Positions 1-64,000 of a stretch of DNA of 64,000 nt are shown here, piece by piece. Each line of letters starts with the position of its first letter. The first letter of the stretch is position 1. This stretch comes from an uncultured Ruminococcus sp. (GTDB lineage: Bacteria > Bacillota > Clostridia > Oscillospirales > CAG-272), in contig CAZBQN010000006.1 in the NCBI GenBank assembly GCA_964494135.1, positions 2,806 through 66,805 on the forward strand, in the 5' to 3' direction. A model generated the notes under the pieces. It searched no databases. It was not told the DNA's origin and saw only the letters and a program-made list of their open reading frames with translations. Made by a program: the position numbers and the translations under genes.

Positions 1-69
1 GAGTGTACAGCATAGCAGTGTTGCCGCGACAATTACAAGACAGAGTGCTTTTTTCATAAAGCGTTTCAT
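1..69 (-). CDS. 5' end of a secreted protein or lipoprotein gene that runs out of the window (partial)
   Basis: ATG at 69-67 on the minus strand with an AAAGGA Shine-Dalgarno about 9 nt upstream. It translates to MKRFMKKALCLVIVAATLLCCTL, which has a basic n-region, a hydrophobic core and Cys residues. It is too short to appear in the ORF track. Confidence 0.4.
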   Translation of the reverse strand, partial: MKRFMKKALCLVIVAATLLCCTL

Positions 70-128
70 GGTGATAAATTCCTTTCGGGATGATTTGTCC
101 GAAAAAACCGCCAGTTGTTGATTTAAGC

Positions 129-156
129 AAAAAACGCACAGCTTTACACCGTGCGC
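129..156 (-). terminator. Intrinsic terminator/attenuator hairpin inside the leader of the gene starting at 69
   Basis: The minus strand reads GCGCACGG-TGTAAAG-CTGTGCG followed by TTTTTTGC. This is a 7-bp GC-rich stem with one G-U pair plus a U-tract, about 60 nt upstream of the ATG at 69. Confidence 0.45.
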
Positions 157-324
157 AACTGCTTCTTTCTCCGGCGGAATCGGAAAATCCGTTATGCGAG
201 AAACACATCCTCAGCCTGCATAATATCCCGCGCTTCACGGTAAATGAAGCGTCGTCAGATTTTGTAAAGCTTAGCTGATGACCTGCGCCGAATACGGCTT
301 TCCCTTTCATTTTCGGTTGCGTTA

Positions 325-353
325 ATTATACACCCGCGCGTGAATTTTGTCAA
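325..353 (-). promoter_or_regulatory. Sigma-70/SigA-type promoter firing leftwards
   Basis: The minus strand reads TTGACA (353-348), a 17-nt spacer, then TATAAT (330-325). Both hexamers match consensus perfectly. Confidence 0.6.
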
Positions 354-499
354 TAGTTAATGAAAAATTTTGCGTTAAATATTGTACTTTTTATGAACAA
401 TATCCAATCGCCTTTTCGTCTCATCCCGATGAATTTCCGACCTCGGACAGGGGAGAGCTTTTTTCGGAATCCTCGCGCCGTTTCTTTGGACGCAGAAGC

Positions 500-571
500 G
501 GGGCAGGCTCGTCCGAACTTTCGAAAAAAGCTGACGCCTTTTTAAATCAGCCGAAGAGCCTGCCCCTTTTT
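500..571 (+). terminator. Terminator-like long hairpin with a U-tract and no obvious upstream gene
   Basis: GGGGCAGGCTC (500-510) pairs perfectly with GAGCCTGCCCC (556-566) and is followed by TTTTT (567-571). The 45-nt interior has small sub-hairpins. The large loop lowers confidence. Confidence 0.3.
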
Positions 572-594
572 CGATATGGTATTTATTGGGACGG

Positions 595-729
595 ACGTCA
601 ATCCGGGGGAAGGAAATTGAAATCCCGCTTTATTTATCCAAATGAACGTCAATCCGGGGGAAGGGAATTGAAATCCCGCTTTATTTATCCAAATGAACGT
701 CAATCTGGGGAAAGGGAATTGAAATCCCG
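595..729. repeat. 51-bp tandem repeat (2 full copies plus a 33-bp partial copy) covering the 3' end of mscS and its downstream region
   Basis: Copies at 595-645 and 646-696 differ at 1 of 51 positions. The third copy at 697-729 differs at 2 of 33. The period of 51 equals 17 codons, and each extra copy carries its own TAA. Confidence 0.9.
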
Positions 730-1502
730 TTCTCGTCAAAGGCGCGTTTGACCTGCTCGTTCATATCGAAGAGCACGGTCCAGTAGTCTGCCGTCTTGCA
801 CCATACGGTCGCAAAAATGTCGATACTGCTCTCACCGTGGGCTTTGACGCGTGCTTTGGATTCGGGGTCGGTGAGGACTAATGGGTTTTTGCTTGCTATA
901 TCGAGAATGAGCTTTTCAGCGCGCTCAAAGTCGTCGGAGTAGGAGATGGAATAGGTCAGATCCACTCTTCTCGTCGGCTTTTCGGAGTAATTGATAATCT
1001 CGCTGGTCGACAGCTTGCCGTTGGGGATATATATGACCTTGTTGTCGTTGGTTCTGACTTTCGTGTTGCAAATTAAGATGTCTTCCACAGTGCCCTCGTA
1101 ACCGCCTGCGGAAATGAAATCGCCGTCCTTGAAAGGCCTTGTAATAAGGAGCAATACACCTCCTGCAAGGTTTGACAGCGTGCCGTTTATTGCAAGACCC
1201 ACGCCGACGCCCAGCGAGGCAAGCAGGGCGGAGATTGCCGAGGTGTCAACACCAAGGTAGCCAATGAGGCACAGCACTACAAGCACCTTGAGAGCAACTC
1301 TACCCATATACGTCAGCGTGCGGTAAATGGTCTGATCCAGCTTTACTTTTTTCTTTTCTTGCAGTTTCGCAACTCGTTTTTCGATAACCTTGCTGACTCT
1401 ATTGATAATGATGAATGATACGATGAGGATCAGTATGGCGACAAGGATTTTTATTCCTGCATTCGTCGCCCAGTTTTGTAAGTTGTTTAAAAATTCTTCC
1501 AT
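681..1502 (-). CDS. mscS: Small-conductance mechanosensitive channel (MscS family)
   Basis: 273-aa ORF with three N-terminal TM helices followed by the MscS beta-domain motif (LLITRPFKDGDFI...GTVEDI...VRTNDNKVIYIPNG). Confidence 0.85.
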   Translation of the reverse strand: MEEFLNNLQNWATNAGIKILVAILILIVSFIIINRVSKVIEKRVAKLQEKKKVKLDQTIYRTLTYMGRVALKVLVVLCLIGYLGVDTSAISALLASLGVGVGLAINGTLSNLAGGVLLLITRPFKDGDFISAGGYEGTVEDILICNTKVRTNDNKVIYIPNGKLSTSEIINYSEKPTRRVDLTYSISYSDDFERAEKLILDIASKNPLVLTDPESKARVKAHGESSIDIFATVWCKTADYWTVLFDMNEQVKRAFDENGISIPFPQIDVHLDK

Positions 1503-1671
1503 GCTTTCAACTCTTTTTCTTCGTTATTCGTGCAAATACACAACAGTAATTATACCGCTCCCCTCGTTTTTTGTCAACCTGAAATCGACAATTGCCGATA
1601 TATGGCGAATTCTAGGGGCAAGCTTTCGAAAGCGAAAGAGTTGTTATTGACCGTTCTTTTGCTCGGCTTCC

Positions 1672-2784
1672 TTACTGAATTTCCAGTTTTCCGCTTGTGG
1701 TACCGACTTCGATTTTACACTTCCCGTCGCCGAACAGATAGGTGTTGCCGTTCTGGGTGAAGTCAAGACCCGTGCTGAGTTTTCCGCTCGTAGAGCTATA
1801 CGTTATTTCGGCACCGCAGCCGAGCAAGCTTATGCTGACCTCGCCGCTGGTGGTACCAATCTCAGCCTCTTCCGTGCCGGTAAGACCGAGGGTCACGCTA
1901 CCGCTGGTGGCTGAAATATCAATCTTATCCGAATATATATTTTCGATATTTACCGAGCCGGAGACGGTGCCGCACCTCATCGCGTTTGACCTGATTGAAG
2001 ACGCGCGTACCGCGCCCGAGGTACTGCTGAATTTTATGTTTTTCGATTCCGCGGAACCAAGCTTAATCGCTCCGCTGACCGTGCCGATTTCAATCTCATC
2101 GGTGCTGATTGCTTCGTCCACTGTAACGCAGCCGCTCGTTGTACCGATGTCGGTGGTGCGTGTCAGTACGGTGCCGATACTGACCGCGCCGGAAACGGTA
2201 CCGCACTCCAAGGAGTCCGCATGAATTTCGTCCGCAATAATCGTGCCGGACGTAGTTCCGATATCAACGCTTTCCGCTTTTACGCCGCCAAGCTCCGCAT
2301 TACCCGATTCCGTGTCGATTTCGACGTTCTTCTGTTCTAAATCTCCCGCTTTTACCGGTGCCGAGGTAGTCTTGACCTGAACGTCAATATTCTTAGGAAT
2401 TTCTACGCTCAGATGCTTGCTCTCGGGATAAACCCGGATAGCCGCACCGGAAGCACAGAAATATATTTTCAGAACGCCGTTATCGATCAGATAGTGCATC
2501 GCCGATTCTTCGGGAAGCTCTGCGTCGCTCTCCGTGACGGACAGCTCCTCGCTATCCGACTCCGTGAGGTTGACCTCGCCTGAGCGCCAGTGAATTTCCA
2601 CCGATTTGATTTCCTCCGCCGTGTAGGTAAACGACCCGGTCAGGTAGCTTCCGGAATTCTGATACACCTCACCCGTCATATAATCGTAGGAGTCGAAGGG
2701 GGAGTGAAACTCACAGCCCCAAAGAGCTGTCCCTATCAGCGATACGACAAGCAGAAACGATATAATTCTGATTATAATTTTCAT
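1672..2784 (-). CDS. DUF4097/LiaG-like beta-helix repeat lipoprotein (putative adhesin family)
   Basis: An internal Met at 2784 has an AAAGGA SD and gives MKIIIRIISFLLVVSLIGTALWGC, a signal peptide plus lipobox. The C-terminal two thirds is built of G(T/S)(T/V)SG repeats of about 19 aa. The longest ORF extends to 2829 but has no SD. Confidence 0.7.
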   Translation of the reverse strand: MKIIIRIISFLLVVSLIGTALWGCEFHSPFDSYDYMTGEVYQNSGSYLTGSFTYTAEEIKSVEIHWRSGEVNLTESDSEELSVTESDAELPEESAMHYLIDNGVLKIYFCASGAAIRVYPESKHLSVEIPKNIDVQVKTTSAPVKAGDLEQKNVEIDTESGNAELGGVKAESVDIGTTSGTIIADEIHADSLECGTVSGAVSIGTVLTRTTDIGTTSGCVTVDEAISTDEIEIGTVSGAIKLGSAESKNIKFSSTSGAVRASSIRSNAMRCGTVSGSVNIENIYSDKIDISATSGSVTLGLTGTEEAEIGTTSGEVSISLLGCGAEITYSSTSGKLSTGLDFTQNGNTYLFGDGKCKIEVGTTSGKLEIQ

Positions 2785-2849
2785 TGCTTTTTCCTTTCTT
2801 CCGCGTGAAAGCTTCTCGCGTGCATGCAAATTCTTTTATACGTGGCAAA

Positions 2850-3335
2850 TCAATGCCGTCCTGCCGTATATACGGATTGAAATATGGTTTTGGTATCGGC
2901 ACGATAGCGGACGCAGGTGAGATGGATTGCCAGCTCCTCCACTGCCGCGGCGGCGGCTACCGCACACACGAATATGCAATACCCGACTGCGATCTCGGTC
3001 AGCAGCATATAGGGCACTATGAAAAGCACGGCACCAGTCAGCTTGTTCATATAGGTGTGCATTGATGCGAACAGACGGTATTTGAATGCAGCCGTCAGGT
3101 AGGATATGAGCCTGAGAATTATGATGCCGGCAACTGCGTACCATATTCCGCCCGGCAGTATATCCAGGAGAATGGGGAAGATTTTTACCAGCATCACCGC
3201 ATAGAACAAAAGGTCTGCCGCACTGTCGAGTCTTGCGCCGAAGGCACTCTCGCTATGAGTTTTTCTTGCGATATATCCGTCCAGCACGTCGGTCACGCCC
3301 GTCAGCGCGTAAATACTCAAAAAAGCCGCGTGCAT
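2850..3335 (-). CDS. CDP-alcohol phosphatidyltransferase family protein (PgsA-like). The N-terminus probably extends to 3434.
   Basis: Exact D-x2-D-G-x2-A-R-x8-G-x3-D-x3-D motif (DVLDGYIARKTHSESAFGARLDSAAD). The first ATG leaves only 16 aa before the motif, whereas the in-frame upstream sequence encodes the expected first TM helix (see finding). Confidence 0.8.
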   Translation of the reverse strand: MHAAFLSIYALTGVTDVLDGYIARKTHSESAFGARLDSAADLLFYAVMLVKIFPILLDILPGGIWYAVAGIIILRLISYLTAAFKYRLFASMHTYMNKLTGAVLFIVPYMLLTEIAVGYCIFVCAVAAAAAVEELAIHLTCVRYRADTKTIFQSVYTAGRH

Positions 3336-3520
3336 AGGCTCTAAAACCGTGAGTGACAGCGTCCCGGCTATGCGAAGCAGGGTAATAATATCAGCCGCAG
3401 TAATTTTGTGCGGCGGTTTCTTTTTCGTGCTTATTTTGCCTCACCCCTTTCTCGGTATGTACGGTTGTCCGTAGTAAATTCTTTTCCCGCGACACCCGGT
3501 TTAATACGCTTTCGGAAATT

Positions 3521-4081
3521 TCATCTGCGGAAATTTTCAAAAATGTCGCTGTTGCCGTTATCGCCCTCCAAATCCGCACCGTAACGGAAAATGAGAGATG
3601 CCAGAATCATGAAAATACCTACGGTCAGGCTGTCGAGATTGCTCCAGTCGCTGACAGAGCCTTTGGGAACCGCGAATATCGCACTGATTATTGCCACAGC
3701 GATAGCCGTAACGATAGGCAGAGCTATATTGAGTAGACCGAGGCGCATGATTTCGTCGGCTCCCCGTTTTGTAAACGGCGTTCCGTCTTTTTCTTCCGTA
3801 CGGAAATAACGCAGAGTGTAGGTCAAAAGCGCGCCGTTCGTCAGCGCAAGCACGGTTTCGTTTATTAAAATGCCCATGACCTGCGCCGTGTTTTCGGTTC
3901 CCGTCATATTGAAAAGCCAGCTTGTGTCGGTACCCGCAATATTTCCGCCAAAGTGTAAGATGATAACGAATAAAAGCCCAAGAGCGGACAGCCCCGCCCA
4001 AATGAAGGTGAGTACCATCGCAATTTGCGTAAGTATCCGAAAGACGTGAAAGACCTTTTGAATTGTTTGCAGTGATTTCAT
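3521..4081 (-). CDS. Hypothetical multi-pass membrane protein
   Basis: ORF with 4-5 hydrophobic helices. Start taken at MKSLQTIQKVF (4081), immediately downstream of a GAGGAGA Shine-Dalgarno (4094-4088). No recognisable family motif. Confidence 0.55.
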   Translation of the reverse strand: MKSLQTIQKVFHVFRILTQIAMVLTFIWAGLSALGLLFVIILHFGGNIAGTDTSWLFNMTGTENTAQVMGILINETVLALTNGALLTYTLRYFRTEEKDGTPFTKRGADEIMRLGLLNIALPIVTAIAVAIISAIFAVPKGSVSDWSNLDSLTVGIFMILASLIFRYGADLEGDNGNSDIFENFRR

Positions 4082-4260
4082 AACGTTGTCTCCTCTTGAT
4101 TTATATGGGAAAGGTCGGAGAATCGGGATTGAGTAAAAGCACCTGCTCACAGAGCTTATTCAGAAAATCCGCAACACGCCTTTCCCTTTTTTGCAAGGTA
4201 TGTATATATTATACAACAAATTTAAGAAAAACAATAGTTTTTAAAAAATATTTTGTACGT

Positions 4261-4305
4261 AAAAAATCCGCAGTCCCGGATAATCGCGGAAACTGCGGAT
4301 TTTTT
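4261..4305 (-). terminator. Intrinsic terminator downstream of the PspC-domain gene (A-tract/U-tract symmetric, possibly bidirectional)
   Basis: AAAAAATCCGCAG...CTGCGGATTTTTT. The 8-bp stem ATCCGCAG/CTGCGGAT is flanked by A5-6 and T5. Confidence 0.7.
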
Positions 4306-4396
4306 GCGCTTAGTCGGCGTATATTTTAAAAATTCCGGGTGATTTTAATACCGAGGCTTTGCGCCGATAAGAAATTTTTTAAAATTTCCCGGGCAG

Positions 4397-4588
4397 TTAA
4401 TAGCCTGGGTTTTTGGGAATAATGACAGCCGCAATGATATAGGCGAGAATTCCGCAGCCGCCCATGGCGCAGAACAGTATCCACCCGAGGCGCACCAAAG
4501 TCGGGTCAATGTCAAAATATTCCGCAACGCCTCCGCAGACGCCGCATAGAATCTTATCAAAATTGGATCTGTACAGTCTTTTCTTCAT
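4397..4588 (-). CDS. PspC-domain membrane protein
   Basis: 63 aa. Shows the LYRS..DK.L.GVCGG.AEYF..DP..VR signature followed by one TM helix. Confidence 0.8.
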
Positions 4589-4606
4589 AAAAATCTCCGT
4601 AAGCCA

Positions 4607-5062
4607 TTATCTCTTTTTGAAAATCACCAGCTGTGGGTCGGTGCAGTTCTCGCCGTACTCCGAAACGAGCAGAAAGTCCATACCGGCGGTCAAGCCGTAG
4701 CATTTTACAAGACTGCCGTCGTTGAACTCACATTCGACCTGATTCCCGAGATATATCTCCCGGTCGTCAAGCAGCTTCACGCACTCACCGTTCGGCATCG
4801 GGTACGCGAGGTTTACGAATGCGCCGTTCAGCGCAAACAGCTCGTCGATTTTCGGCATACCCGGCACACAGAGCGAATTGAATTCATCTATCAGCCGGCT
4901 CTTGAATTCCTCAAAGCTGTCTTTGCCACCGGTCAAAATGTATTTTGCGATAAAGCATTGCTTGCCGAAAGGACAGCCCCCGGTTTCAGAGCAGCCCTGA
5001 CAGCCGCATCCTTTGCCGAAGCCGCATCCGTCACAGTCGGCACCGCATATTGATTTTTTCAT
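4607..5062 (-). CDS. Cys-rich DUF3795-like protein
   Basis: 151 aa with an N-terminal CGADCDGCGFGKGCGCQGC...C cluster typical of DUF3795 proteins. Family assigned from memory. Confidence 0.55.
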   Translation of the reverse strand: MKKSICGADCDGCGFGKGCGCQGCSETGGCPFGKQCFIAKYILTGGKDSFEEFKSRLIDEFNSLCVPGMPKIDELFALNGAFVNLAYPMPNGECVKLLDDREIYLGNQVECEFNDGSLVKCYGLTAGMDFLLVSEYGENCTDPQLVIFKKR

Positions 5063-5160
5063 TTTCGTTCCTCTTTTCTGTAAGCGTCAATATAAAAATG
5101 ATATTATTCCGAGTCCAATTATACGCGCTTTTTCTTTGTTTTGTTACATTTTTCGCAAAA

Positions 5161-5724
5161 TCAGAGCACAACCGTCCACTCTCCGAATCTTACCTCTTCC
5201 GGGTTGAGCTTGTGCTCTGCTATGAGCTTTTCCATCCAGACGACGTCGTACCATACGCCGAATTTGCAGCCACAGTTGTGAAATGTTCCGACAGGGGTAA
5301 ATCCCATTTTCTTGTGAAAAAGAAAGCTGTCGAAAGTAAGACGCTCATCCTCTGTCTTCGGCATGGCGATACAGGCGTTCATGTTGCAGATGCCTATATT
5401 GCACAGCGACCTTTCCAATACTGTATATAGCATTCTGCCGATGCCTTTTTTTCTGCAGTCACGCCTGACGTAAACAGTCGTTTCCACCGTCCAATCGTAG
5501 GCAGGTCTGCCCTTGAAAATCCCCGCATAGGCATAGCCTAGAATTTCACCGGACTCGGTGGCTTTTATGTACGGATATCGTGATGAAATATTGATAATTC
5601 TCTGCTTGAATTCTTCCTCTGTGGGTACGTCGTGTTCAAAGGATACTGCCGTGTCCTTGACATAGTGAGAATATATTGCGAGCAGCTCTTTTGCATCCTC
5701 CGGGGTTACAGCCTCAATAATCAT
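5161..5724 (-). CDS. GNAT N-acetyltransferase, phosphinothricin/methionine-sulfoximine acetyltransferase-like
   Basis: 187 aa. Has the acetyl-CoA motif RRDCRKKGIGRMLY and PAT-like N-terminal and C-terminal blocks (IY..YV..T..SFE; GF...G......G.KFG.W.DV). Confidence 0.75.
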   Translation of the reverse strand: MIIEAVTPEDAKELLAIYSHYVKDTAVSFEHDVPTEEEFKQRIINISSRYPYIKATESGEILGYAYAGIFKGRPAYDWTVETTVYVRRDCRKKGIGRMLYTVLERSLCNIGICNMNACIAMPKTEDERLTFDSFLFHKKMGFTPVGTFHNCGCKFGVWYDVVWMEKLIAEHKLNPEEVRFGEWTVVL

Positions 5725-5738
5725 TTTTTCAATTCCTT

Positions 5739-6350
5739 TTATTGTGCTCCAAGTAATGATTTTTCAATCCATCCGTCGAGGAATTTCATCTGCTCATCGG
5801 TGTGAAACCAATGCTCGCCGCCTTCCATTACGGTAAGCGCGGCGCCGATTTCTTTGGCAAATTCGGATACGGTTTCGAGCGATGTCAAATTATCTTTATC
5901 GCCGTATAGTATGTCACAAGGTTTATTCCAGCGGATTGGATGACTTCGCACGTAGCACAGATATTCCCACGACAGGACCTCTCCTTGTCCGGTCGTGATT
6001 GTCTTCTCCCGTTTCAGCTCCTCTTCGTCTGTCCCCAACGTCAGCATCATATCCCGGATAAGCTTTTCCATATTCACGATAGGGGAGATAAAATAGGCGT
6101 GGTAAATGTTCTTCGCGGACAGCGCACTCATCGTATAAAATGCACCGATGCTGTTGGCGACGACGCTAACCGAGCCGTAGCCCTGGCTGCACATGTCATA
6201 CAGCTTTGGAAATTCGTCCGCGGCTTCCATGACGTCCTGTGATTTGTAGTCCCAACCTATAACGTCGCAGTCGGGGAAAAGAGGCTCGTAGTGTTCCTTC
6301 TCCTCGGCGCATCCGCCCTTGCCGTGTATATATATAACCAGATTTTTCAT
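5739..6350 (-). CDS. Alpha/beta-fold hydrolase (small esterase-like)
   Basis: 203 aa. Has the oxyanion-type IYIHGKGG start, a nucleophile-elbow-like ANSIGA and a C-terminal GGEHWF His motif. Confidence 0.6.
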   Translation of the reverse strand: MKNLVIYIHGKGGCAEEKEHYEPLFPDCDVIGWDYKSQDVMEAADEFPKLYDMCSQGYGSVSVVANSIGAFYTMSALSAKNIYHAYFISPIVNMEKLIRDMMLTLGTDEEELKREKTITTGQGEVLSWEYLCYVRSHPIRWNKPCDILYGDKDNLTSLETVSEFAKEIGAALTVMEGGEHWFHTDEQMKFLDGWIEKSLLGAQ

Positions 6351-6637
6351 ATACTATCCTTTCCTTTTTATTATATTGCTTTAAAGCGGAAAAGTCAATA
6401 CGGAAATCGGTAAATTGGACAGTCTGAAAATCAAAAAAGCAGTCCGAATAAATCTGCGGCAGGAAAACTGTAAAATACGGAAATTTTCATAAGAACAGTT
6501 GAAGTAGGTACCCGTGCTGATTTTTTTGAGAAAAATTGAGGAATAAAAAACTTCAGACGGGACGATTACAGAGAAAAAACGTAAACAATTATTGACATAT
6601 TTTTTGTTGTACAAAATAAATACATTATTTTTGACGC

Positions 6638-6666
6638 TTGACATGTGCAAAAAAAAGTGCTATGAT
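6638..6666 (+). promoter_or_regulatory. Promoter of ilvE
   Basis: TTGACA (6638-6643), 17-nt spacer, TATGAT (6661-6666), about 125 nt upstream of the ilvE ATG. Confidence 0.55.
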
Positions 6667-6792
6667 AAAAAATCATTTAAAACGGCAGACGAAGAAGCGG
6701 CAAAGGCATGTATCGGCTTATAACCCGTGCACTCCTTCAAACTTCCGGACCTATACCGCATACGCCCTTTGAGGTGCGAGGAGATAAAGATT

Positions 6793-7857
6793 ATGGAAAT
6801 CAGACTAGAAGAAGTAAAGGAACTGAAAACCATTCCGCCCGAGTCGGAGCTTGGATTTGGAAAGTATTTTACCGACCACATGTTCGTGATGGACTGGGAG
6901 TTCGGCAGGGGCTGGCATGACAGGAGGATTGTGCCTTTCGGCAACATTTCGCTACATCCCGCATCCACCGTCCTACACTACGGTGCAGAGATTTTTGAGG
7001 GGCTGAAGGCATACCGCACCGAGTCGGGTTCGGTACAGCTATTCCGTCCCACGGAGAACATCAAGAGGATGAACAATTCTGCCGAGCGTATGTGCCTACC
7101 GGCTATCGACGAGGCGGAGCTATTGGAAATTCTGGAGACCTTCGTCAGACACGAGGAGCGCTGGGTGCCCCATTCAATGGGCACGTCGCTATACCTACGT
7201 CCCTACATGTTCGGCAATGACGAAACTCTGGGAGTTCACACGGTGAAGCACGCGACCTTCATGCTGATCGCGTCTCCCGTCGGCAGTTACTATAAAGAGG
7301 GCATAAATCCCGTAAAGATTATGATTGAGAGCGAGGATGTCCGTACCGTACGCGGCGGCACAGGCTATGCCAAGTGCGGAGGAAACTATGCGGCGTCAAC
7401 GAGAGCAGGCGAGCGCGCCGAAAAGCTCGGCTATTCTCAGGTGCTTTGGCTTGACGGCGTTGAGCGTAAGTACATTGAGGAAGTCGGTGCCATGAACGTT
7501 ATGTTCAAGATTGACGGAGAGGTTATCACTCCCGCGCTTACAGGCTCCATTCTGCCGGGTATCACGAGAAAGTCCTGTATTGAGGTCCTTAAGAGCCTGG
7601 GTTATAAGGTGACCGAGAGGCTTTTCTCCGTTGACGAGCTTCTTTCTGCTTTGAAGGAAGGCAGGCTTGAGGAGGCGTGGGGCTGCGGTACTGCCGCGGT
7701 CGTTTCTCCCATAGGCAGACTGATGTACGAGAACGTTGAGTACAGTATCTGCGGCGAGCAGATAGGCGAGGTTACGCAAAAGCTGTACGATATTCTCACA
7801 GGTATACAGTGGGGAAAGCTTCCCGATACCTTCGGCTGGATTCATAAGATTACCTGA
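6793..7857 (+). CDS. ilvE: Branched-chain amino acid aminotransferase
   Basis: Strong family similarity (GFGKYFTDHMF, YGAEIFEGLKAY, SLYLRP, AKCGGNYAAS, GITR). ATG at 6793 preceded by AGGAG. The longer ORF from 6727 has no SD. Confidence 0.9.
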   Translation: MEIRLEEVKELKTIPPESELGFGKYFTDHMFVMDWEFGRGWHDRRIVPFGNISLHPASTVLHYGAEIFEGLKAYRTESGSVQLFRPTENIKRMNNSAERMCLPAIDEAELLEILETFVRHEERWVPHSMGTSLYLRPYMFGNDETLGVHTVKHATFMLIASPVGSYYKEGINPVKIMIESEDVRTVRGGTGYAKCGGNYAASTRAGERAEKLGYSQVLWLDGVERKYIEEVGAMNVMFKIDGEVITPALTGSILPGITRKSCIEVLKSLGYKVTERLFSVDELLSALKEGRLEEAWGCGTAAVVSPIGRLMYENVEYSICGEQIGEVTQKLYDILTGIQWGKLPDTFGWIHKIT

Positions 7858-8029
7858 CCCGTTACACGTTCCTTGTCTTTCCGCGCTTTTGCCGCGGAGA
7901 ATAACGGGAAAAATGACGGTGGGATTTCATTACCAAAACCTTTTATGCCCTTAGTGCCGTATCTTGGTATTTTGGGCATTTTTTATATTTTTTGTTCAAA
8001 AAAAGTGCAATATTACATAAAATTGAGCA

Positions 8030-8058
8030 TTGACAAATATGCTTTGAAGTTATAAAAT
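8030..8058 (+). promoter_or_regulatory. Promoter of the leuA-ilv-leu operon
   Basis: TTGACA (8030-8035), 17-nt spacer, TAAAAT (8053-8058), about 65 nt upstream of leuA. Confidence 0.5.
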
Positions 8059-8123
8059 ATATAATATATTTTACTTACATAATAAACTAAGTATGTTTCC
8101 GATGCCACCGAAAGGATATAACG

Positions 8124-9788
8124 ATGACAGGTTCTGAAAAGTATGTAAAACAGTTCTTCTCGCCGAAGGGCGTGACAATGGACTGGACGAAAAAGGAATA
8201 TATAGAAAAACCGCCGGTGTGGTGTAGCGTGGATTTGAGAGACGGCAACCAGGCTCTGATTGTCCCCATGAGCCTTGACGAAAAGCTGGAGTTCTTCAAG
8301 CTTCTGTGCAAGGTCGGCTTCAAGGAGATAGAGGTGGGGTTCCCCGCGGCATCCGAGACCGAGTACGAGTTTTGCCGTGCGCTTATTGAGGGAGGACTCA
8401 TTCCCGACGACGTGACCATACAGGTGCTGACGCAGTCGAGAGAACATATTATAGCAAAGACGTTTAATGCAATCCGTGGTGCGAAGCGCGCCGTCGTTCA
8501 TCTTTACAACTCCACCTCAGTCGCTCAGCGCGAGCAGGTGTTTAAGAAGGATAAGCCGGAGATAATCAATATTGCAAAATTCGGTGCCGAGCTTTGTAAA
8601 AAGTACAAAGCTGAGGCTGAGGGAAAGATAACCTTCGAGTATTCTCCCGAGAGCTTTACGGGCACCGAGCCTGAGTTTGCTCTTGAAATCTGCAACGAGG
8701 TATTGAAGATATGGCAGCCCGACCCCGACAACAAGGTTATTATCAACCTGCCCGTTACGGTTTCACATTCCATGCCTCACGTATATGCAAACCAGGTTGA
8801 GTATATGCACAAGAACCTGCTTTACCGTGAGAACGTGCTTATATCGCTTCACCCCCACAACGATCGGGGCTGTGCGGTAGCGGACAGCGAAATGGGACTT
8901 CTGGCAGGCGGTGACAGAATAGAGGGTACGCTGTTCGGCAACGGCGAGCGCACGGGCAACGTGGACATCGTGACCATGGCTCTCAATATGTACTCTCAGG
9001 GAGTTGACCCGGGACTTGATTTTTCAAATCTTCCCGAGCTTACCGAGGTCTACGAGCGAGTGACGAGGATGCACGTTTACGAAAGACAGCCTTACAGCGG
9101 TCAGCTGGTGTTTGCCGCATTCTCAGGCTCGCATCAGGACGCTATTGCAAAGGGGATGAAATTCCGAGAGGGAAAGAACATACCCTGGACGGTGCCTTAT
9201 CTTCCCATCGACCCCACGGACGTGGGCAGAGTGTACGAGGCTGACGTTATCCGCATAAACTCCCAGTCGGGTAAGGGCGGTATAGGCTACATTCTTGAAA
9301 CTCAGTTCAACCTTAACCTTCCGCCTAAGATGCGCGAGGTGTTCGGTTATCACGTCAAGAGCGTTTCCGACAGAGGTCACAGAGAACTGCCTCCGAAGGA
9401 AGTGTACGATATTTTCATGCGCGATTTTGTCAATCTGACGCCTCACCTCGAGGTCAAGGGCGCGCAGTATAATCCCATGCCAGACGGAAATCTGTATTCG
9501 CTTATTGAGATTGAATACGACGGCGAGCTTCGCGCAGTCAGGGCAAAGGGCAACGGACGGCTTGACTGTGTCAGCAACGCCGTAAAATCCGCACTCGGCA
9601 TTGAGTATTCCCTTGACAATTATACACAGCATGCTTTAGAGAGCAAGACCGCGTCAAAGGCTGCATCCTACGTGGGCATCACAAAAGACGGAAAAACCTA
9701 TTGGGGCTGCGGCATTGACACCGACATCGGTGAGTCGTCGGTAAAGGCGCTGATAAGCGCGGTCAATCGCATGCTTGACGCAAAGTAA
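8124..9788 (+). CDS. leuA: 2-isopropylmalate synthase (long LeuA type)
   Basis: 554 aa. Has PVWCSVDLRDGNQA, HPHNDRGCAVA and a GERTGN-type catalytic core plus a C-terminal LeuA dimerisation/regulatory domain. Confidence 0.92.
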   Translation: MTGSEKYVKQFFSPKGVTMDWTKKEYIEKPPVWCSVDLRDGNQALIVPMSLDEKLEFFKLLCKVGFKEIEVGFPAASETEYEFCRALIEGGLIPDDVTIQVLTQSREHIIAKTFNAIRGAKRAVVHLYNSTSVAQREQVFKKDKPEIINIAKFGAELCKKYKAEAEGKITFEYSPESFTGTEPEFALEICNEVLKIWQPDPDNKVIINLPVTVSHSMPHVYANQVEYMHKNLLYRENVLISLHPHNDRGCAVADSEMGLLAGGDRIEGTLFGNGERTGNVDIVTMALNMYSQGVDPGLDFSNLPELTEVYERVTRMHVYERQPYSGQLVFAAFSGSHQDAIAKGMKFREGKNIPWTVPYLPIDPTDVGRVYEADVIRINSQSGKGGIGYILETQFNLNLPPKMREVFGYHVKSVSDRGHRELPPKEVYDIFMRDFVNLTPHLEVKGAQYNPMPDGNLYSLIEIEYDGELRAVRAKGNGRLDCVSNAVKSALGIEYSLDNYTQHALESKTASKAASYVGITKDGKTYWGCGIDTDIGESSVKALISAVNRMLDAK

Positions 9789-9798
9789 AGGAGCATTT

Positions 9799-11484
9799 AT
9801 GAAGTTAACAGGATCGGAAATCATTATCAGAACGCTGATAGACGAGGGTGTTACCGACGTTTTCGGTTATCCCGGAGGTCAGGTCATCAATATCTACGAC
9901 GCGCTCTACAAATACAGAGACGAAATAAATCATATTCTTACCGCTCACGAGCAGGGAGCGTCCCACGCGGCTGACGGCTATTCCAGAGCCACCGGCAAGG
10001 TCGGCGTATGTATCGCCACCTCGGGTCCCGGCGCGACGAACCTCGTCACGGGTATAGCGACGGCTATGCTGGATTCCATTCCCATGGTCGCAATAACCGG
10101 TAACGTGCCTTGCTCTCTGATAGGCAGGGACTCCTTCCAGGAGATTGACATTACGGGAATTACCCTTCCCATAACCAAGCACAACTACTTCGTCAACAAA
10201 ATCGAGGAGCTTCAGTCCAGCATCCGAGAGGCGTTCTCCATTGCGAAGTCGGGAAGACCCGGACCCGTGCTTGTCGACGTGCCGAAGGACGTACAGATGG
10301 CGACCTTCGAGTACGAGCCTCAGCCTGTTTCGCCGAAAATTCCGCTTCCCAAATGCGCGGATTCGGATATAGAAGCGGCAGTCGCCATCGTCAATGAGGC
10401 AAAGCGCCCCTACATATACATCGGAGGCGGAGCGGCAGGCCTCGGAATGGGTGAGAAAATCGTGGAGTTCGCCGAGAAAATCGACGCGTATATCGGCTGT
10501 TCCTTTATGGGACTGTCTGCAATCCCCGACGGCTGTCCGAGATTTCTCGGTATGCAGGGTATGCACGGTCATTACGCCTCTTCGATGGCTCAGAATGACG
10601 CCGACCTTATCATCGGTATCGGCGTGCGCTTCAGCGACAGAGCCACGGGTAACGTAGCGAAATTCGCGAGGAACAGCAAAATAATACAGCTTGACCCGGA
10701 TTTCTCCGAAATAAATAAAAACGTAAGAGTCGACTGCGGAATCGTCGGCGACGTTGAATATTCCTTCAGATCGATTGCGGCGGCGGCAGAGAGAAAGAGC
10801 AACCCCGATTGGTGCGCCCACGTTGAAAAATTAAAAGCCGAGGAGGCAAAGCTGGAGCGTGAGTACGACGAAGCAAACGCAGGTATACTTACTCCCAAAG
10901 CGGTAATTCAGGCAATAAACAGAAACAAGCCGGAAGGCACGGTCATCGCTACCGACGTCGGTCAGCACCAGATGTGGACGGCACAGTACGCGACGTTTGA
11001 CAGGACGCGCCGTTTCGTTTCCTCGGGCGGGCTTGGCACTATGGGATTCGGTCTCGGTGCGGCTATCGGTGCCAGGGTTGCGACCGGCGACACCGTCGTG
11101 CTTGTCACGGGCGACGGCTCCTTCGGTATGAACCTCAACGAGCTTGCCACCGCTGTGTCACATAATATTCCGGTGGTAATAGTGCTGATGAACAACGGCG
11201 TTCTCGGTATGGTCCGCCAGTGGCAGACCCTGTTCTTCGGCAAGAGATATTCAAATACCGTTCTTACAGACAGACGCACAGATTTCGTCAAGCTGGCAGA
11301 TGCCTTCGGCGCAGTCGGTTACAGGGTTGACAACCTTGCCGACTTCGAGCGCGTGTTCCGCGAGGCTGTGGCTTCGGGGAAAACGGTTGTAATCGACACC
11401 CTGATAGATAAGGACGAATTCGTTCTTCCGATGCTTCCCCCCGGCGGTGCGATTGACGATATGATAACGAAGGTTGAGAGGTGA
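9799..11484 (+). CDS. ilvB: Acetolactate synthase large subunit (biosynthetic, ThDP-dependent)
   Basis: GYPGG, GPGATN and GLGTMGFGLGAAIGA...GDGSF ThDP motif. ATG at 9799 follows AAGGAG. Confidence 0.92.
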   Translation: MKLTGSEIIIRTLIDEGVTDVFGYPGGQVINIYDALYKYRDEINHILTAHEQGASHAADGYSRATGKVGVCIATSGPGATNLVTGIATAMLDSIPMVAITGNVPCSLIGRDSFQEIDITGITLPITKHNYFVNKIEELQSSIREAFSIAKSGRPGPVLVDVPKDVQMATFEYEPQPVSPKIPLPKCADSDIEAAVAIVNEAKRPYIYIGGGAAGLGMGEKIVEFAEKIDAYIGCSFMGLSAIPDGCPRFLGMQGMHGHYASSMAQNDADLIIGIGVRFSDRATGNVAKFARNSKIIQLDPDFSEINKNVRVDCGIVGDVEYSFRSIAAAAERKSNPDWCAHVEKLKAEEAKLEREYDEANAGILTPKAVIQAINRNKPEGTVIATDVGQHQMWTAQYATFDRTRRFVSSGGLGTMGFGLGAAIGARVATGDTVVLVTGDGSFGMNLNELATAVSHNIPVVIVLMNNGVLGMVRQWQTLFFGKRYSNTVLTDRRTDFVKLADAFGAVGYRVDNLADFERVFREAVASGKTVVIDTLIDKDEFVLPMLPPGGAIDDMITKVER

Positions 11485-11489
11485 GAGGG

Positions 11490-12005
11490 ATGAATAAAGT
11501 AAACGAGTTCGTTATAGCGGTATACGTTGACAACAAATTCGGCGTACTGACCAGAGTTACTAGCATGTTCACCAGGCGCGGCTTCAATATTGACGCTCTG
11601 ACCGTCGGCGAGACCGAGTCTGCCGATTATTCGCGTATCACAATATGCCTGAGCGGCGACGGCTACGCACGTGAGCAGCTCATAAATCAACTGAAGAAAC
11701 TCCACAACGTCAAAAAGGTCGTGGTTTTGCAGGACGATTCCATAAAGCGCGAGCTTTTGCTCCTTAAGGTCAAGTATGACAGGGAGTCGAGAGCGGATAT
11801 TCTTGATGCCACCCAGGTTTACCGTGGCAACGTAATTGATTATACCTCGGAGGCTATGTGTATCCAGGTTACGGGCGACTCATCCAAGATAGACGCTTTC
11901 GTAAATCTTATGCGCCCCTACGGCATAATAGAGATGTGCCGTACAGGTCTTGTAGCACTTGACAGAGGCGACGTTACCCTGCTTGGCAAATCCGAAAACA
12001 GATAA
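11490..12005 (+). CDS. ilvN: Acetolactate synthase small (regulatory) subunit
   Basis: ACT-domain start VDNKFGVLTRVTSMFTRRGFNIDALTVGETE. Abuts the ilvB stop. A GTG at 11481 is an alternative start. Confidence 0.9.
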   Translation: MNKVNEFVIAVYVDNKFGVLTRVTSMFTRRGFNIDALTVGETESADYSRITICLSGDGYAREQLINQLKKLHNVKKVVVLQDDSIKRELLLLKVKYDRESRADILDATQVYRGNVIDYTSEAMCIQVTGDSSKIDAFVNLMRPYGIIEMCRTGLVALDRGDVTLLGKSENR

Positions 12006-13070
<1,065 letters not shown>

Positions 13071-13112
13071 TATTTTCCGTATCCCCATTCAAATTCCAAA
13101 GGAAAAATAAAA

Positions 13113-14774
13113 ATGATTAAGGAAAAAGTAATCGACGGGGCGCACAACGCACCGCACCGTTCTCTTTACAAGGCCCTCGGTCTTACGAGCGAGGAGCTGT
13201 CCCGTCCGCTTATCGGTATAGTTTCTTCATATAACGAGATAGTACCCGGACATATTAATCTTGACAAAATCACCGAGGCTGTCAAAATCGGCGTGGCTAT
13301 GGCAGGCGGTACTCCCATAGTATTTCCGGCTATCGCCGTATGCGACGGTATCGCCATGGGACACGTGGGAATGAAATACTCTCTTGTCACCCGTGACCTT
13401 ATTGCCGACTCCACCGAGTCTATGGTTATGGCTCACGGCTTTGACGGTCTGGTTATGATACCTAACTGTGACAAGAACGTGCCGGGTCTTTTAATGGCGG
13501 CGGCGAGACTTAATATTCCCACCGTTTTCGTCAGCGGCGGTCCTATGCTGGCAGGCAGAGTTGACGGCAGGAAAACCAGCCTTTCCAGTATGTTTGAGGC
13601 TGTCGGTGCTTATAAAGCAGGGAAGATCGACGACTGCAAGCTCTGCGAATACGAGTCAAAGACCTGTCCATCCTGCGGTTCATGCTCGGGTATGTACACC
13701 GCAAACTCAATGAACTGCCTGACCGAGGTTCTCGGTATGGGTCTGCGCGGCAACGGTACTATTCCCGCCGCGTATTCCGCGAGAATTGAGCTGGCAAAGC
13801 ACGCAGGCATGCAGGTTATGGAGCTTGTCAGAAAGAACATCCGCCCGAAGGACATTATGACCGAGGCGGCAATCCGGAACGCTGTTACAGCAGATATGGC
13901 TCTCGGCTGTTCGACAAACAGCATGCTTCACCTTCCCGCTATCGCCAACGAGTGCGGCGTGAAATTCGACCTTGATATGGTGAATGAAATCAGTGAGAAG
14001 ACACCCAACCTTTGCCACCTTGCACCTGCGGGACCTACTTATATGGAGGATCTCAACGAGGCAGGAGGCGTGTACGCCGTGCTTCGCGAGATTGACAAGC
14101 TGGGACTGCTTGACACGTCCGTTATGACCTGCACCGGCAAAACGATGGCGGAGAACATCGCGGATGCGGTAAATTACAATACCGACGTTATCCGCACCGT
14201 GGATAATCCCTTTATGAAGACCGGCGGAATAGCCGTGCTCCGAGGCAATCTTGCCCCCGACGGCTGTGTGGTAAAGAGAAGTGCCGTAGCTCCCGAAATG
14301 CTTGTTCACGAGGGACCTGCCAAGGTCTATGAGAGCGAGGAGGAGGCTATTGCCGCAATTTATGCCGGCGAAATAGTCAAGGGCGACGTCGTAGTTATCA
14401 GATACGAGGGCCCCGCAGGCGGACCCGGTATGAGAGAAATGCTCTCTCCCACCTCTGCTATCGCAGGCATGGGACTTGACAAGGACGTAGCTCTTATCAC
14501 CGACGGCAGATTTTCCGGCGCAACCCGCGGCGCGTCAATAGGCCACGTATGCCCCGAGGCTGTCAGAGGCGGTGCCATTGCATACGTCAAGAACGGCGAT
14601 ATCATCTCTATAAACATTCCCGAATATAAAATCGAGCTTCAGGTTTCGGACGGGGAGCTTGAAGCCCGCCGTGCTGAAATGCCCATAAAGAAAAAGACGG
14701 ATATCACAGGCTACCTGAAAAGATATGCCGCGCAGGTAAGCTCGGCTGATAAGGGAGCAATAATCAACTACTAA
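13113..14774 (+). CDS. ilvD: Dihydroxy-acid dehydratase
   Basis: 553 aa. Has [25 protein letters not shown] and ITDGRFSG motifs. Confidence 0.95.
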
Positions 14775-14785
14775 AAGAGGGTAAT

Positions 14786-14876
14786 GTTTGAAAATGAATT
14801 TTTCAAACTGTCGTTTGTGTCTTTCGTTTCGTATATGATGGAACGAATTTCCTAGCGGAAACCGAAGACAAACGAC
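14786..14876 (+). other. Two adjacent RNA hairpins in the ilvD-leuC spacer
   Basis: Perfect 9-bp stem GTTTGAAAA/TTTTCAAAC (14786-14808, 5-nt loop), followed immediately by an imperfect stem of about 18-20 bp, GTCGTTTGTGTCTTTCGTTTCG / CGGAAACCGAAGACAAACGAC (14810-14876). No U-tract follows. Confidence 0.5.
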
Positions 14877-14892
14877 CTCTCAAACGAAAGGA

Positions 14893-16173
14893 ATGGCGAT
14901 AATTATGGCAATGACGATGACGCAAAAAATACTTGCCGCTCATGCAGGCTTGGAGTCGGTAGAGGCAGGTCAGCTGATACTTGTAGACGTTGACAGAGTG
15001 CTTGGAAACGACATCACCTCGCCTGTGGCGATACGCGAGTATGAGAAAATAGGCAAAGAGGGCGTTTACGACCGTGAGAAGGTAACTATGGTTATGGACC
15101 ACTTTGCTCCGAATAAGGATATCAAGGCGGCGGTGCAGTGCAAAATGTGCCGTGACTTCTGCGAAAAGGAGAATATCACAAACTTCTTTGACGTGGGCAG
15201 AATGGGAATTGAGCACGCTCTGCTACCCGAAAAGGGACTTGTAATTCCGGGCGACGTCGTTATTGGCGCGGATTCTCACACCTGTACATACGGTGCCCTC
15301 GGCGCGTTTTCCACAGGTGTGGGATCCACCGATATGGCGTGCGGCATGGCGACGGGCAAGGCTTGGTTCAAGGTCCCCTCTGCCATCAAATTCGTTCTCA
15401 AAGGCAAGCTTTCGAAATTCGTGTCCGGTAAGGACGTAATTCTTCACATTATCGGAATGATCGGCGTTGACGGCGCGCTTTATAAGTCCATGGAATTCGT
15501 GGGCGAGGGTGTATCGTCGCTTACCGTGTACGACCGTCTCACCATATCCAATATGGCAATCGAGGCAGGCGCGAAGAACGGAATATTCCCGGTTGACGAA
15601 CAGACCCTGGCTTACGTTCGCGAGCGTTCGGAAAGAGAGCCTGTGATTTACGAGGCTGATGCCGACGCGGAATACGACGAGGTTTACGAGATAGACCTGT
15701 CAACGATAAAGTCCACCGTGGCATTCCCTCATCTTCCCGAAAACACCCGTACAATCGACGAGGTGGGAGACGTGAAGATTGATCAGGTCGTCATCGGATC
15801 GTGCACCAACGGACATTACAAGGATTTGGCAGAGGCTGCCGAGATTTTCAAGGGACGCAAGGTTGCTAAGAACGTTCGTGCGATAATTATCCCCGCGACA
15901 CAGGACATTTATCTTCGCGCTATGGAAAACGGACTTCTCAAAATCTTCATTGAGGCAGGCTGTGTGGTTTCCACGCCTACCTGCGGACCCTGTCTTGGCG
16001 GTTATATGGGCATTCTCGCGGCAGGGGAGAGAGCCGTTGCCACCACCAACCGCAACTTCGTCGGCAGAATGGGAGACGTGACCTCAGAGGTCTACCTCGC
16101 CAGCCCCGCTGTTGCTGCGGCATCGGCGATTGCAGGTAAGATAGCCGACCCGTGTCAAGTTTTCGAGGCTTAA
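14893..16173 (+). CDS. leuC: 3-isopropylmalate dehydratase large subunit
   Basis: [11 protein letters not shown] start and aconitase-family Cys ligands (GSCTNG, CGPCLG). Start is uncertain among ATGs at 14893, 14905, 14911 and 14917, because the AAAGGA SD directly abuts 14893. Confidence 0.9.
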
Positions 16174-16187
16174 AGGAGGGTTTACCG

Positions 16188-16682
16188 ATGAAATATACAG
16201 GCAATGCAATTAAGTACGGCGACAACGTTGACACCGACGTTATTATTCCCGCCAGATATCTAAACACTATCGACAAGCGCGAGCTTGCCTCTCACTGCAT
16301 GGAGGATATCGACAAGAGCTTCGTTACCAAGGTGCGCCCCGGCGATGTCATGATAGCCGGCACCAACTTCGGCTGCGGCTCATCCCGTGAGCATGCACCC
16401 ATCGCCATAAAGGAGAGCGGTATTTCTCTCGTAATTGCCAAGAGCTTTGCGAGAATTTTCTACCGCAATTCCATAAACATCGGTTTGGCTATCGTCGAGT
16501 GCCCTGAGGCCAGCGACGGCATTTCCGAGGGCGACGTTGTGGAAGCTGATCTGGACAACGGTGTTATTTATAACAGAACCACTGGCAAGAGCTTCAAGAC
16601 TCAGCCCTTCCCGGAGTTTATTCAGAAGATAATAGCCGCAGGCGGACTCGTTGAGTCGGTGAAATGCGGTGAGATAAAATAA
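16188..16682 (+). CDS. leuD: 3-isopropylmalate dehydratase small subunit
   Basis: [14 protein letters not shown] and [14 protein letters not shown] motifs. ATG at 16188 follows AAGGAGGG. Confidence 0.92.
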
Positions 16683-16696
16683 AAGAGGTAATCAGG

Positions 16697-17764
16697 ATGA
16701 ATTACAATATAGCGCTTTTGCGCGGCGACGGTATAGGACCGGAAATCGTTGACAGTGCGGTCAGAGTCCTCTCTGCCGTCGGTGAAAAGTACGGACACAG
16801 CTTCAATTTCACTCCCTACGACATAGGCGGTGTGGCAATAGATAAGCACGGGATACCACTTCCCGAGGAAACGGTTGCCGGCTGTCTTGCTTCCGACAGC
16901 GTTCTTCTCGGTGCTGTCGGCGGTCCGAAATGGGATACGCTTCCGGGAAATCTCCGCCCGGAGAAAGCGCTCCTCGGCATCCGTGCCGCAATGGAGCTGT
17001 TTACCAACCTCCGCCCGGCAAAGCTATATCCCGCACTTAAAGACGACTGTCCTTTGCGTGCCGACGTGGTAAAGGACGGCTTCGATATGGTTATCGTCCG
17101 CGAGCTTACCGGAGGCATTTACTTCGGCGAGCGCGGTATGCGACAGGGTAAATACGGTGAGGAGGCTTACGACACGGAGTCCTACAGCCGTATGGAAATC
17201 GAGCGTATAGTCAAGGTGGCTTTTGAAACCGCGCGCAAGCGCAGAAAAAAGCTCATAAGCATAGACAAGGCAAACGTCCTTGATACGTCGCGTCTATGGC
17301 GTAAGATAGTGCACGAGATGGCGGCTGAATACCCGGACGTTGAGTGCTCTGATATGCTGGTTGACAATGCGGCAATGCAGCTTGTGCGCAATCCAGCGCA
17401 GTTTGACGTAGTCGTTACCACAAATATGTTCGGAGATATCATCTCGGACGAGGCATCTCAAATTACAGGCTCAATAGGCATGCTGCCCTCTGCATCACTT
17501 GGCAAGGGTACGAGAGGACTTTACGAGCCTATCCACGGCTCTGCTCCGGATATTGCAGGGCAGAATAAGGCAAACCCAATTGCCACCATTCTCTCCGGTG
17601 CAATGATGCTCCTTTACTCCTTCGGTCTTTCCGAAGAGAGCGACGCCATCGTTTCTGCCGTTGATAAGGTGCTTGAAGCCGGCTGGCGTACTGCGGATTT
17701 GGCTCACGGCGGCGAATGTCTCTCCACTGTGGAAATCACCGATAAAATCATAGAAGCGCTTTAA
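16697..17764 (+). CDS. leuB: 3-isopropylmalate dehydrogenase
   Basis: [14 protein letters not shown] and [12 protein letters not shown]...[11 protein letters not shown] motifs. Confidence 0.95.
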
Positions 17765-17770
17765 ATCGAT

Positions 17771-18940
17771 ATGTTAAGAAATCTTTATCTTCGCCTTTGT
17801 ATGACCGGCGTTTTCGGCAAAGTTCTCGACACGCCCCTATTCCGACTGTTCGGAGAGTACTGCCGTGAGGGTGCCTTGCCGGAAGAAAAAGTCCGCGCCT
17901 ATTCAAGGATGATATCCGAGGTTTACTCATCCGGACTGTCGCTTACCGACCTTACCTTCAAGCTCATCAGCGAGGACGAAAACGTGTATGTCAGGTCCTG
18001 CGCACACAGCCTTCCCATCGACCCGTCGGTAGAAGAGGCGGTTAGACGCGAGCTGTCTGTGTTCGAGGAGTTTGCCTCTCTGACGCCCGAGGACTTCTCC
18101 CGTGATATGGGTGCGGAATACGTCTGCCCCTTCTTATCCGAAAGAAAGAATTTTGCCGAGCTGTACCGGGCGCGTATCAGGGAAATTCACAGAGTGGGAT
18201 ACGGCATATTCTCCTCACATTCCATGTTCAGACTGGCTGACGGCGGTCTTATTGAGCCTATCGTCAGCGCGGACAAAACCACTATGGATAAATTCGTCGG
18301 CTACGAGGCTGAGCGAGCTCAGGTCGTCGCCAATACCGAAGCCTTTATAGAGGGAAAGCCGGCGGCAAACGCCCTGCTCTGCGGTGACGCGGGTACGGGT
18401 AAATCCTCAACGGTCAAGGCGGTTGCCAACGCCTTCTTCGATAAGGGTGTAAGACTTATCGAGCTTCGCAAGGACCAGCTGTCACGGCTGCCTTACGTTA
18501 TGGGCAAGGTTTCGGAAAACCCCTTGAAGTTCATTATTTTCATCGACGACCTGTCCTTTAATAAGAGCGACGACAATTTCAGTATGCTGAAGGCGGCTCT
18601 GGAAGGCTCGGCGTCCGCCAGGGCGGATAACGCCATTATATACGCAACCTCAAACCGCCGTCACATTATTAAGGAAAGCTTCGGCGACCGCGAGGGCAAT
18701 GACGTGCACATAAACGATACCTTGCAGGAAACGCTGTCCCTGTCCGAGAGATTTGGACTCGTTGTACTGTTCCAGAAGCCGAACAAGCAGCTGTACCTTG
18801 ATATAGTTCACCGCCTTGCGGACAGAGCAGGGTTGAAGATAGACAGGGACAAGCTGGATATTGACGCAGAGGCGTTTGCCCTCAGGCGCGGCAACCGTTC
18901 GGCAAGATGCGCCGAGCAGTTTATCGACAGTCTTTTATAA
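17771..18940 (+). CDS. P-loop ATPase, DUF815-like (AAA+ related), function unknown
   Basis: Walker A GDAGTGKSSTVKA and Walker B FIIFIDDLSF. Starts 6 nt after the leuB stop and ends 29 nt before ilvA. DUF815 assignment is from memory. Confidence 0.65.
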   Translation: MLRNLYLRLCMTGVFGKVLDTPLFRLFGEYCREGALPEEKVRAYSRMISEVYSSGLSLTDLTFKLISEDENVYVRSCAHSLPIDPSVEEAVRRELSVFEEFASLTPEDFSRDMGAEYVCPFLSERKNFAELYRARIREIHRVGYGIFSSHSMFRLADGGLIEPIVSADKTTMDKFVGYEAERAQVVANTEAFIEGKPAANALLCGDAGTGKSSTVKAVANAFFDKGVRLIELRKDQLSRLPYVMGKVSENPLKFIIFIDDLSFNKSDDNFSMLKAALEGSASARADNAIIYATSNRRHIIKESFGDREGNDVHINDTLQETLSLSERFGLVVLFQKPNKQLYLDIVHRLADRAGLKIDRDKLDIDAEAFALRRGNRSARCAEQFIDSLL

Positions 18941-18969
18941 TTTTAGTTAGATCGAAAGAGAATAATACT

Positions 18970-20163
18970 ATGCTTACACTTGACAACGTGTACCGCGCAA
19001 GCTACGTGCTTAAGGACGTAATCCGTAAGACCGATATCATATACGCACCTAAGCTGAAGCCGGGTACGGAGCTGTACTTGAAAACCGAGAATTTGCAGAT
19101 AACCGGCTCCTTTAAGGTGCGCGGCTCATATTATAAGATGACACGCCTCTCCGATGAGGAGAAGGCTCGGGGCGTCATCGCCTGCTCGGCAGGAAACCAC
19201 GCGCAGGGCGTAGCACTTGCCGCACAGAAGAACGGTATTAAGGCGGTTATCTGTCTGCCTGACGGCGCGCCTATATCTAAGATTGAGGCGACGAAAAGCT
19301 ACGGTGCCGAGGTCTGCCTCGTAGAGGGAGTTTACGACGACGCCTACAAGCGTGCTATCCAGCTGCGTGACTCGGAGGGGTACAGCTTTATCCACCCCTT
19401 TGATGACGAGGACGTTATCGCGGGGCAGGGAACAATCGCCCTTGAAATTGCAGAGCAGCTGCCCGACCTTGACGCGGTTATCGTACCCATTGGCGGCGGC
19501 GGTCTGATTTCCGGTGTGGCATATACCATAAAATCCATAAATCCGAGAGTTAAGGTTTACGGCGTTCAGGCACAGGGTGCTCCCTCTATGTTAAACTCGG
19601 TGAGAGACGGAGAGATAGAGGAGCTTCACTCGGTGTCCACCATTGCAGACGGTATCGCCGTAAAGAAGCCGGGTCAGCTCACCTATGAGCTTTGCTCAAA
19701 GTATGTGGATGAGATTGCCACGGTCTCCGACGACGAGATTTCCGCGGCAATACTCGCGCTTATGGAACAGCACAAGCTTGTTACCGAGGGCGCGGGCGCC
19801 GTTGCCGTAGCGGCGGCAATGTTCGGTAAGTTTGACCTTGCAGGCAAGAAGACCGTATGTCTGCTCTCGGGTGGCAATATCGACGTTACAATATTGTCAA
19901 GAGTTATTAAGCGCGGACTTCTTATGTCGGGCAGAAACTATCAGCTGATGATAGAGCTGGTAGACAAGCCCGGTCAGCTCAAGGACGTTTCGCGTATTAT
20001 TGCGGACCTGGGAGGCAACGTTACCTCGGTACACCACGAGCGCGCCAATGAAGGCTCGGACGTCAACGGCTGTTATCTTCGTATCGTACTTGAAACGAGA
20101 AACTTCGAGCATATCAGACAGATAAAGGACGCGCTGACCTCGGCGGGCTTCAAGCTGCTGTAA
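18970..20163 (+). CDS. ilvA: Threonine ammonia-lyase (threonine dehydratase) with C-terminal ACT-like domain
   Basis: PLP-lysine motif ENLQITGSFKVRG, plus SAGNHAQG and GGGGLISG. ATG at 18970. Confidence 0.9.
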   Translation: MLTLDNVYRASYVLKDVIRKTDIIYAPKLKPGTELYLKTENLQITGSFKVRGSYYKMTRLSDEEKARGVIACSAGNHAQGVALAAQKNGIKAVICLPDGAPISKIEATKSYGAEVCLVEGVYDDAYKRAIQLRDSEGYSFIHPFDDEDVIAGQGTIALEIAEQLPDLDAVIVPIGGGGLISGVAYTIKSINPRVKVYGVQAQGAPSMLNSVRDGEIEELHSVSTIADGIAVKKPGQLTYELCSKYVDEIATVSDDEISAAILALMEQHKLVTEGAGAVAVAAAMFGKFDLAGKKTVCLLSGGNIDVTILSRVIKRGLLMSGRNYQLMIELVDKPGQLKDVSRIIADLGGNVTSVHHERANEGSDVNGCYLRIVLETRNFEHIRQIKDALTSAGFKLL

Positions 20164-20200
20164 AAAGCAATAAAACCGACGGCTTTCACAAACGAAAAAT

Positions 20201-20266
20201 GCAGGTTAACACCTGATGTCATTAAATTATCTTAATGGCTTTGGGCTGACACCTGCCTTTTCTTTC
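20201..20266 (+). terminator. Possible terminator of the ilv-leu operon
   Basis: GCAGGT...ACCTGC closing stem plus CATTAA/TTAATG inner pairing (20201-20256), followed by CTTTTCTTTCC. The interior is imperfect. Confidence 0.35.
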
Positions 20267-20351
20267 CGCGTCGGCTTCCGATAAAGTGTAAGTGAGTTGC
20301 ATATTCGAGCTGCTCCGGAAGGGGAGCGCCGCTATCAGGCAAAGAAACATC

Positions 20352-20396
20352 TAAATAAAAGTGCGCCGACCATCACGAGAATGATGAGTCGGCGCA
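20352..20396 (-). terminator. Intrinsic terminator of the minus-strand membrane-protein gene
   Basis: Minus strand: TGCGCCGAC-TCATCA...TGATG-GTCGGCGCA followed by CTTTTATTT. About 13 bp of stem. Confidence 0.65.
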
Positions 20397-20427
20397 GAAA
20401 AATATTATCGGAAAACCGAATGGCTGC

Positions 20428-21147
20428 TTACGCTTCGGTAACTTCTTCAGGCGTTGCCTCTTCGGCTTCCTTTGTATCGGCTTGTGCATTTTCCGCTCCT
20501 TCAGAGGCTGTGGTACCGTTTTCGGTAACCGGCTTTTTCGTAAAGATCAAAGGAACGGCGATAGCCGAGAAGAGAAAATGGACGTCATAAATTAAGCGGT
20601 ATATCGTATCTTCGGCAAAAACATCCGTGATCTTGAGTATGTACGTAAGTACAACCGCACAAAAAAGAACAAGGTTGATTATTGAGAATACCTTGGCTGC
20701 GGTTGGATTTGTTGTAACCGTTAATTCTTCGGTGCCGTAGCTTGCTTTGCTGATATAAGGCTGCCATTTGATACCGCCAAGTGTGGCAATATAGAAATTG
20801 CACTGCATCAGGAACCATATAATAAAGAATATGAAGGAGAAGAAAGACAGAATAACCTGCATGAAGAAAATTGTAGGCACTGCAATTAAATAAAGCACAG
20901 CCTCTGTGAGGTGTCTGACGTCGCTTTTGGTACGCTTAAGCCAACCTTCAAGGTAATCGGCGCTTGCTGAAAAAACGTTGTGGAAGAACGACGTTATATA
21001 GTACAGTATGGTACACAATGCGGCAGGTATCCAAAAGGGAATTACGCTGATAAAAGCAAAAACCCTATATGGCATAGCCATTTTTTTATACTGGCGGCAC
21101 TCGCCTGCTTCGTGAAGAAGATTTCTCGCTGATTTTTCGTAATCCAT
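20428..21147 (-). CDS. Hypothetical multi-pass membrane protein with an acidic C-terminal tail
   Basis: 239-aa ORF with about 5 TM helices. The tail is rich in E/A/T. No family motif recognised. Confidence 0.6.
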   Translation of the reverse strand: MDYEKSARNLLHEAGECRQYKKMAMPYRVFAFISVIPFWIPAALCTILYYITSFFHNVFSASADYLEGWLKRTKSDVRHLTEAVLYLIAVPTIFFMQVILSFFSFIFFIIWFLMQCNFYIATLGGIKWQPYISKASYGTEELTVTTNPTAAKVFSIINLVLFCAVVLTYILKITDVFAEDTIYRLIYDVHFLFSAIAVPLIFTKKPVTENGTTASEGAENAQADTKEAEEATPEEVTEA

Positions 21148-21260
21148 AGTTTAACCCTTTCTTTAAAGCCGAAGCTTTTATATCATTATATACCAACCGA
21201 AAACCAAAGTCAACCATACGCACAAAAAACTGCAAAAGCAGAATGTTCATATTTTATCCA

Positions 21261-21289
21261 TTGACATTTAAATTATCGGATGGTACAAT
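21261..21289 (+). promoter_or_regulatory. Promoter of the heterodimeric ABC exporter operon
   Basis: TTGACA (21261-21266), 17-nt spacer ending in TGG (extended -10), TACAAT (21284-21289). Confidence 0.6.
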
Positions 21290-21376
21290 ATACGCTGAAA
21301 AAATATGAATTGAAATCTTTTCGCATTGCCGACGGCTCTTTTTTCGGCAGACATAGAGATTTCAGAAAGGAAGAAA

Positions 21377-23131
21377 ATGTTAAAAACACTGGCAAAAAGT
21401 GTCAGAGAATATAAGGCAAAATCAATATGGACGCCTATACTCGTATTCTTTGAGGTAATACTTGAATGTATTATTCCCATGGTTATTGCCGAGCTGGTAA
21501 ACAGCTACGAGAAGTCGCAGGACATCGGAGACGTTTTGAAATACGGCGGTATCGTAGCGATTTTGGCTATCGCCTCGCTGTTCTTCGGTTCTGCGGCGGG
21601 GGTTACCTGCTCTACGGCGGCATGCGGTTTCGCGAAAAATCTCAGACACGATATGTACTACAACGTTCAGGATTTTTCTTTTGAAAACATAGACAGGTTT
21701 TCCACTTCGTCTTTAGTTACCCGTCTTACTACCGACGTGGCAAACGTGCAGATGGCTTATATGATGATAATCAGGACGGCTGTCCGCGCGCCGATGATGT
21801 TCCTGTTCGCTATAATTATGGCTTTCGTTATGGGCGGTAATATGGCGTGGATATTCATCTGTGTCGTGCCCATTCTCGGCGGAGCTTTGGCTTTCGTTGC
21901 CAGCCGTGCCATGCCCCTGTTCAGAAAGGTTTTCAAAAAGTACGATAACCTCAACTCCGCAATTCAGGAGAACGTCAAGGGCATCAGAGTCGTAAAGACC
22001 TTCGTACGCGAGGATTACGAGAAAAAGAAATTCGGTTTCGCCTCCGAGGACGTTGCCCGCGACTTTACAAAGGCTGAGAGAATTCTGGCTATCAATAACC
22101 CGATAATGCAGCTTTGCCTTAATCTGGTTATGCTCTTCGTTCTGTCCTTCGGCTCCTTCACCGTTATATCCACAAACGGTGAGGCTCTCGGCTACGGACA
22201 GATGTCCGCGCTTATTACCTACGGCTTTATGATTCTTTCCAGCCTTATGATGCTCTCCATGATATTCGTTATGATTACCATGTCCTTGGAGTCTGCTCGC
22301 CGTATCACCGAGGTGCTCAAAGAGAAGCCTACTCTGACCTCTCCCGAAAACCCGATTTACGAGATAAAGGACGGCTCCGTTGATTTTGACGGCGTCAGCT
22401 TCAAGTATTCTAAAGAGGCAAAGAAATACGCTTTGTCGGATATTGATTTGCATATTTCCTCCGGCGAGACTGTGGGAATTATCGGCGGTACGGGCTCGTC
22501 AAAGTCTACGCTTATCCAGCTTATATCCCGTCTTTACGACGCAACCGAGGGAACTGTCAGAGTCGGCGGTGTTGACGTTCGCGACTACGACCTCGAAGCT
22601 TTGCGTAACAACGTGGCAGTCGTTCTGCAGAAGAACGTGCTGTTCTCCGGTACGATAAAGGACAACCTTCGCTGGGGTAATCCGGATGCTACCGATGAAC
22701 AGATGAAGGAGGCTTGCCACCTCGCCTGTGCTGACGAATTTATAGAGCGTTTCCCTGATAAGTACGATACCTATATTGAGCAGGGCGGTGCCAACGTATC
22801 CGGCGGACAGAAGCAGAGACTGTGTATTGCAAGAGCACTTCTCAAGAAGCCGAAGATACTTATTCTCGACGACTCTACCAGCGCGGTTGATACACGCACC
22901 GATGCACAAATCAGACGTGCCATGCGCGATTTTATTCCCGAGACTACGAAGTTTATTATTGCGCAGCGTATTTCATCCGTCGAGGACGCAGACAGAATTA
23001 TCGTTCTTGACGGCGGCAGGATACACGCTATGGGCAATCATGCCGAGCTTATGTCAGGCTGTGACATTTACCGTGAAATTTATACGTCGCAGAACAGAAG
23101 CGACGACAACGGCGGGGAGGTGAATAACTGA
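21377..23131 (+). CDS. ABC exporter, fused permease/ATPase (type 1 exporter half-transporter)
   Basis: Six-TM domain, then Walker A GGTGSSKST, signature VSGGQKQR and Walker B ILILDDSTSAVD. ATG at 21377 follows AAAGGAAG. Confidence 0.88.
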   Translation: MLKTLAKSVREYKAKSIWTPILVFFEVILECIIPMVIAELVNSYEKSQDIGDVLKYGGIVAILAIASLFFGSAAGVTCSTAACGFAKNLRHDMYYNVQDFSFENIDRFSTSSLVTRLTTDVANVQMAYMMIIRTAVRAPMMFLFAIIMAFVMGGNMAWIFICVVPILGGALAFVASRAMPLFRKVFKKYDNLNSAIQENVKGIRVVKTFVREDYEKKKFGFASEDVARDFTKAERILAINNPIMQLCLNLVMLFVLSFGSFTVISTNGEALGYGQMSALITYGFMILSSLMMLSMIFVMITMSLESARRITEVLKEKPTLTSPENPIYEIKDGSVDFDGVSFKYSKEAKKYALSDIDLHISSGETVGIIGGTGSSKSTLIQLISRLYDATEGTVRVGGVDVRDYDLEALRNNVAVVLQKNVLFSGTIKDNLRWGNPDATDEQMKEACHLACADEFIERFPDKYDTYIEQGGANVSGGQKQRLCIARALLKKPKILILDDSTSAVDTRTDAQIRRAMRDFIPETTKFIIAQRISSVEDADRIIVLDGGRIHAMGNHAELMSGCDIYREIYTSQNRSDDNGGEVNN

Positions 23132-25059
23132 TGTCAGAAAGCAGAAAGACTCGACCCCGTGCTAAAAAAGGCACGCTGAAAAGACTGATTAAAACAATTT
23201 TCTCATTCTATCCGAAGATGCTGCCGCTGACGCTTATTTGTATATTTTTTGCGGCTGCCATTACTTCAATTCCCTCCCTGTTTATGCAGCAGGTTTTCTC
23301 GAAAATCGAATACGCCATCGAAGGCTCCCTTCCTTGGGATGCGGTTTCGGGTGACATACTGACTATCGTTGCGGTACTCGGCTGTATGTATCTCGTTTCT
23401 CTTACGGCGGGCTTTACGTGGAACCAGCTTATGGCTGTTATAACCCAGGGCACGCTGAAGAAATTCCGCGATAAGATGTTCGGTAAGATGCAGGACCTTC
23501 CGGTCAAGTATTTTGACACGCATAATCACGGCGACATTATGAGCTACTACACCAACGATATTGACACGCTGCGTCAGCTCATATCCCAAAGTCTGCCCCA
23601 GCTGCTTATATCCGGAGTAACGATAACCGTGCTTATCGTGATCATGCTCTACTTCTCCTTCTGGATGACAATAGTCGTTCTGGTAGGCGTTGTCGCCATG
23701 CTCTTTGCCACCAAGAAAATCGGCGGCGGCTCTGCAAAATATTTCGTCCGCCAGCAGATTGCCATCGGAAAGACCGAGGGCTATATCGAGGAGATGATAA
23801 ACGGTCAGAAGGTGGTAAAGGCGTTCTGTCACGAGGATGCCTGCAAGGCTGATTTTGACAAAATCAACGGCGAGCTGTTCTCGGAGGCAGACAAGGCGAA
23901 TAAGTACGCCAATACCTTGGGACCAATCCTCAACAACATCGGAAATATTCTGTACGTTATAGTGGCTATCGCCGGGGGCGTGTTGATTATTTCGGGTGTT
24001 ACAAACTTCGGATTCAATAATCTCGTATTACCCGAGGCACTGGCTTTGAACGTGGCACTCGTCGTTCCGTTCTTGAATATTACGAAGCAGTTCACGGGCA
24101 CCGTCGGTCAGATTTCCCACCAGATAAATTCGGTTATCATGGGTCTTGCGGGTGCTTCGAGAATATTTGATTTCCTTGACGAGGAGCCCGAGCAGGACGA
24201 CGGCTACGTTACCCTCGTCAACGCCAAGGAAATTGACGGCACACTTGTTGAATGCCGCGAGCATACCGGACTTTGGGCGTGGAAGCATCCTCACCGTGCA
24301 GACGGTACGATAACCTACACTCCCTTGAAGGGCGACGTCAGGCTCACCGACGTGGATTTTGAATACGTGCCTGGCAAACCGGTTCTCAAGAACATTACCC
24401 TCTACGCCGAGCCGGGTCAGCAGGTTGCCTTCGTCGGTGCGACAGGCGCGGGAAAGACGACTATAACCAACCTTATAAACCGATTCTACGACATTGCCGA
24501 CGGTAAAATACGGTACGACGGCATAAACATCAACAAAATAAAAAAGAGCTCGCTCCGCAAGTCACTCGGTGTCGTTCTTCAGGATACCAACCTGTTTACC
24601 GGTACCGTAATGGATAACATCCGATACGGAAGGCTTGATGCAACCGATGAGGAATGTATAAGTGCCGCAAAGCTGGTAGGTGCCGACGACTTCATCACCC
24701 GTCTGCCCGACGGCTACGATACTATGCTGACCGGCAACGGCGCGAACCTTTCTCAGGGACAGCGCCAGCTTCTGTCAATTGCGCGCTGTGCGGTTGCGGA
24801 TCCTCCGGTTATGATACTTGACGAGGCGACCTCGTCAATAGATACGCGCACCGAGCAGATCGTACAGCACGGTATGGACGCCATTATGAAGGACAGAACG
24901 GTATTCGTAATTGCTCACCGCTTGTCTACCGTTAAGAATTCCGACGTAATCATGGTTCTTGACCACGGCGAGATAATCGAGCGAGGCAGTCATGACGAGC
25001 TTATTGAAAAGCGCGGACAGTATTACAGCTTGTATACCGGCGCGTTTGAGCTCGAATAA
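23131..25059 (+). CDS. ABC exporter, fused permease/ATPase (partner half-transporter)
   Basis: Walker A GATGAGKTT, signature LSQGQRQL and Walker B ILDEATSSID. The start overlaps the upstream stop (ATGA-type coupling). Confidence 0.88.
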   Translation: MSESRKTRPRAKKGTLKRLIKTIFSFYPKMLPLTLICIFFAAAITSIPSLFMQQVFSKIEYAIEGSLPWDAVSGDILTIVAVLGCMYLVSLTAGFTWNQLMAVITQGTLKKFRDKMFGKMQDLPVKYFDTHNHGDIMSYYTNDIDTLRQLISQSLPQLLISGVTITVLIVIMLYFSFWMTIVVLVGVVAMLFATKKIGGGSAKYFVRQQIAIGKTEGYIEEMINGQKVVKAFCHEDACKADFDKINGELFSEADKANKYANTLGPILNNIGNILYVIVAIAGGVLIISGVTNFGFNNLVLPEALALNVALVVPFLNITKQFTGTVGQISHQINSVIMGLAGASRIFDFLDEEPEQDDGYVTLVNAKEIDGTLVECREHTGLWAWKHPHRADGTITYTPLKGDVRLTDVDFEYVPGKPVLKNITLYAEPGQQVAFVGATGAGKTTITNLINRFYDIADGKIRYDGININKIKKSSLRKSLGVVLQDTNLFTGTVMDNIRYGRLDATDEECISAAKLVGADDFITRLPDGYDTMLTGNGANLSQGQRQLLSIARCAVADPPVMILDEATSSIDTRTEQIVQHGMDAIMKDRTVFVIAHRLSTVKNSDVIMVLDHGEIIERGSHDELIEKRGQYYSLYTGAFELE

Positions 25060-25089
25060 ATCCCGAAAAAATTTCGCTGTGAGGTGTTT

Positions 25090-25566
25090 ATGGCTTTCAG
25101 AGCTTGCTCGTTTACAGGGCACAGACAAATTGAGCCTGCGGCAAAGGAAACCGTGACGAACCTTATTGACCGCTTTATTGCTTACGCATATTACAACGGC
25201 TGCCGTGAGTTTTACGACGGCGGGGCTATCGGCTTCGATATCCTCGCCGCCAGGCGCGTTCTTCTGTTCAGAATTTCGCATCCCGACGTCAGGCTGCATA
25301 TGGTTTTGCCCTGCAAAAATCAGTCGGAGCGATGGTCCGACAGAGATACGTCATCCTATGAGTACGTTCTCGGCGCGGCAGATACCGTCGAGGTTATCGC
25401 AGACGAATACTATAACGGCTGTATGAAGGTGAGGAACGCAAGACTCGTTGAGCTGTGCGACGTTCTGGTTGCCTACGTAGGCAGGGATACTGGCGGCTCG
25501 GCACAGACCTACCGCATGGCAAAGGCGGCGGGTAAGACCGTCTATAACCTTTTCGGGAAAAAATAG
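25090..25566 (+). CDS. SLOG-fold DUF1273-like protein
   Basis: CSFTGHR start, GGAIGFD and a C-terminal GG(S)A..T motif typical of DUF1273/YspA-like SLOG proteins. ATG at 25090 follows GAGG. The ORF track starts at a GTG at 25084. Confidence 0.6.
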   Translation: MAFRACSFTGHRQIEPAAKETVTNLIDRFIAYAYYNGCREFYDGGAIGFDILAARRVLLFRISHPDVRLHMVLPCKNQSERWSDRDTSSYEYVLGAADTVEVIADEYYNGCMKVRNARLVELCDVLVAYVGRDTGGSAQTYRMAKAAGKTVYNLFGKK

Positions 25567-25764
25567 CGTTTTTTCAAACCGTGAGGCATACGGCTGTCTG
25601 ACGGTTGCTTATCGGCTTGGCTTTTGAGCAGCTTTCTCGTTCTTATAACCGTACAAAACGAAAAAATACAAATTAAAGTTTACATTTTCTGCCGTATGAG
25701 GCAAAAAATAACAAAAAGGAGAAAAGTTAACGCCTTCGTTCGCATAATATCAAAAAAATGTATC

Positions 25765-25793
25765 TTGACATGACCTGCGGTTTATGTTATACT
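25765..25793 (+). promoter_or_regulatory. Promoter of the membrane-protein gene at 25842
   Basis: TTGACA (25765-25770), 17-nt spacer, TATACT (25788-25793). Confidence 0.55.
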
Positions 25794-25841
25794 TGCTATA
25801 CTGAAATTTGTGTTTGAATTTGAGAAGGGGAGGATTGAATT

Positions 25842-26546
25842 ATGGGTTTTATCGAGTTTTTCGACCCCATTGTAAAGGGCTCTTACAGCTTTGCGGAAAT
25901 TTGGGATAATATTACGATATTTCTGACTGACATGTGGGAAAATATACATATTCAGAACCTTTGGGGAGCTATTTGGAATTTTATATCTCCTCTTGAAGTG
26001 GAGATACCGTTCATAATTCTCGGCGTGTGGCTTCTGGTCACCTTCCTCGGCAAACGCTTGTTCTCGGTATTGCGTTTCTCCTTCTTTTTCATCAGCGGAT
26101 TCGCACTCGGCGTTTATTTGGTCGCTCCGTTCGTTTTGGAATGGATGCCTCTTTTGCCTACCTGGACTGTCGGTGCGGTTACCGGACTGGTGGCGGCGGT
26201 TTTGTCAAAGCTCTTGTATATTGTGCTTTATGCCGTTATCCCGGGTTATGCGGCGTACCTGTTCGTTTGCGGCGGGCTTATCGTACCGCTTACCGGAAAT
26301 TATATCGTAGCTCTTCTGGTGGCGCTGGTTGCGGTCGTGCTTTTATTCATATTCCGCAGCTATGTTGAGACTGCGGGCATTGCGCTTCTCGGAGGATACG
26401 GGGTCGCGTGTGTTGTCAGAGGCTTGTACGACTATACCTCCTGGCCGATGTTCGCGGGAATGGAATGGCTTGGTGTTCTCATTTTGACAGTTCTCATCGG
26501 CGGCATAGGCTTTTTCGTACAGTACAAGTCACGGGAGAGATATTGA
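25842..26546 (+). CDS. Hypothetical multi-pass membrane protein
   Basis: 234 aa with about 6 TM helices. GGGGAGGA SD 7 nt upstream. Confidence 0.6.
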   Translation: MGFIEFFDPIVKGSYSFAEIWDNITIFLTDMWENIHIQNLWGAIWNFISPLEVEIPFIILGVWLLVTFLGKRLFSVLRFSFFFISGFALGVYLVAPFVLEWMPLLPTWTVGAVTGLVAAVLSKLLYIVLYAVIPGYAAYLFVCGGLIVPLTGNYIVALLVALVAVVLLFIFRSYVETAGIALLGGYGVACVVRGLYDYTSWPMFAGMEWLGVLILTVLIGGIGFFVQYKSRERY

Positions 26547-26568
26547 AGTAAATAGTATATTGTTCTTG

Positions 26569-26600
26569 AAAAGCTGCTCTTACGGGCGGCTTTTCATTTT
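26569..26600 (+). terminator. Intrinsic terminator
   Basis: AAAAGCTGC-TCTTACGG-GCGGCTTTTCATTTT (one G-U pair in the stem). Confidence 0.55.
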
Positions 26601-26680
26601 GTTAAAAATGACGGAACAGGACTTGTTTTTCGATTAGTTCCCGTAACTTGGCCAAAAACTTTTTTCTTCGCTTAAATATA

Positions 26681-26709
26681 TTGACTTTTTATAAAATATA
26701 TAGTAAAAT
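26681..26709 (+). promoter_or_regulatory. Promoter of the transketolase genes
   Basis: TTGACT (26681-26686), 17-nt spacer, TAAAAT (26704-26709). Confidence 0.5.
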
Positions 26710-26744
26710 TAAAAGCGAAAACCATTACTTACAGCGGAGGATTT

Positions 26745-27593
26745 ATGAACAGCACCAGGTTGCTAGAACTGAAGCGCCTTGCAAACAACGTGCGCCGCGG
26801 AATTATCGAGGGCGTATACAATGCAGGGTGCGGTCATCCCGGCGGTTCTTTATCGATTGCCGATATTCTGACCTATCTTTACTTTGAAGAAATGAAAGTT
26901 GACCCAGCGGCACCGGACCGGAAAGACAGAGACAGGTTCGTGCTCTCAAAGGGTCATACGTCGCCGGCACTTTACGCAACCCTTGCCGAACGGGGCTTTT
27001 TCCCCAAGGAAGAGCTGAAAACTCTGCGTAAGACGGGCTCACGCCTGCAGGGACATCCGGATATGAAGGCGATACCCGGAGTTGATATGTCTACCGGATC
27101 TCTCGGACTGGGTATATCTGCCGCATGCGGTATGGCACTGTCCGCCAAGGTGTCGGGAGACGCTTACCGGGTCTACACCGTAATCGGTGACGGAGAGAGC
27201 GAGGAGGGACAGGTATGGGAGGCGGCAATGTTCGCCGCTCACTACAAGCTGGATAACCTTGTGGCAATTCTGGATTTGAACGGTCTTCAGATTGACGGAC
27301 CTATCACGGAGGTTATGAATCCCACGCCTCACGACGCGAAGTTTCTCGCCTTCGGCTGGCATGTTATAACTATTGACGCACACGATTTTGACGCTATTGA
27401 GGCGGCTTTGTGCGAGGCTCGTACCGTGAAGGGTAAGCCTACGGTAATAATTGCAAAATCGGTTAAGGGCAAGGGCGTTTCTTATATGGAAAACGCGTGT
27501 GAGTGGCACGGTCAGGCTCCTAAGGAGGAGCTTTACAAGGTTGCTGTTGCCGACCTTGACAGAATTGCCGAAGAATTGGACAGAGGTGAGTGA
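26745..27593 (+). CDS. tkt: Transketolase, N-terminal (ThDP-binding) subunit
   Basis: GHPGGSLS, SKGH and GDGESEEGQVWEA motifs. The split-gene arrangement is typical of Clostridia. Confidence 0.9.
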   Translation: MNSTRLLELKRLANNVRRGIIEGVYNAGCGHPGGSLSIADILTYLYFEEMKVDPAAPDRKDRDRFVLSKGHTSPALYATLAERGFFPKEELKTLRKTGSRLQGHPDMKAIPGVDMSTGSLGLGISAACGMALSAKVSGDAYRVYTVIGDGESEEGQVWEAAMFAAHYKLDNLVAILDLNGLQIDGPITEVMNPTPHDAKFLAFGWHVITIDAHDFDAIEAALCEARTVKGKPTVIIAKSVKGKGVSYMENACEWHGQAPKEELYKVAVADLDRIAEELDRGE

Positions 27594-27594
27594 T

Positions 27595-28539
27595 ATGGCG
27601 GATAAGAAAGCTACAAGAGAAAGCTACGGTGCGGCTCTTGCCTCCCTTGGCGAAAAATATGATTTCCTCGTGCTTGACGCGGACCTTGCCGCCGCTACAA
27701 AGACGGGCATGTTCAAGAAGAAATTTCCCGACCGCTTTTTTGACTGCGGTATTGCCGAGGGAAATATGATGAGCGTTGCCGCGGGTATTGCCGCGACGGG
27801 AAAGACGGTATTCGCTTCTTCCTTTGCAATGTTTGCCTCAGGCAGAGCCTTTGAGCAGGTGCGCAATTCCATAGGCTATCCTCACTTGAACGTCAAGATA
27901 GGTGCGACGCATGCAGGAATTACCGTCGGAGAGGATGGCGCGACCCATCAATGTAACGAGGATTTGGCTCTGATGCGTACCATTCCCGGTATGACTGTAA
28001 TTTGTCCGTCGGATGCAGCCGATGCATACGCCGCGGTTGAGGCGGCACTGACCACCTACGGACCCATGTATCTGCGATTTGGCAGATTTGCCGTACCCGA
28101 CCTTACCGAGCTGCGTCCGAAGGATTACAAGTTTGAGATTGGAAAGGGCGTTACGCTGAAGGAGGGCAGGGACGTTACCATTATTGCAACAGGCTTTATG
28201 GTTCATCTGGCAGTTGAAGCCGCGGATATGCTAAAATCTGAGGGAATTGACGCAGGCGTAATAGATATACACACAATCAAGCCTATTGATAAGGCACTTA
28301 TAACGGAGGCTGCCAAGCGCACGGGCGCGATAGTCACCGCAGAGGAGCACAATGTTATCGGCGGTCTCGGTGCCGCAGTATGTGAGACGGTTTGCGAGAG
28401 CTGTCCGGTACCCGTACTTCGAGTCGGCGTCGAGGATGCCTTCGGCAGAAGCGGCAAGGTTCCTGAGCTGCTTGAAATCTACGGATTGACATCGGCGAAT
28501 ATCGTTAAAAAGGCGAAGGAAGCTATCGCTCTCAAATGA
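27595..28539 (+). CDS. tkt: Transketolase, C-terminal (pyrimidine-binding) subunit
   Basis: FFDCGIAEGNM and EDGATHQ motifs. ATG at 27595, 1 nt after the upstream stop. Confidence 0.9.
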   Translation: MADKKATRESYGAALASLGEKYDFLVLDADLAAATKTGMFKKKFPDRFFDCGIAEGNMMSVAAGIAATGKTVFASSFAMFASGRAFEQVRNSIGYPHLNVKIGATHAGITVGEDGATHQCNEDLALMRTIPGMTVICPSDAADAYAAVEAALTTYGPMYLRFGRFAVPDLTELRPKDYKFEIGKGVTLKEGRDVTIIATGFMVHLAVEAADMLKSEGIDAGVIDIHTIKPIDKALITEAAKRTGAIVTAEEHNVIGGLGAAVCETVCESCPVPVLRVGVEDAFGRSGKVPELLEIYGLTSANIVKKAKEAIALK

Positions 28540-28575
28540 GAGCTCGCTTTCTGAATGACAGGAGGTTTCAGGACG

Positions 28576-29280
28576 ATGAAAATGAAGCGTATTCTTTTAA
28601 AGCTTTCGGGTGAGGCACTTGCAAACGATTCGGGGAGCATATACGACGTAGCCTTCGTTGACAGAGTTGCACAGGCACTTAAAGCCTGCCGTGACAGCGG
28701 CTACGAGATGGCGGTGGTTGTCGGAGCGGGAAATATCTGGCGAGGAAGACAGGGCGGTGAGATGGACCGCACCAGTGCTGACAGAATGGGCATGCTGGCT
28801 ACCGTTATTAACGCCATTTGCCTGAAAGAGGCTTTGATACGCGCAGGTGCAGAGGCGGTTGTACTCAGCTCGGTTCCCATGTCACCGTTTGCCGATAATT
28901 ACACCGCGGAGTGTGCAAAGGCGCATTTGGAGGCAGGTAAAATAGTCGTATTGGGTGCAGGTCTCGGTATTCCGTTTCTGTCCACCGATACGGCAGGTGC
29001 GGTAAGGGCGGCTGAAATAGGTGCCGATGTTATGCTTATGGCAAAGAACGTTCCCTATATTTATTCGGCAGACCCGAAGAAGGATCCGAATGCGGAGAAA
29101 TTTGAGAGAATTTCCGCATCCCGTGTGTTACAGATGAATTTGCAGGCGATAGACAGCACGGCTACGGCGTTTTGCCTCTCTACCGGAATGCCTATCCGTC
29201 TGTTCGGTCTGAACGACCCTATGGATATACTTAAGGCGGTAAGCGGTCAGGTTGACGGAACCGTGGTTACAGCCGATTGA
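28576..29280 (+). CDS. pyrH: UMP kinase
   Basis: RILLKLSGEAL, GAGNIWRG and TDTAGAVRAAEI motifs. AGGAGG SD upstream of the ATG at 28576. Confidence 0.92.
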   Translation: MKMKRILLKLSGEALANDSGSIYDVAFVDRVAQALKACRDSGYEMAVVVGAGNIWRGRQGGEMDRTSADRMGMLATVINAICLKEALIRAGAEAVVLSSVPMSPFADNYTAECAKAHLEAGKIVVLGAGLGIPFLSTDTAGAVRAAEIGADVMLMAKNVPYIYSADPKKDPNAEKFERISASRVLQMNLQAIDSTATAFCLSTGMPIRLFGLNDPMDILKAVSGQVDGTVVTAD

Positions 29281-29328
29281 CGCAATGCCGGCGGACTTTG
29301 AATATTTAAATAAAAGTGAGGATTTTTT

Positions 29329-29883
29329 ATGAAACTTGATACGAGAGATTACGAAGCAAAGATGAAGAAGACAATTGCCGCTTACAGCGACAATCTTTCC
29401 ACTATCAGAGCGGGCAGGGCGAACCCCGACGTTCTCAAGAGAGTTACCGTTGACTACTACGGCTCTCCCACACCTATTTCGTCCATCGCCGAAATCAAGG
29501 TGACCGATGCGCGTACAATTACCATTACCTCGTGGGATAAGTCCGCGATGAAGAATATCGAGAAGGCAATACTTACCTCCGATATAGGTATCAATCCTCA
29601 GAACGACGGCTCGGCTATCCGTCTGTCCTTCCCTCCGACGACAGAGGAGCGCCGCCGCGAGCTTTCCAAGCAGATAGCAAAGATGGGCGAGGATGCCAAG
29701 GTTGCAATCCGCAATATCCGCAGAGATGCCAACGATAAGGTTAAGGCTATGAAGAAGGATTCCGAATTGACCGAGGACGAGGCAAAGAGCTCGGATAAGT
29801 CTATACAGGACCTGACCGATAAATATATCAAAGAGGTAGATGCGGTAACTGCCGCAAAGACCAAAGAAATTATGGAGATTTAA
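29329..29883 (+). CDS. frr: Ribosome recycling factor
   Basis: 184 aa. Has LSTIRAGRANPDVL and IRNIRRDANDK motifs. Confidence 0.95.
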   Translation: MKLDTRDYEAKMKKTIAAYSDNLSTIRAGRANPDVLKRVTVDYYGSPTPISSIAEIKVTDARTITITSWDKSAMKNIEKAILTSDIGINPQNDGSAIRLSFPPTTEERRRELSKQIAKMGEDAKVAIRNIRRDANDKVKAMKKDSELTEDEAKSSDKSIQDLTDKYIKEVDAVTAAKTKEIMEI

Positions 29884-29904
29884 TTCTTCGGAAACGAGCC
29901 TTAT

Positions 29905-30627
29905 ATGTTTTTTAAGAAAAAGAACGCTCTGCCTAAGGTTGATGAAAGACTTCAGTCCTTGGGCATAATTATGGACGGCAACGGCAGATGGGCGAAGAAA
30001 CGGATGCTTCCGCGAAGCGCAGGACACGTTGCCGGCGCAAAGATAATACAGGGCATCCTTGAAGACTTGCGCGAGATAGGTATTCACTACGTCACTCTTT
30101 ACGCCTTTTCTACAGAGAATTGGAAGAGACCTAAGGAAGAGGTCGATGCCCTTATGGAGCTTATCTATAAGTATCTTGACGAGGTCGTTGTGGAGAAGGT
30201 GCGTACCGACCCCGAGTTCTCAATGTGCTTTCTCGGTGACAAATCCGTGCTTTCGGAGAAGCTGAGAAACAAGTGTATAGAGATAGAGAATATGGCAAAG
30301 GACAGAGCCTTTGTATGTAATCTTGCGCTGAACTACGGCGGGCGGGACGAGATCGTTCATGCGGTGAACGCGGCAATAGCCGACGGTTGCTCGCCCGTGT
30401 CAGAAGCGGATATCAGCAGTCATCTTTATACGGCGGGTACGCCCGACCCCGATCTGATAATCAGGACGGCAGGGGACCAGAGGCTTTCCAATTTCCTTAT
30501 CTGGCAGGGTGCGTATTCCGAATTTTACGTTACCGACACCCTTTGGCCCGACTTCGGAAGACGGGATATCGTTCGTGCAATAGATGCGTTTTATAAACGC
30601 GAGCGTCGCTTTGGCGGCTTGAAATAA
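29905..30627 (+). CDS. uppS: Isoprenyl transferase (undecaprenyl-diphosphate synthase family)
   Basis: IIMDGNGRWA, FSTENWKRP and RTAGDQRLSNFLIWQ motifs. Confidence 0.93.
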   Translation: MFFKKKNALPKVDERLQSLGIIMDGNGRWAKKRMLPRSAGHVAGAKIIQGILEDLREIGIHYVTLYAFSTENWKRPKEEVDALMELIYKYLDEVVVEKVRTDPEFSMCFLGDKSVLSEKLRNKCIEIENMAKDRAFVCNLALNYGGRDEIVHAVNAAIADGCSPVSEADISSHLYTAGTPDPDLIIRTAGDQRLSNFLIWQGAYSEFYVTDTLWPDFGRRDIVRAIDAFYKRERRFGGLK

Positions 30628-30688
30628 GACGATGACCGGGTGATTCCGAGCCATCTGACAGATTAATACAGTACGAAGTGGAGTTATT

Positions 30689-31534
30689 ATGAAAGCGAGA
30701 GTTCTCACAGGGCTGGGCATAATTGTTTTCGGCTTGCCGCTGCTCTTTTTATCCGAATATATTATTTATCCTCTCGCGCTGGGAATTTTGTCGCTCTTTT
30801 CGATTTGGGAGATACTCCGCGCGATGGGTATGCATAAGAATTACCCGATAGCAATACCGACCTATATCGTCAGTCTTTGTCTGCCTGTTTTCGGTTACGG
30901 TCATTTTGTCGGACCCGATCAGCAGATAAATTATATGCTCATATGCGTCGCCGTAATGTTCGTGCTTCTGTTGTATTACATCTGCGTTGCGGTTTTATCA
31001 AGAGGAAAGCTCAGCTACCGTGATGTTTCATCGGCGTTCACCATGATGGTTTACGTTACGGTGTCATTCACTTCAATGACCTTGATAAGATATATGAACA
31101 ACGGCGTGTATTTCTTCGGCATGGTGTATATCGCATCCTGGATATGCGACGTGTTTGCGTATTTTACGGGTATGCTTTTCGGAAAGCACAAGCTGGCTCC
31201 GGAGCTCAGCCCGAAGAAAACGATAGAAGGTTCGCTGGGAGGAATCTTTTTCTCCACACTTACATTTCTCCTTTACGGACTGGTGGTTGAGAGCTTCTTC
31301 CCGGTTCAGGCAAACTATCTTATACTGACGCTTCTCGGACTGACCCTTTCGGTCGTATCCCAGGTAGGCGACCTTTGGGCATCGCTCATAAAGCGTGAGC
31401 AAGGAATAAAGGATTACAGCCACCTGCTTCCCGGTCACGGAGGAATTGTTGACAGATTTGATTCGGTTTTCTCAACCTGTACGATTCTTCTGCTCGTTTG
31501 CGTTTTGGCACCCCCATTCGTTTCGGCGGTGTAA
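30689..31534 (+). CDS. cdsA: Phosphatidate cytidylyltransferase
   Basis: SPKKTIEGSLGG and GHGGIVDRFDS signature. Multi-TM protein. Confidence 0.9.
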   Translation: MKARVLTGLGIIVFGLPLLFLSEYIIYPLALGILSLFSIWEILRAMGMHKNYPIAIPTYIVSLCLPVFGYGHFVGPDQQINYMLICVAVMFVLLLYYICVAVLSRGKLSYRDVSSAFTMMVYVTVSFTSMTLIRYMNNGVYFFGMVYIASWICDVFAYFTGMLFGKHKLAPELSPKKTIEGSLGGIFFSTLTFLLYGLVVESFFPVQANYLILTLLGLTLSVVSQVGDLWASLIKREQGIKDYSHLLPGHGGIVDRFDSVFSTCTILLLVCVLAPPFVSAV

Positions 31535-31562
31535 ATTTGACACTTGATTAGAATATTACGTG

Positions 31563-31597
31563 AAACGGGATGCTATTTTGTTGTCCCGTTTTTCTTC
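31563..31597 (+). terminator. Hairpin plus U-tract after cdsA (possible partial terminator)
   Basis: AAACGGGA-13 nt-TCCCGTTT followed by TTCTTC. Confidence 0.45.
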
Positions 31598-31633
31598 AAA
31601 TTATTGCCTTCGCGGCTGCAAGGAGTCTGATAA

Positions 31634-32794
31634 ATGAAAAAAACAATATCCGTCCTGGGAGCCACCGGATCGGTCGGTCTTCAGGCGTTGGACGTGGCGA
31701 GAACGTCGGGCTACAAGGTTGATTTTCTCTCGGCAAATACCGACGTTCGGCACATGGAACGGCTGACCAGAGAATTTAAGCCGCGTGCCGTAGCTATGGC
31801 TGACGAGGCTTCAGCCCGCATGCTGGGGACTGCTCTTGCCGATACCGATGTCAAGGTACTTTCGGGAGAAGAGGGAATAGCCGAGGGCATAAAGTCCTGC
31901 GAATCGCAAACGGTAGTCAATGCGATACTCGGTAAAGCCGGACTTGCGCCGACCCTTGCCGTTATCGACACGGGAAAGAGATTGGCTCTTGCAAACAAGG
32001 AATCGCTTGTAATAGCAGGTGACATAGTTATGACCCGTGCAAGAGATATGGGCTGTGAGATAATTCCGGTGGACAGCGAGCATTCAGCCATATTCCAGTC
32101 GCTGCGATCGGGGAAGCCTTGCGAGATAAAAAAATTGATACTTACGGCGTCCGGAGGCCCCTTCTTCGGTATGAGCCGTGATGAGCTTCGACGCGTGACG
32201 CTTTCGGATACGCTGAAGCATCCGACTTGGAAAATGGGCAGAAAAATTACTGTCGACAGCGCGACTCTTATGAACAAGGGCTTTGAGGTAATTGAAGCCT
32301 GCCATCTGTTCGGCGTTTCGGCAGAAAAGGTTCAGGTAACGGTGCACCGTGAGAGCATACTTCACTCTGCTGTGGAATATGTTGATAACAGTATAATCGG
32401 CGAGTTCTCGGTGCCGGATATGAGAATGTGCGTTCAGTATGCGGTAGATTATCCCGACCGTCTGCCGTCGGCAGGCGAGCCGCTCGATCTTTTTTCGGTT
32501 GGCAAGCTTACCTTTGCTCAGCCTGACAGAGACGCTTTCCCGTTTCTGAACCTTGCCGAGAGGGCGTATACCCTTGGCGGTGCAATGCCGGCGGTAATGA
32601 ATGCGGCGGACGAGGTTGCCGCAGATGCCTTTCTTAACGGGCGCATAGGATTTACGGACATTTTTGACGTGGTTTGCGAGTGCTTTGAGAGAATGACGGA
32701 ATTTGCCGAATACACATCGCTTGAGGATATTATAGCCGCCGATAAGAAGGCGAGAGATGTCGCCAAAGAGTTGGTGTACAGAATAAACAAATGA
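31634..32794 (+). CDS. dxr: 1-deoxy-D-xylulose-5-phosphate reductoisomerase
   Basis: GATGSVG, LANKESLV, DSEHSAIFQ and TASGGPF motifs. Confidence 0.95.
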   Translation: MKKTISVLGATGSVGLQALDVARTSGYKVDFLSANTDVRHMERLTREFKPRAVAMADEASARMLGTALADTDVKVLSGEEGIAEGIKSCESQTVVNAILGKAGLAPTLAVIDTGKRLALANKESLVIAGDIVMTRARDMGCEIIPVDSEHSAIFQSLRSGKPCEIKKLILTASGGPFFGMSRDELRRVTLSDTLKHPTWKMGRKITVDSATLMNKGFEVIEACHLFGVSAEKVQVTVHRESILHSAVEYVDNSIIGEFSVPDMRMCVQYAVDYPDRLPSAGEPLDLFSVGKLTFAQPDRDAFPFLNLAERAYTLGGAMPAVMNAADEVAADAFLNGRIGFTDIFDVVCECFERMTEFAEYTSLEDIIAADKKARDVAKELVYRINK

Positions 32795-32810
32795 TTTTTC
32801 GGAGGATATT

Positions 32811-33875
32811 TTGGAAGTTGCATTAACGATAGTCGTAGCTCTTCTTGTTTTTGGCTTTTTGATTTTCATTCATGAATTCGGACATTACATCACAGCCCGA
32901 ATATTCAAGGTTTCCATAAATGAATTTTCCATAGGTATGGGACCCACGCTCCTGTCATATAAGTCAAAAAAGACTGATATACTCTATTCCGTCCGTATTC
33001 TGCCCATCGGCGGATACGTTTCAATGGTTGGCGAGGATGAAGAATCCGAGGATCCGAACGCCTTCAATAAAAAGCCGGCCTGGCAGAGATTTATCATAAC
33101 CGCCGCCGGTGCGACGGTCAATATCGTCGCGGGCTTTTTGGCTACGATAATTCTCGTGAGCATTATAAATATCGGCAGTACCACCATCGGCGGCTTTCTG
33201 ACCTCCGACGATTTTGCCGAGATAGGAGACGTTGAGTATACGGAAAGCTCAGAGTCCCAGGGTTTGATGGCGGGGGATACCATAATCGCCGTAAACGGCA
33301 CCCGTGTTGAAATCTACGACGAGCTTTCCTATGAGATTATGAGGCAGGGCTACCAACCGGTTGATCTGACGGTTTTGCGTGACGGTGAAGAGCTTGTTAT
33401 CCCGGGCGTGCAATTTCCGACTATTGTACAGCAGGATCAGGTATTCGGTTACCCGGACGTCAGAGTTTATCGGGTGGAGAAGAATTTTGGCAATACGATA
33501 GGTCTTGCATTCAAGAAAGCGTGTCTTGTTATGCGAAGCTGCTGGGAGTCGATATACGACCTGGTGACGGGCAGATATTCCATTTCCGCGGTTTCGGGTC
33601 CCGTCGGAATATCGGGTGCCATCGGCGAGGCGGTATCCGCAGGCTTTGCCTCCGTGCTTAATATCGTAATTCTTATAAGCATAAATCTCGGTTTTATGAA
33701 TTTACTGCCTATTCCGGCTCTGGACGGAGGCAGACTGATAACGATTCTTATAGAGATGATAACGAGAAAGAAGGTTCCGCCGAAAATCGAAGCGGCGATT
33801 AACGGTACGGGACTGATACTGCTTCTCGGACTTTCTTTCCTGATAATGATAAAGGACGTAATACAACTGTTTTGA
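32811..33875 (+). CDS. rseP: RIP (site-2) zinc metalloprotease
   Basis: HEFGHY motif in TM1, a PDZ-like middle region and a NLLPIPALDGG motif. TTG start with GGAGGA SD. Confidence 0.88.
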   Translation: MEVALTIVVALLVFGFLIFIHEFGHYITARIFKVSINEFSIGMGPTLLSYKSKKTDILYSVRILPIGGYVSMVGEDEESEDPNAFNKKPAWQRFIITAAGATVNIVAGFLATIILVSIINIGSTTIGGFLTSDDFAEIGDVEYTESSESQGLMAGDTIIAVNGTRVEIYDELSYEIMRQGYQPVDLTVLRDGEELVIPGVQFPTIVQQDQVFGYPDVRVYRVEKNFGNTIGLAFKKACLVMRSCWESIYDLVTGRYSISAVSGPVGISGAIGEAVSAGFASVLNIVILISINLGFMNLLPIPALDGGRLITILIEMITRKKVPPKIEAAINGTGLILLLGLSFLIMIKDVIQLF

Positions 33876-33887
33876 TAGGAGTGGAAA

Positions 33888-34973
33888 ATGAAATCGGTTT
33901 TTGAGAGAAGAAACAGCCGTGCGGTAAAGGTAGGCGGCACCGTGATAGGAAACGGCAGTCCCATCACCGTGCAGTCAATGACAAATACCGACACTCACGA
34001 CGCGGAGGCTACCTACGCTCAGGTCATGCGCCTTAGCGAGGCGGGCTGTGACGTCGTTCGCATCACGGCTCCCGACCTTGAGTCGGTGTCTACGTTTGAG
34101 CTGCTGAAAGCTAGAGGGGTCAAAATTCCACTGGTAGCCGATATTCATTTTAATTATAAAATTGCTCTTGCCTGCGCTGAGTGCGGAGTGGATAAAATAC
34201 GCATTAACCCCGGCAACATAGGCGGCGAGGACAACGTCAGACAGGTTGCAGAGGCCTGCAAGAAATACGGAACCCCGATAAGAATAGGCGTTAATTCCGG
34301 CTCGGTAGAGGAGAGTATACTGAAAAAATACGGCGGACCTACTCCCGAGGCTTTGGCAGAGAGCGCTCTTTATCATGCGAGTCTGTTGGAGAAATATGAT
34401 TTTCGGGACATAGTTCTGTCGGTCAAGGCGTCAAACGTGCCCGATATGATTCGTGCAAACCGTATTCTTGCCGCAAAAACCGATTATCCGATACACTTGG
34501 GAGTTACCGAGGCAGGCGGAGGCAACGCCGCGCTCATCAAGAGCAGTATCGGAATAGGCGCGCTTATTTCCGAAGGTATAGGAGATACCGTTCGTGTATC
34601 GCTGACGGACGACCCATGCGAGGAGGTCGGAGCTGCAAAGCAAATACTTCATTCGCTGGGAATGCTTGATAATCCCGGTATGGACATAGTGTCCTGTCCC
34701 ACCTGCGGAAGGACGAAGATAGACCTTATTCCCATAGTGCGGGAATTTGAAACCCGCGCCCGTGAGGAGGGGCTGGATAAGCTTAACATAAAGGTAGCCC
34801 TGATGGGCTGTGCCGTAAACGGTCCGGGCGAGGCGAGAGAGGCTGACATCGGAATTGCAGGCGGCAAGGGCGAGGGCTTGATATTCAAAAAGGGCGAAAT
34901 ACTGAGAAAGGTAAGCGAGGAGTCCTTAGTGGACGAGCTGCTTTCGGAAATTCGCCGCGGATTTTGCAACTGA
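33888..34973 (+). CDS. ispG: 4-hydroxy-3-methylbut-2-en-1-yl diphosphate synthase
   Basis: VQSMTNT, RINPGN and the C-terminal CPTCGR...GCAVNGPGE Fe-S motif. Confidence 0.95.
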   Translation: MKSVFERRNSRAVKVGGTVIGNGSPITVQSMTNTDTHDAEATYAQVMRLSEAGCDVVRITAPDLESVSTFELLKARGVKIPLVADIHFNYKIALACAECGVDKIRINPGNIGGEDNVRQVAEACKKYGTPIRIGVNSGSVEESILKKYGGPTPEALAESALYHASLLEKYDFRDIVLSVKASNVPDMIRANRILAAKTDYPIHLGVTEAGGGNAALIKSSIGIGALISEGIGDTVRVSLTDDPCEEVGAAKQILHSLGMLDNPGMDIVSCPTCGRTKIDLIPIVREFETRAREEGLDKLNIKVALMGCAVNGPGEAREADIGIAGGKGEGLIFKKGEILRKVSEESLVDELLSEIRRGFCN

Positions 34974-34988
34974 CAGTGTGGAGTGTAA

Positions 34989-37900
34989 ATGGATAACAAA
35001 GGCTTTTTTGACGTTTTTACAAGATATAAACCGGATGAGGAAAAACGCGCTCTGCTGGAAAGTGCCACGGGGGCGAGCTTCAGGTACAAGAAAAATCCTT
35101 TTATCGTAGAGGTTGAATTGAATTTTGACAGGCATCAGCCTGCCGAGCTCATTTACGAAATAGAGGATGAGTGCTCTTCACTCTACGGCGCGGAACGCTT
35201 TAAGATAATACCGCATTTCCCCGCGAGCGAGTTCGAGATAAGCAGATTTAACGAAATCCTGCTTGAAGCATCTCTTTGCGGCGCGGTGACTCACGGATTC
35301 TTCGGGCATGCGGAATACGAGGACGACGGAGTTACGATCACCGTTAAAATACCGTTTTATAAAATGGGCGTGGACTTCGTTAAGGCGGCTGATACGGAGA
35401 ATATTCTTTCGGGAATTCTGATGTCGCGCTACGGAGTACAAAGACGGATTGCGGTTGTGGAAGGTGAGGGAGCGGCTTCCTTTGAAGCTGAGCTTGAAGC
35501 CCGCCGTGCCCTGATACTCGCGGACGCAGAGCGGGAGAATTCCGAAAAAGCTCGGGCAGAACGCGAAAAACAGATAAAACAGCGTGAGGAAGAAGCACGC
35601 CTTGCAGACCCTCATTACGATTTTGAGGCAAGGGTCGGTTTGTCATCGCTTGCAGGCACCAACAGCGTTCTCGGTGAATCAAAATACCGCATGGGTGCAT
35701 CGACCTATGATTGCAAGGAATCGGAGCTGCTGTTCGGCGAGGATTTTGATATTTTCGAGCCGACGCCACTTTCCGATGTGGCAAAGGAGAGGAACAATTC
35801 GGTATTTCTCGGCACGGTTTACGAAGTAACGACCAAGGAGACCCGAACCGAGGATAGGTTTAACTGCACCATAGGCTTCTCTGACGGCGCCTGCGGCTGT
35901 TATATAAAGCGCACGCTTGACCTTGATGAAATGTCCTTTATCAAGTCTTTAAAGCCGGGTACTCATATTGCCGTATTCGGAAAGGTCAGAACCGATAAAT
36001 TTGATAACGAGCCTTTTATTTACCCACGGGGAATCAAGACGGTTAAAAAGCTGGAGCGCATGGATAATGCCGAAGAAAAGCGAGTAGAGCTTCATCTTCA
36101 CTCCAATATGTCAGCCATGGACGCTATTATCACTCCCGCTGAGCTTGTTGACACGGCTATTCGCTGGGGGCATAAGGCTATAGCGATCACCGACCACGGA
36201 AACGTCCAGTCCTTCCCCGAGGTAATGCTGGAAGTCGAGAAGGCAAAGAAAAAGGGCAAAGGGCCTCTGAAAATACTGTACGGTATGGAGGCTTACTTTG
36301 TCAATGATACTGCAAGATGCGTATTCGGTGATAATCTGCCGAGCTTTGACGACGAGATGATAGTTTTCGATATTGAGACTACCGGTAAGTCCGCCAGAAC
36401 CTCAAGGATTATCGAAATAGGTGCGCTTTTGGTAAAGGGCGGTGAAATATTAGACAGCTTTTCCACCTTTGTCGACCCGGAGTGCCATATACCCGAAGAC
36501 AGCACTGAGGTTCACCATATTACCGACGATATGGTGGTCGGAGCACCCACCGAACGTGAGGCTGTCAAGAGCTTTCTTGATTTTGCGGGGGACAGGCTGC
36601 TCGTCGCGCATAACGCAAACTTTGATGTGGGCTTTATACGCAGTGCAGCGGACAGACACGGCTTTAAATTCACTAATACCTACCTTGACACCGTAGGCGT
36701 GTCGAGATACGTCAACTCCGAGCTTAAAAATCATAAGCTTGCCACCGTAGCAAAGCATTATAAGCTCGGTGACTTTGAGCATCACAGAGCTGATGCCGAT
36801 ACCGAGATTTTGGCAAGGATTTTGTTCAAAATGTTGGATAGGCTCAAGAGTGAGGGAATCAACGACTTTGAGTCTATGAAAAGCGCAATGAGTGCCAGTA
36901 CAGACCCTCTGCTTCTGCCTACCTACCATATGATAATATTCGCAAAAAATAAAGAGGGGCTGAAGAATCTTTATAAGCTGGTTTCTTACAGCTATTTGGA
37001 TTATTATAAACGTTTCCCGAGAATTCCCAAGACCGTGCTTGAAAATCACAGGGAGGGGCTGATAATCGGCTCTGCCTGCGAGGCGGGCGAGCTGTACCGC
37101 GCAATACTTGACGGAAGAAGCGAAGAAGACATTGAGGAGATTGCCTCCTTCTACGACTACCTTGAAATTCAGCCACTGTGCAATAACCGCTTCCTTATAG
37201 GTGATAAGGTTAAGGACGAAGAAACGCTGAAGGACATAAACAGGCAGATCTACGAGCTGGGAAAGAAACTCGGTAAGCCTACGTGCGCTACGTGTGACGC
37301 CCACTTCTTGAATCAAGAGGACGAAATATACCGCCGTATTATTCTCTCCGGACTGAAATATTCGGATGCGGACAAGCCCACGCCCATTTACCTCAGAAAT
37401 ACTGAGGAGATGCTTGCAGAATTTGACTATCTCGGCGAGAAAATAGCAAAAGAGGTCGTTATCACCAACCCGAATCTTATAGCGGATATGTGCGAGGAGA
37501 TACGTCCTATTCCCGAGGGCAGATACGAGCCGAGTATTCCGGGCGCAAACGAGGAGCTGACCGAGTCCTGCTGGAAAAGAGCGCATGAATGGTACGGAGA
37601 CGAGCTTCCCGAAATCGTGGAGAAAAGACTCAACAAAGAGCTGACCTCTATTATCAAAAACGGCTTTGCCGTTCTGTATATGATAGCGGTAAAGCTGGTC
37701 GCGTATTCCGAGAGCCTCGGTTATCTCGTTGGCTCCCGCGGCTCGGTAGGCTCGTCCTTTGTTGCTACGATGTCGGGTATATCGGAGGTTAACCCTCTGC
37801 CGCCTCATTACAGATGTCTTAAATGCCGCCACAGCGAATTTATCACCGACGGATCGGTAGGCTCGGGCTTCGACCTCGAGGACAAGAGATGTCCGGTATG

Positions 37901-39398
37901 CGGTGAGTGGATGTATCAGGACGGTCAGGATATACCCTTTGAGACCTTTCTCGGCTTCTACGGTGACAAATCGCCGGATATAGACCTGAACTTCTCTGGT
38001 GACGTGCAGGGAAAGGTGCATAAGTACACCGAGGAGCTTTTCGGCGAGGGGCACGTGTTCCGAGCCGGTACTATTACCGGACTTGCGGACAAGACCGCCT
38101 GGGGATACATAAATAAATATCTCGAAGAGAGAAAAATAAAAATACCCAAGGCTGAGGTTGGCCACATGGCTACCAAGATCATGGGTATCAAAAAGACTAC
38201 GGGTCAGCATCCCGGCGGTATTATAGTTATTCCCATGGAGTTTGACGTATACGATTTCACCCCGGTTCAGCATCCCGCGGACGACCCGTCTGCCGATACC
38301 GTAACCACGCATTTCCAGTTCTCATATCTTCACGATACGATTTTGAAGCTTGATGAGCTGGGACACGATATGCCGACGAAATACAAGATGCTGGAGAAGT
38401 ATACAAACACCAGCGTCCTTGACGTAAAAATGAACGATAAGTCGGTTTATGAGCTGTTTGCCTCGACACGCCCCCTGGGTATTCAGCCCTCTGATATAGG
38501 CGGATGCCTGCTCGGAACCTACGGTATACCCGAGATGGGAACCAAATTCATTCAGCAGGTTCTTCTTGATGCAAAGCCTAAAACCTTTGCGGACCTGTTA
38601 CAGATTTCCGGTCTGACTCACGGCACGGACGTATGGCTCGGCAATGCTCAGAAGCTTATCAAGGAGGGCACGTGTACCATATCCGAGGTTGTGGGTACCC
38701 GTGACGGAATTATGCTGTATCTTATTCAGCACGGGCTTGACGACTCAACCTCATTCAAGATAATGGAGGCGGTAAGAAAGGGCAAGGGCGTAACTCCCGA
38801 GCAGGAGAAGGAGATGCTTGATCACGGCGTGCCCGAATGGTATATCTGGTCATGCAAAAAGATTAAATATATGTTCCCGAAGGCTCACGCCGCGGCGTAC
38901 GATATGTCTGCCATCCGTCTCGGTTGGTATAAAATTTATTATCCTATGGAATTCTATGCCGCATTTCTTACGGTTGCTCCGGGCGGATTTGACGGCGAGG
39001 TGGTCGGTAAAGGCTGGAGCGGTGTAAACGCTAAAATACAAGAGCTTGAGGATAAAGGCAACGAGGCGAGTGCAAAGGATAACGAGCAATTGACTACCAT
39101 GTACCTGGTCAGAGAGGCTATGGCGCGCGGAGTGGTCTTTATGAACGTTGACCTGAAAAAGTCGGATGCCACAGCCTTTCTGCCCGAGGACGGAAAAATA
39201 AGAATGCCCTTCAACTCTCTGCCGGGTCTCGGTGATACGGCGGCGGAGAAAATAATGCAGGCGCGTGAAGAGTACGATCTGTTTTCCGTGGAAGAGTTGC
39301 GTCTTCGCACGGGAATATCAAAATCGGTCGTCGAGATTTTGCGCCGTAACCATGTGCTTGACAGCATGACGGAAACCAATCAGCTCACGTTGTTTTGA
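34989..39398 (+). CDS. polC: DNA polymerase III PolC-type alpha subunit with intrinsic 3'-5' exonuclease
   Basis: 1469 aa. Has a PHP domain (ELHLHSNMS), an inserted DEDDh exonuclease (VFDIETTG, HNANFD, HRADAD), a zinc finger (CLKCRH...CPVCG) and the polymerase core. Confidence 0.97.
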   Translation: MDNKGFFDVFTRYKPDEEKRALLESATGASFRYKKNPFIVEVELNFDRHQPAELIYEIEDECSSLYGAERFKIIPHFPASEFEISRFNEILLEASLCGAVTHGFFGHAEYEDDGVTITVKIPFYKMGVDFVKAADTENILSGILMSRYGVQRRIAVVEGEGAASFEAELEARRALILADAERENSEKARAEREKQIKQREEEARLADPHYDFEARVGLSSLAGTNSVLGESKYRMGASTYDCKESELLFGEDFDIFEPTPLSDVAKERNNSVFLGTVYEVTTKETRTEDRFNCTIGFSDGACGCYIKRTLDLDEMSFIKSLKPGTHIAVFGKVRTDKFDNEPFIYPRGIKTVKKLERMDNAEEKRVELHLHSNMSAMDAIITPAELVDTAIRWGHKAIAITDHGNVQSFPEVMLEVEKAKKKGKGPLKILYGMEAYFVNDTARCVFGDNLPSFDDEMIVFDIETTGKSARTSRIIEIGALLVKGGEILDSFSTFVDPECHIPEDSTEVHHITDDMVVGAPTEREAVKSFLDFAGDRLLVAHNANFDVGFIRSAADRHGFKFTNTYLDTVGVSRYVNSELKNHKLATVAKHYKLGDFEHHRADADTEILARILFKMLDRLKSEGINDFESMKSAMSASTDPLLLPTYHMIIFAKNKEGLKNLYKLVSYSYLDYYKRFPRIPKTVLENHREGLIIGSACEAGELYRAILDGRSEEDIEEIASFYDYLEIQPLCNNRFLIGDKVKDEETLKDINRQIYELGKKLGKPTCATCDAHFLNQEDEIYRRIILSGLKYSDADKPTPIYLRNTEEMLAEFDYLGEKIAKEVVITNPNLIADMCEEIRPIPEGRYEPSIPGANEELTESCWKRAHEWYGDELPEIVEKRLNKELTSIIKNGFAVLYMIAVKLVAYSESLGYLVGSRGSVGSSFVATMSGISEVNPLPPHYRCLKCRHSEFITDGSVGSGFDLEDKRCPVCGEWMYQDGQDIPFETFLGFYGDKSPDIDLNFSGDVQGKVHKYTEELFGEGHVFRAGTITGLADKTAWGYINKYLEERKIKIPKAEVGHMATKIMGIKKTTGQHPGGIIVIPMEFDVYDFTPVQHPADDPSADTVTTHFQFSYLHDTILKLDELGHDMPTKYKMLEKYTNTSVLDVKMNDKSVYELFASTRPLGIQPSDIGGCLLGTYGIPEMGTKFIQQVLLDAKPKTFADLLQISGLTHGTDVWLGNAQKLIKEGTCTISEVVGTRDGIMLYLIQHGLDDSTSFKIMEAVRKGKGVTPEQEKEMLDHGVPEWYIWSCKKIKYMFPKAHAAAYDMSAIRLGWYKIYYPMEFYAAFLTVAPGGFDGEVVGKGWSGVNAKIQELEDKGNEASAKDNEQLTTMYLVREAMARGVVFMNVDLKKSDATAFLPEDGKIRMPFNSLPGLGDTAAEKIMQAREEYDLFSVEELRLRTGISKSVVEILRRNHVLDSMTETNQLTLF

Positions 39399-39448
39399 CA
39401 GCTTTATGTAACATTTTTACGGCAGAAAACTCGGCACGCCCCACGACA

Positions 39449-39814
39449 TCAGGTGATAAACAGGAGTATCGCCAGCATTATGGCGCACTCCTTGTCGCCG
39501 TCCTTTGAGAAAAACAGATACAGCGCCAGGGCGGCAATGAGTATTTCCTCGAAGCCAATGTCGAATTTTGCGCCCTTCCCGAAAATAAAATTGTCTTTTA
39601 GTTTTCCCAAAAAGGGGATGCCGGCAAGAACACTGTCATTCCTGCCTCCATCATCCCGCTCGGAGGGCTCGGTTGAGCACTGACGTGTATCTTCCGTGTC
39701 CTGCGGGGCGCAGTCTGTCGGCACGGCATCCGATTCCTGCCGCAGGGCAATGCCGTCGTAGCCCGACGGTATGTTCAGCTCACGTTCGTCATCTGTGTAT
39801 TTTCTGGTGTACAC
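39449..39814 (-). CDS. Hypothetical small protein with an acidic N-terminal half and one C-terminal TM helix
   Basis: 121-aa ORF with a GTG start 3 nt after the upstream stop. Third gene of a tightly packed tricistron. Confidence 0.5.
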   Translation of the reverse strand: MYTRKYTDDERELNIPSGYDGIALRQESDAVPTDCAPQDTEDTRQCSTEPSERDDGGRNDSVLAGIPFLGKLKDNFIFGKGAKFDIGFEEILIAALALYLFFSKDGDKECAIMLAILLFIT

Positions 39815-39817
39815 CGT

Positions 39818-40126
39818 CTACTTACCCCCTATCACGTCAATTATATCCAGTATGCCCACCATGGTGTCAATCGCTTTGCTTCTTGACTCGCGAACGTAGG
39901 GCTTCATTGCCGTGAGCAGCTGCGTACGCTCGGGCTTTCTGTGACGGGGTGTAGCCTCCCGCATGACAACGGGCACGTCTGCCGGCAGACTCACTTGCTC
40001 CGTTTCCTTCGCCTCCGTCTGTTCGGCTGTTTGACTGTTGTTCATCAGTGAGGCAATCTGCTTTACCAAATCCGGGTTTTCCATTATCAGGCTGATGATT
40101 TTGCTGATATCCGGAGTGTCAGACAT
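39818..40126 (-). CDS. Hypothetical small protein
   Basis: 102-aa ORF. Its ATG overlaps the upstream stop by 8 nt (ATGTCTGA). It has helical N- and C-terminal ends and a low-complexity Q/E/T-rich middle. Confidence 0.55.
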   Translation of the reverse strand: MSDTPDISKIISLIMENPDLVKQIASLMNNSQTAEQTEAKETEQVSLPADVPVVMREATPRHRKPERTQLLTAMKPYVRESRSKAIDTMVGILDIIDVIGGK

Positions 40127-40355
40127 TGTTTCCTCCCTTGCCGTTTCTGTAATCGTTAATGATTTTGATTGCCTCTCTGAGATTGGGCCTACCGTCCTTC
40201 GTTATGGCATCGCGCATCCTTTGAAGCTGTGAGTGAGGCGGAGTTTTCTCAGGGAGCTTGAAGCCGTGGCTTTTGCCGATGGCACAGACCGTTTGCCATA
40301 GCTCCTCGTCGGGCAGAGCGGCGAGAGCCGTCAGTTTATCGTTGTCGATTTTCAT
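40119..40355 (-). CDS. Hypothetical small soluble protein
   Basis: 78-aa ORF with a GGAGA SD upstream. First gene of the tricistron. Confidence 0.55.
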   Translation of the reverse strand: MKIDNDKLTALAALPDEELWQTVCAIGKSHGFKLPEKTPPHSQLQRMRDAITKDGRPNLREAIKIINDYRNGKGGNNV

Positions 40356-40430
40356 ATTCTGTCTCCTTTCTTATGTCACTATTCAATGATATGCTATGGG
40401 AGATTAAAATGTTTTTTCGAGGTTCCCAGA

Positions 40431-40928
40431 ATGGAAAAAATAAAATGTATCATTATATCAGATATTCACGGCGCAAGACGGGAATTGCAAAAAGCACTTT
40501 CTCTGCATAATGATGCCGATGCGGTATTTTTTCTCGGCGACGGAGTACGCGAGGCAGAGGAGCAAGCCATCGCAGACGGAGGCAGACGGCACTGGCTGGC
40601 GGTGCGGGGAAATTGTGATTTTTCCTCGGATTTTCTGGGTGTACAAATGAAAAAGACCGACAGCATCACTCTGTGCGGCAAAAAAATAGTGTTTACTCAC
40701 GGAGACCTTTACGGTGTGAAGTACCACAGAGACGGACTTTACAAGCTTGCCGCCGATACCGGTGCGGACATACTGCTCTTCGGGCATACGCACAGGAAGC
40801 ACGAGGAATACAGGGACGGCGTGTATTACGTTAATCCCGGCAGTATTTCCGGCGGTGACACGGGAAAATCCTGCGCGCTTCTGACGCTTGACGGAAATAA
40901 CGTGCTGTTCTCGTTTCTGGATTTATAA
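40431..40928 (+). CDS. YfcE/MJ0936-family metallophosphoesterase
   Basis: SDIHG, LGDG, GNCD, THGD and GHTH motifs in canonical order. ATG at 40431 gives MEKIKCIIISDIHG. Confidence 0.85.
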   Translation: MEKIKCIIISDIHGARRELQKALSLHNDADAVFFLGDGVREAEEQAIADGGRRHWLAVRGNCDFSSDFLGVQMKKTDSITLCGKKIVFTHGDLYGVKYHRDGLYKLAADTGADILLFGHTHRKHEEYRDGVYYVNPGSISGGDTGKSCALLTLDGNNVLFSFLDL

Positions 40929-40987
40929 TCAAAGGGCACGGCTGGCCGTGCGGAAAACCGACACATAATTTTGAAAGGCGAAAAACT

Positions 40988-42931
40988 ATGAATATGATGC
41001 CGCCTCACCCCGGAGGACGTATGAATTCTCCCGACCGGGCAAAGGATAAAAAAGAAAAATTACGTCTTCGTGACATACCGCATGCCATACTCGGCACCGT
41101 CGGTACATTCATATCCAGACTGTTTTACATAATCGGTCTTGTATGGAAGTCTGCACCGCTATTGCTGATTTTGATGATGGCGTTCTGCATACTTGACGGT
41201 GTTTTGCCGGTTTTCGGAGCGTACATATCCCGCGACCTTTTAAACGGTATTGCCGCCCTTATCACGGACAGACCTGTAAGCACGGAGTTTTCCGAGATAT
41301 TCAAGGTAATTGAACCGCTTCTGTTTCTGTTTATAATGAATATCGTATACCTTTTTTTGCGGAAGGTGCTGTCGAAGATGAACTCCATGGTTACCGGAAT
41401 TGCCGGTGAGCTGGTAGTCAACCATATCAAGCTTATGATAATCAACAAGGCGCGTGAGGTTGACCTGTCCAGCTACGATAAGCCCGAGTTTTACGAAAAA
41501 CTTGAAAACGCAAACCGCGAGGCAGGTATGCGCCCTATCAGTATTCTTAACGCAACCTTTAACGTAATAAGCGCGGTAATAAGTGCCGTATCCTTTGTGG
41601 CAGTTCTTACCACGTTAAGTCCTTGGGCACCGGTTATCATCATCATTGCCGCCGTTCCCGGAGCGATAGCGAACTTCTTCTGGCGCAACAAGAACTTCAG
41701 ATACGTACGCTTCCATTCCAAGGAAAGAAGACAAATGAATTATTACTCCGGGCTTATGGTCAACAAGGACCGCGTAAAGGAAAACAAGATCCTCGGGCTC
41801 GGCGACACGATAATCGACAACTACAAAAAGGCTTTTGCAAAGTATTTCAAGGGCTTGAAGCGGCTTATTCTGCGCGAGGGTATAGTTCAGATAACGGTGG
41901 GACTGCTGTCCGTGCTCGTCCAGGGCGCGCTGTTTGCGTACATCGCATTCAGCGTAATATCCGGTGACGGTCTTGTCGGCGATTATTCGCTGTATTCGGG
42001 AGCCTTGACCTCGATTGCAGGCTATGTTTCAACCCTGCTCACCGCCACGGTGACAATATACGAGGGTACTCTGTTCATTGATAATATGATTACCTTTATG
42101 AATGAAAAGCCTGAGATCGTCGCCGCCGAGGAGCAGCCTCTTTCTCCCAAGCGCGGCGTGCCGCATACGCTGGAGCTTCGCGGAGTTTCGTTCTGCTATC
42201 CGGGTTCGGAGAACTACGTCCTGCGCGACGTGAATCTGAAGATAGACTCCTCCGATTCGGTTGTGCTGGTCGGTCTTAACGGAGCGGGAAAAACCACGCT
42301 TATCAAGCTTTTGACCAGGCTTTACGACCCTACCGAGGGTGCAATATATCTTGACGGCGTTGACGTCAGACGGTACTCGCCCGAAGAATATTATGACTTG
42401 TTCGGTATAATATTCCAGGATTTCGGCAAATACGCCGAGAGCGCAAGAGAGAATATCCGATACGGCGACGTGAAGAAGGAAAGTACCGATGAGAAAATAA
42501 TTTCCGCCGCCGTCTCAGGCGGTGCCGACGAATTCATCGAGGCGTTGCCAGACGGCTATGATACACCCCTGACCCGAATGTTTGAGGAGAACGGAGTAGA
42601 GTTATCGGGCGGTCAATGGCAGAAGCTGTCGGTTGCCCGCGCATTCTACAAGGATTCCGACATACTTATTCTTGACGAGCCTACAGCGTCCCTTGACCCC
42701 ATGGCGGAGCAGGCGGTGTTTGACCGCTATTCCGAGCTTTCAAAAGGAAAAATATCCGTCTTCGTGTCGCATAAGCTTTCAAGTGCTGTGAGCGCTACGA
42801 AAATCGTGGTTCTTGACAGCGGCACGGTAGCAGAGGTCGGCAGTCACGAGGAGCTGATGAAGCAAAAGGGCAAGTATTACAGTCTTTTCACCGTTCAGGC
42901 ACATAGATATACCGGTTTGGATTATGATTAA
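40988..42931 (+). CDS. ABC exporter, fused permease/ATPase
   Basis: TM domain, then Walker A GLNGAGKTT, signature LSGGQWQK and Walker B ILILDEPTASLD. Confidence 0.85.
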   Translation: MNMMPPHPGGRMNSPDRAKDKKEKLRLRDIPHAILGTVGTFISRLFYIIGLVWKSAPLLLILMMAFCILDGVLPVFGAYISRDLLNGIAALITDRPVSTEFSEIFKVIEPLLFLFIMNIVYLFLRKVLSKMNSMVTGIAGELVVNHIKLMIINKAREVDLSSYDKPEFYEKLENANREAGMRPISILNATFNVISAVISAVSFVAVLTTLSPWAPVIIIIAAVPGAIANFFWRNKNFRYVRFHSKERRQMNYYSGLMVNKDRVKENKILGLGDTIIDNYKKAFAKYFKGLKRLILREGIVQITVGLLSVLVQGALFAYIAFSVISGDGLVGDYSLYSGALTSIAGYVSTLLTATVTIYEGTLFIDNMITFMNEKPEIVAAEEQPLSPKRGVPHTLELRGVSFCYPGSENYVLRDVNLKIDSSDSVVLVGLNGAGKTTLIKLLTRLYDPTEGAIYLDGVDVRRYSPEEYYDLFGIIFQDFGKYAESARENIRYGDVKKESTDEKIISAAVSGGADEFIEALPDGYDTPLTRMFEENGVELSGGQWQKLSVARAFYKDSDILILDEPTASLDPMAEQAVFDRYSELSKGKISVFVSHKLSSAVSATKIVVLDSGTVAEVGSHEELMKQKGKYYSLFTVQAHRYTGLDYD

Positions 42932-42936
42932 TTTAT

Positions 42937-43006
42937 AAAAAACTCACCCGGGTTTGCATAAGTCCGCATTTAACAGACTTGTGCATCCGCAAGGGTGAGT
43001 TTTTTC
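42937..43006. terminator. Bidirectional intrinsic terminator between convergent genes
   Basis: AAAAACTCACCC...GGGTGAGTTTTTT with inner pairing TGCATAAGTC/GACTTGTGCA. A-tract and T-tract lie on either side. Confidence 0.7.
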
Positions 43007-43043
43007 ATCTTTATTCGGTTATGCTTTACTAAAAAGCAATATA

Positions 43044-44858
43044 TCAGCTTCCCGCAGATAGGGAAGTGAATTTTTCCAGTGCCGATACGAAGTCGGAGAA
43101 TGCGCTCTTTTCAAAGGGAGAGTCAAGCCCGACCTTTTCCAAAAGCTCCTGATAGCTGTCCGTATTTCTTTCAAGAAGGGCGGCAAATATATTTGCACCT
43201 GCGCCGGTTTCTGCCTGTTCAAGCTCAAGCACGCGGACGGCGCCGAGTGCCGAGGTTACGTACGCCTCGTTGGTCAGGGGCGCGGTAATGCTTTTTTCCG
43301 AAATTACGCCGTCTAGGGTGATTTCTGCTTCGTACAGCTCCATGCCGAGAATTCTTGCAAGCTCCTCAAGACGTTCTTCTGTGATCTCGTAGTACTCCAG
43401 CTTATAGACCTCGTGCTCGTAAAGCGAATACCTGACAGACGCTTCAAGCTCAGCGAGCATATTGTATACCGTCAGCAGCTTAGTATAGCCGAAGGCGGAA
43501 GCCGAGAGCTTCTTATCAAGCTTGGTCAAGCAGAGAAGCTCTGAGGTAAGCGAATAAAGCTCGGAAATTCCCTGAAAGTCTGCGAAACCGTAGTTGACAT
43601 ATCCGTCAAGGAAGCTGCCGAACAGGAAAGAAATTTTTTCGTAGTCGTATATGTTATCGCGGACCGTTACGAAAATAACCGGCGAGTTGTTTGCACTTAT
43701 GTACTCTGCGAATCCTGCGGTGTGTCTGACGTCCGCACTTTCCTTAATGTCGTACAGTCCGTGCTGGAGCATATAAGCGAAGGCATCGCCGAACTCCGGA
43801 TTCATCTGACTGTATACACTGTACATATCGTTGACGGTGACCTCGTAATCCTGCTTGGGAATACTCTGTCCGATAAGAGCCTGTTCGATCTTTTCCGCCA
43901 GAACATCAAGAGAGCCAAGCGCAGACTTTGCGTTTTGCAAAAGAGTATTCATCTGCGCCTCTGTGTAATCACAGCCCAAATTTTTATAGGCAACCTCAAT
44001 GTAGCTTGAACAGCCAAGCTCGTCCGCTATTTGGCGGCGCACCTTAACCAGCTCGGTGAATACGGCTCTGCGCTTTGCATTTATTGCATCGTTGTAAAGC
44101 GCGGTATAAATTGCTTTGTTGCTCAGATATTTGTTCGAGCCTTCACCGTATTTTTCGGCAAGCTCTGCCAGCATTTCTGTCAGCGTGCCGGTAGAATCGC
44201 CGTAGGTAATTTCCACGTTGTCGGGGGATAAATGACGGTATTCGGACAGAATCTCTGCCTCCTGTCTGTAAAGCTCTTTCAGAGTGTCGGTTACCGTGTA
44301 ATCAAGATATTGATCAAGGCTGTATCCGAATAGTTCTTCTTCAAGAGCCGCTTTGTACACCGATTTTGCACAAGCCGAGAGAAGCTCGCGGTTTGCAAGT
44401 GTCAGGTCAATCAGATATTCCGAGAAATATATCTCTTCTTCCTTCCAAAACTCAACCGACGAGTCTCTTGCCGCGCTGATCCTTACCAGCGACAGCATCA
44501 TTTCGGCTTCTTCGCATTTTTTAAAGAGCGATGTAAGTGACGAAACCGTTTCGGATAAATCAAGCTCTGAGCTTGAAATTTTTTCGCTCAGCGCGAGGAC
44601 GTTTTCGGATAAGGTCCTGAGGTTCGGTCTTGTGTATACCAGCTCCGACAGGTCGGCAGTTCCTCTGCCGTAGTCCTTATAGTCGGGTGTAATGATTGAA
44701 GTGCCGTCGTCTATCGGGGGCGGATTGTTACCGTTACCGCCTCCGTTATCATCATCTGTGATGTCTTCCGAGCCGCTGTCCGGCGTACATCCGATAAGAC
44801 TAAGCATGCTCGTAAAGATTAAACATATAATGAGAAATAAAGGTATGATCCTTTTCAA
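43044..44858 (-). CDS. Lipoprotein resembling M3B oligoendopeptidase (PepF-like) but without the HExxH zinc motif
   Basis: TTG at 44858 lies 5 nt downstream of GGAGG and gives MKRIIPLFLIICLIFTSMLSLIGC, a textbook lipoprotein signal. The region RRQIADELGCSSYIEVAYKNLGCDYTEAQ resembles M3B peptidases. No HExxH occurs anywhere in the ORF. Confidence 0.6.
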   Translation of the reverse strand: MKRIIPLFLIICLIFTSMLSLIGCTPDSGSEDITDDDNGGGNGNNPPPIDDGTSIITPDYKDYGRGTADLSELVYTRPNLRTLSENVLALSEKISSSELDLSETVSSLTSLFKKCEEAEMMLSLVRISAARDSSVEFWKEEEIYFSEYLIDLTLANRELLSACAKSVYKAALEEELFGYSLDQYLDYTVTDTLKELYRQEAEILSEYRHLSPDNVEITYGDSTGTLTEMLAELAEKYGEGSNKYLSNKAIYTALYNDAINAKRRAVFTELVKVRRQIADELGCSSYIEVAYKNLGCDYTEAQMNTLLQNAKSALGSLDVLAEKIEQALIGQSIPKQDYEVTVNDMYSVYSQMNPEFGDAFAYMLQHGLYDIKESADVRHTAGFAEYISANNSPVIFVTVRDNIYDYEKISFLFGSFLDGYVNYGFADFQGISELYSLTSELLCLTKLDKKLSASAFGYTKLLTVYNMLAELEASVRYSLYEHEVYKLEYYEITEERLEELARILGMELYEAEITLDGVISEKSITAPLTNEAYVTSALGAVRVLELEQAETGAGANIFAALLERNTDSYQELLEKVGLDSPFEKSAFSDFVSALEKFTSLSAGS

Positions 44859-44871
44859 TACTACCTCCGGA

Positions 44872-45834
44872 TTATCTGCCAAGACCTGCGGCACCGATGA
44901 TACCCGCATCGTTGCCCAGTGAGGCTGTGACTATTTTAGTCTTGTTCTTGCCGTCACGGGTGTATTGCTCTCTGTCAACCATTTCGATAAGGGGACGGGT
45001 CAGATACTCTTTCTCATTACAAACACCGCCGCCTATGCAGAGCACGTGAGGCTGGAAAATATTTATCATGTTCGTAATTCCGACTGCCAGATATCCGATA
45101 TATTCGTCAACTATCTCCTTGCCGTAGCGGTCGCCATTTTTCATCGCGTTGAAGGACGTACGGGCAGTAACCTTACCGTCACGCGCCTCCTCGTCAAAGA
45201 GCATGGAGGGGATACCTTTAAGCTTGAGCTCGTTCATCTTCTCCTTCGTCATAGCAGTGAGGGCAGTTGCCGATGAGTATGCCTCCCAGCAGCCGCGTCT
45301 TCCGCAGGAGCACTGTCTTCCTCCGCAATCAATGACTGTGTGTCCCAGCTCCGCGCCCGCACAGTTCACACCGCCCGCAAAAATTTTACCGTCGATTATA
45401 ACACCGCCGCCGACACCTGTGCCGAGGGTTATCATAACGAGAGAGGGATAGTCCTTTCCCACGCCCGCAAGAGCCTCGCCGAGAGCTGCGGCGTTGGCGT
45501 CGTTTGCAATATATACTTCTTTCGCGGGATAGTATTTTTTGAACAGCGAGGAAAGAGGAAAGTTAACCATTTTGATATTATTTGAGTATTCGACGGTACC
45601 CGTGCCGGAATTTACCGTTCCGGGAGATGCAATTCCGACGTACTCAATGTCCCCGGGAGTCAGTCCGTTGCGCTCGGTAATGTCCATAGCCAAGGCTGCC
45701 ATATCCTTTACTATCAGCTCTGCATCCCTGCTTGCCAGAGTGGGAACCGAGCCCTTGTCTACAATTTCAAGCTTTTCGTTACAAAGACCTATGGCGATAT
45801 TCGTTCCGCCGAGGTCGATACCTAATGTGAACAT
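44872..45834 (-). CDS. glcK: ROK-family glucokinase
   Basis: GIDLGGTN start, the ROK zinc motif CGRRGCWEAY (C-x2-G-x2-GC-x-E) and GIIGAA at the C-terminus. ATG at 45834 follows AAAGGTGAG. Confidence 0.85.
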   Translation of the reverse strand: MFTLGIDLGGTNIAIGLCNEKLEIVDKGSVPTLASRDAELIVKDMAALAMDITERNGLTPGDIEYVGIASPGTVNSGTGTVEYSNNIKMVNFPLSSLFKKYYPAKEVYIANDANAAALGEALAGVGKDYPSLVMITLGTGVGGGVIIDGKIFAGGVNCAGAELGHTVIDCGGRQCSCGRRGCWEAYSSATALTAMTKEKMNELKLKGIPSMLFDEEARDGKVTARTSFNAMKNGDRYGKEIVDEYIGYLAVGITNMINIFQPHVLCIGGGVCNEKEYLTRPLIEMVDREQYTRDGKNKTKIVTASLGNDAGIIGAAGLGR

Positions 45835-46008
45835 AATGATTCTCACCTTTGTCAATTATTTTTTTACTTATTAAAAAACCGAAAATATTATACCTCTTTT
45901 TTATTATGTTGTCAACCGTAAAAGATGTACGCGGGGTAAATCTTTTGTCTTTCAAGGCTTATTCATAAAAAATTAACATTTTGGCAAATCTATTCTTTCG
46001 CAAGGGTA

Positions 46009-46037
46009 TTGAAAAATCCACAAAATTGGTATACAAT
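46009..46037 (+). promoter_or_regulatory. Promoter of nifS-nifU
   Basis: TTGAAA (46009-46014), 17-nt spacer, TACAAT (46032-46037). Confidence 0.5.
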
Positions 46038-46114
46038 ATACCCGAATCGACGAAATAGCCGTTTTGCATTAAGAAACGGCTGTCGGTAAGGTATATTTTT
46101 ACAGAGGTTAATAT

Positions 46115-47317
46115 ATGGCAAGATTTGTTTATGCGGACAATGCGGCTACAACGCCGGTGTCGCGCGAGGTCATAGAAGCTATGGCGCCTTGCTTCTCGGA
46201 ATGCTGGGGCAATCCGTCCAGCCAGCACGAAAAGGGATATGAGGCAAAAGCGCTGGTTGACGGCGCAAGAGCAGATATAGCAAAGGTACTGAACTGTCAG
46301 CCCGGGGAGATATATTTTACATCCTGCGGTACGGAGAGCGACAACTGGGCTATCAAAGGTGCGGCTCACCGCCTGCGCTCTAAGGGCAGAACCCACATAG
46401 TCACTACAACTATAGAGCACCATGCCGTTTTGCACACGGCGGAAGCTTTGGCTAAGGACGGCTTTGACGTAACCTACGTCGGTGTTGACTCGGACGGTGT
46501 TGTAAAGCTTGACGAGCTGCGCGAGGCTGTTACTGATAAGACTGCGATAGTTGCCGTCATGTTTGCGAACAATGAGATAGGTACGGTTCAGCCCATCAAG
46601 GAAATCGCGAAGATAGCTCACGAAAAGGGGGCTCTGATGTTCACCGATGCCGTTCAGGCGGCAGGTAACCTTAAGATAGACGTAGCCGAGCTGGGCGTGG
46701 ATATGCTGTCTTTGTCGGGACATAAAATACACGCGCCGAAGGGCATAGGCTTGCTCTACATTCGCAAGGGCGTTCTGATAGATAACCTTGTTGACGGCGG
46801 CGGTCAGGAAAGACGTAAGAGGGGCGGTACGGAGAACGTTCCTTATATAGTGGGATTCGCCAAGGCACTTCAGATAGCCGACGCGCGTATTCCCGAGCTT
46901 GATGCCGTAAGAGCAAAGCGAGACAGGCTTATCGACGGGCTTACGAAAATACCGTACTCCAAGCTTAACGGCTCCCGGGAGAAAAGATTGCCGGGTAACG
47001 TCAATATCGGCTTTGAATTCGTTGAGGGTGAAAGTATTTTGATGATGCTCGACATGGCGGGAATATGTGCATCCACGGGTTCTGCCTGCTCGTCGGCATC
47101 TCTTGACCCTTCCCATGTTCTTCTGGCAATCGGCGTGCCTCACGAGAAGGCTCACGGCTCGGTCAGACTGTCAATATCTCATGAAACCACAGACGAGGAC
47201 GTAGATTATATCCTCGAAACAATTCCCCCTATTATAGAAAGGCTGCGTTCAATGAGCCCACTATGGGAGGATGAAATGAAAAAGATTAAGGAAAGGCAAG
47301 AATATGCAGTACAGTGA
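46115..47317 (+). CDS. nifS: Cysteine desulfurase (NifS/IscS class)
   Basis: [13 protein letters not shown]-lysine motif and the GSACSS active-site Cys loop. Confidence 0.92.
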
Positions 47318-47723
47318 AAAAGTAATGGATCATTTCACCCATCCGAGAAACGTTGGTGAAATAGAGGATGCCGACGGTGTGGGCACGGTAGGAAACGCGA
47401 AATGCGGAGATATTATGAGGATATTCCTCAAAATTGATGAGAACGAGGTCATCACAGACTGTAAATTCAAGACCTTCGGATGCGGAGCGGCAATAGCTAC
47501 GTCATCCATGGCGACCGAGCTTATAAAGGGACATAAGGTCTCCGAGGCTCTTGCTTTGACAAACAGCGTTGTAGTTGAGGCTCTTGACGGGCTTCCTCCC
47601 GTAAAGGTGCACTGCTCAGTGCTCGCCGAGGAAGCTGTCAAGTATGCGGTTGCCGATTATTATAAGAAGATCGGCAGACCCATTGATTTCGAGCTTCCCG
47701 AAGAGCATGAAGAGGAAAAGTGA
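47304..47723 (+). CDS. nifU: Fe-S cluster assembly scaffold protein (NifU/IscU type)
   Basis: [23 protein letters not shown] and KVHCS motifs. Overlaps the end of nifS by 14 nt. Confidence 0.92.
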
Positions 47724-47741
47724 AGCTAAGAAATAAGAAAG

Positions 47742-47776
47742 GCGGGGGTTGCTGCACGGCAGCAGCCCCCGCTTTA
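47742..47776 (+). terminator. GC-rich hairpin after nifU
   Basis: GCGGGGGTTGCTGC-ACG-GCAGCAGCCCCCGC (14-bp stem, one G-U pair), then TTTAT. Confidence 0.6.
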
Positions 47777-47852
47777 TGAAGGGTAATGAATTTTCGGAAA
47801 ATTCGGGGAAATGGTAATAATTAAAAAATAAGGAGACGAAATCCGGACAAAA

Positions 47853-48884
47853 ATGAAGATTTTAGTTGGAATGAGCGGAGGAGTCGACAGCTCCTATGCC
47901 GCGTATAAGCTCAGGTCGGAGGGACACACCGTGGTCGGCGCTATGCTGAAAATGCACGAGTTCTCCGACACCGCGCCTGCCCGTGCAGTATGCGAAAAAA
48001 TAGGCATTGAGTTCGTTGAGATTGACTGCACCGAGTTGTTTTCGGAAAAGGTTAAGAGATACTTCGTCACCGAGTATTCCCGTGGCAGAACCCCGAATCC
48101 GTGTATTGTGTGCAATAGGGAAGTGAAGTTTAAAGTGCTTGCCGATTATGCCAAGGAGCACGGTTTTGACAAAATCGCGACCGGTCACTACGCGAGAATT
48201 GTTGAAACTGAGAGTATGGGCGAAAAGCGATTTGCCTTTGCTCTGTCGCGGGACAGCGGCAAGGATCAGACCTATATGCTGTACCGTCTTTCTCAGGACG
48301 TACTCGGTATGCTGGTCCTGCCTTTAGCGGGGGAGATTAAAACCGATGTAAAGAAAATAGCAGCAAATCAGTCGCTGGTTTCCGAGGATGAAGAGGAGAG
48401 CCAGGAGATATGCTTTATCCGCGGTATGCATTATACCGATTATCTCATTAATGAAAAAGGCGAGTTCCCCACGGGGGATTTCGTGTCGGATGACGGAACT
48501 GTACTGGGGAGGCACAAAGGAATAATTCATTATACCGTCGGACAAAGGAAAGGGCTGGGTATTTCTCTCGGTCACCGTGCGTTTGTATCCGAGATAGACC
48601 CCGAGACGAACAGGATAACGCTTTCGGAGCAGGGAAGACTGACCGATTCGGTAAACGTGGAAAATATTGTTTTCTCCGGAATGATGGAGCCGACCGAGGA
48701 TACCGAAGCGGAGGTCGAAGTCAGGCTGCGCTATCAGGCAAAGCCGGTGCCTGCCACGGCGCATTTCGGCACGGATGGCACAGCGACGCTCAAGCTCCAT
48801 ACACCGGCAAAATCGGTGACAGCCGGTCAGTCTGCGGTAATGTATTTGGGCGATATAGTCGCAGCCGGCGGCTTTATAAAATGA
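47853..48884 (+). CDS. mnmA: tRNA 2-thiouridine(34) synthase
   Basis: GMSGGVDSS PP-loop, NPCIVCN and ATGHYAR motifs. Confidence 0.93.
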   Translation: MKILVGMSGGVDSSYAAYKLRSEGHTVVGAMLKMHEFSDTAPARAVCEKIGIEFVEIDCTELFSEKVKRYFVTEYSRGRTPNPCIVCNREVKFKVLADYAKEHGFDKIATGHYARIVETESMGEKRFAFALSRDSGKDQTYMLYRLSQDVLGMLVLPLAGEIKTDVKKIAANQSLVSEDEEESQEICFIRGMHYTDYLINEKGEFPTGDFVSDDGTVLGRHKGIIHYTVGQRKGLGISLGHRAFVSEIDPETNRITLSEQGRLTDSVNVENIVFSGMMEPTEDTEAEVEVRLRYQAKPVPATAHFGTDGTATLKLHTPAKSVTAGQSAVMYLGDIVAAGGFIK

Positions 48885-48913
48885 TTGGGATGAATATAAG
48901 CGAACACATAAAT

Positions 48914-48946
48914 AAAGAGCGGGCAGACAAGACTCGCTCTTTTTTG
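48914..48946 (+). terminator. Intrinsic terminator of mnmA
   Basis: AAAGAGCG-13 nt-CGCTCTTTTTTGG. Confidence 0.65.
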
Positions 48947-49358
48947 GTTAATTAAAGCTAAAGAAGCGGTGAAGTGGATTTAAAAAAGCAACCTTAATGT
49001 TATAAAAAAGCACTTTTTTATTCTATTTTACAAATAAAAAAGCTGATAAACGGAAATTGAGATGTAGAAAAAAATAATGTTGTTTTGTACATTATACATA
49101 AAAGAAAAAACCCGTGTCAAATTACACTTTCAAATCGTGTGCAAAGCGGTCGAATTGGTAAGTTAAATTTACTTTGTACTGTGGAAAAACAATTTTACCA
49201 CGCAAAACAGGCTTTTTATGCACAATTTAAATTACTTTCCGTAATACATTTGAAAATTGACTTTTTGGACAAGTAAACTTTTATTTACAATTGAGAAAAA
49301 AGGCAAAAGAATTCCCGTTTTTTGGGTAAAAGTTGAATTTGGTCGATTTTTTTCACGA

Positions 49359-49387
49359 TTGACAATTTAAATACAATGTGGTATAAT
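49359..49387 (+). promoter_or_regulatory. Consensus promoter of the 13-kb ABC/secreted-protein operon
   Basis: TTGACA (49359-49364), 17-nt spacer ending in TGG (extended -10), TATAAT (49382-49387). Confidence 0.7.
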
Positions 49388-49409
49388 TTGTGCGTATATA
49401 AAAGTTCTG

Positions 49410-49479
49410 CCTTTTGACGATGGTATCAACCTGAGGTCTCAACACGAGCATAGGCATCAGGCTGATATTATCGTCAAGG
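49410..49479 (+). other. Long 5'-UTR stem-loop
   Basis: CCTTTTGACGATGGTATCAACCTGA pairs with TCAGGCTGATATTATCGTCAAGG. That is about 21 bp with one mismatch and a few G-U pairs, and a 22-nt loop. It ends 70 nt before the start codon. Confidence 0.6.
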
Positions 49480-49549
49480 TCAATCCGTAAGCTTAGGCGT
49501 TGCGGTGACGTTGCAGTCTTGATACAGAAAAAAATCGGAGGATTCAGAA

Positions 49550-52500
49550 ATGAAGAACACACTGTTTCGGAAAGTCGTTTGTTTTGTGCTTTCCGTGACT
49601 ATGCTGGTCGGTATGTTCGGCGTAAGTGCATCTGCTGCATCCCTCAAAACGGAGCCTGAGGAAAACCCTTACAGCGCTTCCACGCTTGAGGAAATGACGG
49701 CGCTGGTAGGCACACCTACGTACGAGGAATACCTTGCCGGCTGCAAGGAAATCGAAACCGGAAACGTTCCGCTTGACAGCATTAACATTGACGTGCTGTC
49801 TTTCCACGGGGACGCGGTCAAGGTTTCAGACAGTGATCTTTGTAGGGGCGCTATGGGCTCTGATGAGGAGAACTGGATTAACTTCGGCGACAATGCCGAC
49901 AGCAGCGTATATCTCTCTGCACTTGAGGATAAATCGCTCGGAGCTCCTACGTGGTATTTCAACGTCAGTGAAAACCAAGTCGGATACTATTTCATAAAAA
50001 TAGAGTATTTCAGCTGCATCACGGCTGAGAGCAGCATTTCTTCAATTGAGAAAGGCTTCAAGCTTGACGGCAGTCTCGTTTTCAAGGAAATAGCAACCGT
50101 TGACATGGACAAGAATTGGACTTATTGGTCGGAGGACAGCTTCCGCACGGAGACCGCCCCGGCAACGTCCGAGGATGAGGAAGGCGTTCATATCAGCTAT
50201 CACGATGAAGTCATTGACGGCAAAACCTACTACATAAAAGAGGTCGTAACCGTCAAGGACGGAACTAAGACCGTCGAGAAATATATGCTTTCTCAGGATA
50301 TCAACGGAAATACGATGGCGCCCAACTCCCACGCCGTACCCGCGTGGAGCACCAAATATCTTCAGGATTCGTCCGGATACTACAACGGATACTTTAAGTT
50401 CTATCTTTCCGAGGGCGATCATTCCATCTCACTTGCTGCTGAGCGTGAGCCTGTGATTGTCAAATCCATAGAGCTTGTTCCGGCAGAGGAGGATAATGCG
50501 CTTCCTTCTTACGAGAGCGTACTTGAAGAGTGGAAGTCTCTCGGATACAAGCCCGCTGCCAACGGACAGATCGTTGAGATTCAGGCTGAGTTCCCCGACA
50601 TGGTTTCCGACTCGTCGGTTGCTCCCACCAACGACAACTCCTCTCCCAACAACTCGCCTATTTCTCCCGCTGCGCAGGTGTATAACATCATTGGCGAGAA
50701 CGGATACAGCGCGGTAGGTCAGTGGGCAGCGTACAAATTCACCGTCAGCGAGTCCGGCATGTACAATCTCGGTATGAGATTCAAACAGAATACCCTTCAG
50801 GGTATGTTCGTCTGCCGTGCCATAAAGCTTTCGGGCGGTCAGTATGGTCTTGCGGACGGCACGCCGTCGGCACCCTTTGCTGAGGCATACAATGTCGAAT
50901 TCGGCTACAGCGATTCATGGCAGTCCACGTTTTTGGGATTGCGCGATCAGAATCCTTTCCTCTTCTACTTTGAGGAAGGCGTGGAATATACTCTCTACCT
51001 TGAATGCTCGCTCGGTACTTTGAAGGAGTATATTCAGCGCGTTGAGGCGAGCCTTGATGTCATCAACTCTTGCTACCTTAAAATACTTAAGCTGACGGGC
51101 AGCGACCCTGATGAGAATTATGATTACAAGTTCATTTCCACCATGCCCGACGTCGTTATTTCTCTGCTCGAGCAGGCACAGGAGCTTATGGACGTCAAGA
51201 ACGGCTTGCAGGCTCTGTGCGGAACGAACGGTTCGCATATTGCAACGCTTGAAACCGTAGCTACCCTTCTTCTTACCATGGGTAAGGATAAGGGCGATAA
51301 GATAGCGGAGAATATGTCTACTCTCAAATCCTACCTTGGTACTCTCGGTACTTGGATAAACAATTCCAAGACCAGCAAGATAAGCGTTGACTCAATATGG
51401 GTAGTTCCCGCAACAGGCGACAGCATTGACAATGCTCAGCCCGATTACTCAAAATTGCCCGAAGCAAACGCCAACTTCTTCCAGGCCATGTGGTTCGAGA
51501 TTCAGTCATTCTTCTTCTCGTTCTTCGTTGAATATGACCAGATGGGTCTTACGGTCGTACCGGATGCGGATACTCCTCAGATAGACGTCTGGCTTGCAAC
51601 AGGCCGTGACCAGTCTCAGATCTGGCGTACTATGATCGACGCTCACGGCGGATTTACCGAGAGCACCGGTACCGCTGTCGTTCTTAAGCTGGTTACCGGC
51701 GGAACGCTTCTGCCCTCTATACTTTCCGGTAAGGGTCCCGACGTTTATATGGGCCTTGGCTCTGCCGACGTCATAAACTACGCGATACGTGATGCCGTTG
51801 TCGGTATCAGCGGAAACGCGCCCTTAAAGGACGGATGGACTGAGGAGGATAATGCAGTCTTCGCCAACACGTATTATACTTATGTAGACGACGGTAAATA
51901 CGTTAACACCACCGAGAAGAGAGAGGGGCAGGAGGCAACCTTCGTCTCTTATACGGTAGAACAGCTCGTTGCCGACGGCAACTTCGCAGATGCGGCAATG
52001 GATACCGTAACGCTGCTTGATGTTTCTTACGGTATTCCTCAGACGATGGGCTTCTCAATGATGTTCTACCGCATGGACGTTCTTGCCGAGCTGGGACAGG
52101 AGGTTCCGGAATCATGGGATCACCTGTTGTCCATTCTTCCCGTTCTCCAGTCAAATAATATGTCTATCGGTGTCTCCTACCTTTCCGCTCTTGACTTCAT
52201 GATTTATCAGAAGGGCGGCAGTATGTGGAAATATACCGATTCCTCGATATACGACAGCAGATACGCTGGCGCAGAGATTGACCTTGATTCTCCGATAGCT
52301 CTTGAGGCGTTTGAGTTTACATGCCGACTTTACACCGACTACTCGTTCCCCGTATCCTACGATGCGGCAAACCGTTTCAGAACCGGTGAGATGCCTATTA
52401 TAATCGGTGATTATGCCGGCATTTACAACCAGCTTACGGTATATGCAACAGAGCTTGACGGTCTGTGGGAGTTCTGCTCCTTGCCCGGCTCCTTCAGAAC

Positions 52501-52999
52501 CGAGGCTGACGGCACTCAGACCTTCAATTACGATTCGCTTGCAGGTATTTCCGCTACCGTAATACTTCACGGATGCGACAATCTTCTTGCGGCATGGCAG
52601 TTCACACAGTGGCAGACCGGTGCCGATGCTCAGTCTGAGTACGGTAACAGAATGGTTGCCCTTATCGGCCCTTCCGCTAAATACGAGACTGCGAACCTCA
52701 AGGCTATTGAGAACCTGTCCTGGACTGCGAAGGAGAAGGCTGCCATTATGAACCAGATGGACCACCTTTCTTCCATAGTAAACTATCCCGGTTCTTACAT
52801 TTATTCAAGATATATGCAGTTCGCATTTTACGATGTTGTAAACGAATCTGCACGTCCCAACGACGCTATGATGAGCTACATAGATGCCATCAACAGTGAA
52901 ATTACGCGTAAGCGCGCGGAATTCAAGGATTTCGATCTTTGGTACATAGGCAAACCCGACGATGTGGAAGAGCCTGTTCCGAAGTCGAACGCAAAGTAA
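49550..52999 (+). CDS. Giant secreted ABC solute-binding protein: about 645-aa N-terminal extension with two CBM-like modules plus a C-terminal family-1-like sugar SBP domain
   Basis: Signal peptide MKNTLFRKVVCFVLSVTMLVGMFGVSASA with no lipobox. From about aa 677 the sequence shows SBP-like blocks (IDVWLATG, GKGPDVYMG, FYRMDVLAELGQEVPESWDHLL, RFRTGEMPIIIGDY). GGAGGA SD. Confidence 0.75.
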   Translation: MKNTLFRKVVCFVLSVTMLVGMFGVSASAASLKTEPEENPYSASTLEEMTALVGTPTYEEYLAGCKEIETGNVPLDSINIDVLSFHGDAVKVSDSDLCRGAMGSDEENWINFGDNADSSVYLSALEDKSLGAPTWYFNVSENQVGYYFIKIEYFSCITAESSISSIEKGFKLDGSLVFKEIATVDMDKNWTYWSEDSFRTETAPATSEDEEGVHISYHDEVIDGKTYYIKEVVTVKDGTKTVEKYMLSQDINGNTMAPNSHAVPAWSTKYLQDSSGYYNGYFKFYLSEGDHSISLAAEREPVIVKSIELVPAEEDNALPSYESVLEEWKSLGYKPAANGQIVEIQAEFPDMVSDSSVAPTNDNSSPNNSPISPAAQVYNIIGENGYSAVGQWAAYKFTVSESGMYNLGMRFKQNTLQGMFVCRAIKLSGGQYGLADGTPSAPFAEAYNVEFGYSDSWQSTFLGLRDQNPFLFYFEEGVEYTLYLECSLGTLKEYIQRVEASLDVINSCYLKILKLTGSDPDENYDYKFISTMPDVVISLLEQAQELMDVKNGLQALCGTNGSHIATLETVATLLLTMGKDKGDKIAENMSTLKSYLGTLGTWINNSKTSKISVDSIWVVPATGDSIDNAQPDYSKLPEANANFFQAMWFEIQSFFFSFFVEYDQMGLTVVPDADTPQIDVWLATGRDQSQIWRTMIDAHGGFTESTGTAVVLKLVTGGTLLPSILSGKGPDVYMGLGSADVINYAIRDAVVGISGNAPLKDGWTEEDNAVFANTYYTYVDDGKYVNTTEKREGQEATFVSYTVEQLVADGNFADAAMDTVTLLDVSYGIPQTMGFSMMFYRMDVLAELGQEVPESWDHLLSILPVLQSNNMSIGVSYLSALDFMIYQKGGSMWKYTDSSIYDSRYAGAEIDLDSPIALEAFEFTCRLYTDYSFPVSYDAANRFRTGEMPIIIGDYAGIYNQLTVYATELDGLWEFCSLPGSFRTEADGTQTFNYDSLAGISATVILHGCDNLLAAWQFTQWQTGADAQSEYGNRMVALIGPSAKYETANLKAIENLSWTAKEKAAIMNQMDHLSSIVNYPGSYIYSRYMQFAFYDVVNESARPNDAMMSYIDAINSEITRKRAEFKDFDLWYIGKPDDVEEPVPKSNAK

Positions 53000-53023
53000 G
53001 ACTTTCGAGTAAAGGAGATAAAA

Positions 53024-53974
53024 ATGTCACAGACAAACTCAGAGACATCACGTCCGGTCAAGCGCTCGGAAGTGTCAAAGCTGCGTTGGACCTGGCAGGA
53101 GATGCTGAACAATAAGACGGCGTACTTTATGCTGTTCCCGTTCCTTATTTTGTTCATCATATTCACTGTCCTTCCCGTTTTGCTTTCCATGTTCCTCAGT
53201 CTTACCGACTTTAATATGCTTCAGATGCCTACGTGGCGCGGTATTGATAACTTTATGCGTCTGTTCCTTGAAGACGAGATATTTATGCTCGCCTGCCAGA
53301 ACACTCTGGTATTCGCCGCAGTCACAGGTCCCGTATCCTACATACTCGCTCTTCTTGTCGCGTGGTTCATTAACGAGCTTCCTCCCAAGATCCGCGCGGT
53401 TGTAACGCTCGTATTCTACGCACCTTCTATTTCCGGTCAGGCTTACCTTATCTGGAAGACGCTGTTCTCCTCAGACTCTTACGGCTGGGTTAACGCGACG
53501 TTGATAAAATACGGTTTTATATCCGAGCCGATACTGTGGTTCCAGGATGCTGACTACGTTATGGGTCTTTGTATCGTAGTCGCACTGTGGACCTCTCTCG
53601 GTACGGCGTTCCTGTCATTCATCGCAGGCTTCCAGACGATAGACCGTTCTATGTACGAGGCTGCGGCGGTTGACGGAATCAAGAACCGTTGGCAGGAGCT
53701 GTGGTATATCACCCTTCCCACCATGCGCCCTCAGCTGATGTTCGGTGCCGTGCTTTCAATCACTAACTCATTCGGCTTCGGTGCGGTCGTTGACGCGCTG
53801 TGCGGATTCCCGTCTGTCGATTACGCGGCGCATACGATAATGCACCACCTGAACGACTACGGCGGTCAGCGATACGAGGTCGGTTACGCTTCAGCTATTG
53901 CAGTAGTGCTCTTCGTCATAATGTTCTCCTGTAACATTCTGATTAAGAAAGCTCTGTCGAAGGTAGGTGAGTAA
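53024..53974 (+). CDS. CUT1-type sugar ABC permease (MalF-like)
   Basis: Six TM helices and an EAA loop YEAAAVDGIKNRWQELWYITLP. Confidence 0.88.
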   Translation: MSQTNSETSRPVKRSEVSKLRWTWQEMLNNKTAYFMLFPFLILFIIFTVLPVLLSMFLSLTDFNMLQMPTWRGIDNFMRLFLEDEIFMLACQNTLVFAAVTGPVSYILALLVAWFINELPPKIRAVVTLVFYAPSISGQAYLIWKTLFSSDSYGWVNATLIKYGFISEPILWFQDADYVMGLCIVVALWTSLGTAFLSFIAGFQTIDRSMYEAAAVDGIKNRWQELWYITLPTMRPQLMFGAVLSITNSFGFGAVVDALCGFPSVDYAAHTIMHHLNDYGGQRYEVGYASAIAVVLFVIMFSCNILIKKALSKVGE

Positions 53975-53976
53975 GC

Positions 53977-54852
53977 ATGTCGAAGAAATTAAGAACAAGA
54001 GGACATAAGGTCGTCCTGAACCGTTCCGCAGGCGGTGATACCGGTATCACCATCATGCTTACGATCCTCGGACTGTTTATGTTCCTTCCCATGTACTACG
54101 TTATTATTCAGTCGCTGAAGCCGCTGGATGAGCTGTTCATGTTCCCCCCTCGATTTTACGTAATGCAGCCTACTCTCCAAAACTTCGGAGATCTGTTTAC
54201 GTTGATGGGCGATTCTTGGGTTCCTTTCTCAAGATACATTTTCAACACGGTGTTCATCACCATTTGCGGTACTCTCGGTAACCTTATATTCGCGTCCATG
54301 GCGGCGTACGCGCTTGCCAAGCTGAGATTCCCCGGCAGAAATGCGATATTCCAGATTATCGTCATGTCGCTGATGTTCCACTCTACGGTTAACCAGGTAA
54401 CGCACTTCATCATTTTGTCTGCGTTCGGTTGGATTGATACATATCTTGCTATCATCGTTCCCTCAATGGCTACCACTATGGGTCTTTACCTTATGAAGCA
54501 GTTCATGGAGACTTCGGTACCCGATACCGTCCTTGAGTCTGCAAGACTTGACGGTGCAAGCGAATTCAGGACATACCTGACGATAGCGATGCCCATGGTT
54601 AAGCCTGCATGGCTGACGCTGATGATTGAGTGCTTCAAGTCGCTGTGGAACACCGGTTCCTCAATATATATTCACTCCGAGGAGCTCAAAACCTTCAACT
54701 ACGCAATTCAACAGATTCTTTCAGGCGGTATTGCCCGTTCGGGTGCCGGCGCTGCGTCGACGGTCGTTATGATGATGGTTCCCATTATCGTATTCGTACT
54801 TAACCAGAGCCAGATCATCGAGACGATGGGCTCCTCCGGTATGAAGGATTAA
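53977..54852 (+). CDS. CUT1-type sugar ABC permease (MalG-like)
   Basis: EAA loop ESARLDGASEFRTYLTIAMP. Starts 2 nt after the upstream stop. Confidence 0.88.
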   Translation: MSKKLRTRGHKVVLNRSAGGDTGITIMLTILGLFMFLPMYYVIIQSLKPLDELFMFPPRFYVMQPTLQNFGDLFTLMGDSWVPFSRYIFNTVFITICGTLGNLIFASMAAYALAKLRFPGRNAIFQIIVMSLMFHSTVNQVTHFIILSAFGWIDTYLAIIVPSMATTMGLYLMKQFMETSVPDTVLESARLDGASEFRTYLTIAMPMVKPAWLTLMIECFKSLWNTGSSIYIHSEELKTFNYAIQQILSGGIARSGAGAASTVVMMMVPIIVFVLNQSQIIETMGSSGMKD

Positions 54853-54862
54853 GGAGGTAAGA

Positions 54863-57070
54863 ATGAAAAGCAAAATATTCAAAATCCTGTTGCTTTCTCT
54901 CGTGCTGGTAATGATATTCGGTACGGTTTCTGCCTCCGCATTCGTTCCATACGATACCTACACTTATTCAATAGACGGTGACGCCCTTATGTCGCCTCCG
55001 GCATATATGGTTACAGACCCCATAAACTACAAGGAAATGGGTTTAACCGTGAACCCCGGAGATAAGGCAATCAATTTTGCCGACATAATCACCGACTATC
55101 AAGGTAACGTCTATCTCTCGGATAAAGGTAACAACAGAATTTACATTCTTAATAAGTACTACAAGCTTATCAAGACGATTGACGGCTATTATGACGAGGG
55201 TAACGTGTATCAGACCTTCGCTTCAACCGAGGGTATGTATATCAGCAACCCCGAGAAAAACGCCGTCGGTGTTGAAAACTACTTGTACGTGTGCGACAAA
55301 ACCAACAAGAACATAGTTGTTTTCGATCCCGATAATGATTACGAATGTGTTAATATTATCAAGTGTCCCGTAGAGGAGGGAAGTTCCGACGGTCTTCTCA
55401 CCTACGACGAATTTGCCCCCATGGCAGTTGCGGTAGATATTTACGGAAGAGTATTCGTGGTATCCGAGAACTGTAACAAGGGTATCATCGTGCTTGCAAG
55501 CAACGGTGAATTCACCGGATTTATCGGCGCACAAAAGGTTGCTGTTAATTTCTTCGAGGAACTCTGGAAGAACTTCCAGACGGATGAGCAGAAGAAGTCC
55601 AACGTTCAGGCGACGACGTATCCTTTCAATAACATCACGATAGACTACGACGGCTTCGTATACGCCACCACGGACAAGGTTCCCGAGGCTCAGCAGATGT
55701 CTTCAATTAAGTCGAAAAGCTCCAAATATTCTCCTGTAAAGAAGCTTAACTCTACGGGAGTTGAGATTATGAAGCGTAACGGCTTCTTTGATCCCGGCGG
55801 AGAGGTAGATATCTTCAAGTCTGACGAGGTATCTAAGATTACGGACATCGCACTCGGGCGTGACGGAACGTGGACTATTCTCGACGTAAACAGATCGCGC
55901 CTTTATACCTACGACAGCAGCGGAAATCTGTTGTTCGCTTTCGGTGATACCAACACCACCGTTCACTCGGCTCTGGGTTGCGGTACCGTGTTCTCAGGAA
56001 TAGCGTATCAGGTTGTCGACGGAGTTTACTACCTGCTGGTGCTTAACAACAATACGTCCAAGAACGGCTACGAGCTGAACGTATATATCCCCACATCGTA
56101 CTGTGACGACCTTATGACCGCTCTCGGCAACGAGAATGCTCATAACTACGAGCAGGCGATACTTGACTGGCAGAAGGTCCTGACGCAGAACAACAACTTC
56201 GACCTTGCATATATCGGTATCGGTAAAGCTCTCTTTAATCAGGGTAAATACGCGGAAGCTTATGAAGTGCTCCAGAACGCGTATGAGACCGAGTATGCAT
56301 CAAAGGCTTACGGTGAGATAAGAAAAGACATCATCAACAACTGGATCTTCCTTATTCTCGCTGTGGTTATCGTACTCGTTGTGCTTCTTTTCAAGTTCCT
56401 CGGCTATGCCAAGAAGAAAAATAAGGCAACCTCCCTTAAGGTCGGAAGGAAGACGTACGTGGAAGAGCTTTTGTACGTATTCCACCTTATATTCCATCCC
56501 TTCGACGGCTTCTGGGATTTGAAGCACGAGAAGCGCGGTTCCGTAAGAGCGGCTACTACGATACTCGTCATTACGATGCTCGCCTTCCTGTATCAGTCTG
56601 TCGGTCAGGGTTATCTCTTTAACCCCAGAGGCGACTATTCGATGGCGTTTATGTCGATGCTTGCGGTACTCCTTCCCGTAATGCTCTTCGCGATTGCAAA
56701 CTGGTGCTTGACCACCCTGTTTGACGGTGAGGGAAGCTTCAAGGATATCTACATCGCGCTTTGCTATTCGCTGGCACCCTTGCCGCCTTTCGTAATCGTA
56801 GCAACCATTCTCTCCAACGTATTTACGACTTCCGAGGCGTCAATGGTAAGCATGATTACCACGATCGCATTTATCTGGACGGCAATTCTTATCTTCTTCG
56901 GAATGGTTGTAACTCACGACTACTCCATCGGTAAGAATATACTCACCATTCTGGGAACCGTTCTTGCAATTATAATTATAATATTTATCGCTGTTCTGTT
57001 CTCGACACTCGTTATGAAGATGGTAACCTTTGTTCTTTCCATCTTTACAGAGTTGGCGAACCGAGCATAA
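54863..57070 (+). CDS. Signal peptide, NHL-type beta-propeller, TPR and C-terminal Yip1-like five-TM domain fused in one protein
   Basis: NHL-like blades (GNVYLSDKGNNRIYILN, YLYVCDKTNKNIVVFD, GRVFVVSENCNKGIIVL, GTWTILDVNRSRLYTYD), a TPR-like segment (YEQAILDWQKVL...GKALFNQGKYAEAYEVL), then a TM helix and a Yip1-like block (HPFDGFWDLK...) with 5 TM helices. Confidence 0.7.
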   Translation: MKSKIFKILLLSLVLVMIFGTVSASAFVPYDTYTYSIDGDALMSPPAYMVTDPINYKEMGLTVNPGDKAINFADIITDYQGNVYLSDKGNNRIYILNKYYKLIKTIDGYYDEGNVYQTFASTEGMYISNPEKNAVGVENYLYVCDKTNKNIVVFDPDNDYECVNIIKCPVEEGSSDGLLTYDEFAPMAVAVDIYGRVFVVSENCNKGIIVLASNGEFTGFIGAQKVAVNFFEELWKNFQTDEQKKSNVQATTYPFNNITIDYDGFVYATTDKVPEAQQMSSIKSKSSKYSPVKKLNSTGVEIMKRNGFFDPGGEVDIFKSDEVSKITDIALGRDGTWTILDVNRSRLYTYDSSGNLLFAFGDTNTTVHSALGCGTVFSGIAYQVVDGVYYLLVLNNNTSKNGYELNVYIPTSYCDDLMTALGNENAHNYEQAILDWQKVLTQNNNFDLAYIGIGKALFNQGKYAEAYEVLQNAYETEYASKAYGEIRKDIINNWIFLILAVVIVLVVLLFKFLGYAKKKNKATSLKVGRKTYVEELLYVFHLIFHPFDGFWDLKHEKRGSVRAATTILVITMLAFLYQSVGQGYLFNPRGDYSMAFMSMLAVLLPVMLFAIANWCLTTLFDGEGSFKDIYIALCYSLAPLPPFVIVATILSNVFTTSEASMVSMITTIAFIWTAILIFFGMVVTHDYSIGKNILTILGTVLAIIIIIFIAVLFSTLVMKMVTFVLSIFTELANRA

Positions 57071-57085
57071 AAGGAGGAGATAAAA

Positions 57086-60000
57086 ATGAAGAAAAACAGA
57101 ATAATATCATCTCTCCTTGCGGTTTTGATGCTTCTTACGATGGTTCTTACACTGATCCCCGTCAATGCGTTTGCGGCTCATTCTCCGTCATCTGTGACGT
57201 CGGATGCAAAGACTGCGGAAGAAATTGCCGCTATTGTAAACGGTATGAGCTCGTACAAGTACTCCTCGGCAGATAAGGCTCTTGCCGCCGAACTGAGCGC
57301 AGGTTATCTTGATTACGTTTCTTCCGCGGCAGGAGAGTACACTCTTTACGTTAACAGATATACGGGCGTTCTGTACTACAAGAACAACAAAACCGGTGAG
57401 ATTCTCACCAGTAACCCCTATGATTTATCCGGTGTAAACGGTGTGGAAAATATGAACCGCCTCACCAGCCAGATATATATCGAATACACCGAGATCACCA
57501 GCGGTAAAACATCTGCCTTGTTCAGCTCAAAGGATGCTGCCGCAAGAGCGCAGATAAAGCTGTCCCGCATAGACGGCGGTATTCGCGTAAGCTATACGCT
57601 GGGTGATACCTCAAGAAGAGTTCTTCTTCCCGCAATAATGACGGCAGAGGTTTTCGAGGAGAAAATCTTCCGTCCTACCATCGAATACTACGAGAGCTTG
57701 GTTTATGAACACTTCTCCGAAGAATTCTGGGAGACCATGCCGTGGTACAAAAAGTTCGTTTCCTTCTATTCAACCGATAACATATACGACTTGGATCACA
57801 GAGAGAATCATCCTACCTTTGTACGCGAAGGAGTTTTGAACGAGTCTGCCATTTCAAGCTATTTCAGCAATAACGCAAAGATATTTGAAAGCTTGAACGG
57901 TGATCCGAGTATTTCGGCTGAGAATAAGGATTACTGTGTTGAACTGATGAATCTGGCAAATGATATCAAAGCGAATTTGTTTGCTATGTACTATTGCTAT
58001 GATCCGGAAAATCCCCCGGAGAACACGGATGTTAAGGATATGTACAACAGCATCCCCGAAACCGAGAGCGGTCAGGCATTCTATGTATTCGGCAACGTTG
58101 GTATCAAGCCCTCCGAGACAGACTTCAAGAAGGCGTCCAATATGCTTTCCGAGTGCTGCCCCGAATATACCTTTGAGGATATGTACGAGGACGAAGCGGC
58201 GTCCAGCAAGCCTCCTTACACCCTTGAAGAGACCAATCCCGTATTCAGATGCTCTCTTGAATACACGTTTAACTCAGACGGTTCTCTGTCTGTAAGGCTT
58301 CCTGCAAATTCCATTACCTTTGACGAGACTGTTTACAATCTTGACTCCATATCTCCCTTGCAGTTCTTCGGAAGCGGTTATCTTAACGATTACGGCTACG
58401 CTTTTGTTCCCGACGGCTCGGGCTCGATAATAGAGTTTGAAGAATTCTACACCCCCGGTGTAAACCGTGAGCAGATAACCGTAAGACTTTATCTGACTAC
58501 CTACGGTCTTGATTATTGCTACTCTTACCTTGACAGTATGGCTACCAGACCCTACGAGCAGGTTACAATGCCGGTCTTCGGACTTGTTTCAACACAAAAG
58601 GCACCTACGGCTATATCCAACGTAACGGGCAAGGATACCATGCAGACCGGATTCTTTGCAGTGCTTGAAGAAGGTTCCGCTCTTGCCAAGATCTACGCCG
58701 ACTTCGGCGGCAGTATGTACAACATCGGCGGCGCATACGCAAGCTTCAATCCTTACCCCTCCGATACGTTTACTTACGACGACGGAAACGAGTTTGACAT
58801 CGTATCCAAATCCAAGTATACCGGATCCTACGTTACGAGATACGTAATGCTTTCCGACCCTGATTATACCGCTACGGTTCAGGATGGTTACGAGGCAACC
58901 TACGTTGGTATGGCAAGCTACTACCGCGAGTATCTTAAGGAAACCGGCGTTCTTGAGCCGCTCAGGAATTTGAACGAGCAGCTGCCTCTCTATATTGAAG
59001 CTTTGGGTTCAATGGAAAAGGTTGAGCAGATTGCTACGTTCCCCGTAACGTTTGATGTTCCTCTTACAACCTTTGATGACGTAATTACAATGTACAAGGA
59101 CTTGGCGCAGGTCAAGCAAGTGCTGACTGAAAAGGCTAAGGAATACGAAGATAAGAGCCTTATGCCAGGTGATGCAAACGACGTTGAGGCACAGAAGTAT
59201 TATGCTCTTGCCGAAAAGGTCATCAATATGAATAACGTCAACTTCAAGCTGACCGGTTTTGCAAATAACGGTATGTATTACACTTATCCCGTTAAGCTTG
59301 ATTGGGAATCAGCATGCGGAGGCAGAGACGGCTTCATCAATCTTATAAGCACGGCGAAGCAGATTAGCGAGGGCGAGGGCAACTTTGGCGTATTCCCCGA
59401 GTTCGATTTCATGTATATCAATAACACCGCTTTGTTTGATGGTATCGACAATAAAGATAACGTTTCTAAGATGGTTGATGACAGATACGGCTCCAAGAAG
59501 GTATATAACCCCGTCAGCTCGGAGTTTGAGACCTTTTACGCCATGATAATCAGCCCCGATGTGCTTGATAAGCATTACAGCACCTTCTTTAACAAGTATT
59601 CCGAATACAACATCGGTTCTATTTCGGTTTCCACGCTTGGCTCAGACCTCAACTCCAACTTTGACAGAGATAACTCAATCAACAGAGATGAGGCTCGCGT
59701 TTACGTTGAAAATCTTCTTGACAGAATTGCGGGCGATTACGACGTAATGATTTCTACCGGAAACATTTACGCTCTTGCATACGCAGACCACGTCCTTGAC
59801 ATCTGCATTGACAGCACCCACTTCAACGTATCCTCTTATCCTATTCCTTTCACTGGTCTCGTTCTTCATAGCTACGTTAACTATACCGGCTCGGCAATGA
59901 ACTATTCGGGCTCTCCCGACTACGACCTGCTTCTTTCCATCGAGAACGGAGCGTCGCTGTATTACATTCTTTGCTACCAGAACGAAGAGCTTATGAAAGA

Positions 60001-60781
60001 TGATGAAAGTCTTAATAAGTACTACGGCGTTAAATACGATACGTGGCTTGAATCCATTGCGTCGTCTTATACGAAGCTCAACTGGGCTATCGGAGATCTT
60101 CAGACCTTTGAAATCGTCAATCATGCTCATCTTATAGCAGAGCGTGACATTGAAGACGAGGAATGGGTCAATAATACCAAGGCGCTTCTCAACGAGTTCG
60201 TTTCCCTGGTTGATACGGCAATTCAGAACGCGGTAAACGCGGCGTATGAAGAAATGTTTGAGAACCCTGCGGAAATCGGCAGAGCGGTAAAAGTGATAGT
60301 TGACGTAGACGCACTTATTGCTCAGGCAATTTCCGAGATTAACGTTTCCGATGTCATCTATGGCGAAGTTATAGATGAAGAATCGCTCAGCAGGTATGAA
60401 ATAGAACTCCGTGAGTTCTGGAACAGCTTTGTAAGCACGCTTAACGATACGGTAAATAAATATACCGATTACTATACCGGTGCAAACGATGCCGATCCTT
60501 ACGTTGTAAATGTAGGCAGAATAGAGTACCGCAGCGCTTACAAGTACGTAACCGATTCCAAGGCTACCGATTCGGATTACAAGACTACCGTCTACACGGT
60601 AGACAACAACAAGGTAACTATGATCACTTACAGAAACAGCGAGACAGGCGAAGAGGTAAGCTTCGTGCTTAACTACAACATTTACTCGGTAAAAGTTTCT
60701 CTTGCCGACGGCGAGAGCTTCATACTTCCCAAGTACGGTTTCGTAAGAATTGATGAGGAGGGAACACACTTCTATGGATAA
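57086..60781 (+). CDS. 1231-aa secreted protein of unknown function (DUF5696-like or glycosidase-like core suspected)
   Basis: Signal peptide ending VNAFAAHS and no other TM helix or sortase motif. Central blocks (YAFVPDGSGSIIEF, MPVFGL, GFFAVLEEGSALAKIYA, FKLTGFANNGMYYTYP, STLGSDLNSNF) recall a family I remember as DUF5696. GGAGGAG SD. Confidence 0.6.
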   Translation: MKKNRIISSLLAVLMLLTMVLTLIPVNAFAAHSPSSVTSDAKTAEEIAAIVNGMSSYKYSSADKALAAELSAGYLDYVSSAAGEYTLYVNRYTGVLYYKNNKTGEILTSNPYDLSGVNGVENMNRLTSQIYIEYTEITSGKTSALFSSKDAAARAQIKLSRIDGGIRVSYTLGDTSRRVLLPAIMTAEVFEEKIFRPTIEYYESLVYEHFSEEFWETMPWYKKFVSFYSTDNIYDLDHRENHPTFVREGVLNESAISSYFSNNAKIFESLNGDPSISAENKDYCVELMNLANDIKANLFAMYYCYDPENPPENTDVKDMYNSIPETESGQAFYVFGNVGIKPSETDFKKASNMLSECCPEYTFEDMYEDEAASSKPPYTLEETNPVFRCSLEYTFNSDGSLSVRLPANSITFDETVYNLDSISPLQFFGSGYLNDYGYAFVPDGSGSIIEFEEFYTPGVNREQITVRLYLTTYGLDYCYSYLDSMATRPYEQVTMPVFGLVSTQKAPTAISNVTGKDTMQTGFFAVLEEGSALAKIYADFGGSMYNIGGAYASFNPYPSDTFTYDDGNEFDIVSKSKYTGSYVTRYVMLSDPDYTATVQDGYEATYVGMASYYREYLKETGVLEPLRNLNEQLPLYIEALGSMEKVEQIATFPVTFDVPLTTFDDVITMYKDLAQVKQVLTEKAKEYEDKSLMPGDANDVEAQKYYALAEKVINMNNVNFKLTGFANNGMYYTYPVKLDWESACGGRDGFINLISTAKQISEGEGNFGVFPEFDFMYINNTALFDGIDNKDNVSKMVDDRYGSKKVYNPVSSEFETFYAMIISPDVLDKHYSTFFNKYSEYNIGSISVSTLGSDLNSNFDRDNSINRDEARVYVENLLDRIAGDYDVMISTGNIYALAYADHVLDICIDSTHFNVSSYPIPFTGLVLHSYVNYTGSAMNYSGSPDYDLLLSIENGASLYYILCYQNEELMKDDESLNKYYGVKYDTWLESIASSYTKLNWAIGDLQTFEIVNHAHLIAERDIEDEEWVNNTKALLNEFVSLVDTAIQNAVNAAYEEMFENPAEIGRAVKVIVDVDALIAQAISEINVSDVIYGEVIDEESLSRYEIELREFWNSFVSTLNDTVNKYTDYYTGANDADPYVVNVGRIEYRSAYKYVTDSKATDSDYKTTVYTVDNNKVTMITYRNSETGEEVSFVLNYNIYSVKVSLADGESFILPKYGFVRIDEEGTHFYG

Positions 60782-61700
60782 GCCATTAAAAATCAAAAAG
60801 CGTAGGGTTTCCCTCGACGCCAGAAAGGCGAGGGCAGGCTACTTCTTCGTAGCCCCCTTCGTCATCGGACTTATACTTGTATACTTCCCCATACTCTTTG
60901 ATTCAATTCTGTCAAGCTTTTTCAGATTGGATTACAGCGCGAGTGATACGGGTGTAAACGTTTTCGTAGGATTTGAATATTACAGTGAAGCACTTTTCGG
61001 AAGCACAAAATTTATTGACAGCCTTAGCGCGGGACTTCAGCAGATGGTGCTTGAGGTTCCTACGATAATCATTTTCTCTCTGTTTATCGCGGTTGTCCTT
61101 AACCAGAAAATGCTCGGCAGAGCGGTGTTCAGAGCAATATTCTTCGTTCCCGTTATTATATCCACGGGACTTATGGTAACCATTAACGCACAGGATATTG
61201 CTTCGGATTCTATGGCGGGCGGTGTTGACGACGGTTCGGGCGGCGGAATGCTCGACGTTAACTTCGTTGAGGATTTGTTCAGAAATATGGCAATCGGCGG
61301 CGATATGGTCGAGGTTGTCGTAAAGCTGGTAAACCAGATATTTGATATTATCAACTATTCAGGTGTACAGATGCTGATATTCCTTGCGGGCTTGCAGTCG
61401 ATTTCCGAGTCGATTTACGAGGCGTGCCGTATCGACGGTGCGACCGGCTGGGAGACCTTCTGGAAGGTTACGTTCCCCATGATTTCCCCCATGATTCTCG
61501 TTAATGCGATTTATACGGTAATAGACTCGTTTACCAGAAGCGATAACAAGACGATGAACTTTATATCTGTTACCTGCGTCGGTGAGCCCGAGGCGGTAAG
61601 AGCCGCGATGTATTGGATATACTTCCTTGTCGTTATCCTGATACTGGCAGCTGTGGCGGGTATTATATCAACCTTTGTATTCTATCAGAAAAAGGATTAA
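60774..61700 (+). CDS. Second MalF-like CUT1 ABC permease
   Basis: EAA loop YEACRIDGATGWETFWKVTFP. The ATG overlaps the upstream stop (ATGGATAA). An ATG at 60753 is an alternative start. Confidence 0.85.
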   Translation: MDKPLKIKKRRVSLDARKARAGYFFVAPFVIGLILVYFPILFDSILSSFFRLDYSASDTGVNVFVGFEYYSEALFGSTKFIDSLSAGLQQMVLEVPTIIIFSLFIAVVLNQKMLGRAVFRAIFFVPVIISTGLMVTINAQDIASDSMAGGVDDGSGGGMLDVNFVEDLFRNMAIGGDMVEVVVKLVNQIFDIINYSGVQMLIFLAGLQSISESIYEACRIDGATGWETFWKVTFPMISPMILVNAIYTVIDSFTRSDNKTMNFISVTCVGEPEAVRAAMYWIYFLVVILILAAVAGIISTFVFYQKKD

Positions 61701-61715
61701 GGGAGGAGGAAAAGC

Positions 61716-62789
61716 ATGGATTCTACTAACAATGCGGGAACGCAGGTTAAAAAAGAAACGAAAAACAAAATTCGTGTTGATTACGAAGGTAAGCTCTCCC
61801 TTAAGGATAGAATAAAGGCGAAGTTCAAATCATCGTATACATGGATCAGAATAGTCGTCAATATCTTCAGATTTGTTTTGATGGTAGGCGTTTCCTTCGT
61901 TATCATATATCCTTTCATTGCGAGAATTACCGCGTCCTTTATGTCCTTTGAGGACATTCTGGACAAGACGGTTTCGCTGATTCCCAAAAATCCTACGCTG
62001 GAGATATACGAGGCACTTATCGTTGACAACAGATACTTTGAGGCGTTTGCCAATACGTTATTGCTTTCTCTGAGCTGTGCTTTGATACAGATGCTGGTAT
62101 CCTGCCTTGTAGGATACGGACTTGCGAAGTTCAAATTCAAGGGCAATAAGCTGATAATGGCGCTTGTTGTCGTTACTATGATAGTTCCTCACAGTGCTCT
62201 GCGCTTCGCAATGGCTGATAACTTCGGTCAGTTCGACTTCTTCAGAATTCTGACGTTTGATACCGTGGGTCTCATAGAGCTGATAACCGGTTCTCCCATC
62301 AATATGTCAAACACCTACGCTCCCTTGATTATTCTTTCTCTCGGCGGACTTGCATTTAAGAACGGACTTTATATCTACCTTATGCGTCAGTTCTTCAAAG
62401 GCGTTCCCGATGAGCTTGAGGAGTCTGCGTACGTTGACGGTTCGGGTACAATCCGCACCTTCTTCCAGATCATTTTGCCCCTTGCCGTGCCGATGATGAT
62501 TACGGTATTCCTGTTCTCCTTCTCATGGCAGTGGACCGATGATTTCTACACCAAGATATTCTTCGTCGCAGGTGACGGAAGCCCGAATAAGATATATCTT
62601 ATGCCGGACGTATACAGCGTTGTTACTACACGTCTTAATCTTCCCTCCGGAACAACGGGTAAGGCGATGTACGATAACGTTATTCAGAACACCGGCGGTA
62701 TGTTGATTATCGCGCCCCTTATCATTCTTTACCTGTTCTGCCAGAAGTTCCTGGTACAGGGTATCGAGCGTTCGGGTATCACAGGTTAA
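61716..62789 (+). CDS. Second MalG-like CUT1 ABC permease with an N-terminal extension of about 40 aa
   Basis: EAA loop ESAYVDGSGTIRTFFQIILP. GGGAGGAGG SD. Confidence 0.85.
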   Translation: MDSTNNAGTQVKKETKNKIRVDYEGKLSLKDRIKAKFKSSYTWIRIVVNIFRFVLMVGVSFVIIYPFIARITASFMSFEDILDKTVSLIPKNPTLEIYEALIVDNRYFEAFANTLLLSLSCALIQMLVSCLVGYGLAKFKFKGNKLIMALVVVTMIVPHSALRFAMADNFGQFDFFRILTFDTVGLIELITGSPINMSNTYAPLIILSLGGLAFKNGLYIYLMRQFFKGVPDELEESAYVDGSGTIRTFFQIILPLAVPMMITVFLFSFSWQWTDDFYTKIFFVAGDGSPNKIYLMPDVYSVVTTRLNLPSGTTGKAMYDNVIQNTGGMLIIAPLIILYLFCQKFLVQGIERSGITG

Positions 62790-62825
62790 TATCGGATTTA
62801 CCTTACATTTCAGCACAGAGCTGCA

Positions 62826-62866
62826 GTGGCTGTCGCAAAATCTTGCGACAGCCACAATTTTATTTC
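62826..62866 (+). terminator. Intrinsic terminator of the operon, overlapping the stop of the convergent gene
   Basis: GTGGCTGTCGCAA-AATC-TTGCGACAGCCAC, a perfect 13-bp stem, followed by AATTTTATTT. Confidence 0.75.
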
Positions 62867-63972
62867 TTCGTCAGATATTTTCTCATATCAATCGCGCAGG
62901 CGAGCAATATAATCAAGCCCTTTATGATATATAATAGGTTTTGGTCAACCGACAGGAAATTAAGACCCACGAATATTATTTGCAGAAGCAGAACGCCGAT
63001 TACTATACCGCTTATCTTTCCCGTACCGCCGACGAAGGAAACTCCGCCGATAACGCAAGCCGCGATAGCGTCGCTCTCGTAGTTCTGACCGGTGTATGAG
63101 GCAATTGAGCCGATTCGTGCACCCTCAATAAAGCCGGTAATTGCGTACATAATTCCCGCCAGCATAAAAACGCCGAGTATTGTGCGGAATACACTGACGC
63201 CGGATACGTTTGCCGCCTCTTCATTTGCACCTGTGGCGAACATATTTTTACCGAAAACGGTTTTGTTCCATATAACCCACATAATTACAGTTATAATAAT
63301 TGAATACAGTACGTATTTCGGCACTGCGATACCGTCGATATAGAACAATGGACCGCTGATGAAATCCAGGTATGATGCGTCCAGTCCGGACAGAGTCTGT
63401 CCGCCGTTGTTTCCGATCTGCAGGTAGAGAAGAATAACTCCGAATAAAATCAGCTGTGTTGACAGCGTTACGATAAATGGGTGAAGCTTGAATTTCGCAA
63501 CGAAGAAGCCGTTTACGAGTCCTATTACTGCACCTACCGCCATTACTATCAAAAGAGCGACAAATACGGGAAGTGTTCCAAGCCCGGGGAACATTTTTCC
63601 GGCATAACCGGTGGATTGCAGAAGCGATGCGGCAATACAGGCGGTCAGTCCTACGGCGCGCCCTGCGGAAATATCCGTTCCTGTCAGTACAATTGCGCCG
63701 CCGATTCCCAGGGCAATAGGCAGCTTAGCCGCCGTCAGCGAAATAATGTTGATAATCGAGGCAACCGACAGAAATCTGGGCTTCATTATTGCTATAATTA
63801 TAACCGCGGCAATGATAATAATAAACATTGCCCTGCCGATGAGCATTTCGGTTATTGCCTTGCGCTTATCAGCTCTCGGTAATTCGCGGAAGCTGTCGAA
63901 CTTATCCTTCACTTTGCCGAACAGCTTTACGAATATACCGTCATTCATATTTTTGTCTTCATTTTCAGGCAT
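62860..63972 (-). CDS. CUT2-type sugar ABC permease (MglC/RbsC-like)
   Basis: 370 aa with about 10 TM helices and a GGIDLSAG-like block (LTGTDISAGRAVG). GGAGG SD at 63981-63985 (plus-strand coordinates). The partner genes lie beyond the window edge. Confidence 0.8.
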   Translation of the reverse strand: MPENEDKNMNDGIFVKLFGKVKDKFDSFRELPRADKRKAITEMLIGRAMFIIIIAAVIIIAIMKPRFLSVASIINIISLTAAKLPIALGIGGAIVLTGTDISAGRAVGLTACIAASLLQSTGYAGKMFPGLGTLPVFVALLIVMAVGAVIGLVNGFFVAKFKLHPFIVTLSTQLILFGVILLYLQIGNNGGQTLSGLDASYLDFISGPLFYIDGIAVPKYVLYSIIITVIMWVIWNKTVFGKNMFATGANEEAANVSGVSVFRTILGVFMLAGIMYAITGFIEGARIGSIASYTGQNYESDAIAACVIGGVSFVGGTGKISGIVIGVLLLQIIFVGLNFLSVDQNLLYIIKGLIILLACAIDMRKYLTKK

Positions 63973-64000
63973 TTTTAGCCTCCCTCAAAGGTTTTTAGAA

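Follow-up and report, generated by a model that had tools for sequence, protein, structure and literature searches.

The stretch of DNA analysed here (64,000 nucleotides, called the window below) carries a seven-gene cassette, g1 to g7, which recurs widely among Gram-positive bacteria and almost certainly takes up complex carbohydrates. The best explanation of the whole, to which we give a probability of about 0.6, is a carbohydrate uptake system with two CUT1-type importers, a shared ATPase and the products of g1, g4 and g5 as surface partners. The NHL/Yip1 protein and the DUF5696 protein are two uncharacterised accessory proteins of this glycan uptake cassette. The first-pass annotation had proposed capture and uptake of a complex glycan, and this fits the CAZymes and regulators found beside the cassette in distant taxa. 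The cassette has the following features.

49359..49387, plus strand, sigma-70-type promoter: TTGACA, 17-nt spacer with TG extension, TATAAT; 12/12 match
49416..49475, plus strand, 5' leader hairpin: interrupted 20-bp stem, apical loop with ACGAGCAYAG, in a leader of ~160 nt
49550..52999, plus strand, g1: predicted secreted substrate-binding protein, 1149 aa
53024..53974, plus strand, g2: MalF/UgpA-like permease of the first pair, 316 aa; BPD_transp_1 4.6e-9, UgpA 1e-15
53977..54852, plus strand, g3: MalG/UgpE-like permease of the first pair, 291 aa, EAA loop; BPD_transp_1 1e-9, UgpE 1.3e-23
54863..57070, plus strand, g4: propeller-TPR-Yip1 protein, 735 aa; Yip1 2.5e-16, TPR matches, NHL-type ScyF 1.5e-5
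57086..60781, plus strand, g5: predicted secreted or anchored protein, 1231 aa; DUF5696 7e-112
60774..61700, plus strand, g6: MalF-like permease of the second pair, 308 aa, EAA loop; BPD_transp_1 1.8e-9
61716..62789, plus strand, g7: MalG-like permease of the second pair, 357 aa, EAA loop; BPD_transp_1 6.3e-11, UgpE 5e-16
62826..62866, plus strand, intrinsic terminator: stem 62826-62855 of 13 bp with 8 GC pairs, 4-nt loop, T-rich tail

The seven co-directional genes (49550-62789) are bounded by the promoter and the terminator, as had been read from the sequence before, and the terminator sits between g7 and a convergent gene ending at 62860. The successive gaps from g1 to g7 are 24, 2, 10, 15, -8 and 15 nt, and a GGAGG-type SD is found ahead of every start; open reading frames and start contexts thus confirm the earlier statement of spacings from -8 to 24 nt with an SD at each gene. 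For g6 the list of open reading frames gives a TTG start at 60750; the ATG at 60774, which follows GAGGAGGG, leads to the 8-nt overlap with g5. The tight or overlapping junctions suggest translational coupling. The three large proteins encoded by g1, g4 and g5 account for 71% of the operon residues, and not for the about 60% of coding capacity estimated earlier.

A g5 relative is encoded by 169 species-level genomes, and 84 related loci were examined. Among these, all 65 sufficiently long contigs from the clade of the window, which consists of uncultured gut Clostridia, carry g1 to g7 in identical order, usually 3' of iscS-nifU-mnmA. The order is also kept, at 24-57% identity, in 8/8 distant loci sampled from Butyrivibrio, other Lachnospiraceae, Paenibacillus and Cohnella, and there every component finds its reciprocal best match at the same position. 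The seven components are strictly co-inherited in two Bacillota classes. The first-pass annotation named SBP, permease, Yip1 and DUF5696 genes as neighbors in other Firmicutes; this was right, and the co-occurrence, from uncultured Clostridia to Lachnospiraceae and Paenibacillaceae and with the whole seven-gene order kept, is stronger than stated there.

The enzymes flanking the distant cassettes vary (GH43, GH26, GH113, GH16, GH3, GH35, GH42 and GH2), and their targets differ by taxon: mannan, xylan/arabinan, beta-glucan or galactan. The glycan context in cultured relatives is catabolic. With flanking CAZymes so varied, the conserved core either lacks substrate specificity or has diverged in it. 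Further neighbors in the distant loci are LacI, AraC and two-component regulators as well as additional binding proteins (455-542 aa), and in most of these loci a second binding protein of normal size lies in or beside the cassette. In the clade of the window the operon has no such second binding protein, and neither a canonical CAZyme nor a regulator was found beside the cassette; a role in uptake of dietary glycans is therefore extrapolated from the distant relatives. The clade's version is a distinct variant with a constitutive-looking promoter, a structured leader, enlarged or fused proteins and a single binding protein.

Of 36 mnmA-g1 intergenic regions from diverged relatives, 34 have exactly one promoter of 11/12 or better, in the corresponding position. 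The clade's cassette has a strong, probably constitutive promoter and the look of a core system rather than of an inducible accessory locus. Folding of the leader RNA gave z = -3.7. The leader hairpin is found in 12-14 of the closest relatives, with compensatory changes in 10 of its 20 pairs and 96.7% of cells pairing; this covariation was reached by 0/500 shuffles, and slid controls gave at most 4 pairs. No Rfam family matches the hairpin, and there is no U-tract 3' of it.

The MalF-like and MalG-like pairs described earlier were recovered: g2, g3, g6 and g7 all have BPD_transp_1 domains and EAA loops, with the motifs EAAAVDG...ITLP in g2 and EACRIDG...VTFP in g6. The first pair is as conserved within the clade as NifU (85%), with median identities of 84.5% for g2 and 89.7% for g3, the highest of the operon; g2 is 41-57% identical to its counterparts in Lachnospiraceae and Paenibacillaceae. 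The medians are 60.6% for g6, which has 35-42% identity to distant cassettes, and 63.3% for g7. Between the two pairs identity is 27-36% and confined to the EAA region. The membrane module is thus present twice, as had been noted, but the duplication is ancient, and in other taxa a separate binding protein usually accompanies the second pair.

The g1 product consists of a signal peptide, two beta-sandwiches (~80-311 and ~340-485), a helical bundle (~491-606) and a MalE-type domain (~677-1123). Its AlphaFold2 model is of moderate confidence (pLDDT 65), and Foldseek matched it to maltose, trehalose and oligosaccharide binding proteins with E about 1e-9 and TM 0.6-0.67. A sequence search of the PDB gave a weak match to YcjN (1.4e-5), no Pfam model matched g1, and some g1 homologues have precomputed SBP_bac_1/8 matches. 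Orthologues in the distant cassettes are binding proteins of 964-986 aa. The C-terminal half of g1 is thus modelled as a MalE fold. The earlier call of a 1149-aa SBP, on which Pfam is silent, is upheld by this predicted fold together with the YcjN match.

The g4 product starts with a signal peptide, an extracytoplasmic NHL/SGL-type beta-propeller (~30-420) and TPRs (~425-490). Domain matches and hydropathy place one TM helix at 495-513 and a Yip1 domain with 5 TM helices at 541-718. Of the NHL/TPR/Yip1 architecture proposed before, Yip1 and TPR are matched; the NHL match is weak (the NCBIfam model ScyF) and supported by orthologues annotated as NHL/SGL. The counterpart elsewhere is usually split into an NHL protein of ~490 aa and a Yip1 protein of ~206 aa. 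In Paenibacillus cellulosilyticus NHL and Yip1 are again fused.

Compared to the ~850-aa forms found elsewhere, g5 has three insertions: ~100 residues in its N-terminal part, a coiled coil, and ~150 residues near the C-terminus. With its AlphaFold2 model (pLDDT 73, moderate confidence) the best Foldseek match was the GH129 alpha-N-acetylgalactosaminidase NagBb of B. bifidum (PDB 5wzp, E 3.7e-8), followed by GH31, GH66, GH97 and GH13. A family-wide DUF5696 profile matched NagBb at 1.4e-5 and the GH129-like 3,6-anhydro-D-galactosidase (PDB 5opq) at 4e-4; these matches extend over the N-terminal strand, the last part of the beta-sandwich and the initial strands of the barrel. A barrel-only profile gave E 0.68 and ends before the catalytic strands, so that the catalytic residues are not aligned. 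No GH129 Pfam model matches g5. By fold and profile, DUF5696 is a remote homologue of GH129. With ~10% identity, twice the length and extra domains in g5, the GH129 substrate is not transferable. No mention of DUF5696 or PF18952 was found in the papers searched. The signal peptides of g1 and g5 look cleavable, and neither protein has an obvious anchor.

The only ABC ATPase domains in the window are those of three fused exporter-type proteins (21326-23131, 23131-25059 and 40988-42931). The first-pass annotation saw no nucleotide-binding subunit, which is right for the MsmK/UgpC type: none is found in the window, nor up to 10 kb away from any clade locus, and energisation is therefore assumed. 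It also saw no LacI, AraC or two-component regulator, and we found none among the scanned open reading frames of at least 150 aa, nearly all of which were scanned. CUT1 importers of Firmicutes, such as AraNPQ/MsmX of B. subtilis, use an orphan multitask ATPase. The missing ATPase and regulator, presented earlier as an anomaly, are ordinary for such a system when cultured taxa are compared: ugpC, encoding a UgpC/MsmK-type ATPase, lies immediately upstream of the cassette in P. cellulosilyticus, msmK is separate in C. bescii, and regulators flank the cassette in cultured taxa.

We suggest that g2/g3 and g6/g7 form the membrane pairs of two CUT1-type ABC importers, each presumably driven by one MsmK/MsmX-type ATPase that both share and whose gene lies elsewhere in the genome, and that g1, g4 and g5, always co-inherited with both pairs, work with them. 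In brief, g1 would capture the glycan and dock on the extremely conserved pair g2/g3, g5 may bind or trim the captured glycan at the cell surface, g4 most likely keeps these parts together at the membrane, and the products would enter via both pairs. We infer the physical association of the proteins, the feeder of the second pair, the catalysis by g5 and the substrate.

The same listed order (SBP-P-P-NHL-GH129-P-P), likened by published annotation and gene order only, occurs in the xylan degradation locus of Caldicellulosiruptor: xloEFG, Athe_0177 (NHL), Athe_0178 ("GH129") and axoFGE in C. bescii (Anaerocellum) Athe_0174-0181, and C. saccharolyticus Csac_2419-2412. That locus is co-transcribed and xylan-induced, with msmK encoded elsewhere, and ends in a second binding protein, AxoE, followed by GH43/GH10 xylanases; its repressors are XynR/AraR. 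The C. bescii papers describe XloEFG and AxoFGE as two separate predicted CUT1 transporters and leave the NHL and GH129 genes unanalysed. The locus had been called conserved but undescribed, which holds for the uncharacterised NHL/Yip1 and DUF5696 proteins but not for the architecture, published in Caldicellulosiruptor. The window operon differs in lacking an AxoE-like binding protein, xylanases and XynR/AraR. It also differs in its structured leader and constitutive-looking promoter, in the fusion of NHL, TPR and Yip1 in one protein, and in a DUF5696 protein that is ~380 aa longer.

With CUT1 importers such as MalEFGK2 and AraNPQ/MsmX the cassette shares a MalE-fold domain and heterodimeric BPD_transp_1 permeases with EAA loops. 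However, its binding protein, with three additional domains at the N-terminus, is 2.5 times as large as usual, one unit holds two permease pairs and two obligatory accessory proteins, and the permeases are divergent, all four with Pfam E values of only about 1e-9 to 1e-11. The cassettes of Lachnospiraceae and Paenibacillaceae form the transport core of loci with CAZymes and a regulator, as in the Gram-positive polysaccharide utilisation loci (gpPULs) of gut Firmicutes; the window locus, with no canonical CAZyme or regulator, falls outside the usual definition. The Sus-like systems of Bacteroidota, with a surface glycan-binder, a glycosidase-like protein and a transporter in one module plus variable CAZymes, are a functional analogy only: the proteins are unrelated, the envelope architecture is another one, and the window module has no TonB-dependent transporter.

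It is possible, though we consider it doubtful, that g5 is a GH129-like lectin or scaffold without catalytic activity, handing glycans to the second permease pair. In the clade, N858 (motif LNSNF) is an invariant Asn; at this position 18/18 aligned non-clade relatives have Asp (S/A-D-Y/F), which may or may not be catalytic. However, D443, D476 and E953 are invariant across the DUF5696 family, as is the acidic motif PEFDF in the clade. The order DUF5696-P-P mirrors SBP-P-P, the clade lacks a second binding protein, and the core is constant while flanking CAZymes vary, all of which would suit such a carrier. A looser arrangement, in which two ordinary, independent CUT1 importers and two unrelated surface proteins share an operon with no complex and no coupling, is unlikely. 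The separate treatment of XloEFG and AxoFGE and the distant relationship of the two pairs speak for it, and with the second binding protein of most distant loci each pair could have its own. Yet the order SBP-P-P-NHL/Yip1-DUF5696-P-P is kept in 65/65 clade and 8/8 distant loci across Clostridia and Bacilli while the surroundings change, the clade has a single binding protein to two pairs, and the junctions suggest translational coupling.

We find it improbable that the clade's cassette has a housekeeping role in the envelope, for example in salvaging or turning over glycans of its own wall or capsule instead of foraging for glycans from diet or host. Every cultured-taxon example of the cassette sits in an inducible plant-polysaccharide locus, no window gene ties the cassette to wall synthesis, and the structured leader could itself regulate. 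In favor of the housekeeping role are the fixed position after iscS-nifU-mnmA, a g5 relative in the covered part of every locus, a conserved near-consensus promoter with no regulator nearby, the lack of adjacent CAZymes and the NifU-like conservation of g2/g3. Export of a glycan or protein, the other function considered in the first-pass annotation, is very improbable. The operon does encode large secreted proteins, and eukaryotic Yip1-family proteins act in vesicle traffic. In B. subtilis the Yip1-family membrane protein YknW probably assembles with the ABC transporter encoded alongside, and YknXYZ, of the MacB type, is an exporter that includes a membrane-fusion protein. In the window, by contrast, the Yip1 domain bears a large extracellular propeller and is encoded with type-I importers. 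All four membrane subunits have type-I importer domains with intact EAA loops, which makes a secretion machine unlikely; they are accompanied by a MalE-fold binding protein, no glycosyltransferase or polymerase gene lies nearby, and the catabolic context in other taxa indicates import.

We found seven plus-strand open reading frames, g1 to g7, in an ORF list of the window, exactly at the positions proposed in the first-pass annotation, and both the promoter and the terminator described there were recovered. The features are as follows.

49120-49091, minus strand: second promoter, 12/12 consensus match
49359-49387, plus strand: operon promoter, 12/12 consensus match with a TG extension
49388-49549: 5' leader, upstream of g1
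49416-49475: hairpin inside the leader
49550-52999, plus strand: g1, giant binding protein, 1149 aa
53024-53974, plus strand: g2, permease of the first pair, 316 aa
53977-54852, plus strand: g3, permease of the first pair, 291 aa
54863-57070, plus strand: g4, NHL/TPR/Yip1 protein, 735 aa
57086-60781, plus strand: g5, DUF5696 protein, 1231 aa
60774-61700, plus strand: g6, permease of the second pair, 308 aa
61716-62789, plus strand: g7, permease of the second pair, 357 aa
62826-62855: terminator, stem of 13 bp

In the mechanical ORF list g6 begins at TTG 60750; we took the ATG at 60774, which has GAGGAGGG before it, and with this start the 8-nt overlap of g5 and g6 is as previously described. 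Successive genes are spaced by 24, 2, 10, 15, -8 and 15 nt, and a GGAGG-type ribosome-binding site is found at each of the seven starts. Pfam and NCBIfam searches returned the domains that had been named from the sequence, BPD_transp_1 in g2, g3, g6 and g7, Yip1 and TPR in g4, and DUF5696 in g5. The three big proteins make up 71% of the operon residues, and not about 60% of the coding capacity as first estimated.

The operon was said to lack both an ATPase and a regulator. ABC ATPase domains are in fact present in the window, confined to three exporter-type fused proteins, but none is of the MsmK/UgpC type. The MalK/MsmK/UgpC-type ATPase of CUT1 systems is absent from the 64-kb window and from up to 10 kb around 84 related clade loci, where the best ATPase matches are generic domains at 22-29% identity. 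A scan of nearly all window ORFs of at least 150 aa gave no LacI, AraC or two-component regulator, as had been claimed. Canonical CAZymes and regulators are absent both from the operon and from its flanks, which are mnmA and a branched-chain-type permease. Elsewhere the window carries housekeeping genes (ilv/leu genes, PolC, ispG and iscS-nifU-mnmA), by which it belongs to a Firmicute chromosome. Five sizeable window ORFs matched nothing in Pfam at the cut-offs applied: 43044-44909 (minus strand, 621 aa), which adjoins a gene for a ROK-family kinase, upstream of iscS, 20428-21147 (minus, 239 aa), 25842-26546 (plus, 234 aa), 3521-4150 (minus, 209 aa) and 5739-6350 (minus, 203 aa).

The gene order is conserved throughout the source clade of uncultured gut Clostridia. 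We detected 510 relatives of g5; among the 120 matches listed, all are full-length (~1160-1240 aa), and the few with a named source are from uncultured Clostridia. A g5 relative is encoded in 169 species-representative genomes, and the 80 loci retrieved are from gut or rumen MAGs labelled Clostridia, Eubacteriales, Oscillospiraceae or 'Ruminococcus', with the exception of one labelled Coriobacteriaceae. In a tblastn comparison of 84 loci, the seven genes keep one order and orientation in all 65 contigs of sufficient length, usually after iscS-nifU-mnmA, which bears out the neighbourhood conservation predicted earlier. Based on these observations, the cassette is a vertically inherited core feature of the clade.

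The exceptional contig (L034, CAVEOF010000005.1) is labelled 'Coriobacteriaceae bacterium' (Actinomycetota) and has the full cassette. As its proteins are as close to those of the window as the ones from Clostridia MAGs, the label probably reflects an error in binning or labelling and not lateral transfer. The Logan contig SRR6824180_6699 (L085) encodes a g1 protein 100% identical to that of the window. The gene after it encodes 290 aa and begins ~100 nt on, against 316 aa after 24 nt in the window, probably a gene-calling difference.

Table. Identity of the cassette proteins to those of the window (median within the clade; range to distant counterparts), with baseline proteins.
g1: 55.6%; 28-32%
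g2: 84.5%; 41-57%
g3: 89.7%; 34-59%
g4: 55.5%; Yip1 part 35-40%, propeller part 27-30%, full length against the fused Paenibacillus cellulosilyticus orthologue 24%
g5: 41.8%; 23-27%
g6: 60.6%; 35-42%
g7: 63.3%; 27-41%
NifU baseline: median 85%
Neighbouring unrelated ABC permease baseline: median 77%
IscS baseline: median 73%
MnmA baseline: median 50%

The rates are very uneven inside one operon, with 85-90% identity for g2/g3 against 42% for the adjacent DUF5696 protein, and the ranking is the same towards Bacilli (g2/g3 up to 57-59%, g5 23-27%). By these identities the first permease pair is under as much constraint as NifU, the iron-sulfur scaffold protein. It should be noted that the baselines of 85% for NifU and 77% for the neighbouring unrelated permease temper any description of g2/g3 as unusually highly conserved.

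Two BPD_transp_1 subunits with EAA coupling loops, as expected of a CUT1 importer, are present twice, as g2/g3 and as g6/g7. All four are above the Pfam gathering score and have the motif EAA-x3-G-x9-I-x-LP. Similarity between the pairs is limited to the region of the EAA loop (27-36% identity), so that the doubling is ancient and a recent duplication is rejected. From the gene context of their relatives, we infer that both pairs may transport sugars or oligosaccharides inwards.

The g1 protein has the extracytoplasmic part of a CUT1 importer, a binding protein with a MalE-type (cluster B/D) fold. In its AlphaFold2 model (pLDDT 65), two beta-sandwich domains and a helical bundle precede a C-terminal domain of two lobes, for which Foldseek gave binding proteins for maltose, trehalose and oligosaccharides, among them MalE, TMBP and GltA, at E ~1e-9 and TM 0.6-0.67. 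A weak sequence match to YcjN (1.4e-5) agrees with this result, and some g1 homologues carry SBP_bac_1/8 matches. The g1 protein itself had no Pfam match, even at E = 10, which leaves its N-terminal beta-sandwiches without family assignment. Our guess is that these could bind carbohydrate, given the predicted fold and a faint Golvesin_C match in one orthologue. Lipoprotein anchoring was rejected by eye, since Cys11 comes ahead of the hydrophobic core and no lipobox is present; a signal-peptidase I site of the ASA type is more likely.

The g4 protein is a member of the Yip1 family (PF04893; 60.5 bits against a cut-off of 28.6), with residues 541-710 matching model positions 2-172 of 173 and five hydrophobic segments. 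In order, it has a signal peptide, a putative extracellular propeller with TPR, a single TM helix, a cytoplasmic linker with positive charge and the five-helix Yip1 domain. The NHL repeats assigned earlier are weak in this protein (ScyF-NHL 1.5e-5, Pfam NHL only 0.15), and its orthologues are annotated as NHL or have weak NHL/SGL matches.

The DUF5696 family, to which g5 belongs, is large, with 4574 cluster representatives (50% identity) at E ≤1e-3 and 1970 at E ≤1e-30. The AlphaFold2 model of g5 (pLDDT 73, lowest in the putative barrel) has a beta-sandwich at ~350-555 and an alternating beta/alpha region at ~680-985. The sole strong structural match in Foldseek was NagBb, the GH129 alpha-N-acetylgalactosaminidase of Bifidobacterium bifidum (PDB 5wzp), at E 3.7e-8, followed by GH31, GH66, GH97 and GH13 barrels; TM-scores were low, as was the pLDDT of the barrel. 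Against PDB sequences, a family-wide DUF5696 profile reached NagBb (1.4e-5 and 6.1e-5) and the GH129-like 3,6-anhydro-D-galactosidase 5opq (4e-4) over partial regions. The g5 sequence alone and a clade-only profile gave no match in the same set; g5 has no GH129 Pfam match, and Pfam at E ≤10 gave nothing new. As the family-wide profile reaches NagBb and 5opq and the predicted fold is in agreement, DUF5696 is a putative remote member of the GH129 superfamily.

The alignment of g5 and NagBb ends before the catalytic strands of NagBb, and a barrel-only profile for aligning the catalytic residues (E 0.68) did not extend it. The acidic residues D443, D476 and E953 are invariant across the DUF5696 family. 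The g5 residue N858 (motif LNSNF, ~59657-59659) is Asn in 32/32 clade members aligned, and the position is Asp, in a motif S/A-D-Y/F, in all 18 aligned DUF5696 proteins of Lachnospiraceae and Paenibacillaceae. The Asn of the clade may mean altered or lost catalysis. A PEFDF motif is invariant inside the clade and not kept outside it.

Cassettes with the same order are also found in distant taxa. A tblastn search of annotated plasmids gave two DUF5696 genes, both in the same seven-gene order. Plasmid pNP243 of Butyrivibrio fibrisolvens encodes a histidine kinase, a response regulator, GH43, a binding protein of 977 aa and two permeases, and onward an NHL protein, a YIP1 protein, DUF5696, two permeases and two further binding proteins. 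The plasmid of P. cellulosilyticus encodes a ugpC ATPase directly upstream of the orthologous cassette, which consists of a binding protein of 986 aa, two permeases, a fused 719-aa YIP1 protein, DUF5696 and two permeases. The same core was found in 6/6 further neighbourhoods sampled from relatives of the Butyrivibrio DUF5696 protein (an Acetatifactor-like contig, three other metagenomic contigs, Paenibacillus alkalitolerans and Cohnella nanjingensis). Each of the window proteins g1 to g7 has its best match in the positional counterpart in these distant cassettes. The co-occurrence of the seven components is far beyond chance. The enzymes at the distant loci vary (GH43, GH113, GH26, GH16 with GH3, GH35 with GH42, or GH2), and the surroundings also include LacI, AraC or two-component regulators and one or two binding proteins of normal size. 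The NHL/Yip1 and GH129-like proteins always accompany the two importers while the enzymes nearby change, and presumably the substrates change along with these enzymes.

The operon in the window falls outside the definition of a gpPUL (a transporter with at least one polysaccharide-degrading CAZyme and a regulator), whereas the orthologous cassettes of other taxa fall within it. The clade version is distinct in having no second binding protein, CAZymes or regulator, and in its conserved near-consensus promoter, structured leader, fused g4 and a g5 that is ~380 residues larger.

One published locus has the same architecture, matched by annotation and gene order only. A reconstruction of the carbohydrate regulons of Caldicellulosiruptor bescii describes an operon xloEFG-X-GH129-axoFGE-xynF... 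in the xylan degradation locus. In its supplement, Athe_0174 is the binding protein XloE, Athe_0175 and Athe_0176 are permeases, Athe_0179 and Athe_0180 are permeases and Athe_0181 is the binding protein AxoE; the protein at the position of g5 is labelled 'GH129' by the authors. The genes Athe_0174-0181 are all induced on xylan, XynR binds the operator of the locus in vitro, and the orthologues in C. saccharolyticus respond to xylan-rich biomass. The authors assign two CUT1 transporters, with msmK encoded separately and highly expressed. The Caldicellulosiruptor papers neither analyse the NHL and GH129 genes nor note the arrangement as a conserved unit. Our literature searches found no paper naming DUF5696 or PF18952, and nothing relevant on Yip1 with ABC transporters or glycoside hydrolases. 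The system had been called undescribed; with one published instance this does not hold for the architecture, and it does hold for the conserved seven-component unit and for the roles of both accessory proteins, which are uncharacterised.

The feature is real and the system is of a known kind, namely CUT1 importers in glycan utilisation loci. Gram-positive bacteria of gut and soil acquire plant and host glycans mainly through ABC importers, which are commonly drawn with a single binding protein, a pair of permeases and an ATPase that is shared. The cassette adds a second importer and two uncharacterised proteins, and its seven components are kept as one set in both Clostridia and Bacilli. The reading with the most support is a cassette for glycan uptake in which two CUT1-type importers are accompanied by two accessory proteins inherited with them and driven by an orphan ATPase of the MsmK type. 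On this reading the missing ATPase and regulator, which the first-pass annotation had treated as an anomaly, are ordinary. A secretion machine had been offered as an alternative, and is unlikely because the membrane domains are of the importer type and the operon has a binding protein.

For this glycan-uptake cassette we favour a physical complex of the seven proteins, in which g1 would feed the first, highly constrained pair g2/g3, g5 would process the glycan or pass it on to the second pair g6/g7, and g4 would be the scaffold. A more far-reaching proposal, to which we give roughly one chance in four, is an obligate cell-surface supercomplex, the Gram-positive counterpart of Sus-type systems, with g4 and g5 coupling both importers to g1 and a long glycan being bound, processed and imported without release. 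The core would then be substrate-agnostic and re-used with different CAZyme sets, and the clade g5 would be a non-catalytic hand-over module replacing the second binding protein. If the accessory proteins do couple surface processing to transport, models of glycan foraging in Firmicutes would change, and DUF5696, a large family of unknowns, would gain a function. Since C. bescii and Paenibacillus have the same architecture in inducible loci and are genetically tractable, the question can be put to a direct test.

A single promoter with at least 11/12 consensus positions, a 17-nt spacer and the TG extension is found at the same place in 34/36 mnmA-g1 intergenic regions, and its sequence and spacing are kept across genomes whose MnmA proteins are only ~50% identical. 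This near-perfect TG-extended sigma-70-type promoter suggests that expression of the cassette in the clade is strong and probably constitutive.

The leader hairpin is an interrupted 20-bp stem with a conserved apical ACGAGCAYAG loop, common to the 12-14 closest relatives; more distant relatives have short and different leaders. Covariation is strong, with compensatory changes in 10/20 pairs and 96.7% of cells pairing; 0/500 shuffles reach the observed level, and the maximum in slid controls is 4 such pairs. Rfam had no match for the leader or the whole window. There is no U-tract after the hairpin, which rules out an intrinsic terminator or attenuator; the hairpin could stabilise the mRNA or serve as a binding site for a protein. 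The mnmA-g1 intergenic region is 665 nt long and AT-rich (33% GC). The second promoter, on the minus strand, points leftwards to the mnmA terminator, and a short antisense or small RNA could arise from it. This promoter is not conserved, as among 35 related intergenic regions it is shared only by the closest relative (L004).
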